A DNA stretch of 64,000 nucleotides, from the NCBI GenBank assembly GCA_963732005.1, contig CAVSXT010000003.1:800218-864217 (forward strand), in the 5' to 3' direction. The notes beneath the pieces are model-generated. The model had not been told where the DNA came from, searched no databases, and saw nothing but the letters and a program-made list of their open reading frames with translations. This document shows positions 1-64,000 of the stretch, piece after piece (within the stretch, counting starts at the first letter, position 1; each line of letters starts with the position of its first letter). Both the position numbers and the translations under genes were made by a program. The DNA comes from an uncultured Acidobacteriota bacterium. GTDB taxonomy: Bacteria; Acidobacteriota; Thermoanaerobaculia; Multivoradales; UBA5704.

Positions 1-2
1 CG

Positions 3-2141
3 GCCACGGCCGGCACCGCCTCCGAGTCGGCATGGTCGCTGGAGGGCCTGGCGGCATCGCTGCTCTACCTGGGAGAGCCGCAGCAGGCACGCCAGAGATA
101 CGAGGAGATGTTGAGCGCCTTCGAGGCGCTGCGCGATCCCCGAGGCCGCGCCTACGCGCTGCTCGGGATCGGCTCGACGTTCGAGGCCGAGCGGCAGTCC
201 TCCAGGTCGCTGGCGTATTTCCAGCAAGCCCTGGAGCTGGTCCGCGCCAGCGGCCTGCACGCCATCGAGGGGCTGGCACTGTACGACCTGGGCAGGGTCC
301 ACCGCGACGCGGGCCAGCCGGAGCAGGCGATCGCCGATCTCGAAGCGGCCTTCGCCCTCGAGGCGGCCGACAGTCCGGTGCGGCAAGCGCACACCCAGGT
401 CGAGCTGGCCAATGCCTACCGCCAGGCTGGCAAGAGGACCGCCGCCGAGTTGGCGTTCGGGCATGCCATCCGGCTTGCAGCCGCCGCGCCGCTGGTCGAG
501 GCGGCGGCGCAAGCGGGGCTGGCGCGCGTCCGGCGCGACGCCGGCGACCTCGCGGCGGCCCGGGTGGCGATCGCGCGGGCGCTGGCGCTCACCGAGACGT
601 TGCGGGCGGGGGTGATCCGCCCCGATCAGCGCGTCAGCTTCCTGGCGGCGCGCCGCGACTACTTCGAGCTGGACGTCGAGCTGCTGATCGACCTGGACCG
701 GATCGAGCCTGGTGCCGGGCATGACGCGGAGGCGCTGGCGGCCAGCGAGCAGGCCCGCGCCCGCGGTCTCCTCGACCTGCTCGCCAAGGAGCGGGTCGAC
801 GTGCGCCGTGGCGTCCCTGCCGAGCTGAAGCAGCGTGAGGCCGAGATCAGCGAGCGCATCGCGCGTTTGCAGGTCCGGCTGTGGTCGGGGAGCCAGGCGC
901 TGACGGAGAGCGAGGCCCGGCGCCTCGGCAACGATCTCGATCAGGCCACGGACGAGGAGAAGGACCTGGATGCCGAGATCCGCCGCCGCCAGCCGGCCTA
1001 TGCCGAGGTGCGCACGCCGCGGCCGCTGCCCCTGGCCGAGATCCAGGGGCTCCTCGACGAGGACACGGCGCTGCTCGAGTTCTTCGTCGGCGAAGCGAGC
1101 TCGCAGCTCTTCGTGGTGACGCGCCAGGGTCTGGCCATTCATACGCTGCCGTCGCGGCGCCAGGTCGACCCGCTGGTGCAGAGCGTGCTCGGCGCCATCG
1201 AACAGGACAGTCGCCTGCGCGCCCGCCGCTACGCCGAGGACGCCTACCGCCTCTACCAGACCTTGCTGCAGCCGGCCGCCGGCGAGCTGCGCGGCAAGCG
1301 GCGCTTGATCGTGGCGCCTGACGGGCCGCTGTACCTGCTGAGCTTCGAGGCGCTGCTGACCGGAGAGGTGCCGGGCGGCGGCGCGCCCGGCCGCGATCTG
1401 CCCTACCTCATCCGCGAGCGCTCGGTCTCCTACGTGCCTTCCGCCAGCGTGCTGGCCCAGCTGCTTGCCGGTCGGCGGCCGGACGCCGGCGCGGAGGCGC
1501 AGGCCGGCGGCAAGCTCTTCGTCGGCTTCGGCGATCCCGGGCAGCCTGCCGCCGGTCCGCAGCCTGGGCAGCCCCTGCCGCTGCCCGCGGCGCGCGAGGA
1601 GGTGAGCCGCATCGCCAGCCTGTTCCCCGCGGACCAGGCGGTCGTTTTCCTGGGACCCGAGGCGACCGAGGAAACGGTCAAGACCAGCGCGGCGGTGCGC
1701 TCGGCCCGCATCCTCCATTTCGCCTCCCACGGCCTGCTGGACGAGCGCCGTCCGGAGCTCTCCGGGTTGCGCCTGGCGCACGCCGGCGGCTCGGCGGGGG
1801 ATGGCCTGTTGCAGGTGCGCGAGATCTTCAACCTGGAGCTCCGCGCCGGCCTCGTGGTACTGTCAGCGTGTCAAACCGGGCTGGGCAAAGAGGTTTCCGG
1901 AGAGGGATTGATCGGGATGACGCGCGCGTTCCTGTACGCGGGCGCTTCGAGTCTCGTGGTCAGCCTCTGGCAGGTGGACGACGAGTCGACCGCCGACCTG
2001 ATGGTGAGTTTTTACCGTCAGCTCCGCTCGCTCGGCGACCGGTCCGAAGCTCTGCGCCGCGCCAAGCTCGAATTGATCGATCGGTCCCGCTATTTCCATC
2101 CTTACTTCTGGGCCCCTTTCATCCTGGTCGGACTGCCGTGA
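3..2141 (+). CDS. TPR-CHAT (caspase-like) protease, 5'-truncated by window edge
   Basis: Frame is open from position 3. TPR-like helical repeats, then CHAT motifs LIVAPDGPL, LHFASHG (His), VVLSACQTG (Cys), SLWQVDD and HPYFWAPF. Confidence 0.9.
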   Translation, partial: ATAGTASESAWSLEGLAASLLYLGEPQQARQRYEEMLSAFEALRDPRGRAYALLGIGSTFEAERQSSRSLAYFQQALELVRASGLHAIEGLALYDLGRVHRDAGQPEQAIADLEAAFALEAADSPVRQAHTQVELANAYRQAGKRTAAELAFGHAIRLAAAAPLVEAAAQAGLARVRRDAGDLAAARVAIARALALTETLRAGVIRPDQRVSFLAARRDYFELDVELLIDLDRIEPGAGHDAEALAASEQARARGLLDLLAKERVDVRRGVPAELKQREAEISERIARLQVRLWSGSQALTESEARRLGNDLDQATDEEKDLDAEIRRRQPAYAEVRTPRPLPLAEIQGLLDEDTALLEFFVGEASSQLFVVTRQGLAIHTLPSRRQVDPLVQSVLGAIEQDSRLRARRYAEDAYRLYQTLLQPAAGELRGKRRLIVAPDGPLYLLSFEALLTGEVPGGGAPGRDLPYLIRERSVSYVPSASVLAQLLAGRRPDAGAEAQAGGKLFVGFGDPGQPAAGPQPGQPLPLPAAREEVSRIASLFPADQAVVFLGPEATEETVKTSAAVRSARILHFASHGLLDERRPELSGLRLAHAGGSAGDGLLQVREIFNLELRAGLVVLSACQTGLGKEVSGEGLIGMTRAFLYAGASSLVVSLWQVDDESTADLMVSFYRQLRSLGDRSEALRRAKLELIDRSRYFHPYFWAPFILVGLP

Positions 2142-2245
2142 CGGACCAACGCCCCGGCAGTAACGCCGGTCGTCGTTCGCACGCCTGATGGAACATCTGA
2201 GCCGAGATACAACGGCAACTCTTCCACTCAAGGAGGGATGGGATC

Positions 2246-2452
2246 ATGGCCAATGGGGCGCCGCACAATGGCGGAGGGATCTGGCCGCCGCCGAGAAGAG
2301 GTCACATTCGCCGCATCGGAGCATTCCTGTTCACCGTCGCCGCCGCGATCGCGGCCTTCTACCAGCACGCGCCGGTGGCCGGCGGCCTGGCGACGGCCGC
2401 GGCGCTGTTGCAGCTGCCCGACGTCTTCCGCGGCCCGGAACGCCAGGCCTGA
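2246..2452 (+). CDS. small membrane protein (68 aa)
   Basis: AAGGAGG about 8 nt upstream of the ATG; two hydrophobic stretches (IGAFLFTVAAAIAAFY, VAGGLATAAALLQL). Confidence 0.55.
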   Translation: MANGAPHNGGGIWPPPRRGHIRRIGAFLFTVAAAIAAFYQHAPVAGGLATAAALLQLPDVFRGPERQA

Positions 2453-2495
2453 GCCCGGCGCCGCCGGCCGGCGCGGCAGCGATGCGGGGACCGGC

Positions 2496-3164
2496 ATGCT
2501 GGCGCTGAGTCATCGCGGCCATCACCTGAGCTGTCCCGAGAACACCCTGGCCGCCTTTGCCGCCGCGCGGGCGGCCGGGGCCGACGGCGTCGAGGTCGAC
2601 GTGCGGCGCAGCGCCGACGGCCGGGCGGTGCTGTTCCACGACCGCATCGCGCCCGGCGGCCGGCCGGTCGCCGAGCTGACCCGGGACGAGCTCGCGACCG
2701 CGGCCGGCTACCCGGTGCCGACCCTCGACGAAGCCCTGCGGCAAGGCGAGGGTCTGCTGTGGAACGTCGAGATCAAGACGCCGGCGGCGCTCGCCGCCGC
2801 GGGCGAGGCGATTGGCGATTTCGCCGCCAGCCGGACCATCCTGGTGAGCTCGTTCTGGCACGCTCTGGTGCCGCCGCTGGCGGCGCTGCCCGGCGTGGAG
2901 GGCGGCCTGATCCTCGCCAGCCGGCCGCTCGACGGCGACGGGCTGGCGGCGCTGGCCCCGCCGGCGGCCGCGCGCGTGCGAACCGTGGTCTGGTACTACG
3001 AGATCTTCGACGAGGAGCTGCTGGCGCGGTCGGCGGCGATGGGCCTGCGCAGCTGGGTCTTCGGCGTGGTCACCGCGGCGGAGCATCGCCGCTGCCGCGA
3101 GCTGGCGGCGGCGGGCCTGGCGGCGGTGATCACCGATCGGGTGGATCTGCTGGCGGCGCCGTGA
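2496..3164 (+). CDS. glycerophosphodiester phosphodiesterase (GDPD family)
   Basis: SHRG...PENTLAAF, GVEVDV, LFHD, NVEIK and ITD motifs; start moved to internal ATG 2496. Confidence 0.88.
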   Translation: MLALSHRGHHLSCPENTLAAFAAARAAGADGVEVDVRRSADGRAVLFHDRIAPGGRPVAELTRDELATAAGYPVPTLDEALRQGEGLLWNVEIKTPAALAAAGEAIGDFAASRTILVSSFWHALVPPLAALPGVEGGLILASRPLDGDGLAALAPPAAARVRTVVWYYEIFDEELLARSAAMGLRSWVFGVVTAAEHRRCRELAAAGLAAVITDRVDLLAAP

Positions 3165-4065
3165 CCGCCGGAGCAGGCGCCGGCGCCGGCCTGGGGTCGC
3201 CGTCCTCCTCGATCGCGGCGGTCCAGAGCGCGACGTCGCCGGGGCTCATGACGCCGGTGGGCGGCAGCCGCGCATCGAGATAGCCTCGCGTTTCGAGGTC
3301 GAACAGGTACTGGGCGCGCGACAGCACGGTGCCGCGGCAAAGGTTCCCGGCGGGCGCCTGGGCCGCCGCGCCGTCGATCTTCGGGACCTCCCGCGACAGC
3401 CGGCCGACGAGCTGCTCCATCACCGCCTTTGGGATGCGCGCCGCGTCCGCCGGATAGATGTAGCCGAACAGCGCCAGGTGGCTGAACAGGATGCGCCAGT
3501 GCTCCGCGAAGCGGTCGAGCAGCCGCTGCCAGTCGAGCGTTTCCGCACGGTTGTGCAGCAGATGGGCGACGTCGGCGCCGTCGAACCGCTCGCGCTCCAT
3601 GATGAAGGACTTCGACCAGAGCATCTCCTCCGGCGGACACAACCGCACCGGCACCCCGATCACCTCGCCCGCAACGGCGTGGCGGAACCACTGCTCGTCA
3701 ACCGGCGTGAGGCCGTTGCCGGAGCCGAAGATCAGGTCCACGAAGCTGCCGTCGTCGCCGTGCGCCTTGCCCAGCCAGTGCGGGAACTTGCGCTCGACCG
3801 GATAGCCGGCAGCGGCCAGGGCCGCCAGCGCGCCGTCGAGATCGGCGGGCAGGATGAAGAGGTCGAAATCCTTGGTGTCGCGAACGATGCCGGTGTAGTG
3901 GGCGAAGGCGTAGGCGCCCCCGACCAGGAAGGGGACGCCGGCCTGGTCGAGCGCCGCCATGGCGTGGCGGTAGAAAGCGAGGGCCGGCGCGGCAGGCGGC
4001 GGCGGCTTGGCTGCGCCGGTGCTCGCGGTTGGGGTGGACGGGGTGGTCGGATCGGTCAAGGGCAT
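3130..4065 (-). CDS. nucleotidyltransferase (Pol-beta superfamily, uncharacterised)
   Basis: FLVGGAYA...RDTKDFDLF (hG[GS]...DxD) motif, third acid in FVDLIFG; start at MPLTD. Confidence 0.8.
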   Translation of the reverse strand: MPLTDPTTPSTPTASTGAAKPPPPAAPALAFYRHAMAALDQAGVPFLVGGAYAFAHYTGIVRDTKDFDLFILPADLDGALAALAAAGYPVERKFPHWLGKAHGDDGSFVDLIFGSGNGLTPVDEQWFRHAVAGEVIGVPVRLCPPEEMLWSKSFIMERERFDGADVAHLLHNRAETLDWQRLLDRFAEHWRILFSHLALFGYIYPADAARIPKAVMEQLVGRLSREVPKIDGAAAQAPAGNLCRGTVLSRAQYLFDLETRGYLDARLPPTGVMSPGDVALWTAAIEEDGDPRPAPAPAPAVTAPPADPPDR

Positions 4066-4121
4066 CTGGTCCTCGGCTCGTGGCCGACTAGGGGCGGCTT
4101 GGGCGGCTAGGATTAAACAGC

Positions 4122-4137
4122 AGCAAGAGATGTACCA
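4122..4137 (-). promoter_or_regulatory. sigma54 -24/-12 promoter for the nucleotidyltransferase
   Basis: Minus strand reads TGGTACATCTCTTGCT: GG-N10-GC with TTGC, about 55 nt upstream of ATG 4065. Confidence 0.65.
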
Positions 4138-4152
4138 GCCAGCCGGCGGGAA

Positions 4153-4168
4153 TGGCACGCCGCTTGCC
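4153..4168 (+). promoter_or_regulatory. sigma54 -24/-12 promoter for the metallophosphoesterase
   Basis: TGGCACGCCGCTTGCC matches the consensus TGGCACG-N4-TTGC. Confidence 0.75.
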
Positions 4169-4214
4169 TTGAACTTAGCTGGAATCGGCGACGGAGGGCG
4201 ACCGAGCACCATGG

Positions 4215-5024
4215 ATGAGCACGACGCACGGAGGCAGCTCCTTGGACAAGCCGCCTGAAAACGGGAGCGTGCGCATTGCCGCTCTCGCCGACCTGCACTT
4301 TGGCCGGGTCGCGGAGCCGCTGTTGCGCCAGACCCTGATCCAGGCCAGCCGCGAGAGCGACGTGATGCTGCTGTGCGGCGACCTCACCGATCATGGACTG
4401 CCGGAGGAGGCGCACGGCCTGACGCGCGAGCTGCGGCAGGTCGTCGGGGTGCCGATCGTGGCGGTGCTGGGCAACCATGACTTCGAGTCCGGCAGAGCCA
4501 CCGAGGTGCGCGAGATCCTCGTCGCCGGCGGGGTGAACATGCTGGATGGCGAGGCCTGCGAGATCGAGGGAGTGGGTTTTGCCGGGATCAAGGGCTTCGC
4601 CGGTGGCTTCGGCAAGCGCGCCCTGGGGTCGTGGGGCGAGGAGATCATCAAGCAGTTCGTGCACGAGGCGGTGGGCGAGGCGCTGAAGCTCGAGGCGGCG
4701 CTGGCGCGGCTGCGGCATGGGCCGCGCATCGCGGTGCTGCACTACTCGCCGATCCAGGAGACCGTCGAGGGCGAGCCGCGCGAGATCTTTCCTTTTCTGG
4801 GCTCCAGCCGGCTGGAAGAGCCGCTCGCCCGCTATCCGGTGGACATGGTCTTCCACGGCCATGCCCATCGCGGCCAGCCACAGGGCAAGACCGCCGGCGG
4901 CGTGCCGGTTTACAACGTCAGCTTCTCGCTGCTGCAACGGGCCTTCCCCGGGCGGCCGCCCTTTCGCCTGCTGACGGTGAGCGCGCCGGCCGGCGGCGCC
5001 CCGGGCGCGCCGCGGTCGCTGTAG
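4215..5024 (+). CDS. calcineurin-like metallophosphoesterase (Icc-like)
   Basis: ADLH, CGDLT, LGNHD, LHY and HGHAH motifs. Confidence 0.9.
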   Translation: MSTTHGGSSLDKPPENGSVRIAALADLHFGRVAEPLLRQTLIQASRESDVMLLCGDLTDHGLPEEAHGLTRELRQVVGVPIVAVLGNHDFESGRATEVREILVAGGVNMLDGEACEIEGVGFAGIKGFAGGFGKRALGSWGEEIIKQFVHEAVGEALKLEAALARLRHGPRIAVLHYSPIQETVEGEPREIFPFLGSSRLEEPLARYPVDMVFHGHAHRGQPQGKTAGGVPVYNVSFSLLQRAFPGRPPFRLLTVSAPAGGAPGAPRSL

Positions 5025-5059
5025 TAAACTCCGATGCCCGGCAGCGGGGCACCCAGGCG

Positions 5060-5962
5060 ATGGAGAGCAGCGAAGGCTTCGTTTTCGTACGGCGCGGGTT
5101 GCACCTCTACTACCGGATCCTCGGCGACGGTCCGGAGACGGTGGTGGTACCCAATGCCAACTGGCTGGCCGAGGCCCTGCTGCCGCTGGCCGAGGGGCGC
5201 CGGCTCATCCTCTACGACCCGCGCAGCCGCGGCCGTTCGAGCACCGTCACCGACCGCCGGCACCTCGGCCTCGAGCAGGACGTTCGCGACCTCGAGGCGG
5301 TCCGCCGCTACTTCGGCCTCGACCGCTGGTCGCTGCTCGGCACCTCCTACCACGCCGCGATCACCGCGCTGCACGCCATGGAGAGTCCCGAGCGGGTCGA
5401 ACGCATGCTGCTGGTCTGCCCGATCACTCCCCGGCAGCCCGGCGAATGGGTCCAGGAAACCCCCACGCCGGAGGTGCTGATCTATCCGCCGGGCGTGCCG
5501 CGCCTCGAAGAGATGCGGCGCGACGGCCTCGACCGGGAGGACCCGGTGGCGTTCTGTCGCGCCTGGTTCACCTACTTCCTGCTGCCCGCCTTCATGGGCG
5601 ATCCGGAAGCGGCGGCGCGCTTTCCGCTCGACGACGTCTGCGGCTTTCCGAACGAATGGCCGGCCCACACCATGACGCTCTATTTCGACCACATCGTGCC
5701 GAAGATGAAGGCCTGGGACTTCCGCCCGCGCCTCGGGGCGCTGCACTTCCCGCTGCTGGTGGTGCAGGGCACCGACGACCTGGTGCCGATCGAGGCATCG
5801 CGCGACTGGGCTTCGCACAGCGGCAACGCGCGCTTCCTGCGCATCGAGGGGGCCGGCCACCATCCCTACCTCGAGCGCCCGGAAGAGTTCTTCCGGGCCG
5901 CCACCGTCTTTCTCGGCGGCGCCTGGCCCCACGACGCCGAGGTGGTCCGGCAGGCTGCGTAG
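5060..5962 (+). CDS. alpha/beta hydrolase (proline iminopeptidase-like)
   Basis: YDPRSRGRS, nucleophile elbow GTSYH, QGTDDLVP and GAGHHP. Confidence 0.8.
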   Translation: MESSEGFVFVRRGLHLYYRILGDGPETVVVPNANWLAEALLPLAEGRRLILYDPRSRGRSSTVTDRRHLGLEQDVRDLEAVRRYFGLDRWSLLGTSYHAAITALHAMESPERVERMLLVCPITPRQPGEWVQETPTPEVLIYPPGVPRLEEMRRDGLDREDPVAFCRAWFTYFLLPAFMGDPEAAARFPLDDVCGFPNEWPAHTMTLYFDHIVPKMKAWDFRPRLGALHFPLLVVQGTDDLVPIEASRDWASHSGNARFLRIEGAGHHPYLERPEEFFRAATVFLGGAWPHDAEVVRQAA

Positions 5963-5993
5963 GGGATCCACCGCGTAAGCGGCCGGCCTTCTC

Positions 5994-6845
5994 CTAGCTC
6001 TCGCCGGCGTCGCCGGAAGGATCGGCGCCCGCCGCCGGCGGCACGCGCTGCCGGCGCAACAACTGCCGCAGGCGCCGCCAGGCGTTTTGAACCCCGGCGC
6101 CGGCGGTCGTGCCGGCCGGCGCCATCACCTCGAAGCGCGACTCGTCGCGCGCCAGCGCCTCGGCGGCAAGCTCGTCCTGCGCGGTTTCCAGGCGGGAGGC
6201 GAGTACCTCGGCCCAGTCGTGGGCACGCATGCCTGCCTCCTCGACCGCCAGCTCCTCGCCGAAGCGCGCCAGCGCCTCGGGCAGCGGCGCGGACCAGAAC
6301 GGATACTCGAGCGCCAGCGGCAGCAGCACGGCATGGCGCAGGCGGGCAGCCAGATGCCCCAGCCCGGCCTGCGCCTTCACCGGCCGCTCGCGGGGATCGG
6401 CGAGCGCGCCGCCGGCGGTGAGCCAGAGGACGGCGTCGGGTTGCTCGAGCACCTGCGTGGCGAGCTCGAGGAACTGCCGGGCGCCGCGGGCGCTCTCGGG
6501 GTCCACGGCGAAGAACCCGAGGCGGGCGAAAAAGCCCTGACGCCTGAGCGCCGAGGCCGCGATCGGCGCATAGTGGCGCCGGCCCGGCAGCAGCTGGCGG
6601 GCGACCTGCAAGCACACCAGCGGGTCCCACCAGGAGACGTGATTGAGGTAGACGACGAGCGGGCGCTCGCGAGCGGCGGTCAGGTCCGGGCGCTGGGCGC
6701 GCGACAGGCGCACGGCCTGAAACTGGCGCGCGAGGCGGCGCTCGCCTTCGCGCCGGAGGGCCGAGGTGACCAGCGGCGTGATCCGTGCCGGCGAAGGCCG
6801 AGGCTTGGGGGGAGGCGTCGAAGCGCTCGGCGGGCTCATGGGCAT
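5994..6845 (-). CDS. lysophospholipid/glycerol acyltransferase (PlsC-like)
   Basis: NHVSWWD (HX4D) motif, LGFFAVD and LPLALEY. Confidence 0.8.
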   Translation of the reverse strand: MPMSPPSASTPPPKPRPSPARITPLVTSALRREGERRLARQFQAVRLSRAQRPDLTAARERPLVVYLNHVSWWDPLVCLQVARQLLPGRRHYAPIAASALRRQGFFARLGFFAVDPESARGARQFLELATQVLEQPDAVLWLTAGGALADPRERPVKAQAGLGHLAARLRHAVLLPLALEYPFWSAPLPEALARFGEELAVEEAGMRAHDWAEVLASRLETAQDELAAEALARDESRFEVMAPAGTTAGAGVQNAWRRLRQLLRRQRVPPAAGADPSGDAGES

Positions 6846-7100
6846 GTGGTCCTCCGGTCAGTGGGCCCCTGCCGAAAGGGTGCCAACTCTACCAGCGTCC
6901 CGGCCCCCGCCGGCTGGCATCGCAGCCCACCCGGGCTCCGGTGCTGATTCGTCGCCCTCGCGGGCGCGACCTGCACCGGCTGATCCGGGATTGAGGATAA
7001 GTTGTCGGAGCGGGCCTTTCACCCTTCGCCCCACTTTCCCGAAACGAGAACAAGGCGCCGTGATCGGCAATGTTCTTTCAGCGTAAACATTTGACGGTCA

Positions 7101-7676
7101 ATGAGTTATGGCTTGCAACCGCGCCCCGACCGCGAGTATGTTGCGGGAGTGGACATGTTCGACTGCGTGGGCGAGACGCTCCGCCGGTTGCGCAAGGAGC
7201 GCCATCTGACGCTCGAAGACCTCGGCGCGCAGGCGGAGCTCGGGCGCGGCCAGCTGTCGCGGATCGAGAACGGCCGCCAGCACGCCACGCTCAAGACGCT
7301 GGCCAAGATCCTCACCTCCCAGGGAGTCAGCCGCCGCGAGTTCTTCCGGCGCTATGACCTGGTGGAGTCCGAGAAGATCCAGGTCGAGCGCACCAGCCTG
7401 CCGGAATCCGGCACCTATCCGATCGGAGCCAGCGCCGCCGCCCTGCCGGGCGAGATCAAGGAGGTGCTGGGCAAGGTCGAGTCCTTCATGCAGAGCACCT
7501 TGCGTCACGCCCACCCGGTGGCCCAAGGCGCCATCGAAGTCGGAGAGTTCGTGGTGCTTTTCCGCGTGGTGCCACGAGGCGCCGCCGGCGCCGATCTCGC
7601 CGACGGCGGGCCGCCGCCAGCCTCGCCGCCTGCTCCTGCCGCAGCCGCCAAGCGCTCCCGCCGCAAGCAGCGCTGA
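7101..7676 (+). CDS. XRE-family HTH transcriptional regulator
   Basis: GETLRRLRKERHLTLEDLG...QLSRIENG...TLKTLAKI; alternative start ATG 7155. Confidence 0.82.
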   Translation: MSYGLQPRPDREYVAGVDMFDCVGETLRRLRKERHLTLEDLGAQAELGRGQLSRIENGRQHATLKTLAKILTSQGVSRREFFRRYDLVESEKIQVERTSLPESGTYPIGASAAALPGEIKEVLGKVESFMQSTLRHAHPVAQGAIEVGEFVVLFRVVPRGAAGADLADGGPPPASPPAPAAAAKRSRRKQR

Positions 7677-7883
7677 GCCGTTCCGGCGCGCGCTGACCGG
7701 AGCCCATCTTGCCGTCTCGATGCGGCGACGCTTGGGCGTCGGCTGCCCCCTGCTGCCACCCGTCGGCGCCCCTCGCGGCGAGTCGGGCCAGCGTGCCTGA
7801 GACCAGAAATAGGGGCGCTGACCGGCACGGCGACCCCGTCGCCGCGACCGGTGCGGACCGTTCGGCGAGAAAAAAGGTGCCGT

Positions 7884-7907
7884 GACAACAAAAGACATTT
7901 TTTTGTC
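7884..7907. promoter_or_regulatory. AT-rich imperfect inverted repeat, candidate operator
   Basis: GACAACAAAA-gaca-TTTTTTTGTC (9/10 arms) in an AT-rich spacer between two XRE genes. Confidence 0.4.
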
Positions 7908-8047
7908 CTGATTATCCAAGAGCTGCGTATTTGGTGGTCGAAAGGGAGAACCACATGATCCGATCTGGCTAATGCTTGGCGTCTAAATATATCATTATCA
8001 GTCACTTACGCTTGCACGCGGTATGTTCCTCCCGCTACATTTCTCCT

Positions 8048-8596
8048 ATGGGCATGTTTGCCAACCTGGGTATGGCCCTGAGCCTCCTGCGCGAGCTCAG
8101 GGGCAAGAGTCAGAGCCGCGTGGCGCGCGAGGCCCGGATTGGCAAGAGTCAGCTGTCGAAATACGAAAATGGCAAGGAGCTACCCAAGCTCGACTCCCTC
8201 GAGAAGATCCTGCGAGTGCTGAAGGTCGACATGTTCGAGTTTTTCTACACCCTCTACCTGGTGGATGGCCGCGCCGCGGCGCTGGCTGCCAGTTCGGCAC
8301 CTGCAACGATGGCCGGCGACGCTGCCCCGGCCACCGCCGATGGCGCCGCCGCCGGTGAGCGCCTGCCGGGCACCGAGCCGGATCGGCCAGGCGCCGATGT
8401 GGCCGCCGGCGCGGGTGTCGCCGGTGCGGCCGGACCGCTCTACCTGCCGCCGCTGCCGCATCAGCACCCCCTTCTGGCCGAGGCCACCGATCAGGCCTTC
8501 TCCCGCGTCTTCACCGATCTGCTGCTGCTCTACCGCCGGGTCTTCGAGCAGGTGGTGCTGGCGGACACCGGTCGATCCGGCGACCTCAAGGCCTGA
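8048..8596 (+). CDS. XRE-family HTH transcriptional regulator
   Basis: LGMALSLLRELRGKSQSRVAREARIGKSQLSKYENGKELPKLDSLEKIL. Confidence 0.85.
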   Translation: MGMFANLGMALSLLRELRGKSQSRVAREARIGKSQLSKYENGKELPKLDSLEKILRVLKVDMFEFFYTLYLVDGRAAALAASSAPATMAGDAAPATADGAAAGERLPGTEPDRPGADVAAGAGVAGAAGPLYLPPLPHQHPLLAEATDQAFSRVFTDLLLLYRRVFEQVVLADTGRSGDLKA

Positions 8597-8654
8597 TCGC
8601 CGCCCGCCGGCGCGTCGGCTGGCGGTGTTGGCGCCATCCACCGCCGTCTGGCGA

Positions 8655-9374
8655 CTAACCGTCCACTCCCTCTTCACCCGCCAGGCGGACCCGCAGCTCC
8701 TGCCAGCGTGCGGCGGCGAGCTCCCCGCCGAGGTCGGCGTCGCCCCGGTAGGTGCGCAGCGGGATGCGGCGGCAGGGGACCCTGAAAGTCGTGGCGCCGG
8801 CGAGCGGCAGCGGCGCCAGCCGCACCGTTCCGCCGGCGTCGCCCCGTCCGTGCCCGCCGGGCAGGGCGAAGTCTCCGGTCCAGCCGGCGCAGGCCGCGAG
8901 CGAGATCGTGTCGGCCGCGTTGAGCAGGCGGTAGTCGGCCGCCAGCGTGCGGCCGGCGACGCGCAGGTCCAGCCGCAGCCGCCGCTCGCGCGTCGCCAGC
9001 CGGCCGAGGACCTCACGCCACTCGGGATCGTGCCGGCGGTCGCGGTGCAGCTCGCGGGCATGGCGGAAGATCAGCAACGCGGCATAGGGGCGCCGTTCTA
9101 GGAACCGTCGGGTGCCACGCTCCCAGATCTCGATGCGCTGCTCGGCCGGCATGCCGATGAAGTCCACCGGCCGGCCGGCGGCATCGCATCGCGGCGCCGC
9201 GTCGGCCTCCCGCCAGCCGTTGTCGTGCTCGCGGCCGGCGAAGATCACCTCGCCGCGCCGCGGGCTGCCGGCCAGCCCGTCGGCGCGCCAGAGCGACAGG
9301 ATCTCGCCGGCCAGGTGGGCGTGATCGGGCTGGGTCACCAGCCGGTAGGCGCCCTCCTCGACGGTGACGATCAC
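8655..9374 (-). CDS. DUF3891 family protein (HD-like)
   Basis: LVTQPDHAHLAG...W and EHDNGW...D motifs typical of DUF3891. Confidence 0.75.
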   Translation of the reverse strand: MIVTVEEGAYRLVTQPDHAHLAGEILSLWRADGLAGSPRRGEVIFAGREHDNGWREADAAPRCDAAGRPVDFIGMPAEQRIEIWERGTRRFLERRPYAALLIFRHARELHRDRRHDPEWREVLGRLATRERRLRLDLRVAGRTLAADYRLLNAADTISLAACAGWTGDFALPGGHGRGDAGGTVRLAPLPLAGATTFRVPCRRIPLRTYRGDADLGGELAAARWQELRVRLAGEEGVDG

Positions 9375-9448
9375 CGACGCAGTCTAGTGTCCCGCGGTGG
9401 CATGGCGAATGAGCCGCGATGAGCCGTGCGGGACATCCGTCCTCATTT

Positions 9449-11761
9449 TCACTGCGCCTCTGCCATGCCTGCCGGGGGGCCGGCAAGCTTGGCCGCGATC
9501 GCGGCCTCGGCCCGGCGGTAGAAGCTCTCGAGGTCGGTGCGGCCGGCGGCCTCGGCGAGTGTCGCCGCCTGGTGGTAGGAGTCGCTGGCAGCCATGAGGC
9601 AGCTTGCCTCCGCCACTTCGTCGCCGCGGCGGTGGGCGGCGGTGGCACGCTGGAGCCAGTACAGGGCGAGGCTGGCGCGCGGCGCCGGCTGGCCGGGTGC
9701 CAGCGCCACGGCCTCGAGCAGGGCTTCCTGCGCGTGGTCGAGCTGGCCGGCGGCGATCAGCTGCACGCCGAGGTCGTTGAGCGCCGCCGCGGTGCCGGCG
9801 TCCAGCGCCGCCAGCCGGCGACGCGCCTCGCGCACGAGATCGGGATCAGCACCGGCGGCGGCGCCGCCGGCGCCCAGAGCGGCGGCGAGACGCCGGCGGG
9901 CGGCGTCATGGTCGGCTGCCGCCTGGGCATAGCCGCCGATCTCTGCCAGATAGGAGCCGCGGCGCTCCCGGGCGATCGCCCATTCGAGCTCGGCGGCCAG
10001 GAACCCGGGGCTGGCGCGCGCGGCCTCGTCGAGGTAGTCGGCGGCGCGCGTCGCCCGGCTCACCGCCTGGTCCAGGCGCTCGCGGGCGGTGGGGGAGGCA
10101 TTCCCCTGGCCGCTCGCCGCGAGGCGCTGAAAGTCCGTGTGGGCCGCCGCGGCCCAGCGGCTGGCGGCGATGCCGAGGTTGTACTCGATCGCCGCATCCT
10201 GCCGCCCGACCTCGGCGGCGGCGATGCACGGCAGGTTCACCGCCAGACCGGCGCCGGCGAGCAGCACCAGATCCAGCACCGGTCTGGCAGCGCCCCGCCA
10301 AGAGGAGGTGCGGGCGCGGCTCACGATCGCCGCCAGCTCGAGGACGCCGGCGCCGGCGAGCGGCAGCAGGAAGGGGACTACCGCCAGGCGGTAGCGGCCG
10401 AGGACGAAGAACAGCGTGACCGCCAGACAGGAGCTGGCGGCGAGCAGCGCCAGGAGGACCCCGCCGCGGCGCTGGAGCGAATCGCCGCGGGCGAGCGCCA
10501 GCAGGCCGAGCGCGGCGAGCGGCGCCACCAGTCCGAACACCACCGGATCGCAGCGCAGCAGCAACGACTCGCGGCGATAGACCCGGAAGCCTTCGGCGTC
10601 AGGCAGCTCGTAGGCATTCCAGAACAGGCGGAGCTTGCGGAGCATCAGGCGCAGCCAGGCGGCAGGGTCGGCGGCGATCTGCCGCCAACTTTCGCGCCAG
10701 AGTTGCCGCGACACCGCGGCGGGGCCGAGCGCCGCCGGCGCCACCGGCCGGCCGAGGTCCCGCGAAGCGAAGCCGGCAGCCAGCCGGCGCGCATCCGCCT
10801 GCTGCCGCTCCGGGATCTGGCTGCCGGACGACAGCGCGGTGTAGGTGCCGGTGGCGGCGCGGTGGTTGCCGATGTAGAAGTTCATCCCCCCCTGGGAGCT
10901 GGTGAACAGCAGCTCTCCGCCCGCTGCCCGGTTGAGCAAGGCGGCCGGCGCGAGCGCCAGGGCCACGCCGCCCAGCAGGGCCAGGGCAGCGCCGGCCGGC
11001 CGCCGGAGCCGGGGCCGCGAGCCATGCCCTGGCGGCAAGTCGAGCCCATCGCGCCGGCCAGCGGCAGGCCGCGTGTCTCCGGCCGTGCCGACTCCGGCCT
11101 CACCGCCTGCGGTCAGCAGATAGAGGGCCGCGGCCGGAGCCAGCAGCAACAGGCTTTCCTGCAGCAGGGCGGCACAGCCGAGGGCGGCGCCGGCGGCCGT
11201 GGCACGGGCCGGCGTGAGGCTGCGGCCGCGAGGCGGCAGCAGCAGCACCACGACCGCCGACTCGAGGAGCAGGACCGGCACCGTCTTGAGCAGCAACGGC
11301 GTATAGAAAACCGCCGGCGCATAGAGCGCCGCCAGCACCCCCGCCCCCGCCGCCGCCCCACCCGGCGCCGGCTGCCCGAGGCGCCGGGTGGCGACGGCGG
11401 CGAGCGCCGCGGTGAGCGCTCCTGCCAGCGCCTGCACCAGGCGCATCGCCGCCGCCGACCTGCCGCTCACCGCGTAGACCGTGGCCAGCAGGTAGGGATA
11501 GAGCGGTGCCTGGTAGAACGCCTCGCGCGGCCGCCAACCGTGGTCGAGGATCGCTCGCGCCAGCGCGTCGTAGCGCTGCGCGTCCATCACCAGCTGGTGC
11601 AGGGTCGGCAGGTCTCGGATCTCGAAGAGGTAGGCAAGGCGCACCGCCAGCGCCAGCGCGAACACCGCCGCCGGCAGCCGCCACGCCCCTGGCAGCCGGG
11701 GCGCCGCAGGGGCACCTCGCCCCGCGATCGGCACTCCCTGCGGCTGCTCCTGCGCTGCCAT
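9449..11761 (-). CDS. GT-C membrane glycosyltransferase (PMT/ArnT-like) with C-terminal TPRs
   Basis: Multi-TM; D..YD..A, FYQAPLYPYLLA, NFYIGN and RYRL..VPFL motifs; helical TPR-like C-terminus. Confidence 0.75.
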   Translation of the reverse strand: MAAQEQPQGVPIAGRGAPAAPRLPGAWRLPAAVFALALAVRLAYLFEIRDLPTLHQLVMDAQRYDALARAILDHGWRPREAFYQAPLYPYLLATVYAVSGRSAAAMRLVQALAGALTAALAAVATRRLGQPAPGGAAAGAGVLAALYAPAVFYTPLLLKTVPVLLLESAVVVLLLPPRGRSLTPARATAAGAALGCAALLQESLLLLAPAAALYLLTAGGEAGVGTAGDTRPAAGRRDGLDLPPGHGSRPRLRRPAGAALALLGGVALALAPAALLNRAAGGELLFTSSQGGMNFYIGNHRAATGTYTALSSGSQIPERQQADARRLAAGFASRDLGRPVAPAALGPAAVSRQLWRESWRQIAADPAAWLRLMLRKLRLFWNAYELPDAEGFRVYRRESLLLRCDPVVFGLVAPLAALGLLALARGDSLQRRGGVLLALLAASSCLAVTLFFVLGRYRLAVVPFLLPLAGAGVLELAAIVSRARTSSWRGAARPVLDLVLLAGAGLAVNLPCIAAAEVGRQDAAIEYNLGIAASRWAAAAHTDFQRLAASGQGNASPTARERLDQAVSRATRAADYLDEAARASPGFLAAELEWAIARERRGSYLAEIGGYAQAAADHDAARRRLAAALGAGGAAAGADPDLVREARRRLAALDAGTAAALNDLGVQLIAAGQLDHAQEALLEAVALAPGQPAPRASLALYWLQRATAAHRRGDEVAEASCLMAASDSYHQAATLAEAAGRTDLESFYRRAEAAIAAKLAGPPAGMAEAQ

Positions 11762-12005
11762 GGTCGAGACCCTCCCGAGCCGGCCCCGAGTCTAATGTCC
11801 CGCGCGGTTCAGGGGTATGGCAGGAGCGTGTCCCCGTGGGTGGCCGGCGCGCGCATCTCGATCCAGAGGCGGCAGCTTACCGCGCCATCGCCGCCCGGAT
11901 CGTGGGCCGAAATGGTGTCCCAAGGGACACTACCTGGGCCGGCAGTGACTACCAGGCGGGGAGCTGCCGCGGTATAATCCGCGTCCCTTGCACTTTCTTT
12001 CGCCG

Positions 12006-12033
12006 GCCCATGGCTCCAGGAGGAGCCATGGGC
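12006..12033 (+). promoter_or_regulatory. 12-bp hairpin in the csgG-like leader
   Basis: GCCCATGGCTCC-AGGA-GGAGCCATGGGC, downstream of TATAAT at 11973-11978. Confidence 0.45.
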
Positions 12034-12149
12034 GCGAGGCCTCCCCGGCCGGGTAGCGGCGGGCGTGTATCAACCGGAGGGCCGCAGGCGGGGTTGGCGA
12101 GCGAGCACAAAACGGGGGCGAGGCTCCCATTGCCTTAGGAGATCCGATC

Positions 12150-12767
12150 ATGAAGCGCGTCCTTTCCTTTGTCCTCTGCGCCATCCTGGCCTCTGCATCG
12201 CTGCTGGTGGCGCAACCGCCCAGCAGCAAGCCGCGGATCGCCGTCCTCGAGTTCACCAACAAAGCCGACAACCAGTGGTGGTTCAAGAGCGGCGCCGCCG
12301 CCGCGCAGGACATCTTCGTCACCGAGCTGGTCAAGAGCCGCAAGTTCGCGGTCATCGAGCGCGAGAAGATCAACGCCATCATGGAGGAGAAGGGCCTCAC
12401 CCTCGGCGGCGACATCGATTCCAAGACCGCGATGAAGATCGGCAAGCTGCTCGGGCTCAACTACATGCTCACCGGCGCCGTGACCGAATACGGCAACACC
12501 GACACCCGCGCCCACGGCCCAGGGGTGGGCTCCCTGCCCAGCTTCGGCGTCCACAAGCGGAGCTTCGTGGCGGCGCTCAATGCCCGGCTGATCAACGTCT
12601 CGACCGGCGAGATCGTCTGGGCCGACGAGGCGCGCAAGGAGGAGAGCAGCTCCAGCGTCTCGGTGGGCGGTTTCGGCGGCGGCGTCGACGACAGCCGCAT
12701 GTTCGACAAGGTCCTGAAGCCCTGTATCGAGCAGCTGGTCGCCAGCCTCAAGTCGGCCGACCTTTAA
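12150..12767 (+). CDS. CsgG/HfaB family periplasmic/outer-membrane protein
   Basis: Signal peptide; RIAVLEF, F.VIERE.I..IMEE, KIGKLLG..YMLTGAVTEYG, RLINVSTGEIVW; AGGAGA SD. Confidence 0.85.
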   Translation: MKRVLSFVLCAILASASLLVAQPPSSKPRIAVLEFTNKADNQWWFKSGAAAAQDIFVTELVKSRKFAVIEREKINAIMEEKGLTLGGDIDSKTAMKIGKLLGLNYMLTGAVTEYGNTDTRAHGPGVGSLPSFGVHKRSFVAALNARLINVSTGEIVWADEARKEESSSSVSVGGFGGGVDDSRMFDKVLKPCIEQLVASLKSADL

Positions 12768-12780
12768 ATCCAAGACCCAG

Positions 12781-12813
12781 CAGGCCTCCGGGGAGCCGCT
12801 CTCCGGAGGCCTG
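12781..12813. terminator. hairpin between convergent genes (probable bidirectional terminator)
   Basis: CAGGCCTCCGG...CCGGAGGCCTG stem between the csgG-like and TonB-fusion stop codons; no clear U-tract. Confidence 0.5.
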
Positions 12814-12824
12814 CCGCAGCCAGG

Positions 12825-14951
12825 TCAGGGCACGAAGCTGATCTTCATCGTGGTCCACATCTTGACCCGCACGCCGTCCTTGGTCGCCGGGTTATAGGAG
12901 CTGTGGCGGGCCACCTCGAGCGCCGCCTCGTCGAACCCCAATCCGACGGCGGTGCCCACCTGCTCGGCCCGTTCCACCTTCCCTCTCTCGTCCACCAGCA
13001 CCCGCACCTCCACGTCGGCCGCCCGGTTCATGCGGCGCGCGGCGGTGGGATAGCGGGTCGCCGGGCGGTAGATGATCTTGGGCATCGACACCCCCGGCCC
13101 GGGTTGCACCAGGTCACCCACCTGGATCTGCGGCTGGCGGCCGGCGCCGGCATCGGCGGCCGGCGCCGCGGGGACCGGCGTGGCCGGCACCGCCGGCGCC
13201 GCGGCGGCAGAAGCAGAGGCGCTGCCCGCGGCCGCGCCCGCCGGCGAGCCCGGAACCGCCGGCGACTGGCTTCCAGGCGCCGCCGAGCGAGCGCCGCCGC
13301 CGGTGCTCGCGGCCCCCGCCGGCGGCGATACCGGTTCGGTCCGTGCCGGGTGGACCTCGGCCGGCGCCGGCGAGGTTTCGGCCGCCCCGGCAGCGCCGCC
13401 CGCCGCCGCCTGGCGCTCGCCCCGGGTCTTGTCCTTGTCCTGGCTGGCTGCCGCGGCACGGCGGCTTTCCTCCAGCTTCTGCTGCAGCTGCTTGATGTTG
13501 TCGTCGTACTGACCCTTGAGCTTGCTCTCGAGCTCCTTGCTGCGGGCCTCGATCATCTGCTGGATCTGCGCCTGCAGCGCAGCGGCGTTGCGGGCGGCTT
13601 CGGCGGCGCTGGTTGGGCCGGCCGCCGCCTGGGTGGGCGCCGCCGGGACCGGCTTGGCGCCGCCGCCGCGGCCGAACAGCAGGTAGCCGACAGCCCCGAG
13701 CGCCAGCAGCGCGGCGACGCCGAGGCCGATCCAGAGCGGCATTCGGTTGCCGCGGCTGCCGCGGGTGCCGCCGCCGGCGCGGGCGGCGGCGCCGGCGCCG
13801 GCCGGATGGGCGGTCGTGGCCGCGCCAGCCCAGCCGGCGTCCGGGACCGCGCCGGCGCTGCCGCCCGCGCCGGCCGTGCCGGCATGGATGGCTCCCGCGC
13901 CGGCGGCGCCCGCGGCGCCGGCGAACGCCGCGGCTCCCGCGCCCGCCGCCGGGCGGCGCGGCAGCTCGAGGTTCTTCTCGGCCTCGATCTCGTGGCTCTC
14001 GCGATCGATCTCGTCGCGAAACAGGTTGTGCATGAAGAAGGCGAGGTTGAAGGTGGTCGAGGTGTACTGGCCCTCGATCATCAGCCTCGAGATCGTCTTG
14101 TGCCAGGTGATGGCGTCGGGGATGCGCTGTTCGCGCGGCGCCAGGCTCTGCTTGAGCAGCGCGGCGAGCGCCGGCGGCAGCGGCGTCCCCTCGTTCGGCA
14201 GCACCAGCTCGTCGATCATCGGCAGCAGCTGGGTGAGCGTCGCGTAGGTGGCCGCCGTTGCCGCCTGGCCCAACTGGCCATTCGGCGGCAGCGGCAGGCG
14301 CTCGCTCGCCAGCAGCTCGTAGAGGATGGCGCCCAGCGAGAAGACGTCGTCGCTCTTCGCCACCGCCGCGGCGCTTGCCGACTCCGGCGCCGGGTAGGCG
14401 CGCAGGTCGTCGTTGCGCCAGCCGCCAGCCCAGAGCTCGCGCAGGCCGGGCGCGGTCTCGAAGCCGAGCAGGCGGGTCTCGCCCTCGTTCGAGATCATCA
14501 CCAGGTGGGGCGCCACGAAGCCGTGCAGCAGCCGCTCGTCCTGCACCCGCGTCTCGTAGGCCGCCGCCAGCGCCAGCGCCAGGCGCTCGGTGATCAGCAG
14601 CGCGTGCTCGATCGGGATCGGTTGGCGCTGCCGCGCCGCCTGCGCGAACAGGTTGGCGAGGTTCTTGCCTGACACGTAGTCATAGGCGACGTAAGGGAAG
14701 CTGCGGACCTTGCCGAGGTCGACGCCGCTGCCGATGTTGGGGCTGCGCAGCGCCTGCTGCACCGGGGCGCGGCCGGAGATCCGCTGCCAGAGCCGCTCGC
14801 CATCCATTCCCTGGCCGTTGAAGACGCGCAGCAGCACCACCCGCTCGATGCCCTCCCGGCCCATCCGGCCGGCGCGGAAGGTCTCGCCGAGAGCGTCCTC
14901 GCTCAATTTCTTGAGCAGGAGGTAGTTCCCGAATTCCTCTGGGATGTTCAT
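12825..14951 (-). CDS. Ser/Thr pseudokinase-TM-TonB C-terminal fusion
   Basis: N-terminal Hanks kinase fold with degenerate motifs; one TM (LWIGLGVAALLALGAVGYLLF); coiled coil; Pro/Ala linker; TonB_C (YP.AARR...V.V.VLVDERGKV...GFDEAA...YNPATKDG.RVKMW). Confidence 0.8.
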   Translation of the reverse strand: MNIPEEFGNYLLLKKLSEDALGETFRAGRMGREGIERVVLLRVFNGQGMDGERLWQRISGRAPVQQALRSPNIGSGVDLGKVRSFPYVAYDYVSGKNLANLFAQAARQRQPIPIEHALLITERLALALAAAYETRVQDERLLHGFVAPHLVMISNEGETRLLGFETAPGLRELWAGGWRNDDLRAYPAPESASAAAVAKSDDVFSLGAILYELLASERLPLPPNGQLGQAATAATYATLTQLLPMIDELVLPNEGTPLPPALAALLKQSLAPREQRIPDAITWHKTISRLMIEGQYTSTTFNLAFFMHNLFRDEIDRESHEIEAEKNLELPRRPAAGAGAAAFAGAAGAAGAGAIHAGTAGAGGSAGAVPDAGWAGAATTAHPAGAGAAARAGGGTRGSRGNRMPLWIGLGVAALLALGAVGYLLFGRGGGAKPVPAAPTQAAAGPTSAAEAARNAAALQAQIQQMIEARSKELESKLKGQYDDNIKQLQQKLEESRRAAAASQDKDKTRGERQAAAGGAAGAAETSPAPAEVHPARTEPVSPPAGAASTGGGARSAAPGSQSPAVPGSPAGAAAGSASASAAAAPAVPATPVPAAPAADAGAGRQPQIQVGDLVQPGPGVSMPKIIYRPATRYPTAARRMNRAADVEVRVLVDERGKVERAEQVGTAVGLGFDEAALEVARHSSYNPATKDGVRVKMWTTMKISFVP

Positions 14952-15050
14952 GGACGTCTCCTCTCGGCCCGGCCTACAGGCTCCGGTGCTGCCAGCTTCG
15001 GTCCGGCAGGTCTGCGCTTTTCAGCTTGATACACCAGCACCCGCGAACTG

Positions 15051-16166
15051 TCAATGAAGCGGCGGCGCGCCGGCGGCTTCGCGCCGTTGCTGCTCGCGGC
15101 GGTCCCGCCAGTAGCGGCGCTGCCAGAGATCGACGTTGCGGTTTTGCTCCTCGAGGGTGGTGGCGAAGACGTGGGTGCCGTCGTTGCGGCTCACGAAGTA
15201 CAGGTAGGGGACGTCCGCCGGGCGGGCCGCGGCCTGCAGGCTGGCCAGGCCGGGCGAGCAGATCGGGCCCGGCGGCAGGCCGGCGCGGCGGTAGGTGTTG
15301 TAGGGCGAATCGAGGCTCAGGTCCTGATGATGGAGGCTGCCGTCCCAGCGCCCGAGGCGGCGCAGCGCGAAGATGATGGTGGGATCGGCGTCGAGCGCCA
15401 TGTGCCGCAGCAGGCGGTTGTGGTAGACGCCGGCGATCAGCGGCCGGTCGGCGCTGGCGCGCGCCTCCTTCTCGACGATGCTGGCGAGCGTGACCACCTC
15501 CCGCACCGAGCCCGGATTGCCCCCGGCAGCGGCGAGCAGCGGGCGCACGCGGCGCTCGAAGCGGGAGCGGAAGGTCTTCACCAGAGTGGCGACGATCTCG
15601 TCCTCGGAGGTGCCGAGGGCAAAGCGATAAGTATCGGGGCAGAGGTAGCCCTCGAGGTCGGTCGCCGCCGGATCGAGGTCGGCGATCAGCGCCGGCGAGC
15701 GCATCCGCTCCAGGAACGCCTCGCGCCGGCCGGCGCCGGCCTGCGACAGCTGCCCGGCGACGTCCTCGATGGTGAAACCTTCGACCACCGTCACGCTGCG
15801 TGACACCACGTCGCCCCGGATCAGCTTGCGCAGCACCTCCGGAAAGGCGAGCGGGCCGGCGAAGCGATACTCGCCGGCCTGCAGCGGCGGGTCGTGCAGC
15901 ACGTAGACCAGGTAGGCGCGGGCGACCCTTGGGTTGGCCACCACTCCTTCCCGTCCCAGCTGGTCGAGGATGCGCGCCGCGCCGGAGCCGGGGGCCACGT
16001 CGACCAGCTTCTCGGTGCCGGCATATCCCTGGTACGGCTGCCAGAGCCACCACCCGTAGCCTAGCGCGCCGGCGGCGGCGAGGGCGGCGAGCAGCGGCAG
16101 CAGGCAACAGCCCAGGCGCCGCCGGTGGCGGCGCTGGCGGCGGGGATCACGCGCGGGCGGAGTCAA
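15051..16166 (-). CDS. mltG: endolytic transglycosylase MltG
   Basis: LQAGEY, VTVVEG, LEGYL.PDTY, LASIVEKE, ADPT, SPYNTY...GLPPGPI; TTG start overlaps the ruvX stop. Confidence 0.92.
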   Translation of the reverse strand: MTPPARDPRRQRRHRRRLGCCLLPLLAALAAAGALGYGWWLWQPYQGYAGTEKLVDVAPGSGAARILDQLGREGVVANPRVARAYLVYVLHDPPLQAGEYRFAGPLAFPEVLRKLIRGDVVSRSVTVVEGFTIEDVAGQLSQAGAGRREAFLERMRSPALIADLDPAATDLEGYLCPDTYRFALGTSEDEIVATLVKTFRSRFERRVRPLLAAAGGNPGSVREVVTLASIVEKEARASADRPLIAGVYHNRLLRHMALDADPTIIFALRRLGRWDGSLHHQDLSLDSPYNTYRRAGLPPGPICSPGLASLQAAARPADVPYLYFVSRNDGTHVFATTLEEQNRNVDLWQRRYWRDRREQQRREAAGAPPLH

Positions 16167-16615
16167 CTTTCGGCGCCTTTCTCTGGTTGCCCCGGCGCGG
16201 CTCGGGCGCCGCCGCGGTCCAGGTCCTCCTGCAGCAGGATCTGGGCGGCGGCGGCGTCGATCCGCTCCGGCGCCCGCCGCGGATCGATGCCGGCGGCTCG
16301 CAGGCGCGCCGCCGCCTCGACGCTGGTCAGCGCCTCGTCGACGAAGGTGAGCGGCAGCGCCGTCCTGGCCGCGAGGCGCTCGCCGAAGCGCCGCACCCGC
16401 GCCGCCGCCGGCCCCCGCGTGCCGTCGAGGCTCACCGGCTCGCCCAGCACCAGCCGGCCGATGCCCTCGCGGCGCGCGATCTCGGCGATGGCGCCGATCG
16501 CCGAGCGATCGTCGCGCCGCACCAGCGTGGTGAGCGGCACCGCCAACCGGCCCTCCGGGTCGGAGACGGCCAGGCCGATCCGCCGCTCGCCGAAATCGAT
16601 GCCCAGGGCGCGCAT
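16163..16615 (-). CDS. ruvX: RuvX/YqgF pre-16S rRNA nuclease
   Basis: MRALGIDFGERRIGLAVSD, VDEALTS and IDAAAAQILLQ. Confidence 0.93.
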   Translation of the reverse strand: MRALGIDFGERRIGLAVSDPEGRLAVPLTTLVRRDDRSAIGAIAEIARREGIGRLVLGEPVSLDGTRGPAAARVRRFGERLAARTALPLTFVDEALTSVEAAARLRAAGIDPRRAPERIDAAAAQILLQEDLDRGGARAAPGQPEKGAES

Positions 16616-16771
16616 GAGATCCTTGTCCCGCCGCGCATTGTAGCCGCAGCCCGCGGCGCCGCGCCGCTGTGCTAGCATGCGGCCCCGCCCGGCCGCCCCG
16701 CGCCGCTCGGGCGCCGGCCGCCCGACCTCCACCCCGGACGCCCGCGAGGTCCACCGAGGAGCCGATCCGTC

Positions 16772-17965
16772 ATGGAAAACGTGGTGATCCTGAGCGCCGT
16801 GCGCACCCCGATCGGCGCTTTCCAGGGAGCTCTGTCGTCGCTGCCGGCGCACGCCCTCGGCGCGCGCGCGCTGGCGGCCGCCATCGAGCGGGCCGGGGTG
16901 GCCCCCGACGCCGTCGAGCAGGTCAACATGGGGTGCGTGCTGACCGCCGGCCAGGGGCAGGCGCCGGCCCGCCAGGCCGCCCTCGGCGCCGGCTGCCCGG
17001 TGTCGACCGGCGCCATCACCCTCAACAAGGTCTGCGGCTCGGGCATGCGGGCGGCGATGATCGCCGCCAACGACCTGCGCTGCGGCGACTTCAAGGTGGT
17101 GGCCGCCGGCGGCATGGAGAGCATGAGCCAGGCCCCCTACCTGGCCGCCGGGGTGCGTGACGGCCTGCGCCTCGGCCATGGCAAGCTGATCGACTCGACC
17201 ATTCACGATGGGCTGTGGGACCCCTATAACGACATCCACATGGGCAGCTGCGCCGAGCTCTGCGCCGCCGAGTACAAGCTCGGCCGCGAGGAGCAGGATG
17301 CCTTTTCCCTGGAGAGCTATCGCCGCGCCCGCGCCGCCGGCGAGGGTGGCGCCTTCGCCGCGGAGATCGTCGGCGTGCCGGTGGCGCAGAAGGGGCAAAA
17401 GAAGGGCGACCCCCCAACTACGGTCGAGCGCGACGAGGAACCGTGGAAGGTGGACCTCGGCCGCATCGCGTCGCTGCGTCCCGCCTTCCAGAAGGACGGC
17501 ACGGTGACCGCCGGCAACGCCAGCAAGATCAACGACGGCGCCGCGGCGCTGGTGCTGACCACCGCCGCCCACGCCGCCGCCCTCGGGCTGCGGCCGCTCG
17601 CCCGCATCGTGGCGCACGCCTCGCTGGCGCAGCGGCCGGAATGGTTCACCACCGCGCCGGTGGGCGCGGCGCGGGCGGTGCTGGCGCGGGCGGGCCTCGA
17701 GCCGGCGGAGATCGATCTCTGGGAGGTGAACGAGGCCTTCGCCGTCGTCGCCATGGCCTTCATCCGCGACCTCGGCCTGGCGCCCGAGCGAGTCAACGTG
17801 CACGGCGGTGCCGTGGCCCTGGGCCATCCGATCGGCGCCTCCGGCGCCCGCATCCTGGTCACCCTGCTGCACGCCCTGCGCGCCAGCGGCGGCCGCCTCG
17901 GTTGCGCGGCGATCTGCATCGGCGGCGGCGAGGCTACCGCGATGGTGATCGAGCGCATAGACTAA
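16772..17965 (+). CDS. acetyl-CoA C-acyltransferase (thiolase)
   Basis: NKVCGSG, NEAF, GHPIGASG and CIGGG motifs. Confidence 0.95.
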   Translation: MENVVILSAVRTPIGAFQGALSSLPAHALGARALAAAIERAGVAPDAVEQVNMGCVLTAGQGQAPARQAALGAGCPVSTGAITLNKVCGSGMRAAMIAANDLRCGDFKVVAAGGMESMSQAPYLAAGVRDGLRLGHGKLIDSTIHDGLWDPYNDIHMGSCAELCAAEYKLGREEQDAFSLESYRRARAAGEGGAFAAEIVGVPVAQKGQKKGDPPTTVERDEEPWKVDLGRIASLRPAFQKDGTVTAGNASKINDGAAALVLTTAAHAAALGLRPLARIVAHASLAQRPEWFTTAPVGAARAVLARAGLEPAEIDLWEVNEAFAVVAMAFIRDLGLAPERVNVHGGAVALGHPIGASGARILVTLLHALRASGGRLGCAAICIGGGEATAMVIERID

Positions 17966-17974
17966 ACCCCGCTC

Positions 17975-20570
17975 ATGTCCGCTCCTCGCCGTGTGCTCCT
18001 GCTGAGCCTGTCGCTGGCCCTGGCCGTGGTGTCCGTGATCCGGGTGCCGCCGGCTGCCGGCCGGCAGGCGCCGTCAGCGGCGACCCCGGAAGCCCCGGAA
18101 GGTACCGACCAGCAACAGCAGCCATCGTCCCCGTCGCCGGGTTCCCCTGCGCTCGCCACGACCGAGCCGCAGGCAGCCAACACCGGCAACGTGCCGGCCT
18201 CGGCCCCGGCGGTCAATCCGGCCTCGCCGCCGGGGACCGCCTTCGGCCAGCCGGCGCAAGGCTCGATCGGGCCGTCGCCGACCGGCACCGTGCCGTCGAG
18301 CTCGCCGGCGGCCACCCCGGGCGGCGGCCACCGGGTCAATCCGGTCACCGGCGCGCCTGCCGCCCCCGGCGGTGGCCGCAAGGGGCCGCCGCCCGGCGCC
18401 GGCGCCAACCGCATGGACTTCAACCTCAAGTTCCAGGACGGCGCCACCGCCGCCGGCAGCGCCGTGACCTTCGACTACAAGCGTGACGACTACGCGGTGC
18501 TGACCGGCAACGTCCAGGTCCATTACCAGGACCTCGACCTCACCGGCGACCACGTCGAGATCGACCTCACCTCCAAGCACGTGGTGGCGCAGGGCAACGT
18601 CATCCTGGACCAGGGGCCGAAACGCCTGACCGGCACGACGCTCAACTTCGACCTCGACACCAAGACCGGCAAGATGCTCGAGGCGACCGCCTACGTGGCG
18701 CCCGACTACTACTTCGCCGGGCGCCGAGGTCGACAAGGTCGGCGAGAACACTTACGAGGTGTACGACGGCCTGTTCACCTCCTGCACCCAGCCGAATCCC
18801 GACTGGAGCTTTCACATGGGCCGCGCCACCGTCGAGGTGGACGGCTACGCCCACATGCACAACGTCACCATGCGGGTGAAGTCGCTGCCGGTGTTCTACA
18901 CCCCGTGGATGCTCTACCCGGCGTTGAAGGACCGGGCCTCGGGCCTGCTGGTGCCGACCATCCATGCCTCGGGCAACCGCGGCGAGTCGCTGGACCTCGC
19001 CTACTTCCAGACCCTGGGGCAGAGCTACGACGACACCATCCACGTCGATCCCTACCTGCGTGGCTATCTCGGAGTGGGCGACGAGTTCCGCTATCACCCG
19101 ACCGAGGGGACCTGGGGCGACATCACCGGCTTCGCCGTCAAGGACCCCGCGGACAACGGCAAGCTGCGCTGGAAGATCGATGCCAACCACGACACCGAGG
19201 ACCTGCCCTTCGGCATGCGGATGGTCCTGCAGTACCAGAAGTACTCGGATCTCGACTACCTGCGCGATTTCGAGCGCGACTTCGACACCAGCTCGCTGCG
19301 CTTCGTCGAGAGCCGCGCCTTCATCACCGGCAACTGGGGCCCCAGCCTGCTCAACATCCTGCTCAACGACAACCAGATCCTGTTCAACACCGGGCTCACC
19401 ACCGGCCCCGAGCTGACGCTCGACGTGGAACAGAAAAAGCTACCCGAGATCGAGTACCAGCTGCGCTCGACCAAGCTCGGCCCGACGCCGTTCTACCTCG
19501 AGATGGACAACGTCCTGGACTATCTCGACATCATCCGCCCCGGCTCGTACTCCGGCGACTACGGCCGCATCGATCTGTTCCCGCAGATCACCCTGCCGGT
19601 CAACACCTTTTCCTGGCTCAACTTCTCGCTCACCGGCGGCTATCGCTACACCTACTATCAGCGCAGCCTCTCGACCTCCATGGAGCAGGTCGGCACGCCG
19701 CCGGTGCTGACCGAGGTGCAGACGTTCAACGACTCCAGCCTGCACCGCGCGCTGCCCTACGGCACCGCCCAGATCGTCGGCCCCTCGTTCTCCAAGATCT
19801 TCGAGAAGGAGATCGCCGACTTCGCCAAGTTCAAGCACGTCATCGAGCCGCGCATCACCTACACCTATTACGGCCCGTTCAGCGACTTCCGCCAGCTGGC
19901 GCTGCCGCAGTTCGACCAGATCGACGCGCCGCTGTCGACCAACAACGTGCAGGTGGCACTGGACAACCGGCTGCTGGGCAAGTCCGATCAGGAAAATGCC
20001 AGCGCCCGCGAGCTGGCGCTGTTCGAGATCTCGCGGATGTACAGCTTCGATCCCAATCTGCCGCTGGAGCTTTCGGAGGACCTCACCAAGCATTCGAGCG
20101 CCAGCCCCTGGGACGCCATGCTGCGCCTGCAACCCAGCGACAAGACCAGCCTCAAGGGCGAGGTGCAGTACAGCGGCCTGTTCCACCGCATCTCCGCCAC
20201 CTCGTTCTCGAGCGACATCTCGCTGCCCGGCAATCAGTCGGTCGGCCTCACCTGGTTCACCAACTACGTGCCCGACAACGGCATGGCGGTGAGCGATCAG
20301 ATCCGCGTCAACACCGCGCTCAACATCATCCCGCAGAAGCTCTCGATCCAGGCGCAGGTCGGCTGGGACGTGGTCAACCATCTGCTGGGGCAGCAGTACT
20401 ATGCGATCAACTGGTCGGAGCAGTGCTACGGCTTGCGCCTCGAGATCCGCAAGTTCGCGGCGTTGACCGGTCCGCGGCTGAGCGACACCGACATCCGTTT
20501 CTCGCTCAGCCTGAAGGGTATCGGCACCGTGCTCGACCTCAACAACCGCAGCACCCAGACGGTGCCTTGA
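17975..20570 (+). CDS. lptD: LPS-assembly protein LptD, split by an apparent +1 frameshift at about 18720
   Basis: Signal peptide and OstA-like N-domain in one frame; after removing one G from GGG 18719-18721 it reads YFAGAEVDKVGENTYEVYDGLFTSC..P.W, then R.SGLL.P and a beta-barrel to 20570. Confidence 0.8.
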
Positions 20571-20610
20571 GGCCGCCGTTGCGGCCGCGAGCCGGCGGGA
20601 GATCCCGATC

Positions 20611-21678
20611 ATGAAGGGCCTCATCCTGTCCGGAGGCAAGGGCACGCGGCTGCGGCCGCTCACCCACACCTCGGCCAAGCAGCTGGTGCCGGTGGCCAAC
20701 AAGCCGGTGCTGTTCTACGCCATCGAGTCGATCGTCGCTGCCGGCATCACCGACATCGGCATCATCGTCGGCGAGACCGGCAGCGAGATCCGCGCCGCGG
20801 TCGGGGACGGCGCGCGCTTCGGCTGCGCCGTCACCTACATCGAGCAGGACGCGCCGCGCGGGCTGGCGCACGCGGTGCTGATCGCCGAGCCGTTCCTGGG
20901 CGACTCGCCGTTCGTGATGTACCTGGGCGACAACCTGATCGCCGGCGGCATCACCGGCCTGGTCGAGGAGTTCCGCCGGCTGGCTTGCAACTCCGAGATC
21001 CTGCTCGCGGAGGTGCCGAACCCGCAGCAGTTCGGGGTCGCCGAGCTGACCGCCGACGGCAAAGTGCGGCGGCTGGTGGAGAAGCCGCGGGAGCCGCGCA
21101 GCAACCTTGCCCTGGTCGGCGTCTACATGTTCGACTCCTCGATCTTCGAGTCGGTGCGGCGGATCGCGCCGTCGGCGCGCGGCGAGCTCGAGATCACCGA
21201 CGCCATCCAGGACCTGATCGACCGCGGCCTCGCCGTGCACCCCCACCTGGTGCGCGGTTGGTGGAAGGACACCGGCAAGCTCGAGGACATGCTGGAAGCC
21301 AACCGCATCGTGCTCGAAGGGCTCGAGCCCCGGTCCGGCTCGGAGATCGGTGCCGGCAGCCGTCTCGAGGGCCGGGTGCAGGTGGGGACCAACGTCGAGA
21401 TCGTCGATTCGCTGGTGCGCGGCCCGGCGGTGATCGGCGACGGCGCGCGTCTCGAGAGCGCCTTCGTCGGTCCCTACACCTCGATCGGCGAGCGCTGCAC
21501 CCTGGTGTGCTGCGAGCTCGAGAACTCGATCGTCCTCGCCGACTCGACGATCCGGGACATCCCGCTGCGCATCGACGGCTCGCTGATCGGGCGCAACGTG
21601 CGCATCGTCAAGACCGATCAGAAGCCCAAGGCCTACCGCTTCATGGTCGGCGACAACTCCGAGGTGGGCATCACCTAG
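20611..21678 (+). CDS. rfbA: glucose-1-phosphate thymidylyltransferase (long form)
   Basis: GG.GTRLRPLT...KQL.PVANKP, LGDN, EKP and RGELEITD; hexapeptide tail. Confidence 0.92.
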   Translation: MKGLILSGGKGTRLRPLTHTSAKQLVPVANKPVLFYAIESIVAAGITDIGIIVGETGSEIRAAVGDGARFGCAVTYIEQDAPRGLAHAVLIAEPFLGDSPFVMYLGDNLIAGGITGLVEEFRRLACNSEILLAEVPNPQQFGVAELTADGKVRRLVEKPREPRSNLALVGVYMFDSSIFESVRRIAPSARGELEITDAIQDLIDRGLAVHPHLVRGWWKDTGKLEDMLEANRIVLEGLEPRSGSEIGAGSRLEGRVQVGTNVEIVDSLVRGPAVIGDGARLESAFVGPYTSIGERCTLVCCELENSIVLADSTIRDIPLRIDGSLIGRNVRIVKTDQKPKAYRFMVGDNSEVGIT

Positions 21679-21692
21679 TGTCACCGCCGGCG

Positions 21693-22571
21693 ATGCGGAC
21701 CTTGATCCTGGGGGGAACCGGCATGCTCGGCCGCGCGGTGCTGGCGGCGGCGCAGGAGCGCGGCTGGCCGGCCACGGCGCTGTCGCGCCAGCAGGCCGAC
21801 GTCGCCGACGAGGCGCGGCTCGACCACTGGTTCGGCGAGTTCCGCCCGGAGGTGGTGATCAACTGCGCCGCCATCACCCGGGTCGACGACTGCGAGGCGC
21901 AGCGGCCCCACGCCATGGCGGTCAACGGCGAGGCGGTGGGGTGCGTGGCGCGGGCGGCGGCGCGCGGCGGCGCGCGACTGTTGCAGGTGTCGACCGACTA
22001 CGTCTTCGCCGGCGAGCGGCGGCAGCAGCCCTACCGCGAGGACGACCCGACCGGTCCGCGCTCGGCCTACGGCCAGAGCAAGCTGCTGGGCGAGGAGCGG
22101 GCGCTGACCTACGACCGCAGCCTGGTGGTGCGCACCAGCTGGCTGTTCGGCGACGGCGGCCCCAACTTCGTCGCCGCCATCGCCGGCCAGATCGCGCGCG
22201 GCACGCGGCCATTGCGGGTCGTCGCCGACCAGCTCGGGGCTCCCACCTACACCCCGTTCCTGGCGCGGGCGCTGCTCGATCTGGCGCCGCTGGCGGCCAC
22301 CGGCGTGGTGCACTATCGCAACCGGGAGCCCGTCTCCTGGTACTCTTTTGCCGCCGAGATCGCACGCCGCTGGCCGGGACCGCAGGGTGAGGTGGAGGTG
22401 GTGCCGGTCACCACGGCAGAGTTTCCGCGTCCGGCGCCGCGGCCCGCCTACTCGGTGCTGGCGGTGGAACGCTGCGAGGCCCTGCTCGGGCGCGCGGTGG
22501 AGAGCTGGGAGCCGGGGTTGGAGGAGTATCTGTCGCAGCTCGTGGAGTTGCGGAATGGGAGGAGTCGATGA
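21693..22571 (+). CDS. rfbD: dTDP-4-dehydrorhamnose reductase
   Basis: GGTGMLG, STDYVF, YGQSKL.GE, DQ.G.PT and PAPRP.YS. Confidence 0.92.
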   Translation: MRTLILGGTGMLGRAVLAAAQERGWPATALSRQQADVADEARLDHWFGEFRPEVVINCAAITRVDDCEAQRPHAMAVNGEAVGCVARAAARGGARLLQVSTDYVFAGERRQQPYREDDPTGPRSAYGQSKLLGEERALTYDRSLVVRTSWLFGDGGPNFVAAIAGQIARGTRPLRVVADQLGAPTYTPFLARALLDLAPLAATGVVHYRNREPVSWYSFAAEIARRWPGPQGEVEVVPVTTAEFPRPAPRPAYSVLAVERCEALLGRAVESWEPGLEEYLSQLVELRNGRSR

Positions 22572-23623
22572 GGGCTTTGATCACCGGAATCACCGGCTTC
22601 GCCGGCTCACACCTGGCGGAGTACCTGCTTGCCGAGCACCCCGACGTGGAGGTGGCCGGCACCTACCGCTGGCGCAGCCGCATGGACAACATCGAGCACC
22701 TGCGCGACCGGATCCAGCTCGTCGAGACCGACCTGCGCGACTTCACCTCGGTGCATGCGGCGCTGGAGCGCACCCGTCCCGACTATCTCTTCCACCTGGC
22801 GGCGCAGAGCTTCGTGCCGGCGAGCTGGTCGGCGCCCAGCGAGACGCTGATCACCAACATCACCGGCCAGACCAACCTCTTTGAGGCGATCCGCGCGTTG
22901 CGCCTGGACCCGGTGGTGCAGATCGCCTGCTCGAGCGAGCAGTACGGCCTGGTGCTGCCGGACGAGACGCCGATCAAGGAAACCAATCCGCTGCGGCCGC
23001 TGTCGTCCTACGCCGTGTCCAAGGTGGCGCAGGACCTGCTCGGCTACCAATATTTCCAGAGCTACGGCCTGAAGGTGATCCGCACCCGCGGCTTCAACCA
23101 TACCGGGCCGCGGCGCGGCCAGGTCTTCGTCACCTCCAACTTCTGCAGCCAGGTGGCGGCCATCGAGCTCGGCCTGCAGGAGCCGGTGATCCGGGTCGGC
23201 AATCTCGACGCCATCCGCGATTTCACCGACGTGCGCGACATGGTGCGCGCCTACTGGCTGGCGGTGACGCGCGCCACCCCCGGCGAGGTCTACAACATCG
23301 CCACCGGCACCGGCATCCGCATCCGCGAGGTGCTCGACCGCCTGCTGGCGCTGACCCCGGCCAAGGTCACGGTCGAGATCGATCCCGAGCGCCTGCGTCC
23401 GTCGGACGTCGAGATCCTGATCGGCGACAGCTCGAAGTTCCGCGCCGACACCGGCTGGGAGCCGCGCATCCCCTTCGAGCAGACCCTGGCCGACCTGCTC
23501 GCCTACTGGCGCCAGACCCTGGCGGCGCGGCAGGGCCGGCTGGCCGCGGTGTCGCGAGCGAGCGCCGCGCCCGAGCCGGCGGCGCACGGGGTGCCGGCGC
23601 CGCTGCCCACGGCGGGTGCCTGA
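22568..23623 (+). CDS. GDP-mannose 4,6-dehydratase-like extended SDR
   Basis: LITGITGFAGSHLAE, HLAAQSFV, YAVSK, FNHTGPRRG.FVTS and RDF. Confidence 0.8.
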   Translation: MRALITGITGFAGSHLAEYLLAEHPDVEVAGTYRWRSRMDNIEHLRDRIQLVETDLRDFTSVHAALERTRPDYLFHLAAQSFVPASWSAPSETLITNITGQTNLFEAIRALRLDPVVQIACSSEQYGLVLPDETPIKETNPLRPLSSYAVSKVAQDLLGYQYFQSYGLKVIRTRGFNHTGPRRGQVFVTSNFCSQVAAIELGLQEPVIRVGNLDAIRDFTDVRDMVRAYWLAVTRATPGEVYNIATGTGIRIREVLDRLLALTPAKVTVEIDPERLRPSDVEILIGDSSKFRADTGWEPRIPFEQTLADLLAYWRQTLAARQGRLAAVSRASAAPEPAAHGVPAPLPTAGA

Positions 23624-23631
23624 CACCGGCC

Positions 23632-24561
23632 ATGCGCCTGCTCGTCACCGGCGTCGGCGGCTTCGTCGGCACGCGTCTCGCGCGCCGGCTGCTGGCCTGC
23701 GGCGAGCAGGTGAGCGGCACCGCTTTCGGGGCGGCGCCGCTGATCGACGGCGTGCCGCTGCGCGAGGTCGACCTGCTGGACGCGGCGGCCGTCGCCGCGG
23801 CGGTGAGGGCGGCAGCTCCCGACGTGGTGGTGCACCTGGCCGGACTGTCGCACGTCGGCGACTCGTGGAAACACATGGCCGAGTACTTCCGGGTCAACGT
23901 GCTGGGCACCGAGAACCTGCTGGCGGCGGCCAGGGCGGCGGCCGTCGAGCGGGTGGTGGTGGCCTCGTCGGCCGAGGTCTACGGCCTGGTGCCGGAGGCC
24001 GAGCAGCCGATCGACGAGCGGCGTGAGCTCAGCCCGCACACTCCCTACGCCCTGACCAAGGCGGCGGCGGAGCGGTTGGCGCTGGCGCAGGGCGCGGTGG
24101 TGGTGCGCTCCTTCAACCTGGTGGGGCCCGGCCAGTCGGCGCGCTTCGCGCTGCCGACGTTCGCCGCGCAGCTGGCGGCGATCGCCCGCGGCGAGCTCGA
24201 CAACGTCCTGAAGGTCGGCAACCTCTCGGCGCGGCGCGACTTCCTGCACGTCGACGACGGCGTCGACGCCTACCGGCTGATCGCCGAGCATGGGCGCCCG
24301 GGCGAGATCTACAACGTGGCGAGCGGCAACGCCGTCTCGATCGGCGAGGCGCTCGACCGCCTGATGGCGATCTCCAGGGTGCGGGCGAGCGTCGAGGTCG
24401 ATCCGGCGCGCGTGCGGGAGGTCGACCTGCCGCTGCTGCTCGGCGACGCCCGGCGGTTGCGCGGCCTGGGATGGGAGCCGCGCCGCAGGCTCGACGACGC
24501 GCTGGCCGAGCTCTGGGCGGAGGCGAGCGGTGGCAGCAGCGCGGCGGGGGTCTCGGTATGA
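23632..24561 (+). CDS. NDP-sugar reductase/epimerase (Rmd-like SDR)
   Basis: TGVGGFVG, HLAGLSHV, SSAEVYG, YALTK and FNLVGPGQ. Confidence 0.75.
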   Translation: MRLLVTGVGGFVGTRLARRLLACGEQVSGTAFGAAPLIDGVPLREVDLLDAAAVAAAVRAAAPDVVVHLAGLSHVGDSWKHMAEYFRVNVLGTENLLAAARAAAVERVVVASSAEVYGLVPEAEQPIDERRELSPHTPYALTKAAAERLALAQGAVVVRSFNLVGPGQSARFALPTFAAQLAAIARGELDNVLKVGNLSARRDFLHVDDGVDAYRLIAEHGRPGEIYNVASGNAVSIGEALDRLMAISRVRASVEVDPARVREVDLPLLLGDARRLRGLGWEPRRRLDDALAELWAEASGGSSAAGVSV

Positions 24562-25595
24562 GAGTGCTGGTGACCGGAGCCACGGGTTTTCTGGGCCGGC
24601 GCCTGGTCGAGGAGCTGGCGCCGCGCCACGACCTGCGGGTGCTGGTCCGCCCCGCCGCCGCCGGCACCACCGCTGACATCGCGGCCGGCGCCCGCCGCGG
24701 CGCCTTCCCGGCGGGTGTCGAGGTGGTGCCCGGCGACGTCACCGATGGTGCGGGGTTGCGGCAGGCGGCCGCCGGCTGCGAAGCGGTGGTCCACGCCGCG
24801 GCGCTGGTCAAGATCCTGGCGCCGGCGGCTGAGTTCGAGCGCGTCAACGTCGGCGGCCTCGAGAACGTGCTCGCGGCTGCCGCGGCCGTGGGCGCCGCCA
24901 AGGTGGTCTACGTCTCGAGCTTCATGGCCCTGGGGCCGAGCGAGGGCGGGCCCGGCGGGGTGCTGGACGAAGCGGCGGCCGGAGGCGGCGAAGCCAGGGT
25001 CTGGATCAACGCCTACGAGCGCACCAAGGCGCTGGCCGACCGGCTGGCGCGGCAGGCCATCGCCGCCGGCCAGCCGCTGGTGGTGGTCTACCCCGGCGTG
25101 ATCTATGGGCCGGGTGAGATGACCGAGGGCAACCTGGTGGTGCGCCACGTCCTCGATCTGGTGCACCGCCGCCTGCCGGCGTTGCTCGGGACGCCCGGGC
25201 GCCGGTGGTGCTACGTCTTCGTCGACGACGTGGCCCGCGGCATCGGCCAGGCGCTGGCCGGCGCCAAGTCCGGCAGCCGCTATGTCCTGGGGGGCGAGAA
25301 CGTCGCGCTGGGCGACTTCTACGCCATGGTCGAGGAGCTCTCGGGAGTGCCGGTGCCGCGGCGCCGCCTGCCGGACGGTCTGGCCAAGGCGATCGGCGCG
25401 GCGCAGAAGGGGTGGGCGCGGTTGCGTGGCACCACGCCGGCGCTGACGCCGGACCTGGTCGAGGTGTACCGCCACGATTGGGCCTACAGCTCGGCGCGGG
25501 CGGCCGCGGAGCTGGGCTACACCTTCCGGCCGTTGCGCGAGGGGCTGACCGCCACGCTCGCCTGGCTGCGCGAGACGGGACAGTGGCGCCCCTGA
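24558..25595 (+). CDS. extended SDR resembling farnesol dehydrogenase/HpnA
   Basis: TGATGFLG, HAAALV, VNVGGL.NVL, SSFMALG, YERTK, YPGVIYGPG, HDWAYSS..A..ELGY..R.L.EGL; recalled similarity to plant FLDH. Confidence 0.75.
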   Translation: MRVLVTGATGFLGRRLVEELAPRHDLRVLVRPAAAGTTADIAAGARRGAFPAGVEVVPGDVTDGAGLRQAAAGCEAVVHAAALVKILAPAAEFERVNVGGLENVLAAAAAVGAAKVVYVSSFMALGPSEGGPGGVLDEAAAGGGEARVWINAYERTKALADRLARQAIAAGQPLVVVYPGVIYGPGEMTEGNLVVRHVLDLVHRRLPALLGTPGRRWCYVFVDDVARGIGQALAGAKSGSRYVLGGENVALGDFYAMVEELSGVPVPRRRLPDGLAKAIGAAQKGWARLRGTTPALTPDLVEVYRHDWAYSSARAAAELGYTFRPLREGLTATLAWLRETGQWRP

Positions 25596-26965
25596 CGCCG
25601 CCGGCGCCCCCGCCGCCCGACGCGCCCGGCCTGGCCCGCCACGAGGCGCTGCGCAAGGCGACCCATATCGGGATGGGGCTGATCGCCTTCAGCCTGCGCT
25701 TGCTGGGGCCGTTCTGGTCGGCGCTGCTGGCGGCCGCGGCGCTGCTCAACAACCTCTTCGTGCTGCACCGCATCGGCGGCAAGCGCCTGTGGCGCGATGC
25801 CGAGCACCAGGCGGGAGGGGCGCTGGGCATCGTGCTCTACCCGCTCACCGTGCTGCTGCTGATCCTGGTCTTCTACCGGCGCCTGGAGGTGGCGGCCGCG
25901 GCCTGGGGCATCCTGGCTTTCGGCGACGGCATGGCGACCGTTTTCGGCATGACCTGGGGCCGCCGCAAGCTGCCCTGGAACCCGGCGAAGAGCTGGGCGG
26001 GCAGCGCCGCCTACGTGGCCTTCGGCACCCTGGCGGCCGCGGCGCTGCTGACCTGGACGGCGCCGGAGCGGCGCTACAGCTGGGCGTTCGCGCTGGTGGC
26101 GGGGGGCGCGGCGGCGCTGCTGGCGGCGGCGCTCGAGTCGGTGCCGCAGGGGCTCGACGACAACCTCGGAGTGCCGCTGGTCGCCGGCATCTTCCTCTTC
26201 GGCATGGCGCTGACCCACGGCCAGTGGCCGGCGTTCCTCGGCTGGCCGTTCGCCGATCGCCTGCTGCTCGGGGCGGCGATCAACGCCGTGCTGGCCGGCG
26301 GCGCCTGGGCGGCGCGCACCGTCGACCTCTCGGGGGTCGCCGCCGGCTGGCTGGTGGGCACCGCCATCTACGGCTTCCTCGACTGGCGCGGCTGGCTGCT
26401 GCTGGTGGCCTTCTTCGTCATCGGCAGCGCCTGCACCAAGCTCGGCTACCGGCGCAAGGCGGCCGCCAACCTGGCGCAGGAGCGGGGCGGCCGCCGCGGC
26501 GCGCGCCACGCCCTGGCCAACGCCGGGGTGGCGGTGGCCTGCGCGGTCTTCGCGGCGCTGACTCTCTACCCGGCGCTGTTCGCGGTCGCCTTCGCCGCCG
26601 CCTTCGCCACCGCCGCCGCCGACACCGCGTCGAGCGAGATCGGTCAGCTCGTCGGGCGGCGCACGTTCCTCATCACCACCCTGCGCCCGGTGCCGCGCGG
26701 CACCGAAGGGGCGGTATCACTCGAAGGCACGCTGGCCGGGATCGCCGCCGCCGCGGCGGTGGGGGCGCTGGGGGCGAGCCTGGGGCTCTACCCCTGGGCC
26801 TGCCTGCTGCCGGTGATCGGCGCCGCCTTCGTCGGCACCACCTTCGAGAGCGTGGTGGGAGCGACCCTCGAGCGGCGCCGGCTGCTCGACAACGAGGCGC
26901 TCAACTTCCTCAACACCCTGGTCGGCGCGCTGGCCGGTGCCGCGCTGGCGGCCCTGGCGCTGTAG
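25583..26965 (+). CDS. fused phytol/dolichol-type kinase (CTP_transf_1) + DUF92 membrane protein
   Basis: N-half: EALRKATH, GDGMA..FG..WG, KSWAGS, LES...GLDDNL. C-half DUF92: T..GY..K, ERGG.RG..HALAN, ADT.SSEIG, VPRGTEGAVSLEGT, ES.VGA, NEALNFLNT. Confidence 0.8.
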   Translation: MAPLTPPAPPPPDAPGLARHEALRKATHIGMGLIAFSLRLLGPFWSALLAAAALLNNLFVLHRIGGKRLWRDAEHQAGGALGIVLYPLTVLLLILVFYRRLEVAAAAWGILAFGDGMATVFGMTWGRRKLPWNPAKSWAGSAAYVAFGTLAAAALLTWTAPERRYSWAFALVAGGAAALLAAALESVPQGLDDNLGVPLVAGIFLFGMALTHGQWPAFLGWPFADRLLLGAAINAVLAGGAWAARTVDLSGVAAGWLVGTAIYGFLDWRGWLLLVAFFVIGSACTKLGYRRKAAANLAQERGGRRGARHALANAGVAVACAVFAALTLYPALFAVAFAAAFATAAADTASSEIGQLVGRRTFLITTLRPVPRGTEGAVSLEGTLAGIAAAAAVGALGASLGLYPWACLLPVIGAAFVGTTFESVVGATLERRRLLDNEALNFLNTLVGALAGAALAALAL

Positions 26966-26969
26966 CGAC

Positions 26970-28010
26970 ATGGAACCGGCGAACCCTGCGGCCGGGGCGG
27001 TGGCGGCCTCGCTCCCCGCGGCGACCAGCAAGCCGCGGCTCTACGCGGCGCTCTCCCGCCCGTTCACCCTCCTGCCGCCGCTGCTCGGTATCGTCTCGGG
27101 CTCGGTCTGCGCCTTCGGCTCGGCCCACGATCCCGATCCGGCGCGCCGCCTCACCCTGGCGGTGGCGGCGACCGTCGTGCTCGGCTCGCTCTGCGCCAGC
27201 CTGATGAACGCGGCCTCGAACGCCATCAACCAGATCTACGACCTCGAGATCGACCGGCTCAACAAGCCCAACCGGCCGCTGGTGACCGGCGCCCTGAGCC
27301 GCCGCGAGGCCTGGCGCTTCAGCTGGCTGCTCTATGCCCTGGCGCTGATCCCCACCTGGCTGGTGGTGCCGCACCCCTACGACAGCCTGGGCGCGAAGCT
27401 CGCAGCGCCCGTCGCCCGCCACGAGACCTTCTTCATCTATCTCGCCGGGCTGCTGTTCACCTTCGTTTACTCGGCGCCCGGGCTGGGCCGCACCAAGGTG
27501 CGGGGAATGGCCGCCAACTTCACCATCGCCGTGCCGCGCGGAGTACTGCTCAAGGTTGCCGGCTGGGCGATGGTGGCGCGGATCGGCTACGTCGAACCAT
27601 GGTACCTGGGGGGCATCTTCGGCCTTTTCCTGATCGGCGCCTCCTCGACCAAGGACTTCGCCGACATCGCCGGCGACCGTGCCGGCGGCTGCAAGACCCT
27701 GCCGATCCTGCATGGCGTGCGCAAGGCCGCCTGGATCATCAGCCCCTTCTTCGTCCTCCCCTGGCTGCTCCTGCCGCTGGGAGCCAGGCTGCGCGATCCG
27801 CAGGACCCTACCCATGCCGTCCTCACCGGCAACCCCACGCTGCTGAGCCTCCTCGGCGTGCTGCTGACCGCCTGGGGGGCCTATACCGTCTACCTCCTGG
27901 TGCGCGACCCTGCCTCGCTCGCCGAGACCGAGAACCATCCCTCCTGGCGCCATATGTACCTGATGATGATGGCGGCGCAGGTAGGCTTCGCGCTGGCCTA
28001 CATCTTTTGA
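26970..28010 (+). CDS. UbiA-family prenyltransferase (chlorophyll-synthase/DGGGPS-like)
   Basis: SRPFTLLPP, NAINQIYDLEIDRLNKPNRPLVTG, YSAP and KDFADIAGDRAGGCKTLP; multi-TM. Confidence 0.88.
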   Translation: MEPANPAAGAVAASLPAATSKPRLYAALSRPFTLLPPLLGIVSGSVCAFGSAHDPDPARRLTLAVAATVVLGSLCASLMNAASNAINQIYDLEIDRLNKPNRPLVTGALSRREAWRFSWLLYALALIPTWLVVPHPYDSLGAKLAAPVARHETFFIYLAGLLFTFVYSAPGLGRTKVRGMAANFTIAVPRGVLLKVAGWAMVARIGYVEPWYLGGIFGLFLIGASSTKDFADIAGDRAGGCKTLPILHGVRKAAWIISPFFVLPWLLLPLGARLRDPQDPTHAVLTGNPTLLSLLGVLLTAWGAYTVYLLVRDPASLAETENHPSWRHMYLMMMAAQVGFALAYIF

Positions 28011-28022
28011 TTTCGGCGGGCT

Positions 28023-28502
28023 CTATTCCGGGCCGGAGTCGAAGCGGGCCGCCGCCTCCATGACCTGCGATCCCGGGGGCACGATGGCCAGGCACTCGAC
28101 CCCTTCCGTTTGCGCCGCGCGCACCAGGGCGACGTCGAAAGCCGAGAAAAGCACCTCTCCGGGTGAAGCGATGTCGCGCAGCCCGCATACCGCCGCCAGG
28201 TGGACGGCGTCGAAGCCGCGCAGGAGGTGACGGACCGCCAGCCGGCCCGCCCGCTGCTCGTCGATGTCGAGCCGCAGGCAGCCGCGCCAGGAGGTTTCGA
28301 AGTCCTCGCGCACGATCTCGAAAGACGTGTCGTCGAGGTCGCCCCGGTGCGCCCGGCGGGCGAGCGCGCTGAGCGTTTCTGGAAATGCCACGCGCGACGA
28401 GGCCGTAGCCTCCGCCGCGCCAACCCACTCCCGAACCAGGTCGCTGTGCTCCTCCTCGATGTGGAGCTTGACCAGGCTGCTGGTGTCCAGGTAGAGGATC
28501 AT
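28023..28502 (-). CDS. vapC: VapC-family PIN toxin
   Basis: ILYLDTSSLVKL, E..SAL, LRGFDAVHLA and FSAFD. Confidence 0.88.
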   Translation of the reverse strand: MILYLDTSSLVKLHIEEEHSDLVREWVGAAEATASSRVAFPETLSALARRAHRGDLDDTSFEIVREDFETSWRGCLRLDIDEQRAGRLAVRHLLRGFDAVHLAAVCGLRDIASPGEVLFSAFDVALVRAAQTEGVECLAIVPPGSQVMEAAARFDSGPE

Positions 28503-28762
28503 CCGCGGCCGTCGATGATGGTCTTGGAAAGCGGCTCGCCGCGCAGCACGACTCTCCGCGCCGGCGGCTTCAGCGGCTCGCCATTCCATTCGAACTTGCC
28601 GGCACGCGCCAGCGCCAGCAGCTGTTCGCGCTCCGAGCTGATCGCGATCAGCTCTGCCACCGGCTTGCCGCGATCGGTGACCAGCACGCGCTCCCCCTGT
28701 CGAGCGCGGTCGACGTAGTGACTGAGGCGTGCTTTGAGCTCTCGAAGGCCGACTTTGTCCAT
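28499..28762 (-). CDS. Phd/YefM antitoxin
   Basis: VGLRELKARLSHYV...GERVLVTDRGKPVAEL; ATGA overlap with the toxin. Confidence 0.88.
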   Translation of the reverse strand: MDKVGLRELKARLSHYVDRARQGERVLVTDRGKPVAELIAISSEREQLLALARAGKFEWNGEPLKPPARRVVLRGEPLSKTIIDGRG

Positions 28763-28958
28763 GGGTGATCCCCTTGCGATGTAGTCGCTCTCTTGTCCAG
28801 ATAGAGGATACATTGGGAAGGCTGGGGCGGCAAGCAGGGGGTTCGTAGGGTGCGGTGGCACGTGCGCCCAGCGCCCTGGTACTCTGGTGGTCAGGCGTTG
28901 GAACTGACCGCGCGGCGGGAAGGCGGGGCGACGAGCCAAGGCTGCCTGAGCAAGGGAA

Positions 28959-29603
28959 ATGAACGACGACTCCAGAGTGCAGCCGGTGCCTGAAGCGATC
29001 CCATCCCACCTGGCGGTGGCGGAGCTGCCGGCCTCGGCGGCCGACCTCGCCGGCTTCGACGCCGAGGCGGCGGAGCAGCAGGCCGAGGCGGCGCTGGCGA
29101 GCGGCGCCGAGCTGCTGCCGCACCACGACCTGCTGGGCTTCTACGACCGGCTGCGGCCGCGCGTGCTCGAGACGATCGAGCGGCGGGCCGGTAGGCTGCC
29201 GGAGGACGTGGTCATCGCCCTGCTGCTGGCGCCGGATATCTTCATCCTGCTGGTGCGGCTGGTGATGGACAAGGAGGTGCCGCGCCGCGCCCGCCTGCTG
29301 ATCGGCGGCGCCATCGCCTACTGGATCAGCCCGATCGACCTGCTGCCGGAGCTGTTCCTGGGCCCCATCGGCTATCTCGACGACCTGGTCGTCGCCGTCG
29401 CGGTGGTGGCGCAGGTCTTCACCGGCGACCTCGAACCCTACGCCCGCAAGCACTGGACCGGCCGCCAGGACCTCCACGTCGTGCTGCACGACATCAGCGC
29501 CGCCGCCCACGGCCTGCTCGGCTCCGCCCTCCACGCCCGGCTGAAGCGCCTGCTCGCCCGCCACGGCATCACCCTCGACGACACCCGCAAGCGCGGCGGG
29601 TAG
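28959..29603 (+). CDS. YkvA/DUF1232 membrane protein
   Basis: AIAYWISPIDLLPE..LGPIGYLDD motif. Confidence 0.85.
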   Translation: MNDDSRVQPVPEAIPSHLAVAELPASAADLAGFDAEAAEQQAEAALASGAELLPHHDLLGFYDRLRPRVLETIERRAGRLPEDVVIALLLAPDIFILLVRLVMDKEVPRRARLLIGGAIAYWISPIDLLPELFLGPIGYLDDLVVAVAVVAQVFTGDLEPYARKHWTGRQDLHVVLHDISAAAHGLLGSALHARLKRLLARHGITLDDTRKRGG

Positions 29604-29675
29604 GCCCGGCCCCCGCCGGCCACCGGCGAAGCGGTAAGTCGGGGCGCGGCCGGATCCTGGTGGCGAGGGCGGCGA

Positions 29676-30608
29676 TCAGCTGGCGGCCGGCAACCCGCCG
29701 GCGCATGGCAGCGTCAGCCGCGCTGCGCCGGCGCGGGAGGCGCGCAGCGAGTAGCCCTCGGTCCCGAAGCCCTTCGCTCCCGGCTTGACGAAGGGCGCCA
29801 GCGCCGCCACCGCCGAGTTGGCGCCGTTGTACACCGTGCGAATGCCCGCCGTCTGCTGGTAGCAGCGGTCGTTGGCAGGGATGGACAGGCCGATGACCCG
29901 GCCCAGTGCGCGATGCTCGGCCTCGATGCCCAGGATCGCCGCCGACACCTCGGCGAAGTAGATCAGCTGGCCGCTGCTATAGGCGGCGCCTCTAGGATCG
30001 CGCTGCACGGCGATGTCTGCGGCGTTCGCGGCGTTCGCCGCGTTTGCGGCGGGGGCGGCGAGGCGCGCCGCCATCGTCGAGAACTGCCGCACGGCCGCGA
30101 GGTAGGCGCCGACGAAGGCGTTCTCGAGCGCGTCGAGGGTCGAGAGGAAGGTGGCGAGGTCTTCGAAGCTGCCTTCCGGGAAGTAGAACGTCTGCACCGG
30201 GTCGGCCGCGGCGTCGGCACGCCCGATGAGCTTGCGCATCAGGTCGGCGTGGCTGATCTCCTCGGCGAGGGCGGCGCGCAGGTAGCCGACGTTGCCGGCC
30301 GAGCCCAGGGTCGACACCGCGAGGGCCGACCCCTCGGCGCCGGCGAGCCGGTGGTCCTGGATCACCTCGCCGAGCAGGCCATGGTAGTAGAAGGTGGTCG
30401 CCAGGTCCTCGGCGATCAGCGCCGCGGTGAAGATCATCTGTGCGGTGTCCTCGTCCGCTGCCGCGGCGTGCGTGCCGACGACGGTATGCGGTGCGCCGCC
30501 GCTCGCGCAGCGCGAGGCCGCGACCCCGAGGCCGGCCAGCGCGGCGCCCTTCAGCAGCGAGCGCCGGTCCAGCGGCGCGCCCGCGGCGCCATGCAGTATC
30601 TCCATCAT
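29676..30608 (-). CDS. Tat-exported ferritin-like (di-iron) protein
   Basis: DRRSLLKG twin-arginine leader followed by Cys; acidic/His pairs AEDL..FY, EEISH, LENAF..AY and EAEH. Confidence 0.72.
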   Translation of the reverse strand: MMEILHGAAGAPLDRRSLLKGAALAGLGVAASRCASGGAPHTVVGTHAAAADEDTAQMIFTAALIAEDLATTFYYHGLLGEVIQDHRLAGAEGSALAVSTLGSAGNVGYLRAALAEEISHADLMRKLIGRADAAADPVQTFYFPEGSFEDLATFLSTLDALENAFVGAYLAAVRQFSTMAARLAAPAANAANAANAADIAVQRDPRGAAYSSGQLIYFAEVSAAILGIEAEHRALGRVIGLSIPANDRCYQQTAGIRTVYNGANSAVAALAPFVKPGAKGFGTEGYSLRASRAGAARLTLPCAGGLPAAS

Positions 30609-30770
30609 CAGCGTTCCTCCTCCTTGGCCGCCGTGCGGCGGCTCCACTTGGCGGCCGCCGCGCGCGCCTCTCCCGTCGCTCCCTGGCGCTCCCGGCGCTC
30701 CCGGCGCTCCCGGCAAACACCGGCTGCGCTCCATACGTCCAACGGCCGACCGCGGATGACACCGGCTCAG

Positions 30771-31457
30771 CTAGCAGCAGCCTTGAAACAGCACCTCTTC
30801 TGCCGCGGCGAGCTCGGGGACCACCCAGTCGGCGCCGGCGGCGGCGAGGGCGGCGGCCGGGGTCCTGCCGGTGGCGACCGCCAGCACGCGGATGCCGTTG
30901 GCGTGGCCGCAGGCGACGTCCCGCCGGCTGTCGCCGATGATCAGGGTCTCGTCTGCGGCCACCGGGCGCCCGCGGCGGCTGGCGGCGCGGGCGAGGGCGA
31001 CGGGCGGCAGCTCGCAGCGCTCGACACCGTCGCAGCCGAAGGCGCCGAAGGGGAAGAAGCGATTGAGATCGAAGCGCGACAGCTTGGTGCGGGCACCGGC
31101 CTCCCAGTTGCCGGTGAGCAGCGCCAGCTCGACCTCCGCGTGCACCGCCAGCCGCCGCAGCAGCTCCTCGACCGCGGGCAGCAGGCGCATCCGGCTCCGC
31201 TCGAGGGTCCTCTCGAGGCCCGCCAGATAGAGCTCCCGCATCGCCGGCAGCCGCTCGTGCACCTCGGCGGCGGCAAAACCGGCGCCGGTCATCAGCTCGA
31301 GGACCGCCTGCGAATCGGTGCAACCGGCGAAGTCGTAGCGCTCGACGTCGCCGGCGGTGCCGAACACCTCGATCAAAGCAGCAGTGAACGGCGCGATCGG
31401 TTGCCCGCAGCAATCGACCAGGGTGCCGTCGATGTCGAACAGCAGCAGCCGCACCAC
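30771..31457 (-). CDS. HAD-family phosphatase (phosphoglycolate phosphatase-like)
   Basis: LFDIDGTL, LLTGN and IIGDSRRD motifs. Confidence 0.88.
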   Translation of the reverse strand: MVRLLLFDIDGTLVDCCGQPIAPFTAALIEVFGTAGDVERYDFAGCTDSQAVLELMTGAGFAAAEVHERLPAMRELYLAGLERTLERSRMRLLPAVEELLRRLAVHAEVELALLTGNWEAGARTKLSRFDLNRFFPFGAFGCDGVERCELPPVALARAASRRGRPVAADETLIIGDSRRDVACGHANGIRVLAVATGRTPAAALAAAGADWVVPELAAAEEVLFQGCC

Positions 31458-32350
31458 TACTCCCGCCAGCGCGGCGGCTGCCTGGTGGCCAGGAAGGTGG
31501 CGATGCCGTGCCGGCAGTCGGCGGTGTCGCGCGCCTGGGCGTTGGCCTCGGCGGCCAGGTCCAGCGCCTCGTCGAGGGGGCGCCCGAGCGTGTCCAGGAG
31601 CAGGCGCTTGGTGCGGGCGATCGATTCGGAGCTGCCGGTGGTGAGCACCTCGGCGGCGAGCTCCCCGCCGACCGCGGCAAGGTCGGCCGGCGGCACGACC
31701 CGATTGACCAGACCGATGGCCAGCGCCTGGCGGGCGTCGAGGAAGCGCGGGAAGAGCAGCAGCTCGCGGATGTCCGCGCCGCGCAGGCGCAGCGGCAGGA
31801 AGGTGGCGACGAGCGCCGCGACGAAGCCGATCCGCACCTCGCTGTACAGGAAGCGCGCGTCCTCGGCGGCGACCACGAAGTCGTGAGCGGTGGCGAGGCC
31901 GCAGCCGCCGGCGACGCAGGCGCCGTGCACCAGCGCGATGGTCAGCGCCTCCTGGCGCAGCACCGCCGAGAACAGGTTGCGCAGGCCCGCCGAGTCGCGG
32001 CGGTTCGCCGCCATGGCAGCCGAGGTTCCGGCCGCCCCCGCCTCGCCACCCTCGCCGCCGCCGCCCATCTCGGACAGCGCCCGCAGGTGCTCGAGGTCGG
32101 CGCCGGCCGAGAAGTTGCGACCCTGGCCGGCGAGCAGCACGGCGCGGACGCCGGCCGCGCGCAGCGGGCTGCCGTAGAGCGCGGTCAGCTCGCCGATCAG
32201 CGCCGGCGACAGCGCGTTGGCGCGTGCCGGATCGGCCAGCATCACCCACAGCAGATCGCGGTCGCGCCGCGCCTCGAGGTGGTGGAAGGCGATCCCGGGC
32301 GGCGCCCAGGGCGTGCCCGCGCCCTGGCCCGGTGCCTCGGCGCCGGTCAC
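31457..32350 (-). CDS. enoyl-CoA hydratase (methylglutaconyl-CoA/AtuE-like)
   Basis: NALS, FSAGADL, AGGCGL, SEVRIG and A..IGLVN motifs. Confidence 0.88.
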   Translation of the reverse strand: MTGAEAPGQGAGTPWAPPGIAFHHLEARRDRDLLWVMLADPARANALSPALIGELTALYGSPLRAAGVRAVLLAGQGRNFSAGADLEHLRALSEMGGGGEGGEAGAAGTSAAMAANRRDSAGLRNLFSAVLRQEALTIALVHGACVAGGCGLATAHDFVVAAEDARFLYSEVRIGFVAALVATFLPLRLRGADIRELLLFPRFLDARQALAIGLVNRVVPPADLAAVGGELAAEVLTTGSSESIARTKRLLLDTLGRPLDEALDLAAEANAQARDTADCRHGIATFLATRQPPRWRE

Positions 32351-32850
32351 TCGCCACCGCCTGCGGGGGATTCCCCGGCACCGACATGATCGGAGCGCTG
32401 CCCCGTCTCCGGCGCGTCCGGTGTTTCCGGAGTGCCGGGGAGGTCCCGTGTTGCGAAAGCGTCCGGAGTCTCCGGTGCCCGCGGCGCTTGCGGTTGCAGA
32501 GCGCGAGGGGTCTGAAGGGTTCGGAGGAAGAGGCTCTCGGGCACCTCGACCTCCATCTGCAGCAGCCCCTGGGCGTGGGTCTTCCCCTGGGCGTCGGTCT
32601 TCAGGCTCTCGGTGCCGCCGCCGCCAAGGGAGTCGTGGAGCAGGAAGTTGAAGGCTCGCAGGTTGGGGACCTCGAAGCGCTCGACCGGGCCGCGGCAGAC
32701 CTCCCGGAAATGCTCCTTGACGCGGGCGGCGGTGGCCTGCGTGCGCAGGAGCTCGTATATCTCCTGGCTGGCGGCGATCAGGCCGACGTTGCTGGCGTCG
32801 CCCTTGTCGCCCGAGCGGGCGTGGGCGATCAGGTCCAGCCGCACCTTCAT
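32347..32850 (-). CDS. AtuA C-terminal-like small protein
   Basis: AHARSGDKGDASNVG...V.RFE.PNL.A.NF...LGGGG..SL..D.QGK; low-complexity tail. Confidence 0.8.
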   Translation of the reverse strand: MKVRLDLIAHARSGDKGDASNVGLIAASQEIYELLRTQATAARVKEHFREVCRGPVERFEVPNLRAFNFLLHDSLGGGGTESLKTDAQGKTHAQGLLQMEVEVPESLFLRTLQTPRALQPQAPRAPETPDAFATRDLPGTPETPDAPETGQRSDHVGAGESPAGGGE

Positions 32851-33251
32851 CGCCGCCTCCGCGCCGGCAGACCGGCGGCCAGGAGCGTCAGGCCGGAGGC
32901 GCCGAAGACTCCCGCGGCGATCGCGGCAGTGCGCGGGCTGGTGGCTGCCGGACTGTAGACCGCCGGCGGCAGCACGGCCCGGTAGCCGAGGTCCAGGATC
33001 TCGTGATGGAGCCGCTCGATCCAGGCGAAGCCGCCGGCCGCCGCCGCCAGCAGCAGCGCCATGGCGCCGGCCAGCCGGGTCGCCGGCCAGCCCGCCTGCA
33101 GCCCCTGGCGCAGGGCGGCGGTATAGCAGGCGGCGACCAGCAGCCCCCAGCCGGCGAAGACCAGGCGGTCGGCAAGGGCGCTGTAGAAGAAGCCGAGCAG
33201 GAGCGCCGGCAGGATGCCGGCGAGCAGCCAGCCATACCATGGCAGCCTCAA
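32847..33251 (-). CDS. hypothetical multi-pass membrane protein
   Basis: About four hydrophobic helices; TTG start overlaps the atuA stop and its stop overlaps the next ATG. Confidence 0.6.
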   Translation of the reverse strand: MRLPWYGWLLAGILPALLLGFFYSALADRLVFAGWGLLVAACYTAALRQGLQAGWPATRLAGAMALLLAAAAGGFAWIERLHHEILDLGYRAVLPPAVYSPAATSPRTAAIAAGVFGASGLTLLAAGLPARRRR

Positions 33252-34615
33252 AGCTCCTCCACCGAGACCTCGATGCGGTTCTCGACCTCTTCGCGAGCCA
33301 GCAGCGCCGGCCAGTAGGCCACCACCTCCTGCGGCTTCGGACGGCCGCCGGCGAAACCCGTCACCCCCGGCGGGCCGGCGGTGATCAGCGGCGCCAGCTC
33401 GAGGCCGAAGCGGGCGACCTTGCCGGCGTCGGCATCGCGCACTCCCAGCCGCAGCACCACCTCGGGCGGGTCCGCGGGCGCCGCCAGGATCCCCGGCAGG
33501 CAGGCGCCGGCGCCGACCAGCTCGACCGAGCGGTCCTCCGGCGGAAAGGTGACGCCGGCCCGCTCCAGGCGGCGCCAGACGATGTCGGCGGCGAGCTCGG
33601 CCTTGGCGACGGCGCGCGGCCCCGAGATGGTGATCTGGCCGCTGGCCTTGAAACCGGCGAGGTAGGAGGCCGAGACCTTGAAGAACGGCGTCTTGGGGCC
33701 GCCGCGGATGCCGGAGACGCTCACCCGGTCGCTTCCGTCCTGCTGCAGGCGGATGCTGGTGAAGTCGGCGACGCAGTCGGGGGTGAGGTACTCGGTCGGC
33801 TTGCTCATCTCGTAGAGCAGCTGCTCGGCGACGGTGTCGACCGTCACCATGCCGCCGGTGCCCTGGTGCTTGGTCACCACGAAGGTGCCGTCCTCGTGAG
33901 CCTCGACGATCGGGTAGCCGACGTTCCACAGGTCGGGCACGTCCCACCAGCGGCTGTAGTTGCCACCGGTGCACTGGGCGCCGCATTCGATGATGTGGCC
34001 GGCGATGGTGCCGGCGGCGAGGCGGTCCCAGTCGCTTTCGCCCCAGCCGAACTCGTGGATCATTGGCGCCAGCGCCAGGGCGGTGTCGGTGATGCGGCCG
34101 CAGAGCACGATCTGCGCCCCGGTGGCGAGCGCCTCGACCACCGGCCGCGCGCCGAGGTAGGCGTTGGCGCTCATCAGCCGCGCGAGGTGCGGCGCGAGCG
34201 GCTCGCCGGTGTCCATGTTGGCGAGCGGGTGCCCGGCCGCGATCAGGCCCGGCAGGCGGGCCAGCACGTCGTCGCCCTCGACCACTCCGACGCGGACGCC
34301 GGCGAGCCCCAGCTCGCGCGCCACCGCGAAGATCTGCCGCCGGCAAGCGCGCGGGTTGAGGCCGCCGGCGTTGGTGAGGATGCGGACGCCGCGCGCCATC
34401 GCCTCGGGCAGGATGCGGCGCACGAAGCTGATGAAGTCGGTGGCGTAGCCCAGCTCCGGGTCCTTGCGCTTCTGCCGCATCATGATCGACAGCGTGACCT
34501 CGGCGAGGTAGTCCATGCCGATGTAGTCGATCGGTCCGCCGCGCAGCAGCTCGACCGGCGCATCGACGTTGTCGCCCCAGAAACCCTGGCCGTTGCCGAT
34601 ACGGACCGTTTTCAT
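33248..34615 (-). CDS. acyclic terpene utilization AtuA-family protein (DUF1446)
   Basis: RIGNGQGFWGD, DYLAEVT, NAGGLNP, GHIIECGAQCTGGN and EQLLYE. Confidence 0.9.
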   Translation of the reverse strand: MKTVRIGNGQGFWGDNVDAPVELLRGGPIDYIGMDYLAEVTLSIMMRQKRKDPELGYATDFISFVRRILPEAMARGVRILTNAGGLNPRACRRQIFAVARELGLAGVRVGVVEGDDVLARLPGLIAAGHPLANMDTGEPLAPHLARLMSANAYLGARPVVEALATGAQIVLCGRITDTALALAPMIHEFGWGESDWDRLAAGTIAGHIIECGAQCTGGNYSRWWDVPDLWNVGYPIVEAHEDGTFVVTKHQGTGGMVTVDTVAEQLLYEMSKPTEYLTPDCVADFTSIRLQQDGSDRVSVSGIRGGPKTPFFKVSASYLAGFKASGQITISGPRAVAKAELAADIVWRRLERAGVTFPPEDRSVELVGAGACLPGILAAPADPPEVVLRLGVRDADAGKVARFGLELAPLITAGPPGVTGFAGGRPKPQEVVAYWPALLAREEVENRIEVSVEEL

Positions 34616-34638
34616 GAGGCTGCCCAGCGTAGCACCGG

Positions 34639-36303
34639 TCAGGTCTGCAGCACGCCGGTGCGGAAGGGCAGGATCTCCGGGTTGTGCGCCGCGGCGGCCA
34701 GCGAGCGCGCCAGCACCCGGCGGGTGTCGGCCGGGTCGATGATCGCGTCCACCCACAGGCGCGCCGCGGCGTAGCGCGGGTCCATGGCGGCGGCATAGCG
34801 CGCCTTGATCTCGGCCAGGCGCCGCGCCTTCTCGTCCTCCGACACCCCCTCGCCGCGGTTCTTGAGCTGGATGCTGAGCAGCGTCTGGCTGGCCTGGTCT
34901 CCCCCCATCACGGCGATGGCGGCCGAGGGCCAGGCATAGAGGAAGCGGGCGCCGTAGGCCTTGCCGCACATCGCGTAGTTGCCGGCGCCATAGGAGTTGC
35001 CGGCGAACAGGGTGATCTTCGGCACCGTCGAGTTGGCGACCGCGTTGACCATCTTCGCGCCGTCCTTGATGATGCCGCCGCGCTCGGCCCGGCTGCCCAC
35101 CATGAAGCCGGTGACGTCCTGGATGAACAGCAACGGCAGGCGCTTCTGGTTGCAGAGCTCGACGAAGCGCGCTCCCTTGTCGGCCGAGTCCGAATAGATG
35201 ACGCCGCCGATCTGCAGCTCCCGGTCGCGCGGTCCGGTGCCGGTCGCCCGCGGCACGATCGAGCGCTGGTTGGCGACCACGCCGACCGCCCAGCCGTCGA
35301 TCCAGCCGGTGCCGCAGACCAGCGTCCGGCCGTAGGTCGCCTTGTACTCGTCGAGCTCGCTGCCGTCGAGCAGGCGCGCCAGCACCTCGTAGGTGTCGTA
35401 GGGCCGCGAACGGTCCACCGGCATCACGCCGCCCAGCTCCTCGGGCGACGCCAAGGGCGGCACCGGCTCGCGCCGGGTGAACGGCGAAGCCGGCGCCCCG
35501 GGCAGCTGCGCGAACTGGCTGCGGATCTTCGCCAGGCAGCTCGCTTCGTCCGGGTGGCGGTGATCCACGACTCCCGAGATGTCGCACTGCACCACCGCGC
35601 CGCCCAGCTCCTGGTTGTCGATCTGCTCGCCGATCGCCGCCCTCACCAGGTGCGATCCGGCGAGGAAGATCGACCCCGTCCCCTCGACGATGTGCGCCTC
35701 GTCGCTCATGATCGGCAGGTAGGCCCCGCCGGCGACGCAGGACCCCATCACCGCCGCCATCTGGAAGACGCCTGCGGCCGACAGCCGGGCGTTGTTGTAG
35801 AACGCCCGGCCGAAATGCTCGCGATCCGGAAAGATCTCGTCCTGCAGCGGCAGGAACACCCCCGCCGAGTCCACCAGATAGACGATCGGCAGCCGGTTCT
35901 CGAGCGCGATCTCCTGCGCCCGCAACACCTTCTTGCAGGTCATGGGGAACCAGGCCCCGGCCTTGACCGTGGGGTCGTTGGCCACCACCACCGACTCGTG
36001 CCCCGCGATCCGCCCCAGGCCCACGACGACGCCGGCGGCGGGCGCCCCTCCGAACTCTTCATACATCCCCGCCGCCGCCCAGATCCCCAGCTCCAGCAGC
36101 TCGGACCCCGGATCGCAGAGCGCCGCCACCCGCTCGCGGGCGGTCATCTTGCCCTGCGCCCGCTGCCGCTCGTGGGCCTTCGCCCCGCCGCCCAGCCGCA
36201 GCCCTTCCTCCTCGGCGTGCAGCCGCGCGGCCTCGCCCCGCCAATGCGCCGCCCGGCGCTCGAAGGCCTCGTTGCCGCTCACTCTGCTCGCCAGTATCGC
36301 CAC
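34639..36303 (-). CDS. acyl-CoA carboxylase carboxyltransferase subunit (MccB/AtuC-like)
   Basis: GKMTARER, ANDPTVKAG, LVDSAG, CVAGGAY, DVTGFMVG and YGAGNY; GGAG SD before GTG 36303. Confidence 0.9.
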   Translation of the reverse strand: MAILASRVSGNEAFERRAAHWRGEAARLHAEEEGLRLGGGAKAHERQRAQGKMTARERVAALCDPGSELLELGIWAAAGMYEEFGGAPAAGVVVGLGRIAGHESVVVANDPTVKAGAWFPMTCKKVLRAQEIALENRLPIVYLVDSAGVFLPLQDEIFPDREHFGRAFYNNARLSAAGVFQMAAVMGSCVAGGAYLPIMSDEAHIVEGTGSIFLAGSHLVRAAIGEQIDNQELGGAVVQCDISGVVDHRHPDEASCLAKIRSQFAQLPGAPASPFTRREPVPPLASPEELGGVMPVDRSRPYDTYEVLARLLDGSELDEYKATYGRTLVCGTGWIDGWAVGVVANQRSIVPRATGTGPRDRELQIGGVIYSDSADKGARFVELCNQKRLPLLFIQDVTGFMVGSRAERGGIIKDGAKMVNAVANSTVPKITLFAGNSYGAGNYAMCGKAYGARFLYAWPSAAIAVMGGDQASQTLLSIQLKNRGEGVSEDEKARRLAEIKARYAAAMDPRYAAARLWVDAIIDPADTRRVLARSLAAAAHNPEILPFRTGVLQT

Positions 36304-36355
36304 GGTGTCTCCCAAGGTTTGCCGCGGCATTATATGTGCGTCCAACGGGCTCCCC

Positions 36356-36423
36356 TGGCCCCGCCTCTGTGCGGGGGCCTTGGCCCCGCCTTTGCGCCGC
36401 GGGGCCCTGGCCCCGCCTTTGCA
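36356..36423 (+). repeat. three direct repeats TGGCCCCGCCT(C/T)TG forming tandem sigma54-like promoters
   Basis: Copies start at 36356, 36381 and 36408; copies 2 and 3 are GG-N10-GC with TTGC. Confidence 0.6.
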
Positions 36424-36482
36424 AAACCCTCGGGCGGGCTGGCGCCCCTTTTCGGCGGCCGGCGACAAAGGAGCCCGACACC

Positions 36483-36734
36483 ATGGCAGACCACATCCTT
36501 GCAGGGCAATGGAAGCAGCTCAAAGGAGAGGCCAAGCGCCTCTGGGGCAAGCTCACTGACGACGATCTCGAGCGTGCCGCCGGCAACCGGGACAAGCTGG
36601 TCGGTTCGCTGCAGGAGCGTTACGGCTACAACAAGGCACAGGCTCAGTCCGAGTTCGACCGCTGGGCGGAGAGCGTTCGCTCCAAGGTCCGCACCCCCGA
36701 GCCCGAGCACGAAGAGGTCGGCAGTCGGCGGTAA
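36483..36734 (+). CDS. csbD: CsbD/YjbJ general stress protein
   Basis: GQWKQLKGEAKRLWGKLTDDDL...G..DKLVGSLQERYG; AAAGGAG SD. Confidence 0.9.
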   Translation: MADHILAGQWKQLKGEAKRLWGKLTDDDLERAAGNRDKLVGSLQERYGYNKAQAQSEFDRWAESVRSKVRTPEPEHEEVGSRR

Positions 36735-36807
36735 CCGGCGCCGAACGCCGGTTTCGCGGACGCCGTCGGCATTGCGGCCCGGCCGCACGCGCACTAGCAT
36801 CCCGAGG

Positions 36808-37533
36808 ATGAAGATTCGACTGCTGGCCTTCGCCAGCGCCGGCGATGCGCTGGGCGCGGGCGAGCTGGAGCTCGACCTGCCGGCAGGGGCTCGGGTGGCC
36901 GAGCTGCGGCTGTGGCTCGATGCCCGCTACCCGGCCCTCGCGCCGCTCTGGCCCCGGCTCGCGGTGGCGGTGAACGGCACCATCGCGCGGGCCGACCAAC
37001 CGCTCGCCGATGGCGTCGAGGTGGCGCTCCTGCCGCCGGTGTCAGGAGGCAGCGGCGAAACGCCGGTCGCCGGCAAGGCGCGCCCGCGAGTCGAGCTGAT
37101 CGACGAGCCCATCGATCCAGCGGAGGTCATCGCGCGCGTCGCCTCGCCCGCCTGCGGCGCCGTGCTGCTCTTTCTGGGGACCGTGCGCGACCACTCGTCC
37201 AAGCCCGGTCCGGCTGCCGGCTCCGTCCTCAAGCTGACCTACACCGCCTATCGCCCGATGGCCTGCGAGGCGCTGAGCCGCATCGTCTCCGAGCTCGAGG
37301 CCGCGGCGGGGGGCCTGCGAGTCGCGATCGTCCACCGGCTGGGAGAGGTTCCGGTCGGCGAGGCCAGCGTCGTCATCGCCGTCGCCGGCCGCCGCCGTGC
37401 CGCCGCCTACGAAGCGAGCCGCCAGGCCCTCGAACGCCTCAAGTCGGAGGTCCCGATCTGGAAGCTCGAGCACTACGCCAGCGGCGAAGCGGTGTGGCGC
37501 GAAGAGGAGCTGCTCGCGGAGCAGCAGGCCTGA
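36808..37533 (+). CDS. MoaD-MoaE fusion molybdopterin synthase (MoaX-type)
   Basis: MoaD domain ending VALLPPVSGG, linker, then MoaE motifs (GA...F.GTVR, HRLG, LK.EVPIWK.E). Confidence 0.9.
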   Translation: MKIRLLAFASAGDALGAGELELDLPAGARVAELRLWLDARYPALAPLWPRLAVAVNGTIARADQPLADGVEVALLPPVSGGSGETPVAGKARPRVELIDEPIDPAEVIARVASPACGAVLLFLGTVRDHSSKPGPAAGSVLKLTYTAYRPMACEALSRIVSELEAAAGGLRVAIVHRLGEVPVGEASVVIAVAGRRRAAAYEASRQALERLKSEVPIWKLEHYASGEAVWREEELLAEQQA

Positions 37534-37595
37534 CGGGGAGCGAGGTGGAGGTGCAGCCGCGGCAGCTGCACCTCTCCCGCCAGGTGTCCGGAGAG

Positions 37596-38108
37596 CTACG
37601 GCAGATTCAGCGCCGGGCGCACGTGGCCGCGGTGGCAGGTGGTGCAGTTGACCAGCGGCTTGTGGTCGGTGTCGAGGCCCTTGATCTTGGGCAGGATCTC
37701 GTTGTTGATCTGGGTGTTCATCCGGATCATGCCGCGGGCGGCCTGCTTCTCCTTCTTCTCGTCGCTCTCCCAGTTGCCGGCGACGTGGCAGTGGGTGCAG
37801 GTGACTCCCAGGGCGCGGCTGTAGCCTTTCTCCATGATCGCCAGCAGCTGGCCGGCGGTGACCCCCTGCAGCACGTCGATGTCCATGAAGACCTTGCCGG
37901 CGGGCTCGTTCTCCTTGCCGGCAATCGACTTGTGGAGCTCGGCCAGAGCCTGCGCCTGGTCGAACTTCGCCGCGGGCTTGCCGGCCTCGGCGCCGGCCGC
38001 CTCCGGCTTCGCGGCTTCAGGCTTGGCGGGTGGGGGCGCCTGCCTGGCGGCGGCGACGGCGGCGAGCAGCAGGGAGAGGCCGAAGAGGACGGAGAAGCTC
38101 TTCTTCAT
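37596..38108 (-). CDS. di-heme c-type cytochrome (reaction-centre cytochrome-like family)
   Basis: Signal peptide; CTHCH and CTTCH motifs; conserved Met residues. Confidence 0.82.
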   Translation of the reverse strand: MKKSFSVLFGLSLLLAAVAAARQAPPPAKPEAAKPEAAGAEAGKPAAKFDQAQALAELHKSIAGKENEPAGKVFMDIDVLQGVTAGQLLAIMEKGYSRALGVTCTHCHVAGNWESDEKKEKQAARGMIRMNTQINNEILPKIKGLDTDHKPLVNCTTCHRGHVRPALNLP

Positions 38109-38291
38109 GAGGTTCGTCTCCTGGTCGGGTCGGTGGCTCGAAGGCTCGAACGGCCGCCATTCTAGCGCAGGCAGTCCGGCGCTCTCGGGCGAACGGCCAT
38201 CACGCCCGAGCGAAGGGTCCAGCCCAGCCGTCGAGACCCCGATCGAACGGCCTGGCCGTCAAGTCCCCGAGCGGAGGTTGCGGTCCTGCCG

Positions 38292-39926
38292 TCAAGTCCC
38301 CAGGCGGGGAGCCGGCGCGGGCGGCCCGCCGTCGTTGTGCCAGTCGCCGCCGGCGGCGATGAACAGCTGCGCCGTGTCAGCGAGGCGCTGGCCGACGGCG
38401 CGCACGTAGCTCAGGCGGGTCTCGGAATAGGTGTTCTCGGCGGAGATGAGCTGCAGCGCGCTGGTCTTGCCGGCCGCGTAGCTCGAGCGCTGCAGCGCCA
38501 GGGACCTGGCGGCGATGTCGCGCGCCCGCTGGGACACCGCCACCGACTCGGCGTCGTGCTGCAGCGCGGAGAGCGTGTCCGCGACCTGGCCGAAAGCCAG
38601 CAGGATGGTCTGCTGGTAAGTGGCGAGCTGAGCCTGGTAGGCGTCGATCGCGGCGCGCCGCTGCGCGTTCAGGGCGCCGCCGCGGTAGAGCGGCGCGTCG
38701 AGGCTGCCGCCGGCGCTCCAGGTCCTGCCGGCCGCCTGAAACAGGCCGGCCAGCGTCAGCGCGTCCTGGGCCAGGGAGGCGGACAGCGTGATCGATGGGT
38801 ACAGCTGAGCGGTCGCGACGCCGATCGCCGCGCTGTCCGCGTGCAGCTCGGATTCGGCCGCCAGGATGTCCGGGCGGCGGCGGACGAGCTCCGATGGCAG
38901 GCTCAAGGGCAGCTCGTCCGGCAGCGTCAGCTCGTCGATGTCGAAGTCCGGCGGCGATCCCTGGCCTGGGGCCCTGGCGGCGAGCACCGACAGCGCGTGG
39001 CGCGCGACGCTGAGCTGCTGGTTCAGGGAGGGCAGCTGGATGCGATCGCTCTCCAGCTGCGCCGCGGCGGTGAGGACGTCGCTCCTCGCCACCTTCCCGG
39101 CGTCGAACTCGCGCTGCACGAGGTCGAGGTTTTTCTGATCGTTCTTGATCAGGTCCTCCACGGTCGCGATCTGGAAGCGAGTCGAGGCGATGGTGATCGC
39201 CTCGGTGACGGTGTTGCCGGTCAGGGTCAGGTACGCCGCCGCCAGCTGGTAGCGCTGGGCATCCGCCAGCGCCGTCTCCTGCTCGACGTGCCGGCGGGTG
39301 CCGCCGAACGCATCGATCGAATAGCTGGCGGTCGGTCCCAGGGAAAAGAGGTTCGCGACCCCGCGCCCCGCGCCGGTGCCGGTGCCGCGCCGCGCGCCGG
39401 CGCTCAGATCGGCCTGCGGGAACAGCGCGGCGCGGGCCTCGATGATCGCCTCCTGGGCCTGCGCCAGGGTAGCCCTGGCGGCGGCGAGGCTGTAGCTGGC
39501 GGCGATCGCCTGGCGCAACGTCTCGTCGAGCCGCGGCGAATGGAACAGGTTCCACCATTGGTCGGGGATCTCGCGCCCTAGCGCGATGCGCTGGTTGGTG
39601 ACCGGGGCAGTCTGCGAGCTCTCGGGAGCCAGGGTGCTCGGAGGGCTCGCGGTGTTTGCCGGCGTTGCCGGTGTCGCCGGAGTCACCGGTGTCGCCGAGG
39701 TCCCGGGACTCGTGGGGCTCGCCGGCGGCGGCGCCGCCGCCGGCTCCGGCGGCAGGTAGGCGCCGACGTCCGGCGGCGCCGGTGGCTTCCAGTTCGGGCC
39801 CACCACGCAACTTTCCATTGCCAGCGCGAGGACCAGCGCCACTGCCAGCGGGAGCACCAGCGCGAACGCTGGCGCCATGACCATCGCCAGCGCCCTGGTG
39901 CGCGCCAGCTTTCGCTTATTATTCAT
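38292..39926 (-). CDS. outer-membrane efflux lipoprotein (TolC/NodT)
   Basis: Lipobox-like ESC, WWNLF, LPSELVRRRPDILAAE and A.IGVA.A.LYP. Confidence 0.9.
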   Translation of the reverse strand: MNNKRKLARTRALAMVMAPAFALVLPLAVALVLALAMESCVVGPNWKPPAPPDVGAYLPPEPAAAPPPASPTSPGTSATPVTPATPATPANTASPPSTLAPESSQTAPVTNQRIALGREIPDQWWNLFHSPRLDETLRQAIAASYSLAAARATLAQAQEAIIEARAALFPQADLSAGARRGTGTGAGRGVANLFSLGPTASYSIDAFGGTRRHVEQETALADAQRYQLAAAYLTLTGNTVTEAITIASTRFQIATVEDLIKNDQKNLDLVQREFDAGKVARSDVLTAAAQLESDRIQLPSLNQQLSVARHALSVLAARAPGQGSPPDFDIDELTLPDELPLSLPSELVRRRPDILAAESELHADSAAIGVATAQLYPSITLSASLAQDALTLAGLFQAAGRTWSAGGSLDAPLYRGGALNAQRRAAIDAYQAQLATYQQTILLAFGQVADTLSALQHDAESVAVSQRARDIAARSLALQRSSYAAGKTSALQLISAENTYSETRLSYVRAVGQRLADTAQLFIAAGGDWHNDGGPPAPAPRLGT

Positions 39927-42006
39927 AACGCAGCGCATCGATCGGATTGAGCCGGGAAGCCTGCCGGGCGGGATAGTAGCCGAAGAAGACGCCGATGGCG
40001 GCGGAGAACAGGAACGCGGCAATTACCACCACGGGGTACAGCAGCGTCGGCCAGCCGGCCACCATCGAGATCACCTTCGAGGCGATGACGCCCGACAGCA
40101 CACCGGCCCCGCCGCCCATCAGGCTCAGCAGCGACGCCTCGACCAGGAACTGCAGCAGGACGTGCAGGCGCCGGGCGCCGATCGCCATCCGGATGCCGAT
40201 CTCGCGGGTGCGCTCGGTGACCGACACCAGCAGGATGTTCATGATGCCGATGCCGCCGACGAGCAGCGAGATCGAAGCGATCGCCGCCAGCAGCAGCTCC
40301 ATGACCCGGCTGCTCTCCTCCGCCACCTCGGCGATCTCGGTGAGGTCGCGCACGGTGAAGTCGTCGGGCTTCCCGGGTTGGATGCGATGTTCCTTCTCCA
40401 GGGTCTGGGTGACCTGCTGCAGCGCCGTCTTGACCTCCTCCGGGCTGCGCGCCTGGACGAACATGGTGTGGACGAACCCCGTCAGCTTGGGCTGGATGCC
40501 GAACGGGTTGGGCGGCGGGACGAAGACCGTCGTCTGGTTCTGGGCCGAGCTCGGAGTGGCCACGCCCAGCACCCGCTCTTGCGAGGTGCGGAACGGCATC
40601 AGGACGACGTCGTCCTGATCCTGTCCCGACGCCGAGTGGCCCTTGATTGCCAGCACGCCGACCACCTCCATGGCGACGTTCCTGACCCGGATGCTGGCGC
40701 CGATCGGGTCCTGGAACTCGCCGAAGAGGTTCGCCAGCACGGTCTGGCCGAGGAGGCAGACCGTGGCGCCTTCGTTCTCGTCCTTGTCGGTCAGCTTGCG
40801 GCCGGCGATCACGTTCCAGTCGCGAATGGTCAGGTAGCTCGGAGTCACTCCCTGGACGCTGGTCGACCAGTTCAGGTTGCCGTTGACGACCTGGGCGTTC
40901 TGCCGGTTGACGAAGCTGAGGTTGGCCACGGCACCGTCTTCCTTGAGGATCGCGGCGCCGTCGGTGGTGCGCAGGGTCGAGGCGCTGCCGATGCCCGCGC
41001 GCACGCCATTGACGCGGGTCGTTCCCGGCAGCACCACCAGCAGGTTGGTGCCCAGGCTCTCGAGCTGCGCCTTGAGGGCGGCGCGCGCCCCCTCTCCCAC
41101 CGCCAGCATGGCGATCAGGGCGGCGACGCCGATGAAGATGCCGAGCATGGTCAGCGCCGAGCGCAGCTTGTTGCGGCCGATGCCGCGGCCGGCGGCGAGC
41201 AGCGCCATCCACAGGAAGGAGCGGACCTCGGCGAACGGCGCCGGCCGCTGCTCCGGCTCCTCGACGGGAGGTGGTTGACCGGTGGCGGCGGCGGCGATCC
41301 GCTCGTCCGACACGATCTCGCCGTCGCTCATCATGACGATGCGATCGGCGGCCTCGGCCAGCGAACGCTCGTGAGTCACCAGGACCACGGTCAGGCCGCG
41401 CTCGCGGTTCAGCGTCCGTATGGTGCCCAGGATCTCCTTGGCCGTCTGCGAGTCGAGATTGCCCGTCGGCTCGTCGGCCAGCAGGATGGTGGGGTTGTTG
41501 ATCAGGGCGCGGGCGATCGCCACCCGCTGCTGCTGGCCGCCGGAGAGCTGATTGGGATGGTTGCGCATCCGATCGGCCAGGCCGAGCAGGGTCAGCGTCT
41601 CGCGCACCTTCCTGGAGCTGTCGGTCAATTGGCCCGAGTAGAACAGGGGCAGCGCGACGTTCTCGGCGGCGCTGGTGCGGGCCAGCAGGTTGAAGCTCTG
41701 GAACACGAAGCCGATGCGCCGGCTGCGGATCCGCGCCAGCTCGGGCTCGTTCAGTCCCGCGACGTCGATGCCGTCGAGCAGGTACTCGCCGCTCGTCGGC
41801 AGGTCCAGGCACCCGACGATGTTCATCAGGGTCGATTTGCCAGACCCCGACGCGCCCATGATGGCGACGAACTCCCCGCGCTCGATCGTCAGCTCGACGC
41901 CGCGGAGCGCGTGGACCTCCTGATCGCCCAGCTGATAGACCTTGGTCACGCCGCGGACGGCGATGACCGCGTCGGGCCGCGTGCGTGTCACCTCGCCCGG
42001 CGTCAT
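39919..42006 (-). CDS. macB: MacB-type ABC ATPase-permease
   Basis: [36 protein letters not shown] and P..ALRYE. Confidence 0.92.
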
Positions 42007-43817
42007 AGGCGCGGCGGCCCTCCCTGCGGTCCCTGGGGTCCCCCCTGAGGCCCCCCTTGACCGAACCCCTGGCGCTGTCCGGGGGCTGTGGCCCCGGTCC
42101 GTCGCGGCTCGTTCGGGGTGATCTCGTTGACCACCACCTTGTCGCCCGCGTGGAGGCCGGCGCCGGACACCTCGATCAAGGCGCCGTCGTCGAGGCCGGT
42201 GACCACCGGCACCGCTTTCAGGGTGCCGTCGCTCTGCAGCACCCAGACGCGGCTGCGATGCTGGCCGCCGCCGGCGGTCCGGCCGCCGGGTCCGTTCTCC
42301 GCGCCGCCGCCGCGCCTGCCTTCGGGGCCGCCGGGCGTCCCCTCGCGGCCACCGCCGAGCCTTCGCTGGTGGTCGCCGCTTCCACCCTCGGCTGCGGTGC
42401 CCTGCCCGCCCTCGTGCCCGCCGGCGAGCCTGCTCTCGCCGGTGCCGGGCCTGCCCTCGCGGCCGCCTCCGGGCCGGCCTTCGCCCCGGTGCTGGTGGGT
42501 CCCGTCACCCCAGCCGCCGCGCCCGCCTCCAGGGCGGTCCTCGCCCCCAGGACCCCCGCCGTGCTCGCCCTGGTGTCTGTGCCTGCCCTCTGACCCCTCA
42601 GGCGCCGCCGCGCTGCCAGCCGTGCCCATGGTCGGACCCTCGGAGGTGCCGCCCGCCCCGCTCTCGGGTCGCGCCTCGCCGCCGCCCACCGCCGCGACTT
42701 CGGTGTTTCCTGGTCCGCCGGGTCCACTCGGACTGCCCGCGCCACCGCCCGCCCCGCCCGCCGCCGCCCGCGCGCCGCCTTCCCCGCCGCGGCCCGGGGC
42801 GCCGCCACGGGCGCGGCCGAGCCCTTCGGGGTTGAACCGCACGGCGGGCAACGGCACCCGCAGGACGTTGTCGTGCTCGTCGGTCACGATGTGAGCGTCG
42901 GCGGTCATGCCGGGAAACAGGATGCGGTCGGGATTTGCCACCGCGACCACGACGTCGTAGGTGACGACGTTCTGCACCGTGATCGGCCCGCGCCGGATCT
43001 GCGTGACCTTGCCCCGGAAGACCTTGATGGGGAAGGCCTGGACGCTGAAATAGGCATCCTGGCCGACGCGGATCGAGCCGACGTCGGCTTCGCTGACGTT
43101 GGTGTCGACCTGCATGTGGGTGAGATCCCTGCCGATGAGGAAGAGAGTCGGGCTCTGCAGGCTCGCCGCCACCGTCTGCCCGACGTCGATCGAGCGGGTG
43201 ATCACGGTGCCGACGACCGGCGACACGATGTTGGTGTAGGCGAGGTTCACCTGCGCCGCCTTGAGCGTCGCCACCTTGTTGACGATCGACGCCTGGTCGA
43301 GGCCGATCTGGGCCACCGTCTGGTCGAGCGTGCTCTTGTCGTTGTCCACCGCGTCCTGCGACACGGTGCCTTCCGCCAGCAGCTTCGAATCGCGCGCGTA
43401 GGCGATCTTGGCGTAGACCAGCGCCGCCTGGTCCTTCTTGAGCTGCGCCTCGGCGGTGCCCACCTCGGCCTGGTCCTGATCGACGATCAGCTGGAACGGT
43501 ACGGGATCGATGGTGGCGCAGATCTGTCCCACCACCACCTCGGTGTTGAAATCGCATCCCAGCGACTTGACCGTGCCCGAGACGTAGGACCCGACCTGCA
43601 CCGTCACCACCGGATTGAGCGCCCCCGTCATGCTGACGTTGCGCTGGATGTTGCCGAGCGTCACCGTCGCGGTCACGTATTGCGGCCGCCGGCCCTTGGC
43701 CCGCCACCACAGGAAGCCGCCGCCGGCGAGCAGCGTCAGCACCACCGCCAGGAACCAGAACGGGTGGCGGCGTGGGAACGCTCCGATGGCGGCCATGGAA
43801 CCAGTCTCTCTTGCCAC
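42003..43817 (-). CDS. MacA-type periplasmic adaptor with long Gly-rich insertion
   Basis: N-terminal TM, VQVGSYVSG, I.SPV.G.VI, GQTVAASLQSPTLF and PGMTA. Confidence 0.88.
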   Translation of the reverse strand: MARETGSMAAIGAFPRRHPFWFLAVVLTLLAGGGFLWWRAKGRRPQYVTATVTLGNIQRNVSMTGALNPVVTVQVGSYVSGTVKSLGCDFNTEVVVGQICATIDPVPFQLIVDQDQAEVGTAEAQLKKDQAALVYAKIAYARDSKLLAEGTVSQDAVDNDKSTLDQTVAQIGLDQASIVNKVATLKAAQVNLAYTNIVSPVVGTVITRSIDVGQTVAASLQSPTLFLIGRDLTHMQVDTNVSEADVGSIRVGQDAYFSVQAFPIKVFRGKVTQIRRGPITVQNVVTYDVVVAVANPDRILFPGMTADAHIVTDEHDNVLRVPLPAVRFNPEGLGRARGGAPGRGGEGGARAAAGGAGGGAGSPSGPGGPGNTEVAAVGGGEARPESGAGGTSEGPTMGTAGSAAAPEGSEGRHRHQGEHGGGPGGEDRPGGGRGGWGDGTHQHRGEGRPGGGREGRPGTGESRLAGGHEGGQGTAAEGGSGDHQRRLGGGREGTPGGPEGRRGGGAENGPGGRTAGGGQHRSRVWVLQSDGTLKAVPVVTGLDDGALIEVSGAGLHAGDKVVVNEITPNEPRRTGATAPGQRQGFGQGGPQGGPQGPQGGPPRL

Positions 43818-43957
43818 TCTACCTCCGGGAGCCGACGGTCGCAGGGACGGTGCTCTGGCGCGAGGACACCACCAGCCCGGCCGCGGACGCGGCCGAACCG
43901 GTCTGAAGACAAGACGCGCCCGGGCGCGGCGCGGTTACAGGAGCTGGCACCGCGCGG

Positions 43958-45310
43958 TCAGGGACAGGGGAAGGCGACGGTGTCCTGGATCGGGGCGAAG
44001 GGGGCGCCCTGGGGGTTGACGTAGCGCCTGGCGTCGCCGGTCCTGGTGTCGACCACGGTGGTGATCACCTGGGCGTTGGTGAGGCCGGCGGCGAAGACCC
44101 AGAAGTGGCCGCCCAGGGCGCAGCCGTCGAGGACCTTGACCAGCATCTCGAGGTTGGCCCCGGCAAAGAACCAGAAGGCGCCGGTGTCGCCGGTCAGCGG
44201 GATGGTCTGCCCGGGGCCGCTGGCGGCGTCGGGCAGGACGTACTCGGTGGTCACGGCGAAGCGCGAAGTTTCGAGGCACAGCCGGGAGCCGCCCGGCGCG
44301 CAGGGGACCCGGGCGGCCGGCCCTTTCCAGCCCAGTTGCACGACCTCGAAGTCGGCGGCGGTGAGGCTGTCGAAGGCCGGGTTGAGGGTGTCGTTGTCCC
44401 AGCGGGTGTCGTAGGTCCCCTGGATGAACATGTCACTGCCGTTGTCGGCAAGGATCAGGCCGTAGGTCTTCATCGCCTGGAAGATCTTCTGCACGTAGGC
44501 CGGATAGCCCGAGATGTCCTTGGCGGCCTTCAGGCGCAGGCGGGCTCCCAGCGGCGGCGCCGCCGGGTTGGAGCCGGCGTCGTGAGATGCGGGGTAGACG
44601 TGGCCGTTGCTGTCGCGGACGGTGAAGCGGAAGGCGTGACGGATGGCGTCGGGGCCGAACACCTCGTCGTAGCGCACCAGGCCGGGGAGGATGGCGAGGC
44701 CGGCGGCGTCGGCACTGGTCCAACCCTCGGGGCGGCGGGTGTCGGCGTCGAGCGGGAACACCGCACCGGAGCCGGCTTCCCAGCGGCCGCCGTTCCAGTG
44801 CGCCTGGTAGAGCTCGAACAGGACACGGTGGTCGCGGTCTACCAGCAGCAGGTGGCAGTCGTCGTCGGTGCAGCCGCCGGGGTTGCCGCCCTCGATCCAC
44901 TTGGGCTGGGTGCGGGCGGCGACCGGGATCGGGTACCCGGGTGGCCGTCCCGGGGCACCGGCGTCGCTCTCGTCCGGGTAGAGCACGAAGGTGACCGGCT
45001 CGAGCGGCTCGCTGCCCGGCACCACCGCGTAGGGAAAGCCGAAGATGCCGTTGGGAGTGCCGGGATCGTCGCCGCCGAAGTCGGGGTGGAGGCCGCGACC
45101 GGCGCCGCCGATGAAGCCGATAAAGGCGCCGCTGGCGGGGTCCACCGGCGCCCCGCTGACGTCGAGGTTCCACCAGTTGTCCGGCGGCAGCAGCGGCAGC
45201 GGCGGCGGCGGCGCGGCGCCGAGCTGGGCGCTGGCGCGCCCGCCGAGCAGCAGGAGCAGCGCGACGGCGGCGGCGGGGGCCGCCGCGCCGCGCGCGCGCA
45301 AGCGGTGCAT
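43958..45310 (-). CDS. secreted hypothetical protein with lineage-typical C-terminal domain
   Basis: Signal peptide; conserved-looking core (PPDNWWN, D.HLL.VD, WTSADAAGL, YGLILADNG); C-terminal LCL..RF...FWFF...N.E.LVK.LDGC...FWVF..GLTN...DT.AF domain. Confidence 0.75.
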   Translation of the reverse strand: MHRLRARGAAAPAAAVALLLLLGGRASAQLGAAPPPPLPLLPPDNWWNLDVSGAPVDPASGAFIGFIGGAGRGLHPDFGGDDPGTPNGIFGFPYAVVPGSEPLEPVTFVLYPDESDAGAPGRPPGYPIPVAARTQPKWIEGGNPGGCTDDDCHLLLVDRDHRVLFELYQAHWNGGRWEAGSGAVFPLDADTRRPEGWTSADAAGLAILPGLVRYDEVFGPDAIRHAFRFTVRDSNGHVYPASHDAGSNPAAPPLGARLRLKAAKDISGYPAYVQKIFQAMKTYGLILADNGSDMFIQGTYDTRWDNDTLNPAFDSLTAADFEVVQLGWKGPAARVPCAPGGSRLCLETSRFAVTTEYVLPDAASGPGQTIPLTGDTGAFWFFAGANLEMLVKVLDGCALGGHFWVFAAGLTNAQVITTVVDTRTGDARRYVNPQGAPFAPIQDTVAFPCP

Positions 45311-45345
45311 AAAGGCGACTCTACCGCAGCTCGCTCCGCCGCGGC

Positions 45346-47019
45346 TCAGTGCGCCGGCGCCGGTTGCGCGCCGGCCGCGCCGGCGTGGTCGGCGCCGCCC
45401 GCGGCGTTCGAGGCCTGGGCGATGAAGCGGGCGATGTTGGCTTTCAGCTCCTGGCGGTCGGCCCGCCGGACGTACATCATGTGGCCGGCGTGGTAATAGG
45501 CCATCGACACCCGCGAGGCGTAGGTGGGGTCGAAGCCGAGATGGCTGAAGGTGTACTGGGTGGCGAAGAACGGCGTCGCCAGGTCGTAGTAGCCGTTGTT
45601 GACCAGCACCCGCAGATGGGGATTGATGGCCATTGCGAAGCGCAGGTCCTCGGCGACGTTGACGTACTGGTTGTCATAGGGGCGGTAGCTCCACGGCCGC
45701 ACCTTGTCGGTCAGCAGCTCGTAATTGAGCTCGCTCTTGAACCCCAGCTCCTTCTCGACGTAGTCGTTGAACACCGCGGCGAAGGGGCCGGCGAAGGCGG
45801 CGCTGGCCGGATCGAACTCGAAGCGCTCGCCGGCGGCCTGGCGGTCGATGCCCTTGAAGCGGCTGTCGAGGCGGCCGACGGTGAGGCGTTCGGAGCGCAG
45901 CAGCTCCTTGGTGAACTCGAAGATCGTCGGGCGCAGGTTGGCATCCTCGAGGAACGTCTCGGAGAGGCCGGTGTAGCGGGCCAGCTTCTGCGCGACCTGG
46001 CGGCGCTCGGCGGGACCGAGGTCGTTGCCGCGCATCAGCGCCAGGGTGTACTCGCCCGCCGCGAAGCGCTCCGACTCGGCGACCGCCTGCTGCACCTCCA
46101 TGCCTTGCAGATCGGCCGGCAGCTTCTTGTGATACCAGGCGGTGGCGGTGAAGGTGGGAAGGAAGAGGGGATACGGCAGGTCGTTGCCAACGTCGAAGCG
46201 CAGGGTCCCGAAGTTGAGCACCGAGGACACCAGCACGATGCCGTTGAGATAGACGTTGAGCTTCTCCTGCAGATATCGCGACAGCCCCGCCGAGCGGGTG
46301 GTGCCGTAGCTCTCGCCCGCCAGGAACTTGGGCGATCCCCAGCGCTCGAAGCGGGCGATGTACTCGCGGATGAAGTCGCCTACCGACTCGATGTCCTCGC
46401 GCACGCCGTGGAAGCTGGCCGGGTCCTCACCTGGCGCCGGCCGGCTGAAGCCGGTCGAGACCGGGTCGATGAACACCAGGTCGGTGACGTCGAGCAGCGA
46501 CTCCTCGTTGTCAGCGATCTGGTACGGCGGCGCCGGCGCCCAGCCTTCGTCGTCCATCACCACCCGGCGCGGCCCGAAGGCGCCCATGTGCAGCCAGGCC
46601 GAAGCGGAGCCGGGACCGCCGTTGTAGGCGAAGGTGATGGGGCGGTGGCCGGCGTCGGGACCGCCGTCGCGGGTGTAGGCGGTGAAGTAGATGGACGCCC
46701 GCACCTTGCCGTCGTCGTGCTTGAGCAGCATGGTGCCGGCGGTCGCGGTGTAGGCGATCTCGCGGCCGCCGATCCGCGCCCGGTGGTGGGTGGTGACCAG
46801 CTTCTCCTCGGCCGGGCGGCCCCGGTCGCGCTCGGCGCGCCCCCCCGGCTCCTCCGCCGCCCCGCGCGCCGTCTCCGGCGGCCGGTCGGCGCGCTGCCCC
46901 TCGGGCCGCGGCGCCGGCGGCGCCTCCGGTGGCCGCTGTGCCACGGCGGGAGCGCCGACCGCCAGCGCGGCAACCAAGGCAGCGGCAATCCACGGCAAAC
47001 CAGACCCGGTCCTCGACAT
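45346..47019 (-). CDS. peptidase S10 serine carboxypeptidase
   Basis: NGGPGSAS, FIDPVSTGFS, GESYG, GYYDLATP and GHMMY; signal peptide. Confidence 0.92.
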   Translation of the reverse strand: MSRTGSGLPWIAAALVAALAVGAPAVAQRPPEAPPAPRPEGQRADRPPETARGAAEEPGGRAERDRGRPAEEKLVTTHHRARIGGREIAYTATAGTMLLKHDDGKVRASIYFTAYTRDGGPDAGHRPITFAYNGGPGSASAWLHMGAFGPRRVVMDDEGWAPAPPYQIADNEESLLDVTDLVFIDPVSTGFSRPAPGEDPASFHGVREDIESVGDFIREYIARFERWGSPKFLAGESYGTTRSAGLSRYLQEKLNVYLNGIVLVSSVLNFGTLRFDVGNDLPYPLFLPTFTATAWYHKKLPADLQGMEVQQAVAESERFAAGEYTLALMRGNDLGPAERRQVAQKLARYTGLSETFLEDANLRPTIFEFTKELLRSERLTVGRLDSRFKGIDRQAAGERFEFDPASAAFAGPFAAVFNDYVEKELGFKSELNYELLTDKVRPWSYRPYDNQYVNVAEDLRFAMAINPHLRVLVNNGYYDLATPFFATQYTFSHLGFDPTYASRVSMAYYHAGHMMYVRRADRQELKANIARFIAQASNAAGGADHAGAAGAQPAPAH

Positions 47020-47147
47020 GGTTGAACCCTCCGAGCAGATTTCGATCCAACCTGGCATTACGCCTGACGCACCACAAGGTTCCCGCTGCCAAGCCGTCGG
47101 CGAAGCCCTCCGCTGCTTACGAATTAGTCCCCCGTTCGGCCGCGATG

Positions 47148-47167
47148 TGACAGCGCATGTGCTATCA
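47148..47167. promoter_or_regulatory. palindromic operator upstream of the TA operon
   Basis: TGACAGCGCA|TGTGCTATCA (8/10 inverted repeat) immediately before the PIN gene. Confidence 0.45.
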
Positions 47168-47175
47168 TCATTGAG

Positions 47176-47610
47176 GTGATCGTAGTGATCGACACCAGCG
47201 TGTTCGTCGCTGCGCTGCTGGGTCCAGCGGGCGCCAGTCGCAGCGTCTTGCAGGCCTGCCTCGATGGGCGTCTCTCTCCGCTGATGGGCACCGCTCTGTT
47301 CGCGGAATACGAGTCTTTACTCAGTCGCGAAGCCACGTTCCGCGGCTGCCTGCTCGACAGCGGCCAGCGCGAAACCGTCCTCGACGCTCTTCTGAGTGTC
47401 TGTCGTTGGACAGTGATCTACTTCAGTTGGCGTCCCAACCTGCGCGACGAGGCTGATAACCATTTGATCGAGCTCGCCGTAGCCGGCGGCGCAAGCGACG
47501 TGGTTACCAAGAATATGCGCGACTTCCGATTCGCGGAGCTTCACTTTCCGGGTCTGCGTATCTTGCAGCCCGAGGTGCTGCTCGAGGAGATGCTGTCATG
47601 GGGACCTTGA
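47176..47610 (+). CDS. PIN-domain toxin (PIN_3-like)
   Basis: VVIDTSVFVAAL, EYE, LRDEADNHLIELA and VVTKN.RDF. Confidence 0.88.
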   Translation: MIVVIDTSVFVAALLGPAGASRSVLQACLDGRLSPLMGTALFAEYESLLSREATFRGCLLDSGQRETVLDALLSVCRWTVIYFSWRPNLRDEADNHLIELAVAGGASDVVTKNMRDFRFAELHFPGLRILQPEVLLEEMLSWGP

Positions 47611-47855
47611 CGATTCGTTTGCCCGACGAAAAGCACGAGAAGCTGCGCCAGCTGGCGACCCGCCGCAAGATCAGCATAAACAAGCTGATCGAGGAGCTTT
47701 CGACGATCGCGCTGACCGATTTCGACGCCGAGACCCGCTTTCGTGCCCGCGCGGCGCTCGGCTCGCCGCGAGAGGGACTCCGGTTGCTGGACCATCTCGA
47801 TCACCAAGCTCCCGGCGGCGAGGGTCGGAGGTCAGCCAGGGAGCGCCGGCGTTGA
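47598..47855 (+). CDS. ribbon-helix-helix antitoxin
   Basis: TLTIRLPDEKHEKLRQLA...ISINKLIEE; overlaps the toxin stop. Confidence 0.82.
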   Translation: MGTLTIRLPDEKHEKLRQLATRRKISINKLIEELSTIALTDFDAETRFRARAALGSPREGLRLLDHLDHQAPGGEGRRSARERRR

Positions 47856-48077
47856 CTGGGCAGACCGTGCAGTCGGCCGGGGACGCCCCACCGGTGGCGC
47901 TCGCCGCTCGAGCACGCCATCTGCCATATCGATGGCGCGCTCTTCCTGTCTGATACACTTAAACATCAATTTGCCGCTATTGCCGGTCGGCATTTTCGCC
48001 CGTCTGTCCGTCTAGGGGATTAGCGTGGCCGGCAGCGGCCCGCGTCTCGAGCTTCTTCTCGGAAGGGGGGGGACCTC

Positions 48078-49388
48078 ATGGCCCATCTATCCAGGAACCT
48101 GGGCTTGATCTGCTCGGATGCCCGCCTGGCCGACTTCACACTCGCCGTCGCCCTCTGTCTGCTCTACTGGCTGGCAATGGTGGTGGTGCGCTGGAATCGT
48201 GTGGCCATGCCCAATCGCTTCGCCCTGCGCGCTCAGATTGCGTCCGTCAGAGCCGAATTGAAGACCTTGGAACAGGCCGCAGCAGCTTCGCCGCCTACCA
48301 ATGCCGCCGGGCTGCTGGACCAGGCGAGCCGCTTGATCGACGGCCCTAGCGAGGTGTCCGGCAACCGCCTTCTCAACTATCTGTTCTGGTCGCGGTGGCA
48401 GGAAGTCGCCGGCTGGGGTTATACCCAGGCTGCGCAGATTCAGATGGTTCCCTTGCTGCAGGAGCCGACCGTCCGCGTGCGCCTCATGGCCACTGCCGCC
48501 GAGTTCGAGCTTGCCGACGACCCTGCCTGCCGGGTACTGGCGGACATCGCGATCACTGAGCTCGCCGCCCAGCCGCCGGCGCTACCACGACTGCATGCTC
48601 TTCTCGCCCAGGCCCTGTCCGCCAAATGCGACAGCGATTACGGCTCCTACGCCGATCAGGTGAGCTGGCAGAACAAGGCCTCCTGGCTGGTCGGCTGCTG
48701 CCTGCTGCTGATCGTGTTCCTGACCAGCGCCTTTCCCAGTCAGAGTATCCTCTTCCTGGTCGGGGCCACCGGCGGCCTGCTGAGCCGCCTCAGCCGGTCC
48801 CTGAAGAGCAAGGATGCGCCGATGGCCTACGGCACCTACTGGACTACCCTCTTCCTCAGCCCGGTGACAGGCGCCCTCGGTGGCTGGGTCGGTATCCTGA
48901 TCGCAGGCTTGGCGGTCCACTTGCAGATCCTCGATAGCACGCTAGGTGTTGGTTGGGGCCATGCGCATGAACCGATGACCCTCGCGGTTGCGGTCGCCTT
49001 CGGGACCTCCGAGCGCCTGCTCGACAGCGTCTTCGACAAGCTCGACGACAAGGCTTCCCTCCAGGCTGCGCCGTCCATCTCCCAGGCGGCGCGGTCCACC
49101 GCTGGGGCCAAGGCTCCTTTTGCCATCGTCGATCCCGGTGTTATCCCAGGCAATGCCGGGCAAGGCGGCACTGTCCAGCTCCAGATCACGGGCGCTGTGG
49201 GCAGCGTGACCTGGACCCTGGTCCAACCCGCGCCTGCCAAGCTGTCGATAACGCCGGCCGGCGGCCTCCTGACCTGGGGACCGCTGGATGCCGGCAGCTT
49301 TGGCGTCAGCGTTCAGGCGGCGGACTCGGCCACCCATGCCACCGCGATACGGCAGGTCATGATCCAGATCGCCGCAGTGCCTGGATAA
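48078..49388 (+). CDS. hypothetical multi-TM membrane protein with C-terminal Ig-like domain
   Basis: 436-aa ORF with five or six hydrophobic segments and a beta-rich C-terminus; visibly less GC-biased codons. Confidence 0.65.
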   Translation: MAHLSRNLGLICSDARLADFTLAVALCLLYWLAMVVVRWNRVAMPNRFALRAQIASVRAELKTLEQAAAASPPTNAAGLLDQASRLIDGPSEVSGNRLLNYLFWSRWQEVAGWGYTQAAQIQMVPLLQEPTVRVRLMATAAEFELADDPACRVLADIAITELAAQPPALPRLHALLAQALSAKCDSDYGSYADQVSWQNKASWLVGCCLLLIVFLTSAFPSQSILFLVGATGGLLSRLSRSLKSKDAPMAYGTYWTTLFLSPVTGALGGWVGILIAGLAVHLQILDSTLGVGWGHAHEPMTLAVAVAFGTSERLLDSVFDKLDDKASLQAAPSISQAARSTAGAKAPFAIVDPGVIPGNAGQGGTVQLQITGAVGSVTWTLVQPAPAKLSITPAGGLLTWGPLDAGSFGVSVQAADSATHATAIRQVMIQIAAVPG

Positions 49389-49452
49389 CGCCGGAGGTGG
49401 CGGCAGCGGCGAGGCTCTATGAACGGGTTCACGTGACGCCATAGGAAGCGGG

Positions 49453-51003
49453 TCAGTAACGCGGCACCGCGGGGTCCACCTCGTGGCTCCAGGCGTCGAT
49501 GCCGCCGGCGAGGTTGCGCGCGGCCTTGAAGCCGCGCCGGCGCATCAGCTGGACGGCCTGGGTGGAGCGGCCGCCGTGGTGGCAATGCACCACGTAGCGC
49601 GCCGCCGGGTCCAGCTGCTCGAGCTGCTGCGGGAAGTCCTGCAATGGGATGAGCCGAGCGCCGTCGATATGGCAGATGGCGTGCTCGAGCGGCGAGCGCA
49701 CGTCGATGAGGGTGAAGTCGCGCCCCTCGTCGAGCCACCGCTTGACCTCGGCAGCCTCGACGTCGAAATCGGCGTCGTTGTCGGCGGCGTCGGCGCTGTC
49801 TGGCGATGGCGCGCCGGCCGCCCCCGCCGTGCCGGCCTGACCGGCGTGCGCCGCGCCCCCGGCCAGGGCCGGCGGCGCGATGCCGCAGAACTGGTCGTAG
49901 TCGATCAGCTCGTGCTGGGTCGGGTGCTCGGAGCAGATCGGGCAGGCGGGGTCCTTGCGCAGCTTGAGCTCGCGGAACTTGAGCTTCAGGGCGTCGAACA
50001 GCAGCAGCCGGCCGATCATCGGCTCGCCGGCGCCGACGATCAGCTTGATCACCTCGTTGGCCTGCAGCGCGCCGATGATCCCCGGCAGCACTCCGAGCAC
50101 GCCGCCCTCGGCGCACGACGGCACCAGGCCGGGCGGCGGTGGTTCCGGGAAGAGGCAGCGGTAGCACGGCCCCCGGGCCCCCCAGAAGATCGAGACCTGG
50201 CCCTCGAAGCGGAAGATCGAGCCGTAGACGTTGGGCTTACCGGTGAGCACGCAGGCGTCGTTGACCAGGTAGCGGGTCTGGAAGTTGTCGGTGCCGTCGA
50301 CCACGATGTCGTAAGGCGCGAACAGCTCGAGGGCGTTGCTCGAGTCGAGCCGCACCGGGTGCGGCTGCAAGGCGATGTAGGGGTTGATGCCGCGCAGCCG
50401 CTCGACCGCCGCGTCGAGCTTCGGCCGCCCGACGTCGGCGTGGCTGAACAGCACCTGGCGGTGGAGGTTGCTCTCGTCGACGACGTCGAAGTCGACCACG
50501 CCGAGGGTGCCCACGCCGGCCGCCGCCAGGTAGAGGCCGAGCGGCGAGCCCAGGCCGCCGGCGCCGATCATCAGCACCTTCGCCGCCTTCAGCCGCCGCT
50601 GCCCCTCGATCCCCACCTCGGGCATGATGAGGTGGCGGCTGTACTGGCGGATCTCGTCGGGGCTCAGCGCCGGCAGCTCGTTGCCGTCTCCGGGCGCGAC
50701 CGCCGCCTGCGACGGCGGGCTGGCCACGGCGCTGCCGCCGGCGATCGACGGGATGATCGTCAGGGTGTCGCCGGGCGCGACCCGGGTGGCGCCGCGCTCG
50801 AGGTGGCGCACGTCGTCGTCGTTGAGGAAGACGTTGACGAAGCTGCGCAGCGCGCCGTCGGCGGTGTAGAGGTGCGGCTCGAGGCCGGGGTGCTGCCGGG
50901 TGAGGTCGCCGAGCGCCTCGTCCACGGTGCCGCCCTGGACCTCCACGTCGGCCGCCTCGCCGGTGAAGCGCCGCAGCGGAGTCGGGATCTGGATGGTCGC
51001 CAT
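49453..51003 (-). CDS. MoaD/CysO-like Ubl + MoeB (E1) + rhodanese triple fusion
   Basis: Ubl ending IPSIAGG; YSRH, GAGGLG, SNLHRQ, DGTDNF, CYRC, PSCAE and CPIC; rhodanese HCHHGGRS. Confidence 0.9.
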   Translation of the reverse strand: MATIQIPTPLRRFTGEAADVEVQGGTVDEALGDLTRQHPGLEPHLYTADGALRSFVNVFLNDDDVRHLERGATRVAPGDTLTIIPSIAGGSAVASPPSQAAVAPGDGNELPALSPDEIRQYSRHLIMPEVGIEGQRRLKAAKVLMIGAGGLGSPLGLYLAAAGVGTLGVVDFDVVDESNLHRQVLFSHADVGRPKLDAAVERLRGINPYIALQPHPVRLDSSNALELFAPYDIVVDGTDNFQTRYLVNDACVLTGKPNVYGSIFRFEGQVSIFWGARGPCYRCLFPEPPPPGLVPSCAEGGVLGVLPGIIGALQANEVIKLIVGAGEPMIGRLLLFDALKLKFRELKLRKDPACPICSEHPTQHELIDYDQFCGIAPPALAGGAAHAGQAGTAGAAGAPSPDSADAADNDADFDVEAAEVKRWLDEGRDFTLIDVRSPLEHAICHIDGARLIPLQDFPQQLEQLDPAARYVVHCHHGGRSTQAVQLMRRRGFKAARNLAGGIDAWSHEVDPAVPRY

Positions 51004-51052
51004 GTGACGTGTCTCCTTTGGGATGATGATGCCCGGCGTCGCCGGCCGGTGC

Positions 51053-51532
51053 TCAGGCAGGCCGCTCGGGCTCCGCCGGGCTGGCGAGATGCTCCTCTTC
51101 GAAGCGCTCGCGGTCGTCGCGCAGCCGCCAGCTCCTGGCCTGGTCCACCTGGCCTGCCTGCACCGAGACGATCAGGTACGACAGCCCCGGCCAAGCGTGC
51201 TCGCGGTCGAACTCGCTGGGCGCCGCGGGATGGTCGGGGTGCGAATGGTAGTAGCCCACCACCGCGAGACCGGCGGCCCGCGCTTCCTTGTGCGCGGCGA
51301 GCACCGTTTCCGGACTCATCACGAAGCGGTTGTGCCGGCTGTCCCCCCGCTCGTTGGCGGCCGGCACGATGCGCGCCACCCGGGTGACGCCGTCGCGGGT
51401 CTCGCCGAGCAGGAAGCCACAGCACTCCTCGGGGTAGGTGCGCTCGGCATGGCGGCCGACCGCCGCCATGTCGGCGGCGGACACCGCCAGGGCGGCCGGC
51501 GCCGCGGCCGCGGGCTCGCCGCTCGCGGTCAT
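51053..51532 (-). CDS. JAMM/MPN+ metallopeptidase (Mec-like, M67)
   Basis: YPEECCG and GYYHSHPDHPAAPSEFD motifs. Confidence 0.9.
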   Translation of the reverse strand: MTASGEPAAAAPAALAVSAADMAAVGRHAERTYPEECCGFLLGETRDGVTRVARIVPAANERGDSRHNRFVMSPETVLAAHKEARAAGLAVVGYYHSHPDHPAAPSEFDREHAWPGLSYLIVSVQAGQVDQARSWRLRDDRERFEEEHLASPAEPERPA

Positions 51533-52518
51533 GCGCTGGGCGCCTCTTCCCAGAAGCGATCGGAGAGGTACTTGTCGGCGCCGTCGGGAAGCACGGTGAC
51601 GATGGTCGCGGTGGCGCCACGCGGCAGCTCGTTCGCCACCTGCAGGGCCGCCGCGACGTTGGCGCCGGCCGAGACGCCGACCCGCAGCCCCAACTCGCGC
51701 GCCAGGCGATGCACCATGGCGTAGGCGGCCTCGGTCGGCAGCTCGCGCGCCGCGTCGGCCAGGCCGGGATCGTAGATCCCCGGCACCAGGGCCGAGGCCA
51801 TGTGCTTCATCCCCTCGAGGCCATGGAACGGCGAGTCGGGCTCGACCGAGATCAGCTTGACCGCCGGCCGGGTGTCGCGCAGGAACCGTCCCACGCCGAT
51901 GAAGGTGCCGCTGGTGCCGAGGCCGGTGACGAAATGGGTGATCTCGCCGCCGGTCTGGGCCCAGATCTCCGGGCCGGTGGTGCGATAGTGCGCCCCCCAG
52001 TTCTCGGGATTCGAGTACTGGTCGAGGTAGGCATAGCGCTCTGGTTCCGCGGCGGCCAGCCGGCGGGCCTCGAGGATGGCGCCGTCGCTGCCGGCCAGGG
52101 GATCGGTCAGATGCAGCTCGGCGCCGTAGGCGAGCAGGATCTTGCGCCGCTCGGGGCTGGCGTTCTCCGGCATGCAGAGCGTCACCGGGATGCGCCGCAC
52201 CGCGCCGATCATGGCGTAGGCGATGCCGGTGTTGCCGGAGGTGGCGTCGAGCAGCCGCCGGCCAGCGGCGCCGGGACCCGGCGCGGCGAAGCGGCCTCGC
52301 CGCTCGGCGTCGAGGATGATGGCGAGGGCGGCGCGGTCCTTGACCGAGCCGCCGGGGTTGGCCTGCTCGGCCTTGGCCAGCAGGCGCACCCCGGATCGTC
52401 CGGCGAGCTCGGAGAGGTCGACCAGCGGGGTATTGCCGATCAGCTCCAGCACGCGCCGCGGGCCGGCCAGGGACCAGCCCGGCGGCGGCGCCAGCGCGAC
52501 GATCGAGGTCTCCGGCAT
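51529..52518 (-). CDS. cysM: cysteine synthase B-like PLP enzyme
   Basis: IGNTPL, NPGGSVKDRA, ATSGNTG, DQYSNP.N and GTSGT. Confidence 0.85.
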   Translation of the reverse strand: MPETSIVALAPPPGWSLAGPRRVLELIGNTPLVDLSELAGRSGVRLLAKAEQANPGGSVKDRAALAIILDAERRGRFAAPGPGAAGRRLLDATSGNTGIAYAMIGAVRRIPVTLCMPENASPERRKILLAYGAELHLTDPLAGSDGAILEARRLAAAEPERYAYLDQYSNPENWGAHYRTTGPEIWAQTGGEITHFVTGLGTSGTFIGVGRFLRDTRPAVKLISVEPDSPFHGLEGMKHMASALVPGIYDPGLADAARELPTEAAYAMVHRLARELGLRVGVSAGANVAAALQVANELPRGATATIVTVLPDGADKYLSDRFWEEAPSA

Positions 52519-52590
52519 CGGCGTGAAGGTCTCGCGGATCGGAATGGCGGCCGGGCGGTGGCTCCTTGGCTGTAAAAGAGAGCGATCCGG

Positions 52591-53847
52591 TCACAAATTC
52601 CCGGCCGCCAGCGCGGGCTCCGCCGGGGCCCGCTCGCGTTCCAGCACCAGTGCCGTCCAATCGTCCTCGAGGACCGGCCGGGTGGCCGCCCGCACCCGCT
52701 CGATCAGGCCGTCGAGCCAGGCAAGCGGCTGTCCGGCGTTGCCTCCGGCCGCCGCCAGCAGGCCGGCGAGCGCGTCGTAACCGAGCGGCTCGCCGCCGCC
52801 GGCGCGCGCCTCGGCCAGGCCGTCGGTGAGCAGCAGCAGGCGATCCCCCGGGGCGAGCTGCAGGTCCAGCGAGCCGTAGTCGACTTCGCCCCGCACTCCG
52901 AGCGGCAGCCGCGGACCCGGAACCACCTGTGGCGCCGGCGGTTTTCCCGCGGCCAGCAGGTAGGGGTCGGGAAGGCCGGCGTTGGCCAGCTCGACCCGGC
53001 CCACGGCCGGCTCGAAGCGCGCGAAGGCAAGCGCCACGAACTCGCGGCCCGGCAGCTCGACGGCGAGGCGGCGGTTGAGCTCGCGCAGGGTGTCGGCGGC
53101 CGAGCGCTCGGCGGCGACCAGCGGCAGCATCGCCTTGACCGAGGCCATGATCAGCGCCGCCGCCATGCCCTTGCCGGCGACGTCGCCCACCACCACCCCC
53201 AGGGCGCCGTCCGGCAGCAGGAAGGAGTCGTAGAAGTCGCCGGCCACCAGGCTGGCAGCCAGGTTGCGTGCCGCGATGCGGTAGCCGTCGCCGTCGATGG
53301 CGGGAGGCGGCAGCAGCCGGCTCTGGAGCTCGCGCGCCAGCTGCAGCTCCTTGGCGGCGAACTCGACCTCCTTGAGCCGGGCGACGCTGGCTTCGAGGCG
53401 AGAGCGCAGGACGCTGAAGCCATAGAAGCCGAAGCCGAAGAACACCGCCAGTCCGCCGGTGACCGGCAGGTAGAGCGCGGTCTCCGACCCGAGCGGCAGG
53501 TGGAAGGCCCAGGCCGCCAGGCCCTTCACCGTGAGCCAGGCCGCCAGCCCGCCGGCGGCGAACAGCGCCGCGCGGGCGGCGAGAGCCCATTCCCTGCGGA
53601 GGCGGTCGATCGCGTTCCCCAGCAGGCCGTAGGCCAGTCGCAGATAGATCTCGATCATCAGCCCGACGCCGGCGCCGGCCGCGATCGAGATGACCAGATC
53701 CACGCCGCGGTCCCTGAGCGACATCAGGCCGCCGATCACCGCGCCGAGAGCGATCGCGAGCGCCGGTTCCCCGACCCAGCGGGTCCAGCGGCTGGCAGGC
53801 TGCGGCGCGGTGGCGGCCTCGGAATCGGCCAGGTCGGCGGCGGACAT
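52591..53847 (-). CDS. membrane-bound PP2C/SpoIIE-type phosphatase (RsbU-like)
   Basis: Four TM; ELQLARELQ..LLP, AGDFYD, GDVAGKG, ANAG, TDGL and DDWT. Confidence 0.88.
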   Translation of the reverse strand: MSAADLADSEAATAPQPASRWTRWVGEPALAIALGAVIGGLMSLRDRGVDLVISIAAGAGVGLMIEIYLRLAYGLLGNAIDRLRREWALAARAALFAAGGLAAWLTVKGLAAWAFHLPLGSETALYLPVTGGLAVFFGFGFYGFSVLRSRLEASVARLKEVEFAAKELQLARELQSRLLPPPAIDGDGYRIAARNLAASLVAGDFYDSFLLPDGALGVVVGDVAGKGMAAALIMASVKAMLPLVAAERSAADTLRELNRRLAVELPGREFVALAFARFEPAVGRVELANAGLPDPYLLAAGKPPAPQVVPGPRLPLGVRGEVDYGSLDLQLAPGDRLLLLTDGLAEARAGGGEPLGYDALAGLLAAAGGNAGQPLAWLDGLIERVRAATRPVLEDDWTALVLERERAPAEPALAAGNL

Positions 53848-53945
53848 CTCGGTATCGTATACGGCGCCTGGTGACGGCGGTTCTGGCCGTTGGGCGCGGC
53901 GGGGCGGCGGGGCGGCTCGCGGGGGCCGGGCGATGATATCGGCTG

Positions 53946-54803
53946 TTACCGGGGTTGCAGCGCCTGCACCAATTCCGGCGGCAGCGGGACCACCAGCGAG
54001 GCCACCACCGACGCGACGGTCAGCGCCAGGCAGATCAGCGCCGCGGCCTGGTGATCGCCGCGCTCCGGCTTGAGCGGATCCAGGAGGCGGCCGGCGAGGT
54101 AGCCGCCGGCGAAGCCGCCGATGTGCGCGAAGTTGTCGACGCCGGGCATCATGAAGCCGAAAAGGATCATGGTGATGGCATAGCTCCAGGCCATCTTGCC
54201 GACGGCGCTGCTGCCGCTGCGCCGGCCGTAATAGACCAGCGCCCCGACGAAGCCGAGGATGGGGGCCGAGGCGCCCAGCGTCAGGCCGGCGCCCAGATGG
54301 ACGAACCCCATCGAGCTGCTGAGCAGGAAGCCGGTGACCGAGGAGACCGAGTAGATGATCACCATCCGGCTCGGGCCGTAGAACTCGGCGATCGCCGGGG
54401 CCAGGTAGCGCACCCAGTACAGGTTGAAGCCGATGTGCAGCAGCCCGGCGTGCAGCCAGCCGGCCGACAGCAGGGTCCACCAGCGGTGCAGAACGAAGAC
54501 CGGGATCCTGCCGCTGGCCCCGAACCGCACCTCGCTGAGGATGCTGGGTGAAAGCAGGCTCAGCAGGCCGCTCATCTGGATGTGCTGCGGGTCCGCCGCC
54601 AGCATCAGCAGGTAGAGCAGGACGCAGCCGCCGATCACCGCGTCGACGAAGCCCATGTCGCGCCCCAGCCGCCGCAGCCAGGCGTTGAAGCCAAACATCC
54701 CGGGGCTGCGCCGGCCGCAGTAGGGGCACTCTTTCTCGTTGACCCCCACCAGCCTGCCGCACGACGGGCAGAGCACCGAACCGCTGCGCTGGCGTTCGAA
54801 CAT
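53946..54803 (-). CDS. rhomboid intramembrane serine protease with N-terminal zinc ribbon
   Basis: CPSC/CPYC; WLHAGLLHIGFN, GASA (Ser) and AHIGG (His). Confidence 0.88.
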   Translation of the reverse strand: MFERQRSGSVLCPSCGRLVGVNEKECPYCGRRSPGMFGFNAWLRRLGRDMGFVDAVIGGCVLLYLLMLAADPQHIQMSGLLSLLSPSILSEVRFGASGRIPVFVLHRWWTLLSAGWLHAGLLHIGFNLYWVRYLAPAIAEFYGPSRMVIIYSVSSVTGFLLSSSMGFVHLGAGLTLGASAPILGFVGALVYYGRRSGSSAVGKMAWSYAITMILFGFMMPGVDNFAHIGGFAGGYLAGRLLDPLKPERGDHQAAALICLALTVASVVASLVVPLPPELVQALQPR

Positions 54804-54823
54804 GGCGCGTACTCTACCCTGGC

Positions 54824-55807
54824 TCAGGGGTCGTGGCGCGGCGGGTCGCGCGGCAGCGGATCGCGCCAGGCGGGCTCGCCGGTGCCCGGGGAGTCGAGCG
54901 GGTCTTCGACCGGCGGCTCGGCCGGCGGCCCCTGCTCCGGGTCGTCCTCGGGCTCGCGCCGCGCCGGTGGGTCGTCGTCCGGAACGGCCGCGAGGAGCTG
55001 GCCGCTCCAGGCACGGGCGAGGATCTCGGCGGCGCGGCCGGCGTCGGCGCGGCGCACCTCGAGGCGGTTGTAGGCGACCGTCTCGGCGGAGAGCAGATGG
55101 ACCGCCGGTAGCCGCTCCTCGAGCACGCAACAGCGCAGGCCCTCGGATTCCAGGAAGCTGCGTGCCAGGTGGGCCTCCCAGGTGGTGTGGAAACGGGCGA
55201 CGGTATGGAGGGCCGTGTCATCGCCGGCGCCAGCAGCGCCGCCCTGGTCCGCAACGGCGGTGTCGGCAACTGCCTGGCCACCGATCTCGCCGGCTCCCCA
55301 AAGGATGCCGCAGGCGCCGCAGCGATAGCCGCGACGCGAGACCGGCAGCATGCCGAGCAGCCGGCGCGACGACCGCTCCGGCTGCAGGTCGGGGCTGCCG
55401 CAGGCGGGGCAGGCGCGGGAGCCAAGCAAGGCAGGGAGGGCAAGGGAGCCCGGGAGGCCGGCAGACCGCTCGGACTCATCGGACCCATCGGAATGATCGG
55501 AGGCGTGGGGAAGGGCGCCGTCGCCGCCGGCAGCGGCCGGGCCGGTGGCCACCAGGTAGATCTCGGGCAGCGGGGCGAGCCGCCGCAGCACCTCGGTTGC
55601 CGCCTCGGCGTCCTGCTCCCGGACCTTGAGCTGCACGCCGCCGACGGCGTTGGACAGCGCCACCATGCGGATGACGTGCTCGTTGGCGATCAGCGAGTGG
55701 AGGCCTTCGGCGCTCAGCCTGGCCTGGGCGAGCTGCGCTTCCCAGGGGGTGCTGAACGTGCCGATGGTGATCAGCCGCTGCAGCTCGTAGGAGGTGGAGT
55801 CGGGCAT
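54824..55807 (-). CDS. tandem DUF2007 domains flanking a zinc ribbon
   Basis: Two F...WEA.LA...L..EG repeats; CPAC and CGAC in between. Confidence 0.7.
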   Translation of the reverse strand: MPDSTSYELQRLITIGTFSTPWEAQLAQARLSAEGLHSLIANEHVIRMVALSNAVGGVQLKVREQDAEAATEVLRRLAPLPEIYLVATGPAAAGGDGALPHASDHSDGSDESERSAGLPGSLALPALLGSRACPACGSPDLQPERSSRRLLGMLPVSRRGYRCGACGILWGAGEIGGQAVADTAVADQGGAAGAGDDTALHTVARFHTTWEAHLARSFLESEGLRCCVLEERLPAVHLLSAETVAYNRLEVRRADAGRAAEILARAWSGQLLAAVPDDDPPARREPEDDPEQGPPAEPPVEDPLDSPGTGEPAWRDPLPRDPPRHDP

Positions 55808-55819
55808 CGGATCAGCGCT

Positions 55820-56002
55820 TCACCGGAAGCCGCCGGAGCGCAGCAGCGCGGTCAGGCCGGCGAACACCGCGGCGAAGAAGAGCAGCGTCAGCAGCGCGGC
55901 GCCCACCGCGGCGCGCCGGCCGCGGAAGTGGGCGCCGATCGCGTAGGCACCGGCCGCGGCGATCAGCGCGAAGAGCACGAAGACCACGTTGGGGGGCATC
56001 AT
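55820..56002 (-). CDS. small two-TM membrane protein
   Basis: 60 aa, two hydrophobic helices, fills the operon gap. Confidence 0.6.
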   Translation of the reverse strand: MMPPNVVFVLFALIAAAGAYAIGAHFRGRRAAVGAALLTLLFFAAVFAGLTALLRSGGFR

Positions 56003-56035
56003 TGGCGATGACGGTGCGAGCGCTGCGGGCCGGGC

Positions 56036-56389
56036 TCACGGGCGCTCCCGCTCGTCGCCCTCGCCGGCCTCCTCGAGGCTCTGGACGATCTGGGTAACCT
56101 CGACCTCGGCCCTGCGGATCTTGCCCCGGCACAGGTCGAGCAGCTCGGCGGCGCGGCGCAGCTCCTGCGCCAGCTGATCGATGTCGATCTCCTCGCCCTC
56201 GATCCGTCGCAGGATGCCCTCGAGCTCCTCCATCGCCTGGCGGAAGCTCGGCGCCTCGTCCGCCGCGGCCCCCTGCGCCGGCCCGGCATCCACCCGCGCC
56301 CGGTCCGACCCCGGCCGAGCGGTTCCTGCCGGCGCCTCGTCCGGCATCGGCAACGCCTCCTCGCCGCCTGGTCCGCCATGCTCGCTCAA
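56036..56389 (-). CDS. xseB: exodeoxyribonuclease VII small subunit
   Basis: SFRQAMEELEGILRRIEGEEIDID.L...A.L...C..KI..AE; AAGGAGG before a TTG that overlaps the xseA stop (alternative ATG 56347). Confidence 0.85.
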   Translation of the reverse strand: MSEHGGPGGEEALPMPDEAPAGTARPGSDRARVDAGPAQGAAADEAPSFRQAMEELEGILRRIEGEEIDIDQLAQELRRAAELLDLCRGKIRRAEVEVTQIVQSLEEAGEGDERERP

Positions 56390-57909
56390 TGCCTGTCCTC
56401 CTTGCCGGGCGGCGCCGGCGGGAACTCGAATGCGATCTGCAACTCCGGCGCCGCCGGCCGCGCCGGCCGCCGCTGCGCAGCGCCGCGGGCCGTGCGGCTC
56501 GTCGCCGTCGCCGGCGGCGCGGCGCCTGCCGTGGCCGGCCGGGGCGCTGCCGCAACCTCGGCCGCGGCCGCCGCCGCGCCCGGCTCGACGCGGCTGCGCA
56601 GCAGGCCTCCGGCCAGGAGGCTGAGCACCAACGCGCCTCTCCCCACCTGCTCGGGATGCCGCAGCAGCCGGCCGCCGGCGTCGCGGGTGACGCTGAAACC
56701 GCGCTCGAGGGTGCGCTGCGGGTCGAGCTGGGTGGCGAGCCGCTCGAGGCCCTGCAGGGTGGCGCGCGCCTCCCGCAGGTGGCCGCGCGCGCCGCCGCAA
56801 ACCCGCTCGGCACGCCGCCGCCGCTCGCGCTCGGCGCGCCCGAGCCCGCGCGGCGCCGCCGCGGCGAGGCGGGCGCGCAGCTCGTCGCCGCGCCTGCCGG
56901 CGGCGCGGAGGGCGCTGCGCCCGAGGCGCGCCAGGGTGCGCGCGTGCTCGGCGACGTGCGCCCCGGCGCCGGCGAGCCGCAGCCGCGCCAGGCTGACGCC
57001 GCGCTCCGCCCGGCCCAGCGCCTCGCGCGCCCGGGCGAGCGGCGCCAGCGCCTCGCGGCGCACCGCCCGGCGCAGCTCCGCGACGGCCAGATCGAGGCGC
57101 GCCACCCGCTCGACCAGGAACTCGGCGACCTTGGTCGGGGTCTTGAGCGCGGTGTGCGCCACCAGGTCGGCGATCGAGCGATCGATCTCGTGGCCCAGCC
57201 CGGTGAGCACCGGGAACGGCGCGTTGGCGATCGCCTCGGCGATGGCGCGGCTGTCGAAGGCCGCGAGGTCGGTGCGCGAGCCGCCGCCGCGGATCACCAC
57301 GGCGCAGTCGATCCGCATCCCCGCCAGCACCCGCAGGGCCGACACCACCTCGCGCTCGGCGTCGCGGCCCTGGACCGCGGCGTGCACGAACAGCACGCGG
57401 AAGCCATAACCGCTCTCGCGCAGTCCGGACAGGAAGTCGTGGTAGGCGGCGCTCCCCTCGGAGGTGACCAGCGCCAGCGCCAGCGGCAGCTCGCTCAGCG
57501 CCAGCGAGCGGTTGCGCTCCATCAGCCCGGCCGCCGCCAGCGCCGCCAGCGTCTCGCGCCGCCGCAGCTCGAGCAGGCCGAGGGTGAAGGTGGGATCGAT
57601 CTCGCGGACGGTCAGCTGCAGGCGCCCGCCGGCGCCGTAGAAGTCCAGGCTGCCGCGGCAGCGGATCTGCACCCCGTCGGCCAGCCGCTGGTCGGTGGCG
57701 GCCAGCATGCGCTTGACGCGCTGGTGGTCGGCGTTCCAGATCACCGCGTCGAGCTTGCCGACGATCGAGTCGCGGTCACCCTTTTCGATCAGCTCGAAGT
57801 AGACGTGCCCGCGCGTCCCCTGCTTGCACCGCGCCACCTCCCCGGCCACCCAGATGGCGGGGAAGGCCTCGGCGAGCAGCTCGCGGATCTCGCCGCAGAG
57901 CTGCGACAC
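56386..57909 (-). CDS. xseA: exodeoxyribonuclease VII large subunit
   Basis: WVAGEV, GHVYF, RGGGS, GLGHEID, TPT and LERGFS; true start probably about 10-15 codons upstream. Confidence 0.92.
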   Translation of the reverse strand: MSQLCGEIRELLAEAFPAIWVAGEVARCKQGTRGHVYFELIEKGDRDSIVGKLDAVIWNADHQRVKRMLAATDQRLADGVQIRCRGSLDFYGAGGRLQLTVREIDPTFTLGLLELRRRETLAALAAAGLMERNRSLALSELPLALALVTSEGSAAYHDFLSGLRESGYGFRVLFVHAAVQGRDAEREVVSALRVLAGMRIDCAVVIRGGGSRTDLAAFDSRAIAEAIANAPFPVLTGLGHEIDRSIADLVAHTALKTPTKVAEFLVERVARLDLAVAELRRAVRREALAPLARAREALGRAERGVSLARLRLAGAGAHVAEHARTLARLGRSALRAAGRRGDELRARLAAAAPRGLGRAERERRRRAERVCGGARGHLREARATLQGLERLATQLDPQRTLERGFSVTRDAGGRLLRHPEQVGRGALVLSLLAGGLLRSRVEPGAAAAAAEVAAAPRPATAGAAPPATATSRTARGAAQRRPARPAAPELQIAFEFPPAPPGKEDRH

Positions 57910-57991
57910 GCTGTAGGTGGGTTCGTCGAAGGGAGTGAGATTCAGCGGCAGGTCCCTCGCGCGTGCTCCCGGGCCCGCGCATCGGCGCGCC

Positions 57992-58540
57992 TCAATGATA
58001 GGACTTGAGCTCCTTCGAGGTGCCGAGAGGGATGGCGTCGGCCCATTCGACGGCCTTCTTGTCGCCGGCGGTGAGCTTGCCCAGGAAATCGACCGCCTCG
58101 TCGCGCTCGCGGAACAGCCGCCAGATGAAGGTGTGGCCGGCCGGCGCGGTGAAGTAGGTGTAGTTCTTGGAGCCGTTGGAGAGGTCGAACCCCAGGTTGG
58201 TCTCGCCGTTGACGCCGACGCAGGCCAGGGCGATGGCGCGGCAGGCCAGCGCCAGCGCCTTGATCGCGTCCTCGTAGTCGGCCAGCTCCTCGCGCGACAG
58301 CGGCGAGTGATAGAGGGCGATCCGCGCGCAGTCCTCCTCCGCCAGCAGGTTGTAAGGGATGTCGTTGCGATCCATCGCGTCCTTGGTCTCGCCGGTGGTG
58401 ACGAACACGTCCTCGGTGCCGGTGACCTTGTAGGTGATGGCGTAGACGTCCTTTTCGAGCTGCGAGAAGGCTTCCGCCAGGATGCTCTCGTCCTCGATGG
58501 TGAAGTAGTACAAACGGTTCATCAAGCGTCGCGCTGCCAT
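57992..58540 (-). CDS. hypothetical soluble acidic protein
   Basis: GGAGG SD, strong GC3 bias, globular composition; no family recognised. Confidence 0.75.
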   Translation of the reverse strand: MAARRLMNRLYYFTIEDESILAEAFSQLEKDVYAITYKVTGTEDVFVTTGETKDAMDRNDIPYNLLAEEDCARIALYHSPLSREELADYEDAIKALALACRAIALACVGVNGETNLGFDLSNGSKNYTYFTAPAGHTFIWRLFRERDEAVDFLGKLTAGDKKAVEWADAIPLGTSKELKSYH

Positions 58541-58731
58541 GCAGGCGTTCCTCCCGGGCGAAGTCTAAGGAATGGGGTTGGCGGTGGGTGACTGCGCGGC
58601 TCCCCGGCTGCACATTTTACCACACCACTTCACGCCACCTCACCACCACCACCAGGTTTGACGGATGCCGGATCGCGTGATACCTTCTCCCGTCCCCAGC
58701 GTTCGGGGGATCTCCCTTGGAGAGTGCGTCT

Positions 58732-59130
58732 ATGTTCGCGATCATCGAAACTGGTGGGAAGCAATACCGCGTCGAGCCCGGCGACGTGCTCGACGTCGAG
58801 CTGCTGGGGTCGCTGGCTCCCGAGGGGCAGAACGCCCAGACCGCCGAGAAGGGCACCGCGGTGCGCTTCGAGCGGGTGCTGGCGATCGGCGGCCTCGCTG
58901 CGACATCGGCGGCATCGGAAGCAGAGGGTTCGGCCGGCTCCGGCAAGGCGGCGCCGTCGATCGGCGCGCCGCTGGTCGAGGGGGCGCTGGTCACCGCCTC
59001 GCTGGTGGGTGTGTCGCTGGGGCCGAAGATCCGGGTGTTCAAGCACAAGCGCCGCAACACCCAGCGCAAAACGCGCGGTCATCGCCAGCATCTGCACCGA
59101 GTGCGCATCGACGAGATCCAGCTGCCCTAG
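58732..59130 (+). CDS. rplU: 50S ribosomal protein L21
   Basis: [14 protein letters not shown]...[10 protein letters not shown]...RGHRQ. Confidence 0.95.
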
Positions 59131-59194
59131 CCGGCACCCCCGATCCCGCCACCCGCCACCGCAGGCAACGACGACAACAGCAGAGGACTTCACC

Positions 59195-59533
59195 ATGGCA
59201 CACAAGAAGGGTCAGGGCTCGAGCCGCAACGGCCGCGACTCCAACGCGCAGCACCTCGGGGTCAAGCGCTTCGGCGGCGAGCAGGTGAACGGCGGCTCGA
59301 TCATCGTCCGCCAGCGTGGCACCCGCTTCTTCCCCGGCGTCAACGTCGGCCGCGGCAAGGACGACACCCTGTTCGCCAAGCAGGGCGGCGTGGTGAAGTT
59401 CCAGAACCGCGGGCGGCGCGGCACCTTCGTGCACGTACTGCCGGCCGGCGACGGCGCCACGGCAGCGGGCAACGCTGCGGCTGCCGCGGCACCCGCGGCT
59501 ACCCCGGCCTCGGAACACACCGCCGCGCAGTAG
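59195..59533 (+). CDS. rpmA: 50S ribosomal protein L27
   Basis: [16 protein letters not shown]...LGVK...RQRGT; Ala-rich tail. Confidence 0.97.
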
Positions 59534-59548
59534 CTTCCCCGCGGTCCA

Positions 59549-60568
59549 TTGATCTTTCTCGACCAAGCCGCCATCCACGTCCGCGGCGGGCGCGGCGGCA
59601 ATGGCTGTGTCGCCTTCCGGCGGGAGAAATACGTGCCGAAGGGCGGCCCCTCCGGCGGTGACGGCGGCCACGGCGGCAGCGTCCGCCTGGTCGGCGAGGC
59701 GCGACGCAACACCCTCTACCATCTTCAATTCGCATCCATCTATCCCGCCGAGCGCGGGCGCCATGGCGAGGGCTCCAACCGCACCGGCCGCAGCGGTCCC
59801 GATCTCGAGATCCCGGTCCCGCTGGGCACCGAGGTCTACGAGCGCGACACCGGCGCCCGTCTCGGCGAGATCCTTGCGGATGGCGAGCGCCTGCTGGTGG
59901 CGGCCGGCGGGCGCGGCGGCCGCGGCAACGCCCACTTCGCGACGCCCACCCACCAGGCGCCGCGGGAGTTCGAGCCGGGCCAGGAAGGGGAGGATCGCCG
60001 CCTCCGCCTGGAGCTCAAGCTGCTCGCCGACGTCGGCGTCGTCGGCCTGCCCAACGCCGGCAAATCGACGCTGATCAGCGTCGTCTCGGCGGCGCGCCCA
60101 AAGATCGCCGACTATCCCTTCACCACGCTGGTGCCGCAGCTGGGCGTGGTGGCCGACGGCCCGCTGGCGCAGCCGTTCGTCATCGCCGACCTGCCGGGGC
60201 TGATCGCCGGCGCGGCGCAGGGCGCCGGCCTGGGCATCCAGTTCCTGCGCCACGTCGAGCGCTGCCGAGTGCTCCTTCACCTGGTGGATCTCTCCCAACC
60301 CGGCGGCGAGGCGCCGGCGGGCGCCGGCGGCCTGGACGCCGACCTCGCCGTGGTCGAGCGCGAGCTGGGCGCCTTCGATCCCGGCCTGCTCCTGCGGCCG
60401 CGGCTGATCGCCGGCAGCAAGCTCGACGCCGCCCTGCCGGAGCGTCTGGCCGAGCTGCCGCGCGCCGCCGCCGCCCGCGGCCTCGAATGGCTGGCCTTCA
60501 GCTCGGCGACCCATCAGGGAGTCGAAGCGCTGGTGGCGGCGCTCGGCCAGAGGCTGAACCGGCCGTGA
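59549..60568 (+). CDS. obgE: GTPase ObgE
   Basis: FRREKYVPKGGP, GLPNAGKST, YPFTTL and DLPG. Confidence 0.97.
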   Translation: MIFLDQAAIHVRGGRGGNGCVAFRREKYVPKGGPSGGDGGHGGSVRLVGEARRNTLYHLQFASIYPAERGRHGEGSNRTGRSGPDLEIPVPLGTEVYERDTGARLGEILADGERLLVAAGGRGGRGNAHFATPTHQAPREFEPGQEGEDRRLRLELKLLADVGVVGLPNAGKSTLISVVSAARPKIADYPFTTLVPQLGVVADGPLAQPFVIADLPGLIAGAAQGAGLGIQFLRHVERCRVLLHLVDLSQPGGEAPAGAGGLDADLAVVERELGAFDPGLLLRPRLIAGSKLDAALPERLAELPRAAAARGLEWLAFSSATHQGVEALVAALGQRLNRP

Positions 60569-61215
60569 AGATCGGGCTCTTCGGCGGCAGCTTCGATCCC
60601 ATTCACCGCGGCCATCTCGACCCGGTGCGGGAAGCGCGGCGCCGGCTCTGCCTGGAACGGGTGATCTACCTGCCGACGGCGATCCCGCCGCACAAGCCGG
60701 GGCGCCGGCTGGCGCCGCCGCTGGCGCGCTACGCCATGGTCGAGATCGCCCTGCTGCACGAGGAAGGCCTCGAAACCTCGTCCTACGAGCTGACGCTGGA
60801 GCGCCCGGCCTACACCGCCGAGACCCTCGAGCACTTCCAGCGCCAGCTGCCGGGCGCCGAGCTGCACCTGCTGATCGGCAGCGATTCCTTCCGCGAGCTG
60901 CCGCACTGGGTGCGCTGGCGCGACATCGCTGCCGCGGCGCGGCTGGTGGTGCTGTCGCGGCCGGGATGGGACCTCGCCAGCCTCGCGCCGGGCACTGCCA
61001 CGATGCCGGCCGCCGGCGACAGCCGGGCGCGGCCGGAGCTTGCCGAGCTGGCGGCGCTCGCCGCGAGCGATCGGGTGCAGATGGTCGATCGGCCGGCGGT
61101 CGAAGTGTCCTCCACCCGGCTGCGCCAGATCCTGGCCCGCGGCGAGCGGCCGCCCGCCGGCTCGATGCCGGATTTGGTGGTAGACTTTGTGCACAAATAC
61201 AACCTGTATCGATGA
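60565..61215 (+). CDS. nadD: nicotinate-nucleotide adenylyltransferase
   Basis: FGGSFDPIHRGH, PPHK, IGSD and VSSTRLR. Confidence 0.95.
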   Translation: MKIGLFGGSFDPIHRGHLDPVREARRRLCLERVIYLPTAIPPHKPGRRLAPPLARYAMVEIALLHEEGLETSSYELTLERPAYTAETLEHFQRQLPGAELHLLIGSDSFRELPHWVRWRDIAAAARLVVLSRPGWDLASLAPGTATMPAAGDSRARPELAELAALAASDRVQMVDRPAVEVSSTRLRQILARGERPPAGSMPDLVVDFVHKYNLYR

Positions 61216-61586
61216 AGGCCCAGCACCAGCCGCGCCCCGACACCGCCGCCAGAGTCCGCGAAGCCGTCGCTGCCGCCGAGGATCGCAAGGCGATCGATCT
61301 CAAGGTCTTGCACCTCGAGAAGGTGAGCGACTTCACCGACTATTTCCTGATCTGCAGCGGCGCCAGCGAGCGGCAGGTGCAGGCAGTGGCCGACGCGGTC
61401 CAGGAACGGCTGCGCGGCGAGCACGTCCGCCCGCTGCACGTCGAGGGCTACAACCGCGGCCAGTGGGTGCTGCTCGATTACGGCGACCTCGTCGTCCACG
61501 TCTTCCAGGAGGAGCCCCGTCGGTTCTATGCCCTCGAGCGCCTGTGGGGTGACGCTCCGGACGTGACCGCCGCGTTCCGCTCTTGA
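61212..61586 (+). CDS. rsfS: ribosome silencing factor
   Basis: DRKAID, FTDYFLICSG, WVLLDYGD.VVHVF and FYALERLW. Confidence 0.95.
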   Translation: MKAQHQPRPDTAARVREAVAAAEDRKAIDLKVLHLEKVSDFTDYFLICSGASERQVQAVADAVQERLRGEHVRPLHVEGYNRGQWVLLDYGDLVVHVFQEEPRRFYALERLWGDAPDVTAAFRS

Positions 61587-62572
61587 CCCCGCCGCCCGCG
61601 CCGTCCGCTCCACCCGCTCCACAGGCTCCGACACCGGTCCCGGCTCCGCTGTCGCTGCCTCGCCTGCTGCGCGACTATCCGGCGCTTGCCGCCTGCCTCC
61701 GCGGCATCGAGAACGCGGCGCCCACCGACGCGCCGGTGCTGATCCTGGGCGAGCCTGGCACCGGCCGCTCCAGCCTGGCGCGGGCGCTGCACGCCGCCAG
61801 CCGCCGGGCGGCGGCGCCGCTGGTCGAGGTGGACCCGGGCACGGTGCCCAGCGCGCTGTTCGAGAGCGAGTTCTTCGGCTACCGCCCCGGCGCCTTCACC
61901 GGCGCCGCCGCTGCCAGCGATGGCCGGGTGGCGCGGGCCGCCGGCGGTACCCTGGTGCTCGACCACGTCGAGGAGTTGCCGCTCGCCAGCCAGCCCAAGC
62001 TGCTGCGGCTGCTGGCGGAGCGCCGCTACGCGCCGCTGGGCGGCGAGGAGATCGCCGCCGATGTGCGTTTCGTCGCCATCGGCCCCGAGGATCTCACCGA
62101 GCGGGTCGCGAGAGAGGCCTTCCGTGCCGATCTCTACTACCGGCTGGAAGTGATCGCCTTCCGCCTGCCGCCCCTGCGCCGGCGCGGCGCGGACCTGCCC
62201 GTCCTGCTCGACGACATGGTGGCCGATCTCGGCGAGCGCTTCGGACGTCCCGGCCTGACCCTGGCGCCGGCCGCGCGCGCCTGGATGGCCGACCATCCAT
62301 GGCCGGGGAACCTGCGCCAGCTGCGCAACGTCCTCGAGCGCGCCCTGATCCTGGCGGGGGTCTCGGCGATCGATCCGCCGCCCGCGCTCGTCCTGCCCGA
62401 CTTCCCGGCGACAACCGCCGCCGCACCGCCCCGCCCCCTCCTCGAGATCGAGCAGCAGCAGATCCGCGCCGCCCTCGCCTACACCAGAGGCCACCAGGGC
62501 CGTGCCGCCACCCTTCTCGGCATCAGCCGCAAAGCCCTGTGGGAGAAGCGCCGCCGCTACGGGATCCCGTAG
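61583..62572 (+). CDS. sigma54 enhancer-binding protein (AAA+ and Fis HTH), no N-terminal sensor
   Basis: GEPGTGRS, ESEFFG, GAFTGA, LVLDHV, FRADLYYRL, WPGNLRQL and LGISRKALW. Confidence 0.85.
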   Translation: MTPPPAPSAPPAPQAPTPVPAPLSLPRLLRDYPALAACLRGIENAAPTDAPVLILGEPGTGRSSLARALHAASRRAAAPLVEVDPGTVPSALFESEFFGYRPGAFTGAAAASDGRVARAAGGTLVLDHVEELPLASQPKLLRLLAERRYAPLGGEEIAADVRFVAIGPEDLTERVAREAFRADLYYRLEVIAFRLPPLRRRGADLPVLLDDMVADLGERFGRPGLTLAPAARAWMADHPWPGNLRQLRNVLERALILAGVSAIDPPPALVLPDFPATTAAAPPRPLLEIEQQQIRAALAYTRGHQGRAATLLGISRKALWEKRRRYGIP

Positions 62573-62622
62573 CGGCGGCGGTGCCCGGGGGGCGGGGGGC
62601 GGGGGGCGGCGGGCAGCCGGGA

Positions 62623-63645
62623 TCAGCCCTGCAAGGCCTCGGCGGTCGGCGGCGCGCTCGGATTGGCCAGCGCGTCGAGCAGGTCGTCGGGGAGGCTGAG
62701 GCCCGGATGGACGTTGCGGCAGCGGTCGGTGAGCTGCCGCAGCTCCAGCTCGGAGAGGCCGAGGAAGGCGTCGACCATCGCCGGATCGAGCTGCTCTCCC
62801 GCCGCCCGCCGCAGCTCGGCGATGGCGGCGGCGTGGCCGCGGGCGCGCCGGTAGGGGCGGTCGGAGGTGATCGCGTCGTAGGTGTCGGCCACCGCGAAGA
62901 TGCGGGCGGCCAGCGGGATCTGCTCGCCGGCGATGCCTCGCGGGTAGCCCTGGCCGTCCCACCGCTCGTGATGGCTGTAGACGATCTCGACGGCGGCAGG
63001 CTGCAGGAAGCTCACCTCGGCCAGCATGTCGAAGCCCCAGGTGGGGTGCTGCTTCATGATGTGCCACTCGTTGGCGGTGAGCGGCCCGGGCTTGCGCAGC
63101 ACGCCGTCGGGCACCGCCATCTTGCCGACGTCATGTAGCAGCCCGCCCCACTCGATCGCCTTGAGCTGGTCAGGCGGCAGGCCGAGCGACCGCGCCATCG
63201 CCATGGCATAGAGGGCAACCCGGAAGGAGTGACCGGTGGTCTCGTGGTCGCGGGCGTCGGCGGCGGTGACCACCGCTCCCACCGCTTCGACATACGAACG
63301 CTCCCGTGCCCGCTGGGATTCCTCGAGCGATACCAGCAGGGCGCGGAAGGTCTCCTCGATGAGACGTACGTCCCGGTTGCCGCCGGCGCTGGGGAAACTG
63401 CTCTCGAGCTGGCCGCGCCTCGCGGTCTGAGCCATCGCGGACATCGTCTCGGCCAGCCGCCGCAAGGGCACCGAGATGCGCTCCACCGCCAGCCAGGTGG
63501 CCAGCGAGGCCAGCAGCGCCGCGCACAGCCCGGCAAGCAGCACCTCCTCGAGGCGCGGCTCGATCCGGCGCCCGAACAGCGCGACGATCGCCACCAGGCT
63601 CGCCGACACTGCGGCGGCGGAGGCCAGAGAACCTCTAAATCGCAA
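62623..63645 (-). CDS. membrane HAMP + HD-GYP phosphodiesterase
   Basis: Two TM and HAMP; T.GHS.RV, HDVGK, HHERWDGQGYP and DAITSDRPYR. Confidence 0.9.
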   Translation of the reverse strand: MRFRGSLASAAAVSASLVAIVALFGRRIEPRLEEVLLAGLCAALLASLATWLAVERISVPLRRLAETMSAMAQTARRGQLESSFPSAGGNRDVRLIEETFRALLVSLEESQRARERSYVEAVGAVVTAADARDHETTGHSFRVALYAMAMARSLGLPPDQLKAIEWGGLLHDVGKMAVPDGVLRKPGPLTANEWHIMKQHPTWGFDMLAEVSFLQPAAVEIVYSHHERWDGQGYPRGIAGEQIPLAARIFAVADTYDAITSDRPYRRARGHAAAIAELRRAAGEQLDPAMVDAFLGLSELELRQLTDRCRNVHPGLSLPDDLLDALANPSAPPTAEALQG

Positions 63646-63820
63646 GCTCTACCCCCAACCCGCTACCTGATTCCGCAAACACAGAACATAGTGCGACTTT
63701 ACGTCACGGCCTCCTGCGGTTCGCCAAGGCAAACTGCTCCTACTTATCCAAGTGCATCCTGCAGCCGAATTCGAGTCATCGCTTCGCCCCCCCATCGCCT
63801 GCGGTGCCCCGCGGCCGGTT

Positions 63821-64000
63821 TCACTTGCCTCGAACCAGCTCCGCCAGCGTGGCGATCGCATGGTCGCACTCCTCTTCGGTGTTGTAGAAGTGCGGCGACA
63901 GCCGGATGCCGGCGCGCGGCCGGAAGTCGCACATGACCTCGCGGGCCAGCATCTCCTGGCATAGACGCTCCGCCTGCTCGTGCCACACCGAGACGGTGCC
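63821..64000 (-). CDS. class V aminotransferase/kynureninase-like, C-terminal fragment
   Basis: Reverse frame reads GTVSV...CDFRPRAGIRLSPHFYNTEEE; truncated by window end. Confidence 0.75.
   Translation of the reverse strand, partial: GTVSVWHEQAERLCQEMLAREVMCDFRPRAGIRLSPHFYNTEEECDHAIATLAELVRGK

Follow-up and report, generated by a model that had tools for sequence, protein, structure and literature searches.

What an extended SDR, a 460-aa membrane fusion and a UbiA-family transferase may be doing at the end of an operon that opens with an LptD-like gene and continues with nucleotide-sugar genes is the question raised by positions 24558-28010 (+ strand) of the window, by which we mean the whole 64,000-nucleotide stretch of acidobacterial DNA analysed here.

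Layout of the operon

The stretch 17975-28010 holds eight genes, all encoded on the + strand and separated by -13 to +8 nt; together with a hairpin at their end they make up the following features.

17975..20614, + strand: LptD-like outer-membrane protein, opening the packed operon (Pfam LptD_N 25.5 bits, cut-off 20.4)
20611..21678, + strand: glucose-1-phosphate thymidylyltransferase, long form (RmlA; TIGR01208 454.9 bits, cut-off 320)
21675..22571, + strand: dTDP-4-dehydrorhamnose reductase (RmlD; TIGR01214 274.2 bits, cut-off 224)
22568..23623, + strand: NDP-sugar 4,6-dehydratase-like extended SDR (Pfam GDP_Man_Dehyd 2.2e-83)
23632..24561, + strand: NDP-sugar epimerase/dehydratase-like SDR (Pfam Epimerase 2.2e-54)
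24558..25595, + strand: extended SDR, diverged HpnA-family paralogue, candidate prenal/prenol oxidoreductase (TIGR03466 209.7 bits)
25583..26281, + strand: N-half of the fusion, polyprenol (dolichol/phytol)-kinase-like domain (hhalign; PF01148 below cut-off)
26282..26965, + strand: C-half of the fusion, DUF92/TIGR00297 (VTE6 family), candidate prenyl-phosphate kinase (PF01940 197.3 bits)
26970..28010, + strand: UbiA-family transferase of a fusion-associated clade (PF01040 112.3 bits)
27981..28001, + strand: terminator-like hairpin with T-rich tail at the end of the UbiA gene (consensus scan)

The RmlA gene overlaps the LptD-like gene, in which no Pfam domain besides LptD_N was found, by 4 nt, and the "rfb" part of the operon consists of the long-form RmlA and RmlD, both above their NCBIfam cut-offs, and two NDP-sugar-type SDRs, with no rmlC seen. 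The first of the two SDRs has gmd as its top NCBIfam match (176 bits vs a cut-off of 415) and reaches no equivalog, and the second scores 140 bits on LegB and 115 bits on GalE, each under its cut-off. The ATG of the trio SDR (345 aa) overlaps the stop of the upstream gene by 4 nt, the fusion gene starts from a GTG at 25583 within a 13-nt overlap with the SDR gene, its next in-frame start being one that would remove the conserved R24/H28 motif, and the UbiA gene begins 4 nt past the fusion stop with an ATG at 26970 (alternative GTG at 26937). The original prediction of three tightly coupled genes ending an lptD/nucleotide-sugar operon is confirmed by these ORF positions. The hairpin comes from a scan that gave 10 sites in the region vs 3.2 expected and is by itself no evidence of function, and the following ORF that was looked at (28023-28460) is encoded on the other strand and has no Pfam match.

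Relations of the encoded proteins

By score the trio SDR is a diverged HpnA-family paralogue and not a sugar epimerase, the grouping that the original prediction had named as fatal to it. It reaches 209.7 bits on the NCBIfam model HpnA (TIGR03466), below the membership cut-off of 367.65, and 112, 97 and 79 bits on the other lipid-type reductases SdmB, thioester reductase and OleD, vs at most 55 bits on NDP-sugar enzyme models. The Pfam matches are Epimerase (1.1e-26, aligned across 1-240 of 240 profile positions), NAD_binding_4 (7e-25) and 3Beta_HSD (2.9e-19), and the translation contains the motifs of an extended SDR, reading VTGATGFLG (TGxxGxxG) and YERTK (YxxxK). The true HpnA of the genome (464.1 bits) is found on another contig beside squalene-hopene cyclase and HpnG, and is about 34% identical to the trio SDR. 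The nearest solved chain is 3wj7 (E 1.8e-39, full length), the entry of Gox2253. Gox2253 is termed an aldehyde reductase in a preprint (10.64898/2026.10.06.757028). The Arg following the second beta-strand of the trio SDR makes an NADPH-dependent aldehyde reduction probable. For the likeness to plant farnesol dehydrogenase FLDH (At4g33360 type) that had been put forward originally, the one lead is that the top language-model cluster of this SDR (score 0.99) is 80% eukaryotic, mostly Streptophyta.

The C-half of the fusion was predicted to be a DUF92 domain, and residues 234-449 match the Pfam family far above its cut-off (PF01940, 197.3 bits, 3.7e-58, cut-off 27.5), while falling about 2 bits short on TIGR00297 (204.0 bits vs 205.85). 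The N-half is the more difficult case, since the CTP-dependent phytol/dolichol-kinase domain (VTE5-like) originally proposed is supported by remote profile similarity to named kinases but misses the family cut-off: taken alone, the N-half matches CTP_transf_1 (PF01148) with E 0.0033 and 17.7 bits vs a cut-off of 24, and among 15 diverse N-halves 4 match at E<=1, all below 24 bits and the one of the window included. The N-halves (alignment A3) can nevertheless be linked to the polyprenol-kinase family by profile homology, as hhalign aligns them to ten stand-alone proteins (A4) with a probability of 100% and E 1.8e-42 over 193 columns, where 6 of the 10 are named dolichol, phytol or polyprenol kinase by JGI or NCBI and all were drawn from matches to A3, i.e. 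picked by their similarity to the N-half. Three of these ten match PF01148, P0370 doing so above the cut-off (40.9 bits). Furthermore, R24, H28, D115, K136, E185, D193 and N194 of the N-half are invariant or nearly so, and both halves contain invariant acidic and basic residues in 39 sequences of 31-52% identity.

Against 48,161 chains the model of the N-half finds CarS (5guf) on top with Z 6.0, rmsd 3.1 and 24% identity over 103 residues, with unrelated helical proteins within 1 Z of this row, and CdsA (4q2e) at Z 4.5; the top VIA-align rows of the C-half model are likewise CarS (5guf, Z 6.7) and CdsA (4q2e, Z 6.0), which are middling values, and for both halves the CarS/CdsA matches (Z 4.5-6.7) are tied with unrelated helical proteins. 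Foldseek returned no match at E<=0.001, also not for the N-half model, a profile search of PDB sequences with the N-half gave 0 matches, and hhalign relates the two halves to each other with a probability of only 2.4%. A link between DUF92 and cytidylyltransferases by HHpred has been reported for archaeal proteins (PMC5898192), and in plants VTE5 and FOLK are described as prenol kinases and VTE6 as a prenyl-phosphate kinase converting phytyl-P to phytyl-PP (PMC9782597).

The third protein belongs to the UbiA prenyltransferase superfamily as had been claimed (PF01040, 112.3 bits, 3.1e-32, cut-off 34.2), and its translation contains NQIYDLEID and KDFADIAGD, which we take to be the two Asp-rich motifs of UbiA. 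Its top NCBIfam matches are PRK12884 (99 bits), ChlG (94) and DGGGPS (76), all far under their cut-offs. An assignment to ChlG/BchG was rejected, with PRK07566 at 94 bits vs 313 and TIGR02056 at 69 vs 436 and with a cyanobacterial ChlG lying apart in the tree. Mg-protoporphyrin methyltransferase, the sole chlorophyll-pathway marker searched, was not found in the 91.7%-complete genome, and to the extent of this one marker the original statement of a locus with no photosynthesis genes is supported. DGGGPS was likewise rejected (PRK12882, 76 bits vs 296), and PcrB/GGGPS was not found in the same genome; so was decaprenyl-phosphate phosphoribosyltransferase (DPPR synthase; NF008977, 16.4 bits vs 234, E 0.0047), of which the genome has a separate equivalog (304 bits, cut-off 234) that stands apart from the trio UbiA in the tree. 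In this tree, where ChlG, DGGGPS-like, MenA, CtaB and DPPR synthase are represented by a single reference sequence each, nine fusion-adjacent UbiAs form one clade (support 99/99) set apart from all of these references. One UbiA of the clade is archaeal, and a polyprenyl synthase gene comes next after the gene for it.

Conservation and gene neighbourhood

In close relatives the three genes are kept as neighbours, and they co-occur across the phylum, as the original prediction required. From close to distant identity bins the SDR adjoins the fusion in 73/74, 22/28 and 9/17 loci and UbiA does so in 72/72, 12/29 and 4/15, the counts of the close bin covering only loci with enough flank. At the order level the fusion occurs in 36 of 41 genomes, and a UbiA orthologue in 30 of these 36 and in none of the five fusion-negative genomes, which have SDR paralogues of at most 40% identity only; at least three well-assembled relatives (G028, G029, G040) have the fusion and no UbiA. 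Of 151 Acidobacteriota genomes 52 have both a kinase-type protein and UbiA, 19 the kinase-type protein only, one UbiA only and 79 neither, so that of the 53 genomes with UbiA all but one (52) encode the kinase protein too, although the genomes compared are kin and such counts overstate independence. In this phylum sample UbiA is present in 40 of 43 genomes that have a full-length fusion and in 0 of 11 whose DUF92 occurs solely as a separate protein, and according to the place tables it lies on another contig or far off in 21 of the 52 genomes having both genes. The frequent lack of UbiA beside more distant fusions (adjacent in 12/29 and 4/15 loci) means that the proposed route would be complete in only part of the family. 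That family is large, with 423 clusters of fused forms (50% identity) at E<=1e-30, most of the best 150 being 430-475 aa long. The gene order is common mostly to one phylum; the trio is also found without rml genes (e.g. L062, L066, L070, L073), and a relative of it occurs in an archaeon (L135).

In several classes the module is preceded, immediately or at a short distance, by an lptD gene, namely in the window and also in L117, L090 and L162, three loci whose equivalent ORFs match PF04453 LptD or LptD_2, and tblastn finds LptD relatives upstream in L105, L108, L113, L115, L120, L126, L129 and L141. An RmlD equivalog immediately precedes the SDR in L108 and L129, a PMT_2 (GT-C) glycosyltransferase gene is found between fusion and UbiA in L049 and L096, and in L133 and L144 the fusion is closely preceded by a gene for a VTT/DedA protein.

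Possible functions and known systems

From the gene structure, the family relations, the conserved putative catalytic residues, the gene order and the co-occurrence, all observed directly, we infer every substrate, the nucleotide, the direction of the SDR reaction, the chain length (C15-C20 or a long polyprenol) and the acceptor, and the best-supported scheme, to which we would give about an even chance, is that the trio may form a module re-activating a free isoprenoid alcohol and then prenylating an acceptor. The SDR would interconvert isoprenoid aldehyde and alcohol, probably by NADPH-dependent reduction of the aldehyde, the N-half of the fusion would phosphorylate the alcohol, probably with CTP like dolichol and phytol kinases, the DUF92 C-half would add a second phosphate in the manner of plant VTE6 on phytyl phosphate, and the UbiA-family enzyme would spend the allylic diphosphate to yield the prenylated acceptor. 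Since the module is found behind lptD in several Acidobacteriota classes, what it makes is most likely used in the cell envelope. A bolder version, which we consider rather unlikely, is that Acidobacteriota make a new prenylated envelope lipid or glycan by O- or C-prenylation of an acceptor in the outer membrane or related to LPS, the dedicated UbiA clade being supplied on site by a two-step prenol kinase together with an aldehyde reductase, and the module of the DPANN archaeon then serving to scavenge host isoprenoids; this would explain why the module stays with lptD, and often rmlD, across several classes.

A role in glycan assembly would also locate the genes with lptD and rml, and a real if less likely rival is that a long-chain phosphate of the polyprenyl or dolichyl type is made or recycled by the SDR together with the Sec59-like kinase for O-antigen or other glycans, with the DUF92 half and UbiA acting on this long-chain lipid, e.g. 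to form a polyprenyl-phosphate-linked donor. The recurrence of lptD upstream is in agreement with such a carrier-lipid supply, and the GT-C, DedA/VTT and RmlD neighbours of some loci point to carrier-lipid/glycan biology over a small prenylated product, but the GT-C and DedA neighbours are limited to few loci, and a kinase turning a carrier monophosphate into a diphosphate contradicts the carrier cycle as generally known. Furthermore, dolichol kinase acts next after the steps of the SDR DHRSX, which is however a classical and not an extended SDR. These steps are reported as the first and third of the revised dolichol pathway (PMC11250103), and a linkage of uppS to archaeal DUF92 genes has been described as well (PMC5898192). 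The trio UbiA itself argues against a carrier-lipid role, since it scores like the prenyl-diphosphate users ChlG, DGGGPS and HPT and hardly like DPPR synthase, for which the genome has its separate equivalog.

That the three genes share no common pathway, and that an unrelated reductase, a prenol kinase pair for general isoprenoid pools and a UbiA of a quinone or lipid pathway merely keep an inherited order in an envelope super-operon while having separate housekeeping roles, seems unlikely to us. The order is largely confined to one phylum, within which synteny may be kept even between functionally unlinked genes, SDR and UbiA are each missing near a fair share of distant fusions, and UbiA is distant or on another contig in 21 of the 52 two-gene genomes; against this, presence and absence co-vary, with UbiA alone in 1/151 genomes and in 0/11 with stand-alone DUF92, the window shows overlapping coding regions, and the trio recurs both without rml genes and in an archaeon. 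Archaeal-type ether lipids, for which a DGGGPS-like UbiA would geranylgeranylate a glycerol phosphate backbone from salvaged geranylgeraniol, are very improbable, even though DGGGPS models are among the best matches of UbiA (76 and 72 bits), a DGGGPS chain (6m31, 6.1e-13) is among its PDB matches and a relative of the trio is known in an archaeon. Every DGGGPS cut-off is missed by more than 200 bits, PcrB/GGGPS was not found in the 91.7%-complete genome, where no geranylgeranyl reductase exceeds its cut-off either, and the DGGGPS-like gene of the archaeon (204 bits) is not its fusion-adjacent UbiA, from which it is separated in the tree.

The preferred scheme of prenol re-activation would make the module a compact, conserved and testable case of prenol salvage. 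Such salvage is established in plants, and we know of no bacteria outside the phototrophs in which it has a worked-out role. As an enzyme activity it has been reported in Sulfolobus (PMC9385802). A single polypeptide should here carry out both phosphorylations and thus be a convenient means of bringing prenols into engineered pathways, and the SDR may define the entry step of prenol salvage. The membrane lipids of Acidobacteriota serve as environmental proxies, and if the lptD linkage is functional, their envelope would contain an unrecognised isoprenoid component. The fused kinase architecture is already known since 2015 (PMC5898192), and in the literature searched neither the conserved trio nor its link to lptD seems to have been described.

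Among known systems, plant and cyanobacterial phytol salvage (VTE5/FOLK and VTE6 leading to HPT, ChlG and MenA) presents the same series of a dolichol-kinase-like, a DUF92 and a UbiA protein. It differs in that both kinase-type domains here reside on one polypeptide, that the host is a non-phototrophic soil acidobacterium in which the searched chlorophyll marker was not found, that the trio UbiA is neither HPT, ChlG nor MenA by cut-off or tree, and that the unit includes an SDR and lies within an lptD/rml operon. Mycobacterial arabinan synthesis, which employs a UbiA-family decaprenyl-phosphate phosphoribosyltransferase with DprE1/DprE2, likewise combines UbiA, an SDR-type step and rhamnose genes for an envelope glycan, but the trio UbiA scores 16 bits on the DPPR model and another gene of the genome 304. 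HpnA and Gox2253 (3wj7) resemble the trio SDR over its full length as an extended SDR with intact Gly-rich motif and YxxxK, although the latter is under the HpnA cut-off and outside the hopanoid cluster. The eukaryotic dolichol route (DHRSX, SRD5A3, dolichol kinase) is without a DUF92 or UbiA step, and its DHRSX is of another SDR type. It is nonetheless similar in that an SDR acts on isoprenoid alcohol/aldehyde pairs before a Sec59-type kinase (PMC11250103). Closest in architecture are the archaeal arCOG02245 proteins (e.g. Mbar_A3310) described in 2015 by Makarova et al. (PMC5898192), which share the order of a Sec59-like N-domain and DUF92 and the inferred role as kinases of isoprenoid metabolism; the single conserved neighbour reported for these fusions in the main text of that paper is uppS, whereas the conserved neighbours found here are an HpnA-family SDR, a distinct UbiA clade and lptD.

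Gene order in the window and in related loci

The genes considered here close an operon of eight plus-strand genes at 17975-28010, with spacing between neighbours of -13 to +8 nt, in a window of about 72% G+C; the DNA sequencing runs that contain this stretch carry soil metagenome labels, and no RNA run was listed for it.

From 17975, + strand: LptD-like protein, first of the eight genes, LptD_N being the sole recognised domain
Within the eight-gene run, + strand: RmlA-long and RmlD, each exceeding its NCBIfam cut-off
Within the eight-gene run, + strand: two NDP-sugar dehydratase/epimerase-like SDRs, for which no equivalog was met
24558-25595, + strand: SDR of the trio (gene call)
25583-26965, + strand: fusion of a polyprenol-kinase-like N-half and a DUF92 C-half, GTG start
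26970-28010, + strand: UbiA (gene call)
28023-28460, - strand: small convergent ORF after the UbiA gene, no Pfam match at E<=1e-6
12150-12767, 12825-14951 and 39919-43817: other envelope genes, namely a CsgG-like lipoprotein, a TonB C-terminal domain protein and a MacB-type ABC transporter with an HlyD-family adaptor

The fusion gene begins with GTG, and the following in-frame start would lose conserved residues. The last bases of the UbiA gene lie within a terminator-like hairpin, and no rmlC was seen. Downstream of UbiA, relatives (L049) have a toxin-antitoxin pair of the Phd/YefM and PIN types.

A 12-row alignment served to find related loci, a single distant protein as query having retrieved one locus. 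From all searches together, the fetched loci with a fused protein and at least 1.1 kb of relevant flank were binned by identity to the window fusion. The resulting counts refer to loci that are kin and that represent the best 80 of each search, and a handful of loci were wrongly flagged by the script behind them (the fusion of L129 was taken for an unfused protein, and a split SDR match in L142 was missed).

Table. Neighbours of the fusion gene in fetched loci
Identity to window fusion; SDR as immediate upstream neighbour; UbiA as immediate downstream neighbour
>=65%; 73/74; 72/72
50-64%; 22/28; 12/29, with 7 more elsewhere in the locus
<50%; 9/17; 4/15

The synteny check proposed with the original prediction finds the trio conserved at 65% identity or more and UbiA often missing beside more distant fusions, with 4 of 15 adjacent below 50%. 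The pair of SDR and fusion extends to a Planctomycetota MAG (L122), and the trio to a Candidatus Iainarchaeum archaeon (L135), whose SDR is divergent and whose gene order is phosphodiesterase (PF01663), radical SAM, SDR, fusion, UbiA and polyprenyl synthase. The latter gene (L135:8108-8986) comes after the fusion-adjacent UbiA in a genome of 0.7 Mb, whose four UbiA-family genes include a DGGGPS-like and a DPPR-synthase-like one. As in the window, lptD lies upstream of the module elsewhere, the order being LptD-SDR-fusion-UbiA in L117, LptD-fusion in L090 and LptD, a 536-aa DUF92 protein (4004-5614) and UbiA in L162 (genome G093), and tblastn places lptD upstream, with an RmlD equivalog between lptD and the SDR, in several Polarisedimenticolia and other loci.

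Each of the further neighbours was seen in a handful of loci. In one sub-lineage a PMT_2 glycosyltransferase of GT-C fold is found between fusion and UbiA (L049:7402-8961, L096:8957-12193), a gap occupied by a hybrid histidine kinase in L061. A gene for a PF01663 protein (type I phosphodiesterase/nucleotide pyrophosphatase) adjoins the module both in a MAG of the Polarisedimenticolia (L105:8324-9637), where it overlaps the end of UbiA, and in Iainarchaeum (L135:1749-3698), and thus recurs in two domains. VTT/DedA-family membrane proteins directly precede distant fusions in two unclassified bacterial MAGs (L133:5196-5843, L144:5296-5955), and M48 peptidase genes lie on the opposite strand 1-2 kb downstream of the module in other Acidobacteriota classes (L105:10240-11133, L141:9652-10572, L106:9201-10472).

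Sequence relations of the reductase and the fusion

The top-scoring families of the SDR are lipid-type reductases, with HpnA at 209.7 bits (cut-off 367.65) followed by the sterol demethylase SdmB (111.8 bits, cut-off 600), a thioester reductase domain (97.4 bits, cut-off 213.35) and OleD (79.2 bits, cut-off 580). NDP-sugar enzyme models, with their various cut-offs, reach at most 55 bits, in agreement with the original prediction, which clustering of the SDR with sugar epimerases would have refuted. A tblastn search of its own genome at E<=1e-8 returned the true HpnA, at 34% identity, as the only paralogue of this SDR. From these family scores and the single paralogue elsewhere we can conclude that the protein is neither HpnA nor a sugar enzyme of the neighbouring type, its sequence marking it as a diverged HpnA-family paralogue. 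For the putative likeness to plant FLDH, the one lead is that Streptophyta make up most of the closest cluster in a language-model comparison; papers on FLDH offered no family definition to compare with. The nearest solved chain is 3wj7, which we take to be Gox2253 (full-length match at E 1.8e-39, the second chain following at 2e-13). Gox2253 is termed an aldehyde reductase in a preprint (10.64898/2026.10.06.757028).

Outside the window, on another contig of the same genome (C4:2018000-2027000), a squalene-hopene cyclase (693 bits) stands in a row with this HpnA, which scores 464 bits, and with an HpnG-like phosphorylase (89 bits, short of its cut-off), and since these genes are side by side this Thermoanaerobaculia bacterium probably makes hopanoids.

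The C-half of the fusion is a plain DUF92 domain (Pfam, 197 bits) that falls just short of TIGR00297 (204.0 bits, cut-off 205.85). The N-half does not reach family level against PF01148 (17.7 bits, cut-off 24), and of 14 further N-halves this model matches only 3 at E<=1. When 17 N-halves are combined into a profile, it retrieves stand-alone proteins of about 200 aa, which JGI names dolichol kinase or phytol kinase and one of which NCBI names 'diacylglycerol/polyprenol kinase family protein'. Ten of these, selected among the matches to the N-half query itself, were aligned; PF01148 matches three of the ten (best 40.9 bits), and hhalign joins their alignment to the N-half profile with a probability of 100% (E 1.8e-42, 193 columns). 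Since the ten were drawn from query matches, the comparison shows that the N-half groups with proteins annotated as polyprenol kinases and leaves it a candidate kinase. An alignment of 39 fused proteins, 31-52% identical, has as invariant or near-invariant residues R24, H28, D115, K136, E185, D193 and N194 in the N-half and K292, D347, T348, E352 and N441 in the C-half.

The AlphaFold model of the fusion is confident (pLDDT 93). Among 48,161 chains, VIA-align ranks CarS (CDP-archaeol synthase) at the top for both the C-half region (Z 6.7, CdsA 6.0) and the N-half model (Z 6.0, CdsA 4.5), these values being middling and tied by unrelated helical proteins; Foldseek found nothing at E<=0.001 with either model, and the N-half profile had no match among PDB sequences. 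An hhalign comparison of N-half with C-half was not significant (probability 2.4%), and we therefore make no claim of homology between the halves from it and cite instead a published HHpred comparison that connects DUF92 with the cytidylyltransferase family (PMC5898192).

The fused family is large. At 50% identity, 6114 representatives match at E<=0.001, of which 423 still do so at E<=1e-30; the best 150 matches are mostly of 430-475 aa and align end to end. A word-index search with the whole fusion had, among the matches listed, close Thermoanaerobaculia relatives only. In the cyanobacterial genome behind L139 a PF01148 search found CdsA alone and no VTE5.

Distribution of the module and placement of its UbiA

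In an order-level sample of 41 genomes, the window's own among them, the fusion is present in 36 and a UbiA orthologue in 30, all within the 36 and non-adjacent only in G033, and the fusion occurs without UbiA in G028, G029 and G040. The five genomes that lack the fusion have no UbiA orthologue (one has a paralogue fragment of 36% identity) and only SDR paralogues of at most 40% identity. The phylum sample comprised 151 Acidobacteriota genomes with a completeness of 90% or more, of which 71 have a fusion match (E<=1e-20) and 53 a UbiA match (E<=1e-40); 52 have both, 19 the kinase type only, one (G085) UbiA only and 79 neither. Two unpublished genomes, G184 and G064, belong to the class with both, and the counts without them are 50, 19, 1 and 79 of 149. 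Plain counts are given in place of a statistical test because kin genomes are not independent. For UbiA and the kinase-type protein, the co-occurrence in related genomes, whose lack would count against the original prediction, is found in 52 of the 53 UbiA-positive genomes.

Table. Kind of fusion match in the phylum sample, the classes being the author's reading of match positions
Kind of match; genomes; with UbiA
Fusion matched over its full length; 43; 40
Match split into two neighbouring pieces; 2; 2
Longer ORF, matched in part; 13; 10
Other partial matches; 2; 0
Stand-alone DUF92; 11; 0

The longer variant is that of L162 and of 12 further genomes of the sample, 10 of these 12 in family f35; eleven of the 13 have ORFs of about 520-580 aa and the other two of about 410-420 aa. 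Besides extra N- and C-terminal parts, the variant has a stretch that aligns to fusion residues of about 100-400 only, with a partial DUF92 match.

The UbiA of the module is a family member by Pfam (112 bits), and its best models, PRK12884 (99 bits), ChlG (94) and DGGGPS (76), are each 170-220 bits below cut-off; among solved structures it is related to chlorophyll synthase (3e-14) and DGGGPS (6e-13). In a 21-row tree nine fusion-adjacent UbiAs, the Iainarchaeum member included, form one clade with 99/99 support, separate from ChlG, the same archaeon's DGGGPS-like gene, MenA, CtaB, the 4-hydroxybenzoate/MqnP types and DPPR synthases, so that the comparison with ChlG, MenA and DGGGPS called for at the outset gives this UbiA a clade of its own. 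Each type has a single reference and a number of long branches meet, so the tree is evidence for this clade but not for its sister group. Further UbiA-family genes of the genome encode a heme O synthase, an MqnP-like enzyme, two weak members and a decaprenyl-phosphate phosphoribosyltransferase (DPPR synthase) equivalog outside the window (C3:400900-402600, 304 bits against 234); the last of these is a hint that this acidobacterium may have a pentose donor linked to polyprenyl phosphate. The 91.7%-complete genome yielded no Mg-protoporphyrin methyltransferase, in line, for this marker, with the lack of photosynthesis genes that the original prediction noted for the locus; it also yielded no PcrB/GGGPS, and three weak matches to geranylgeranyl reductase with none over the cut-off.

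Possible chemistry and relation to known systems

The data fit a UbiA that depends on the two-kinase protein as one unit, with the SDR as that protein's most faithful companion. The simplest chemistry, since it follows the known families, is that an isoprenoid aldehyde or alcohol would be brought to the alcohol, that this would be phosphorylated twice by the fusion, and that UbiA would consume the resulting allylic diphosphate, all substrates being read from family relations. The salvage and prenylation pathway originally proposed is partly supported, by DUF92, UbiA and their co-occurrence, and weakened by an N-half under the PF01148 cut-off and by distant fusions that are often without UbiA. 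The boldest reading, in which its product is a prenylated envelope component of a new kind, appears rather improbable.

That the trio stays together through inherited synteny alone is hard to square with the pattern of presence and absence. A role in carrier-lipid or glycan metabolism is kept alive by the lptD and RmlD neighbours, by the GT-C enzyme or DedA protein of some loci, and by a eukaryotic precedent in which an SDR acts ahead of dolichol kinase (PMC11250103). Against it, a kinase that takes a monophosphate to the diphosphate generally misfits a carrier cycle, the UbiA resembles users of prenyl diphosphate and the genome has its own DPPR-synthase equivalog elsewhere. An archaeal-type ether lipid route, to which the DGGGPS likeness of the UbiA might point, is unlikely, given that the search for GGGPS came up empty and that the DGGGPS-like gene falls outside the clade.

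In the literature searched, supplements and subscription journals excluded, we found no description of a bacterial SDR-fusion-UbiA cluster, of a conserved trio with an HpnA-family SDR, of a distinct clade of UbiAs that goes with the fused form or of a long-standing lptD linkage in Acidobacteriota. The two-kinase route of plants is textbook knowledge. Its enzymes VTE5, FOLK and VTE6 are treated in a review (PMC9782597), and COG1836 appears as 'phytol-phosphate metabolism' in a table of PMC3223725. Furthermore, Makarova et al. describe the same architecture, a Sec59-like N-domain with DUF92, in Mbar_A3310, note that the two metal-binding aspartates are conserved, and predict a kinase step of isoprenoid metabolism with uppS as the sole conserved neighbour (PMC5898192). 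Since this architecture is published and the fused family is large, the kinase fusion is not new and its predicted role is already in print.
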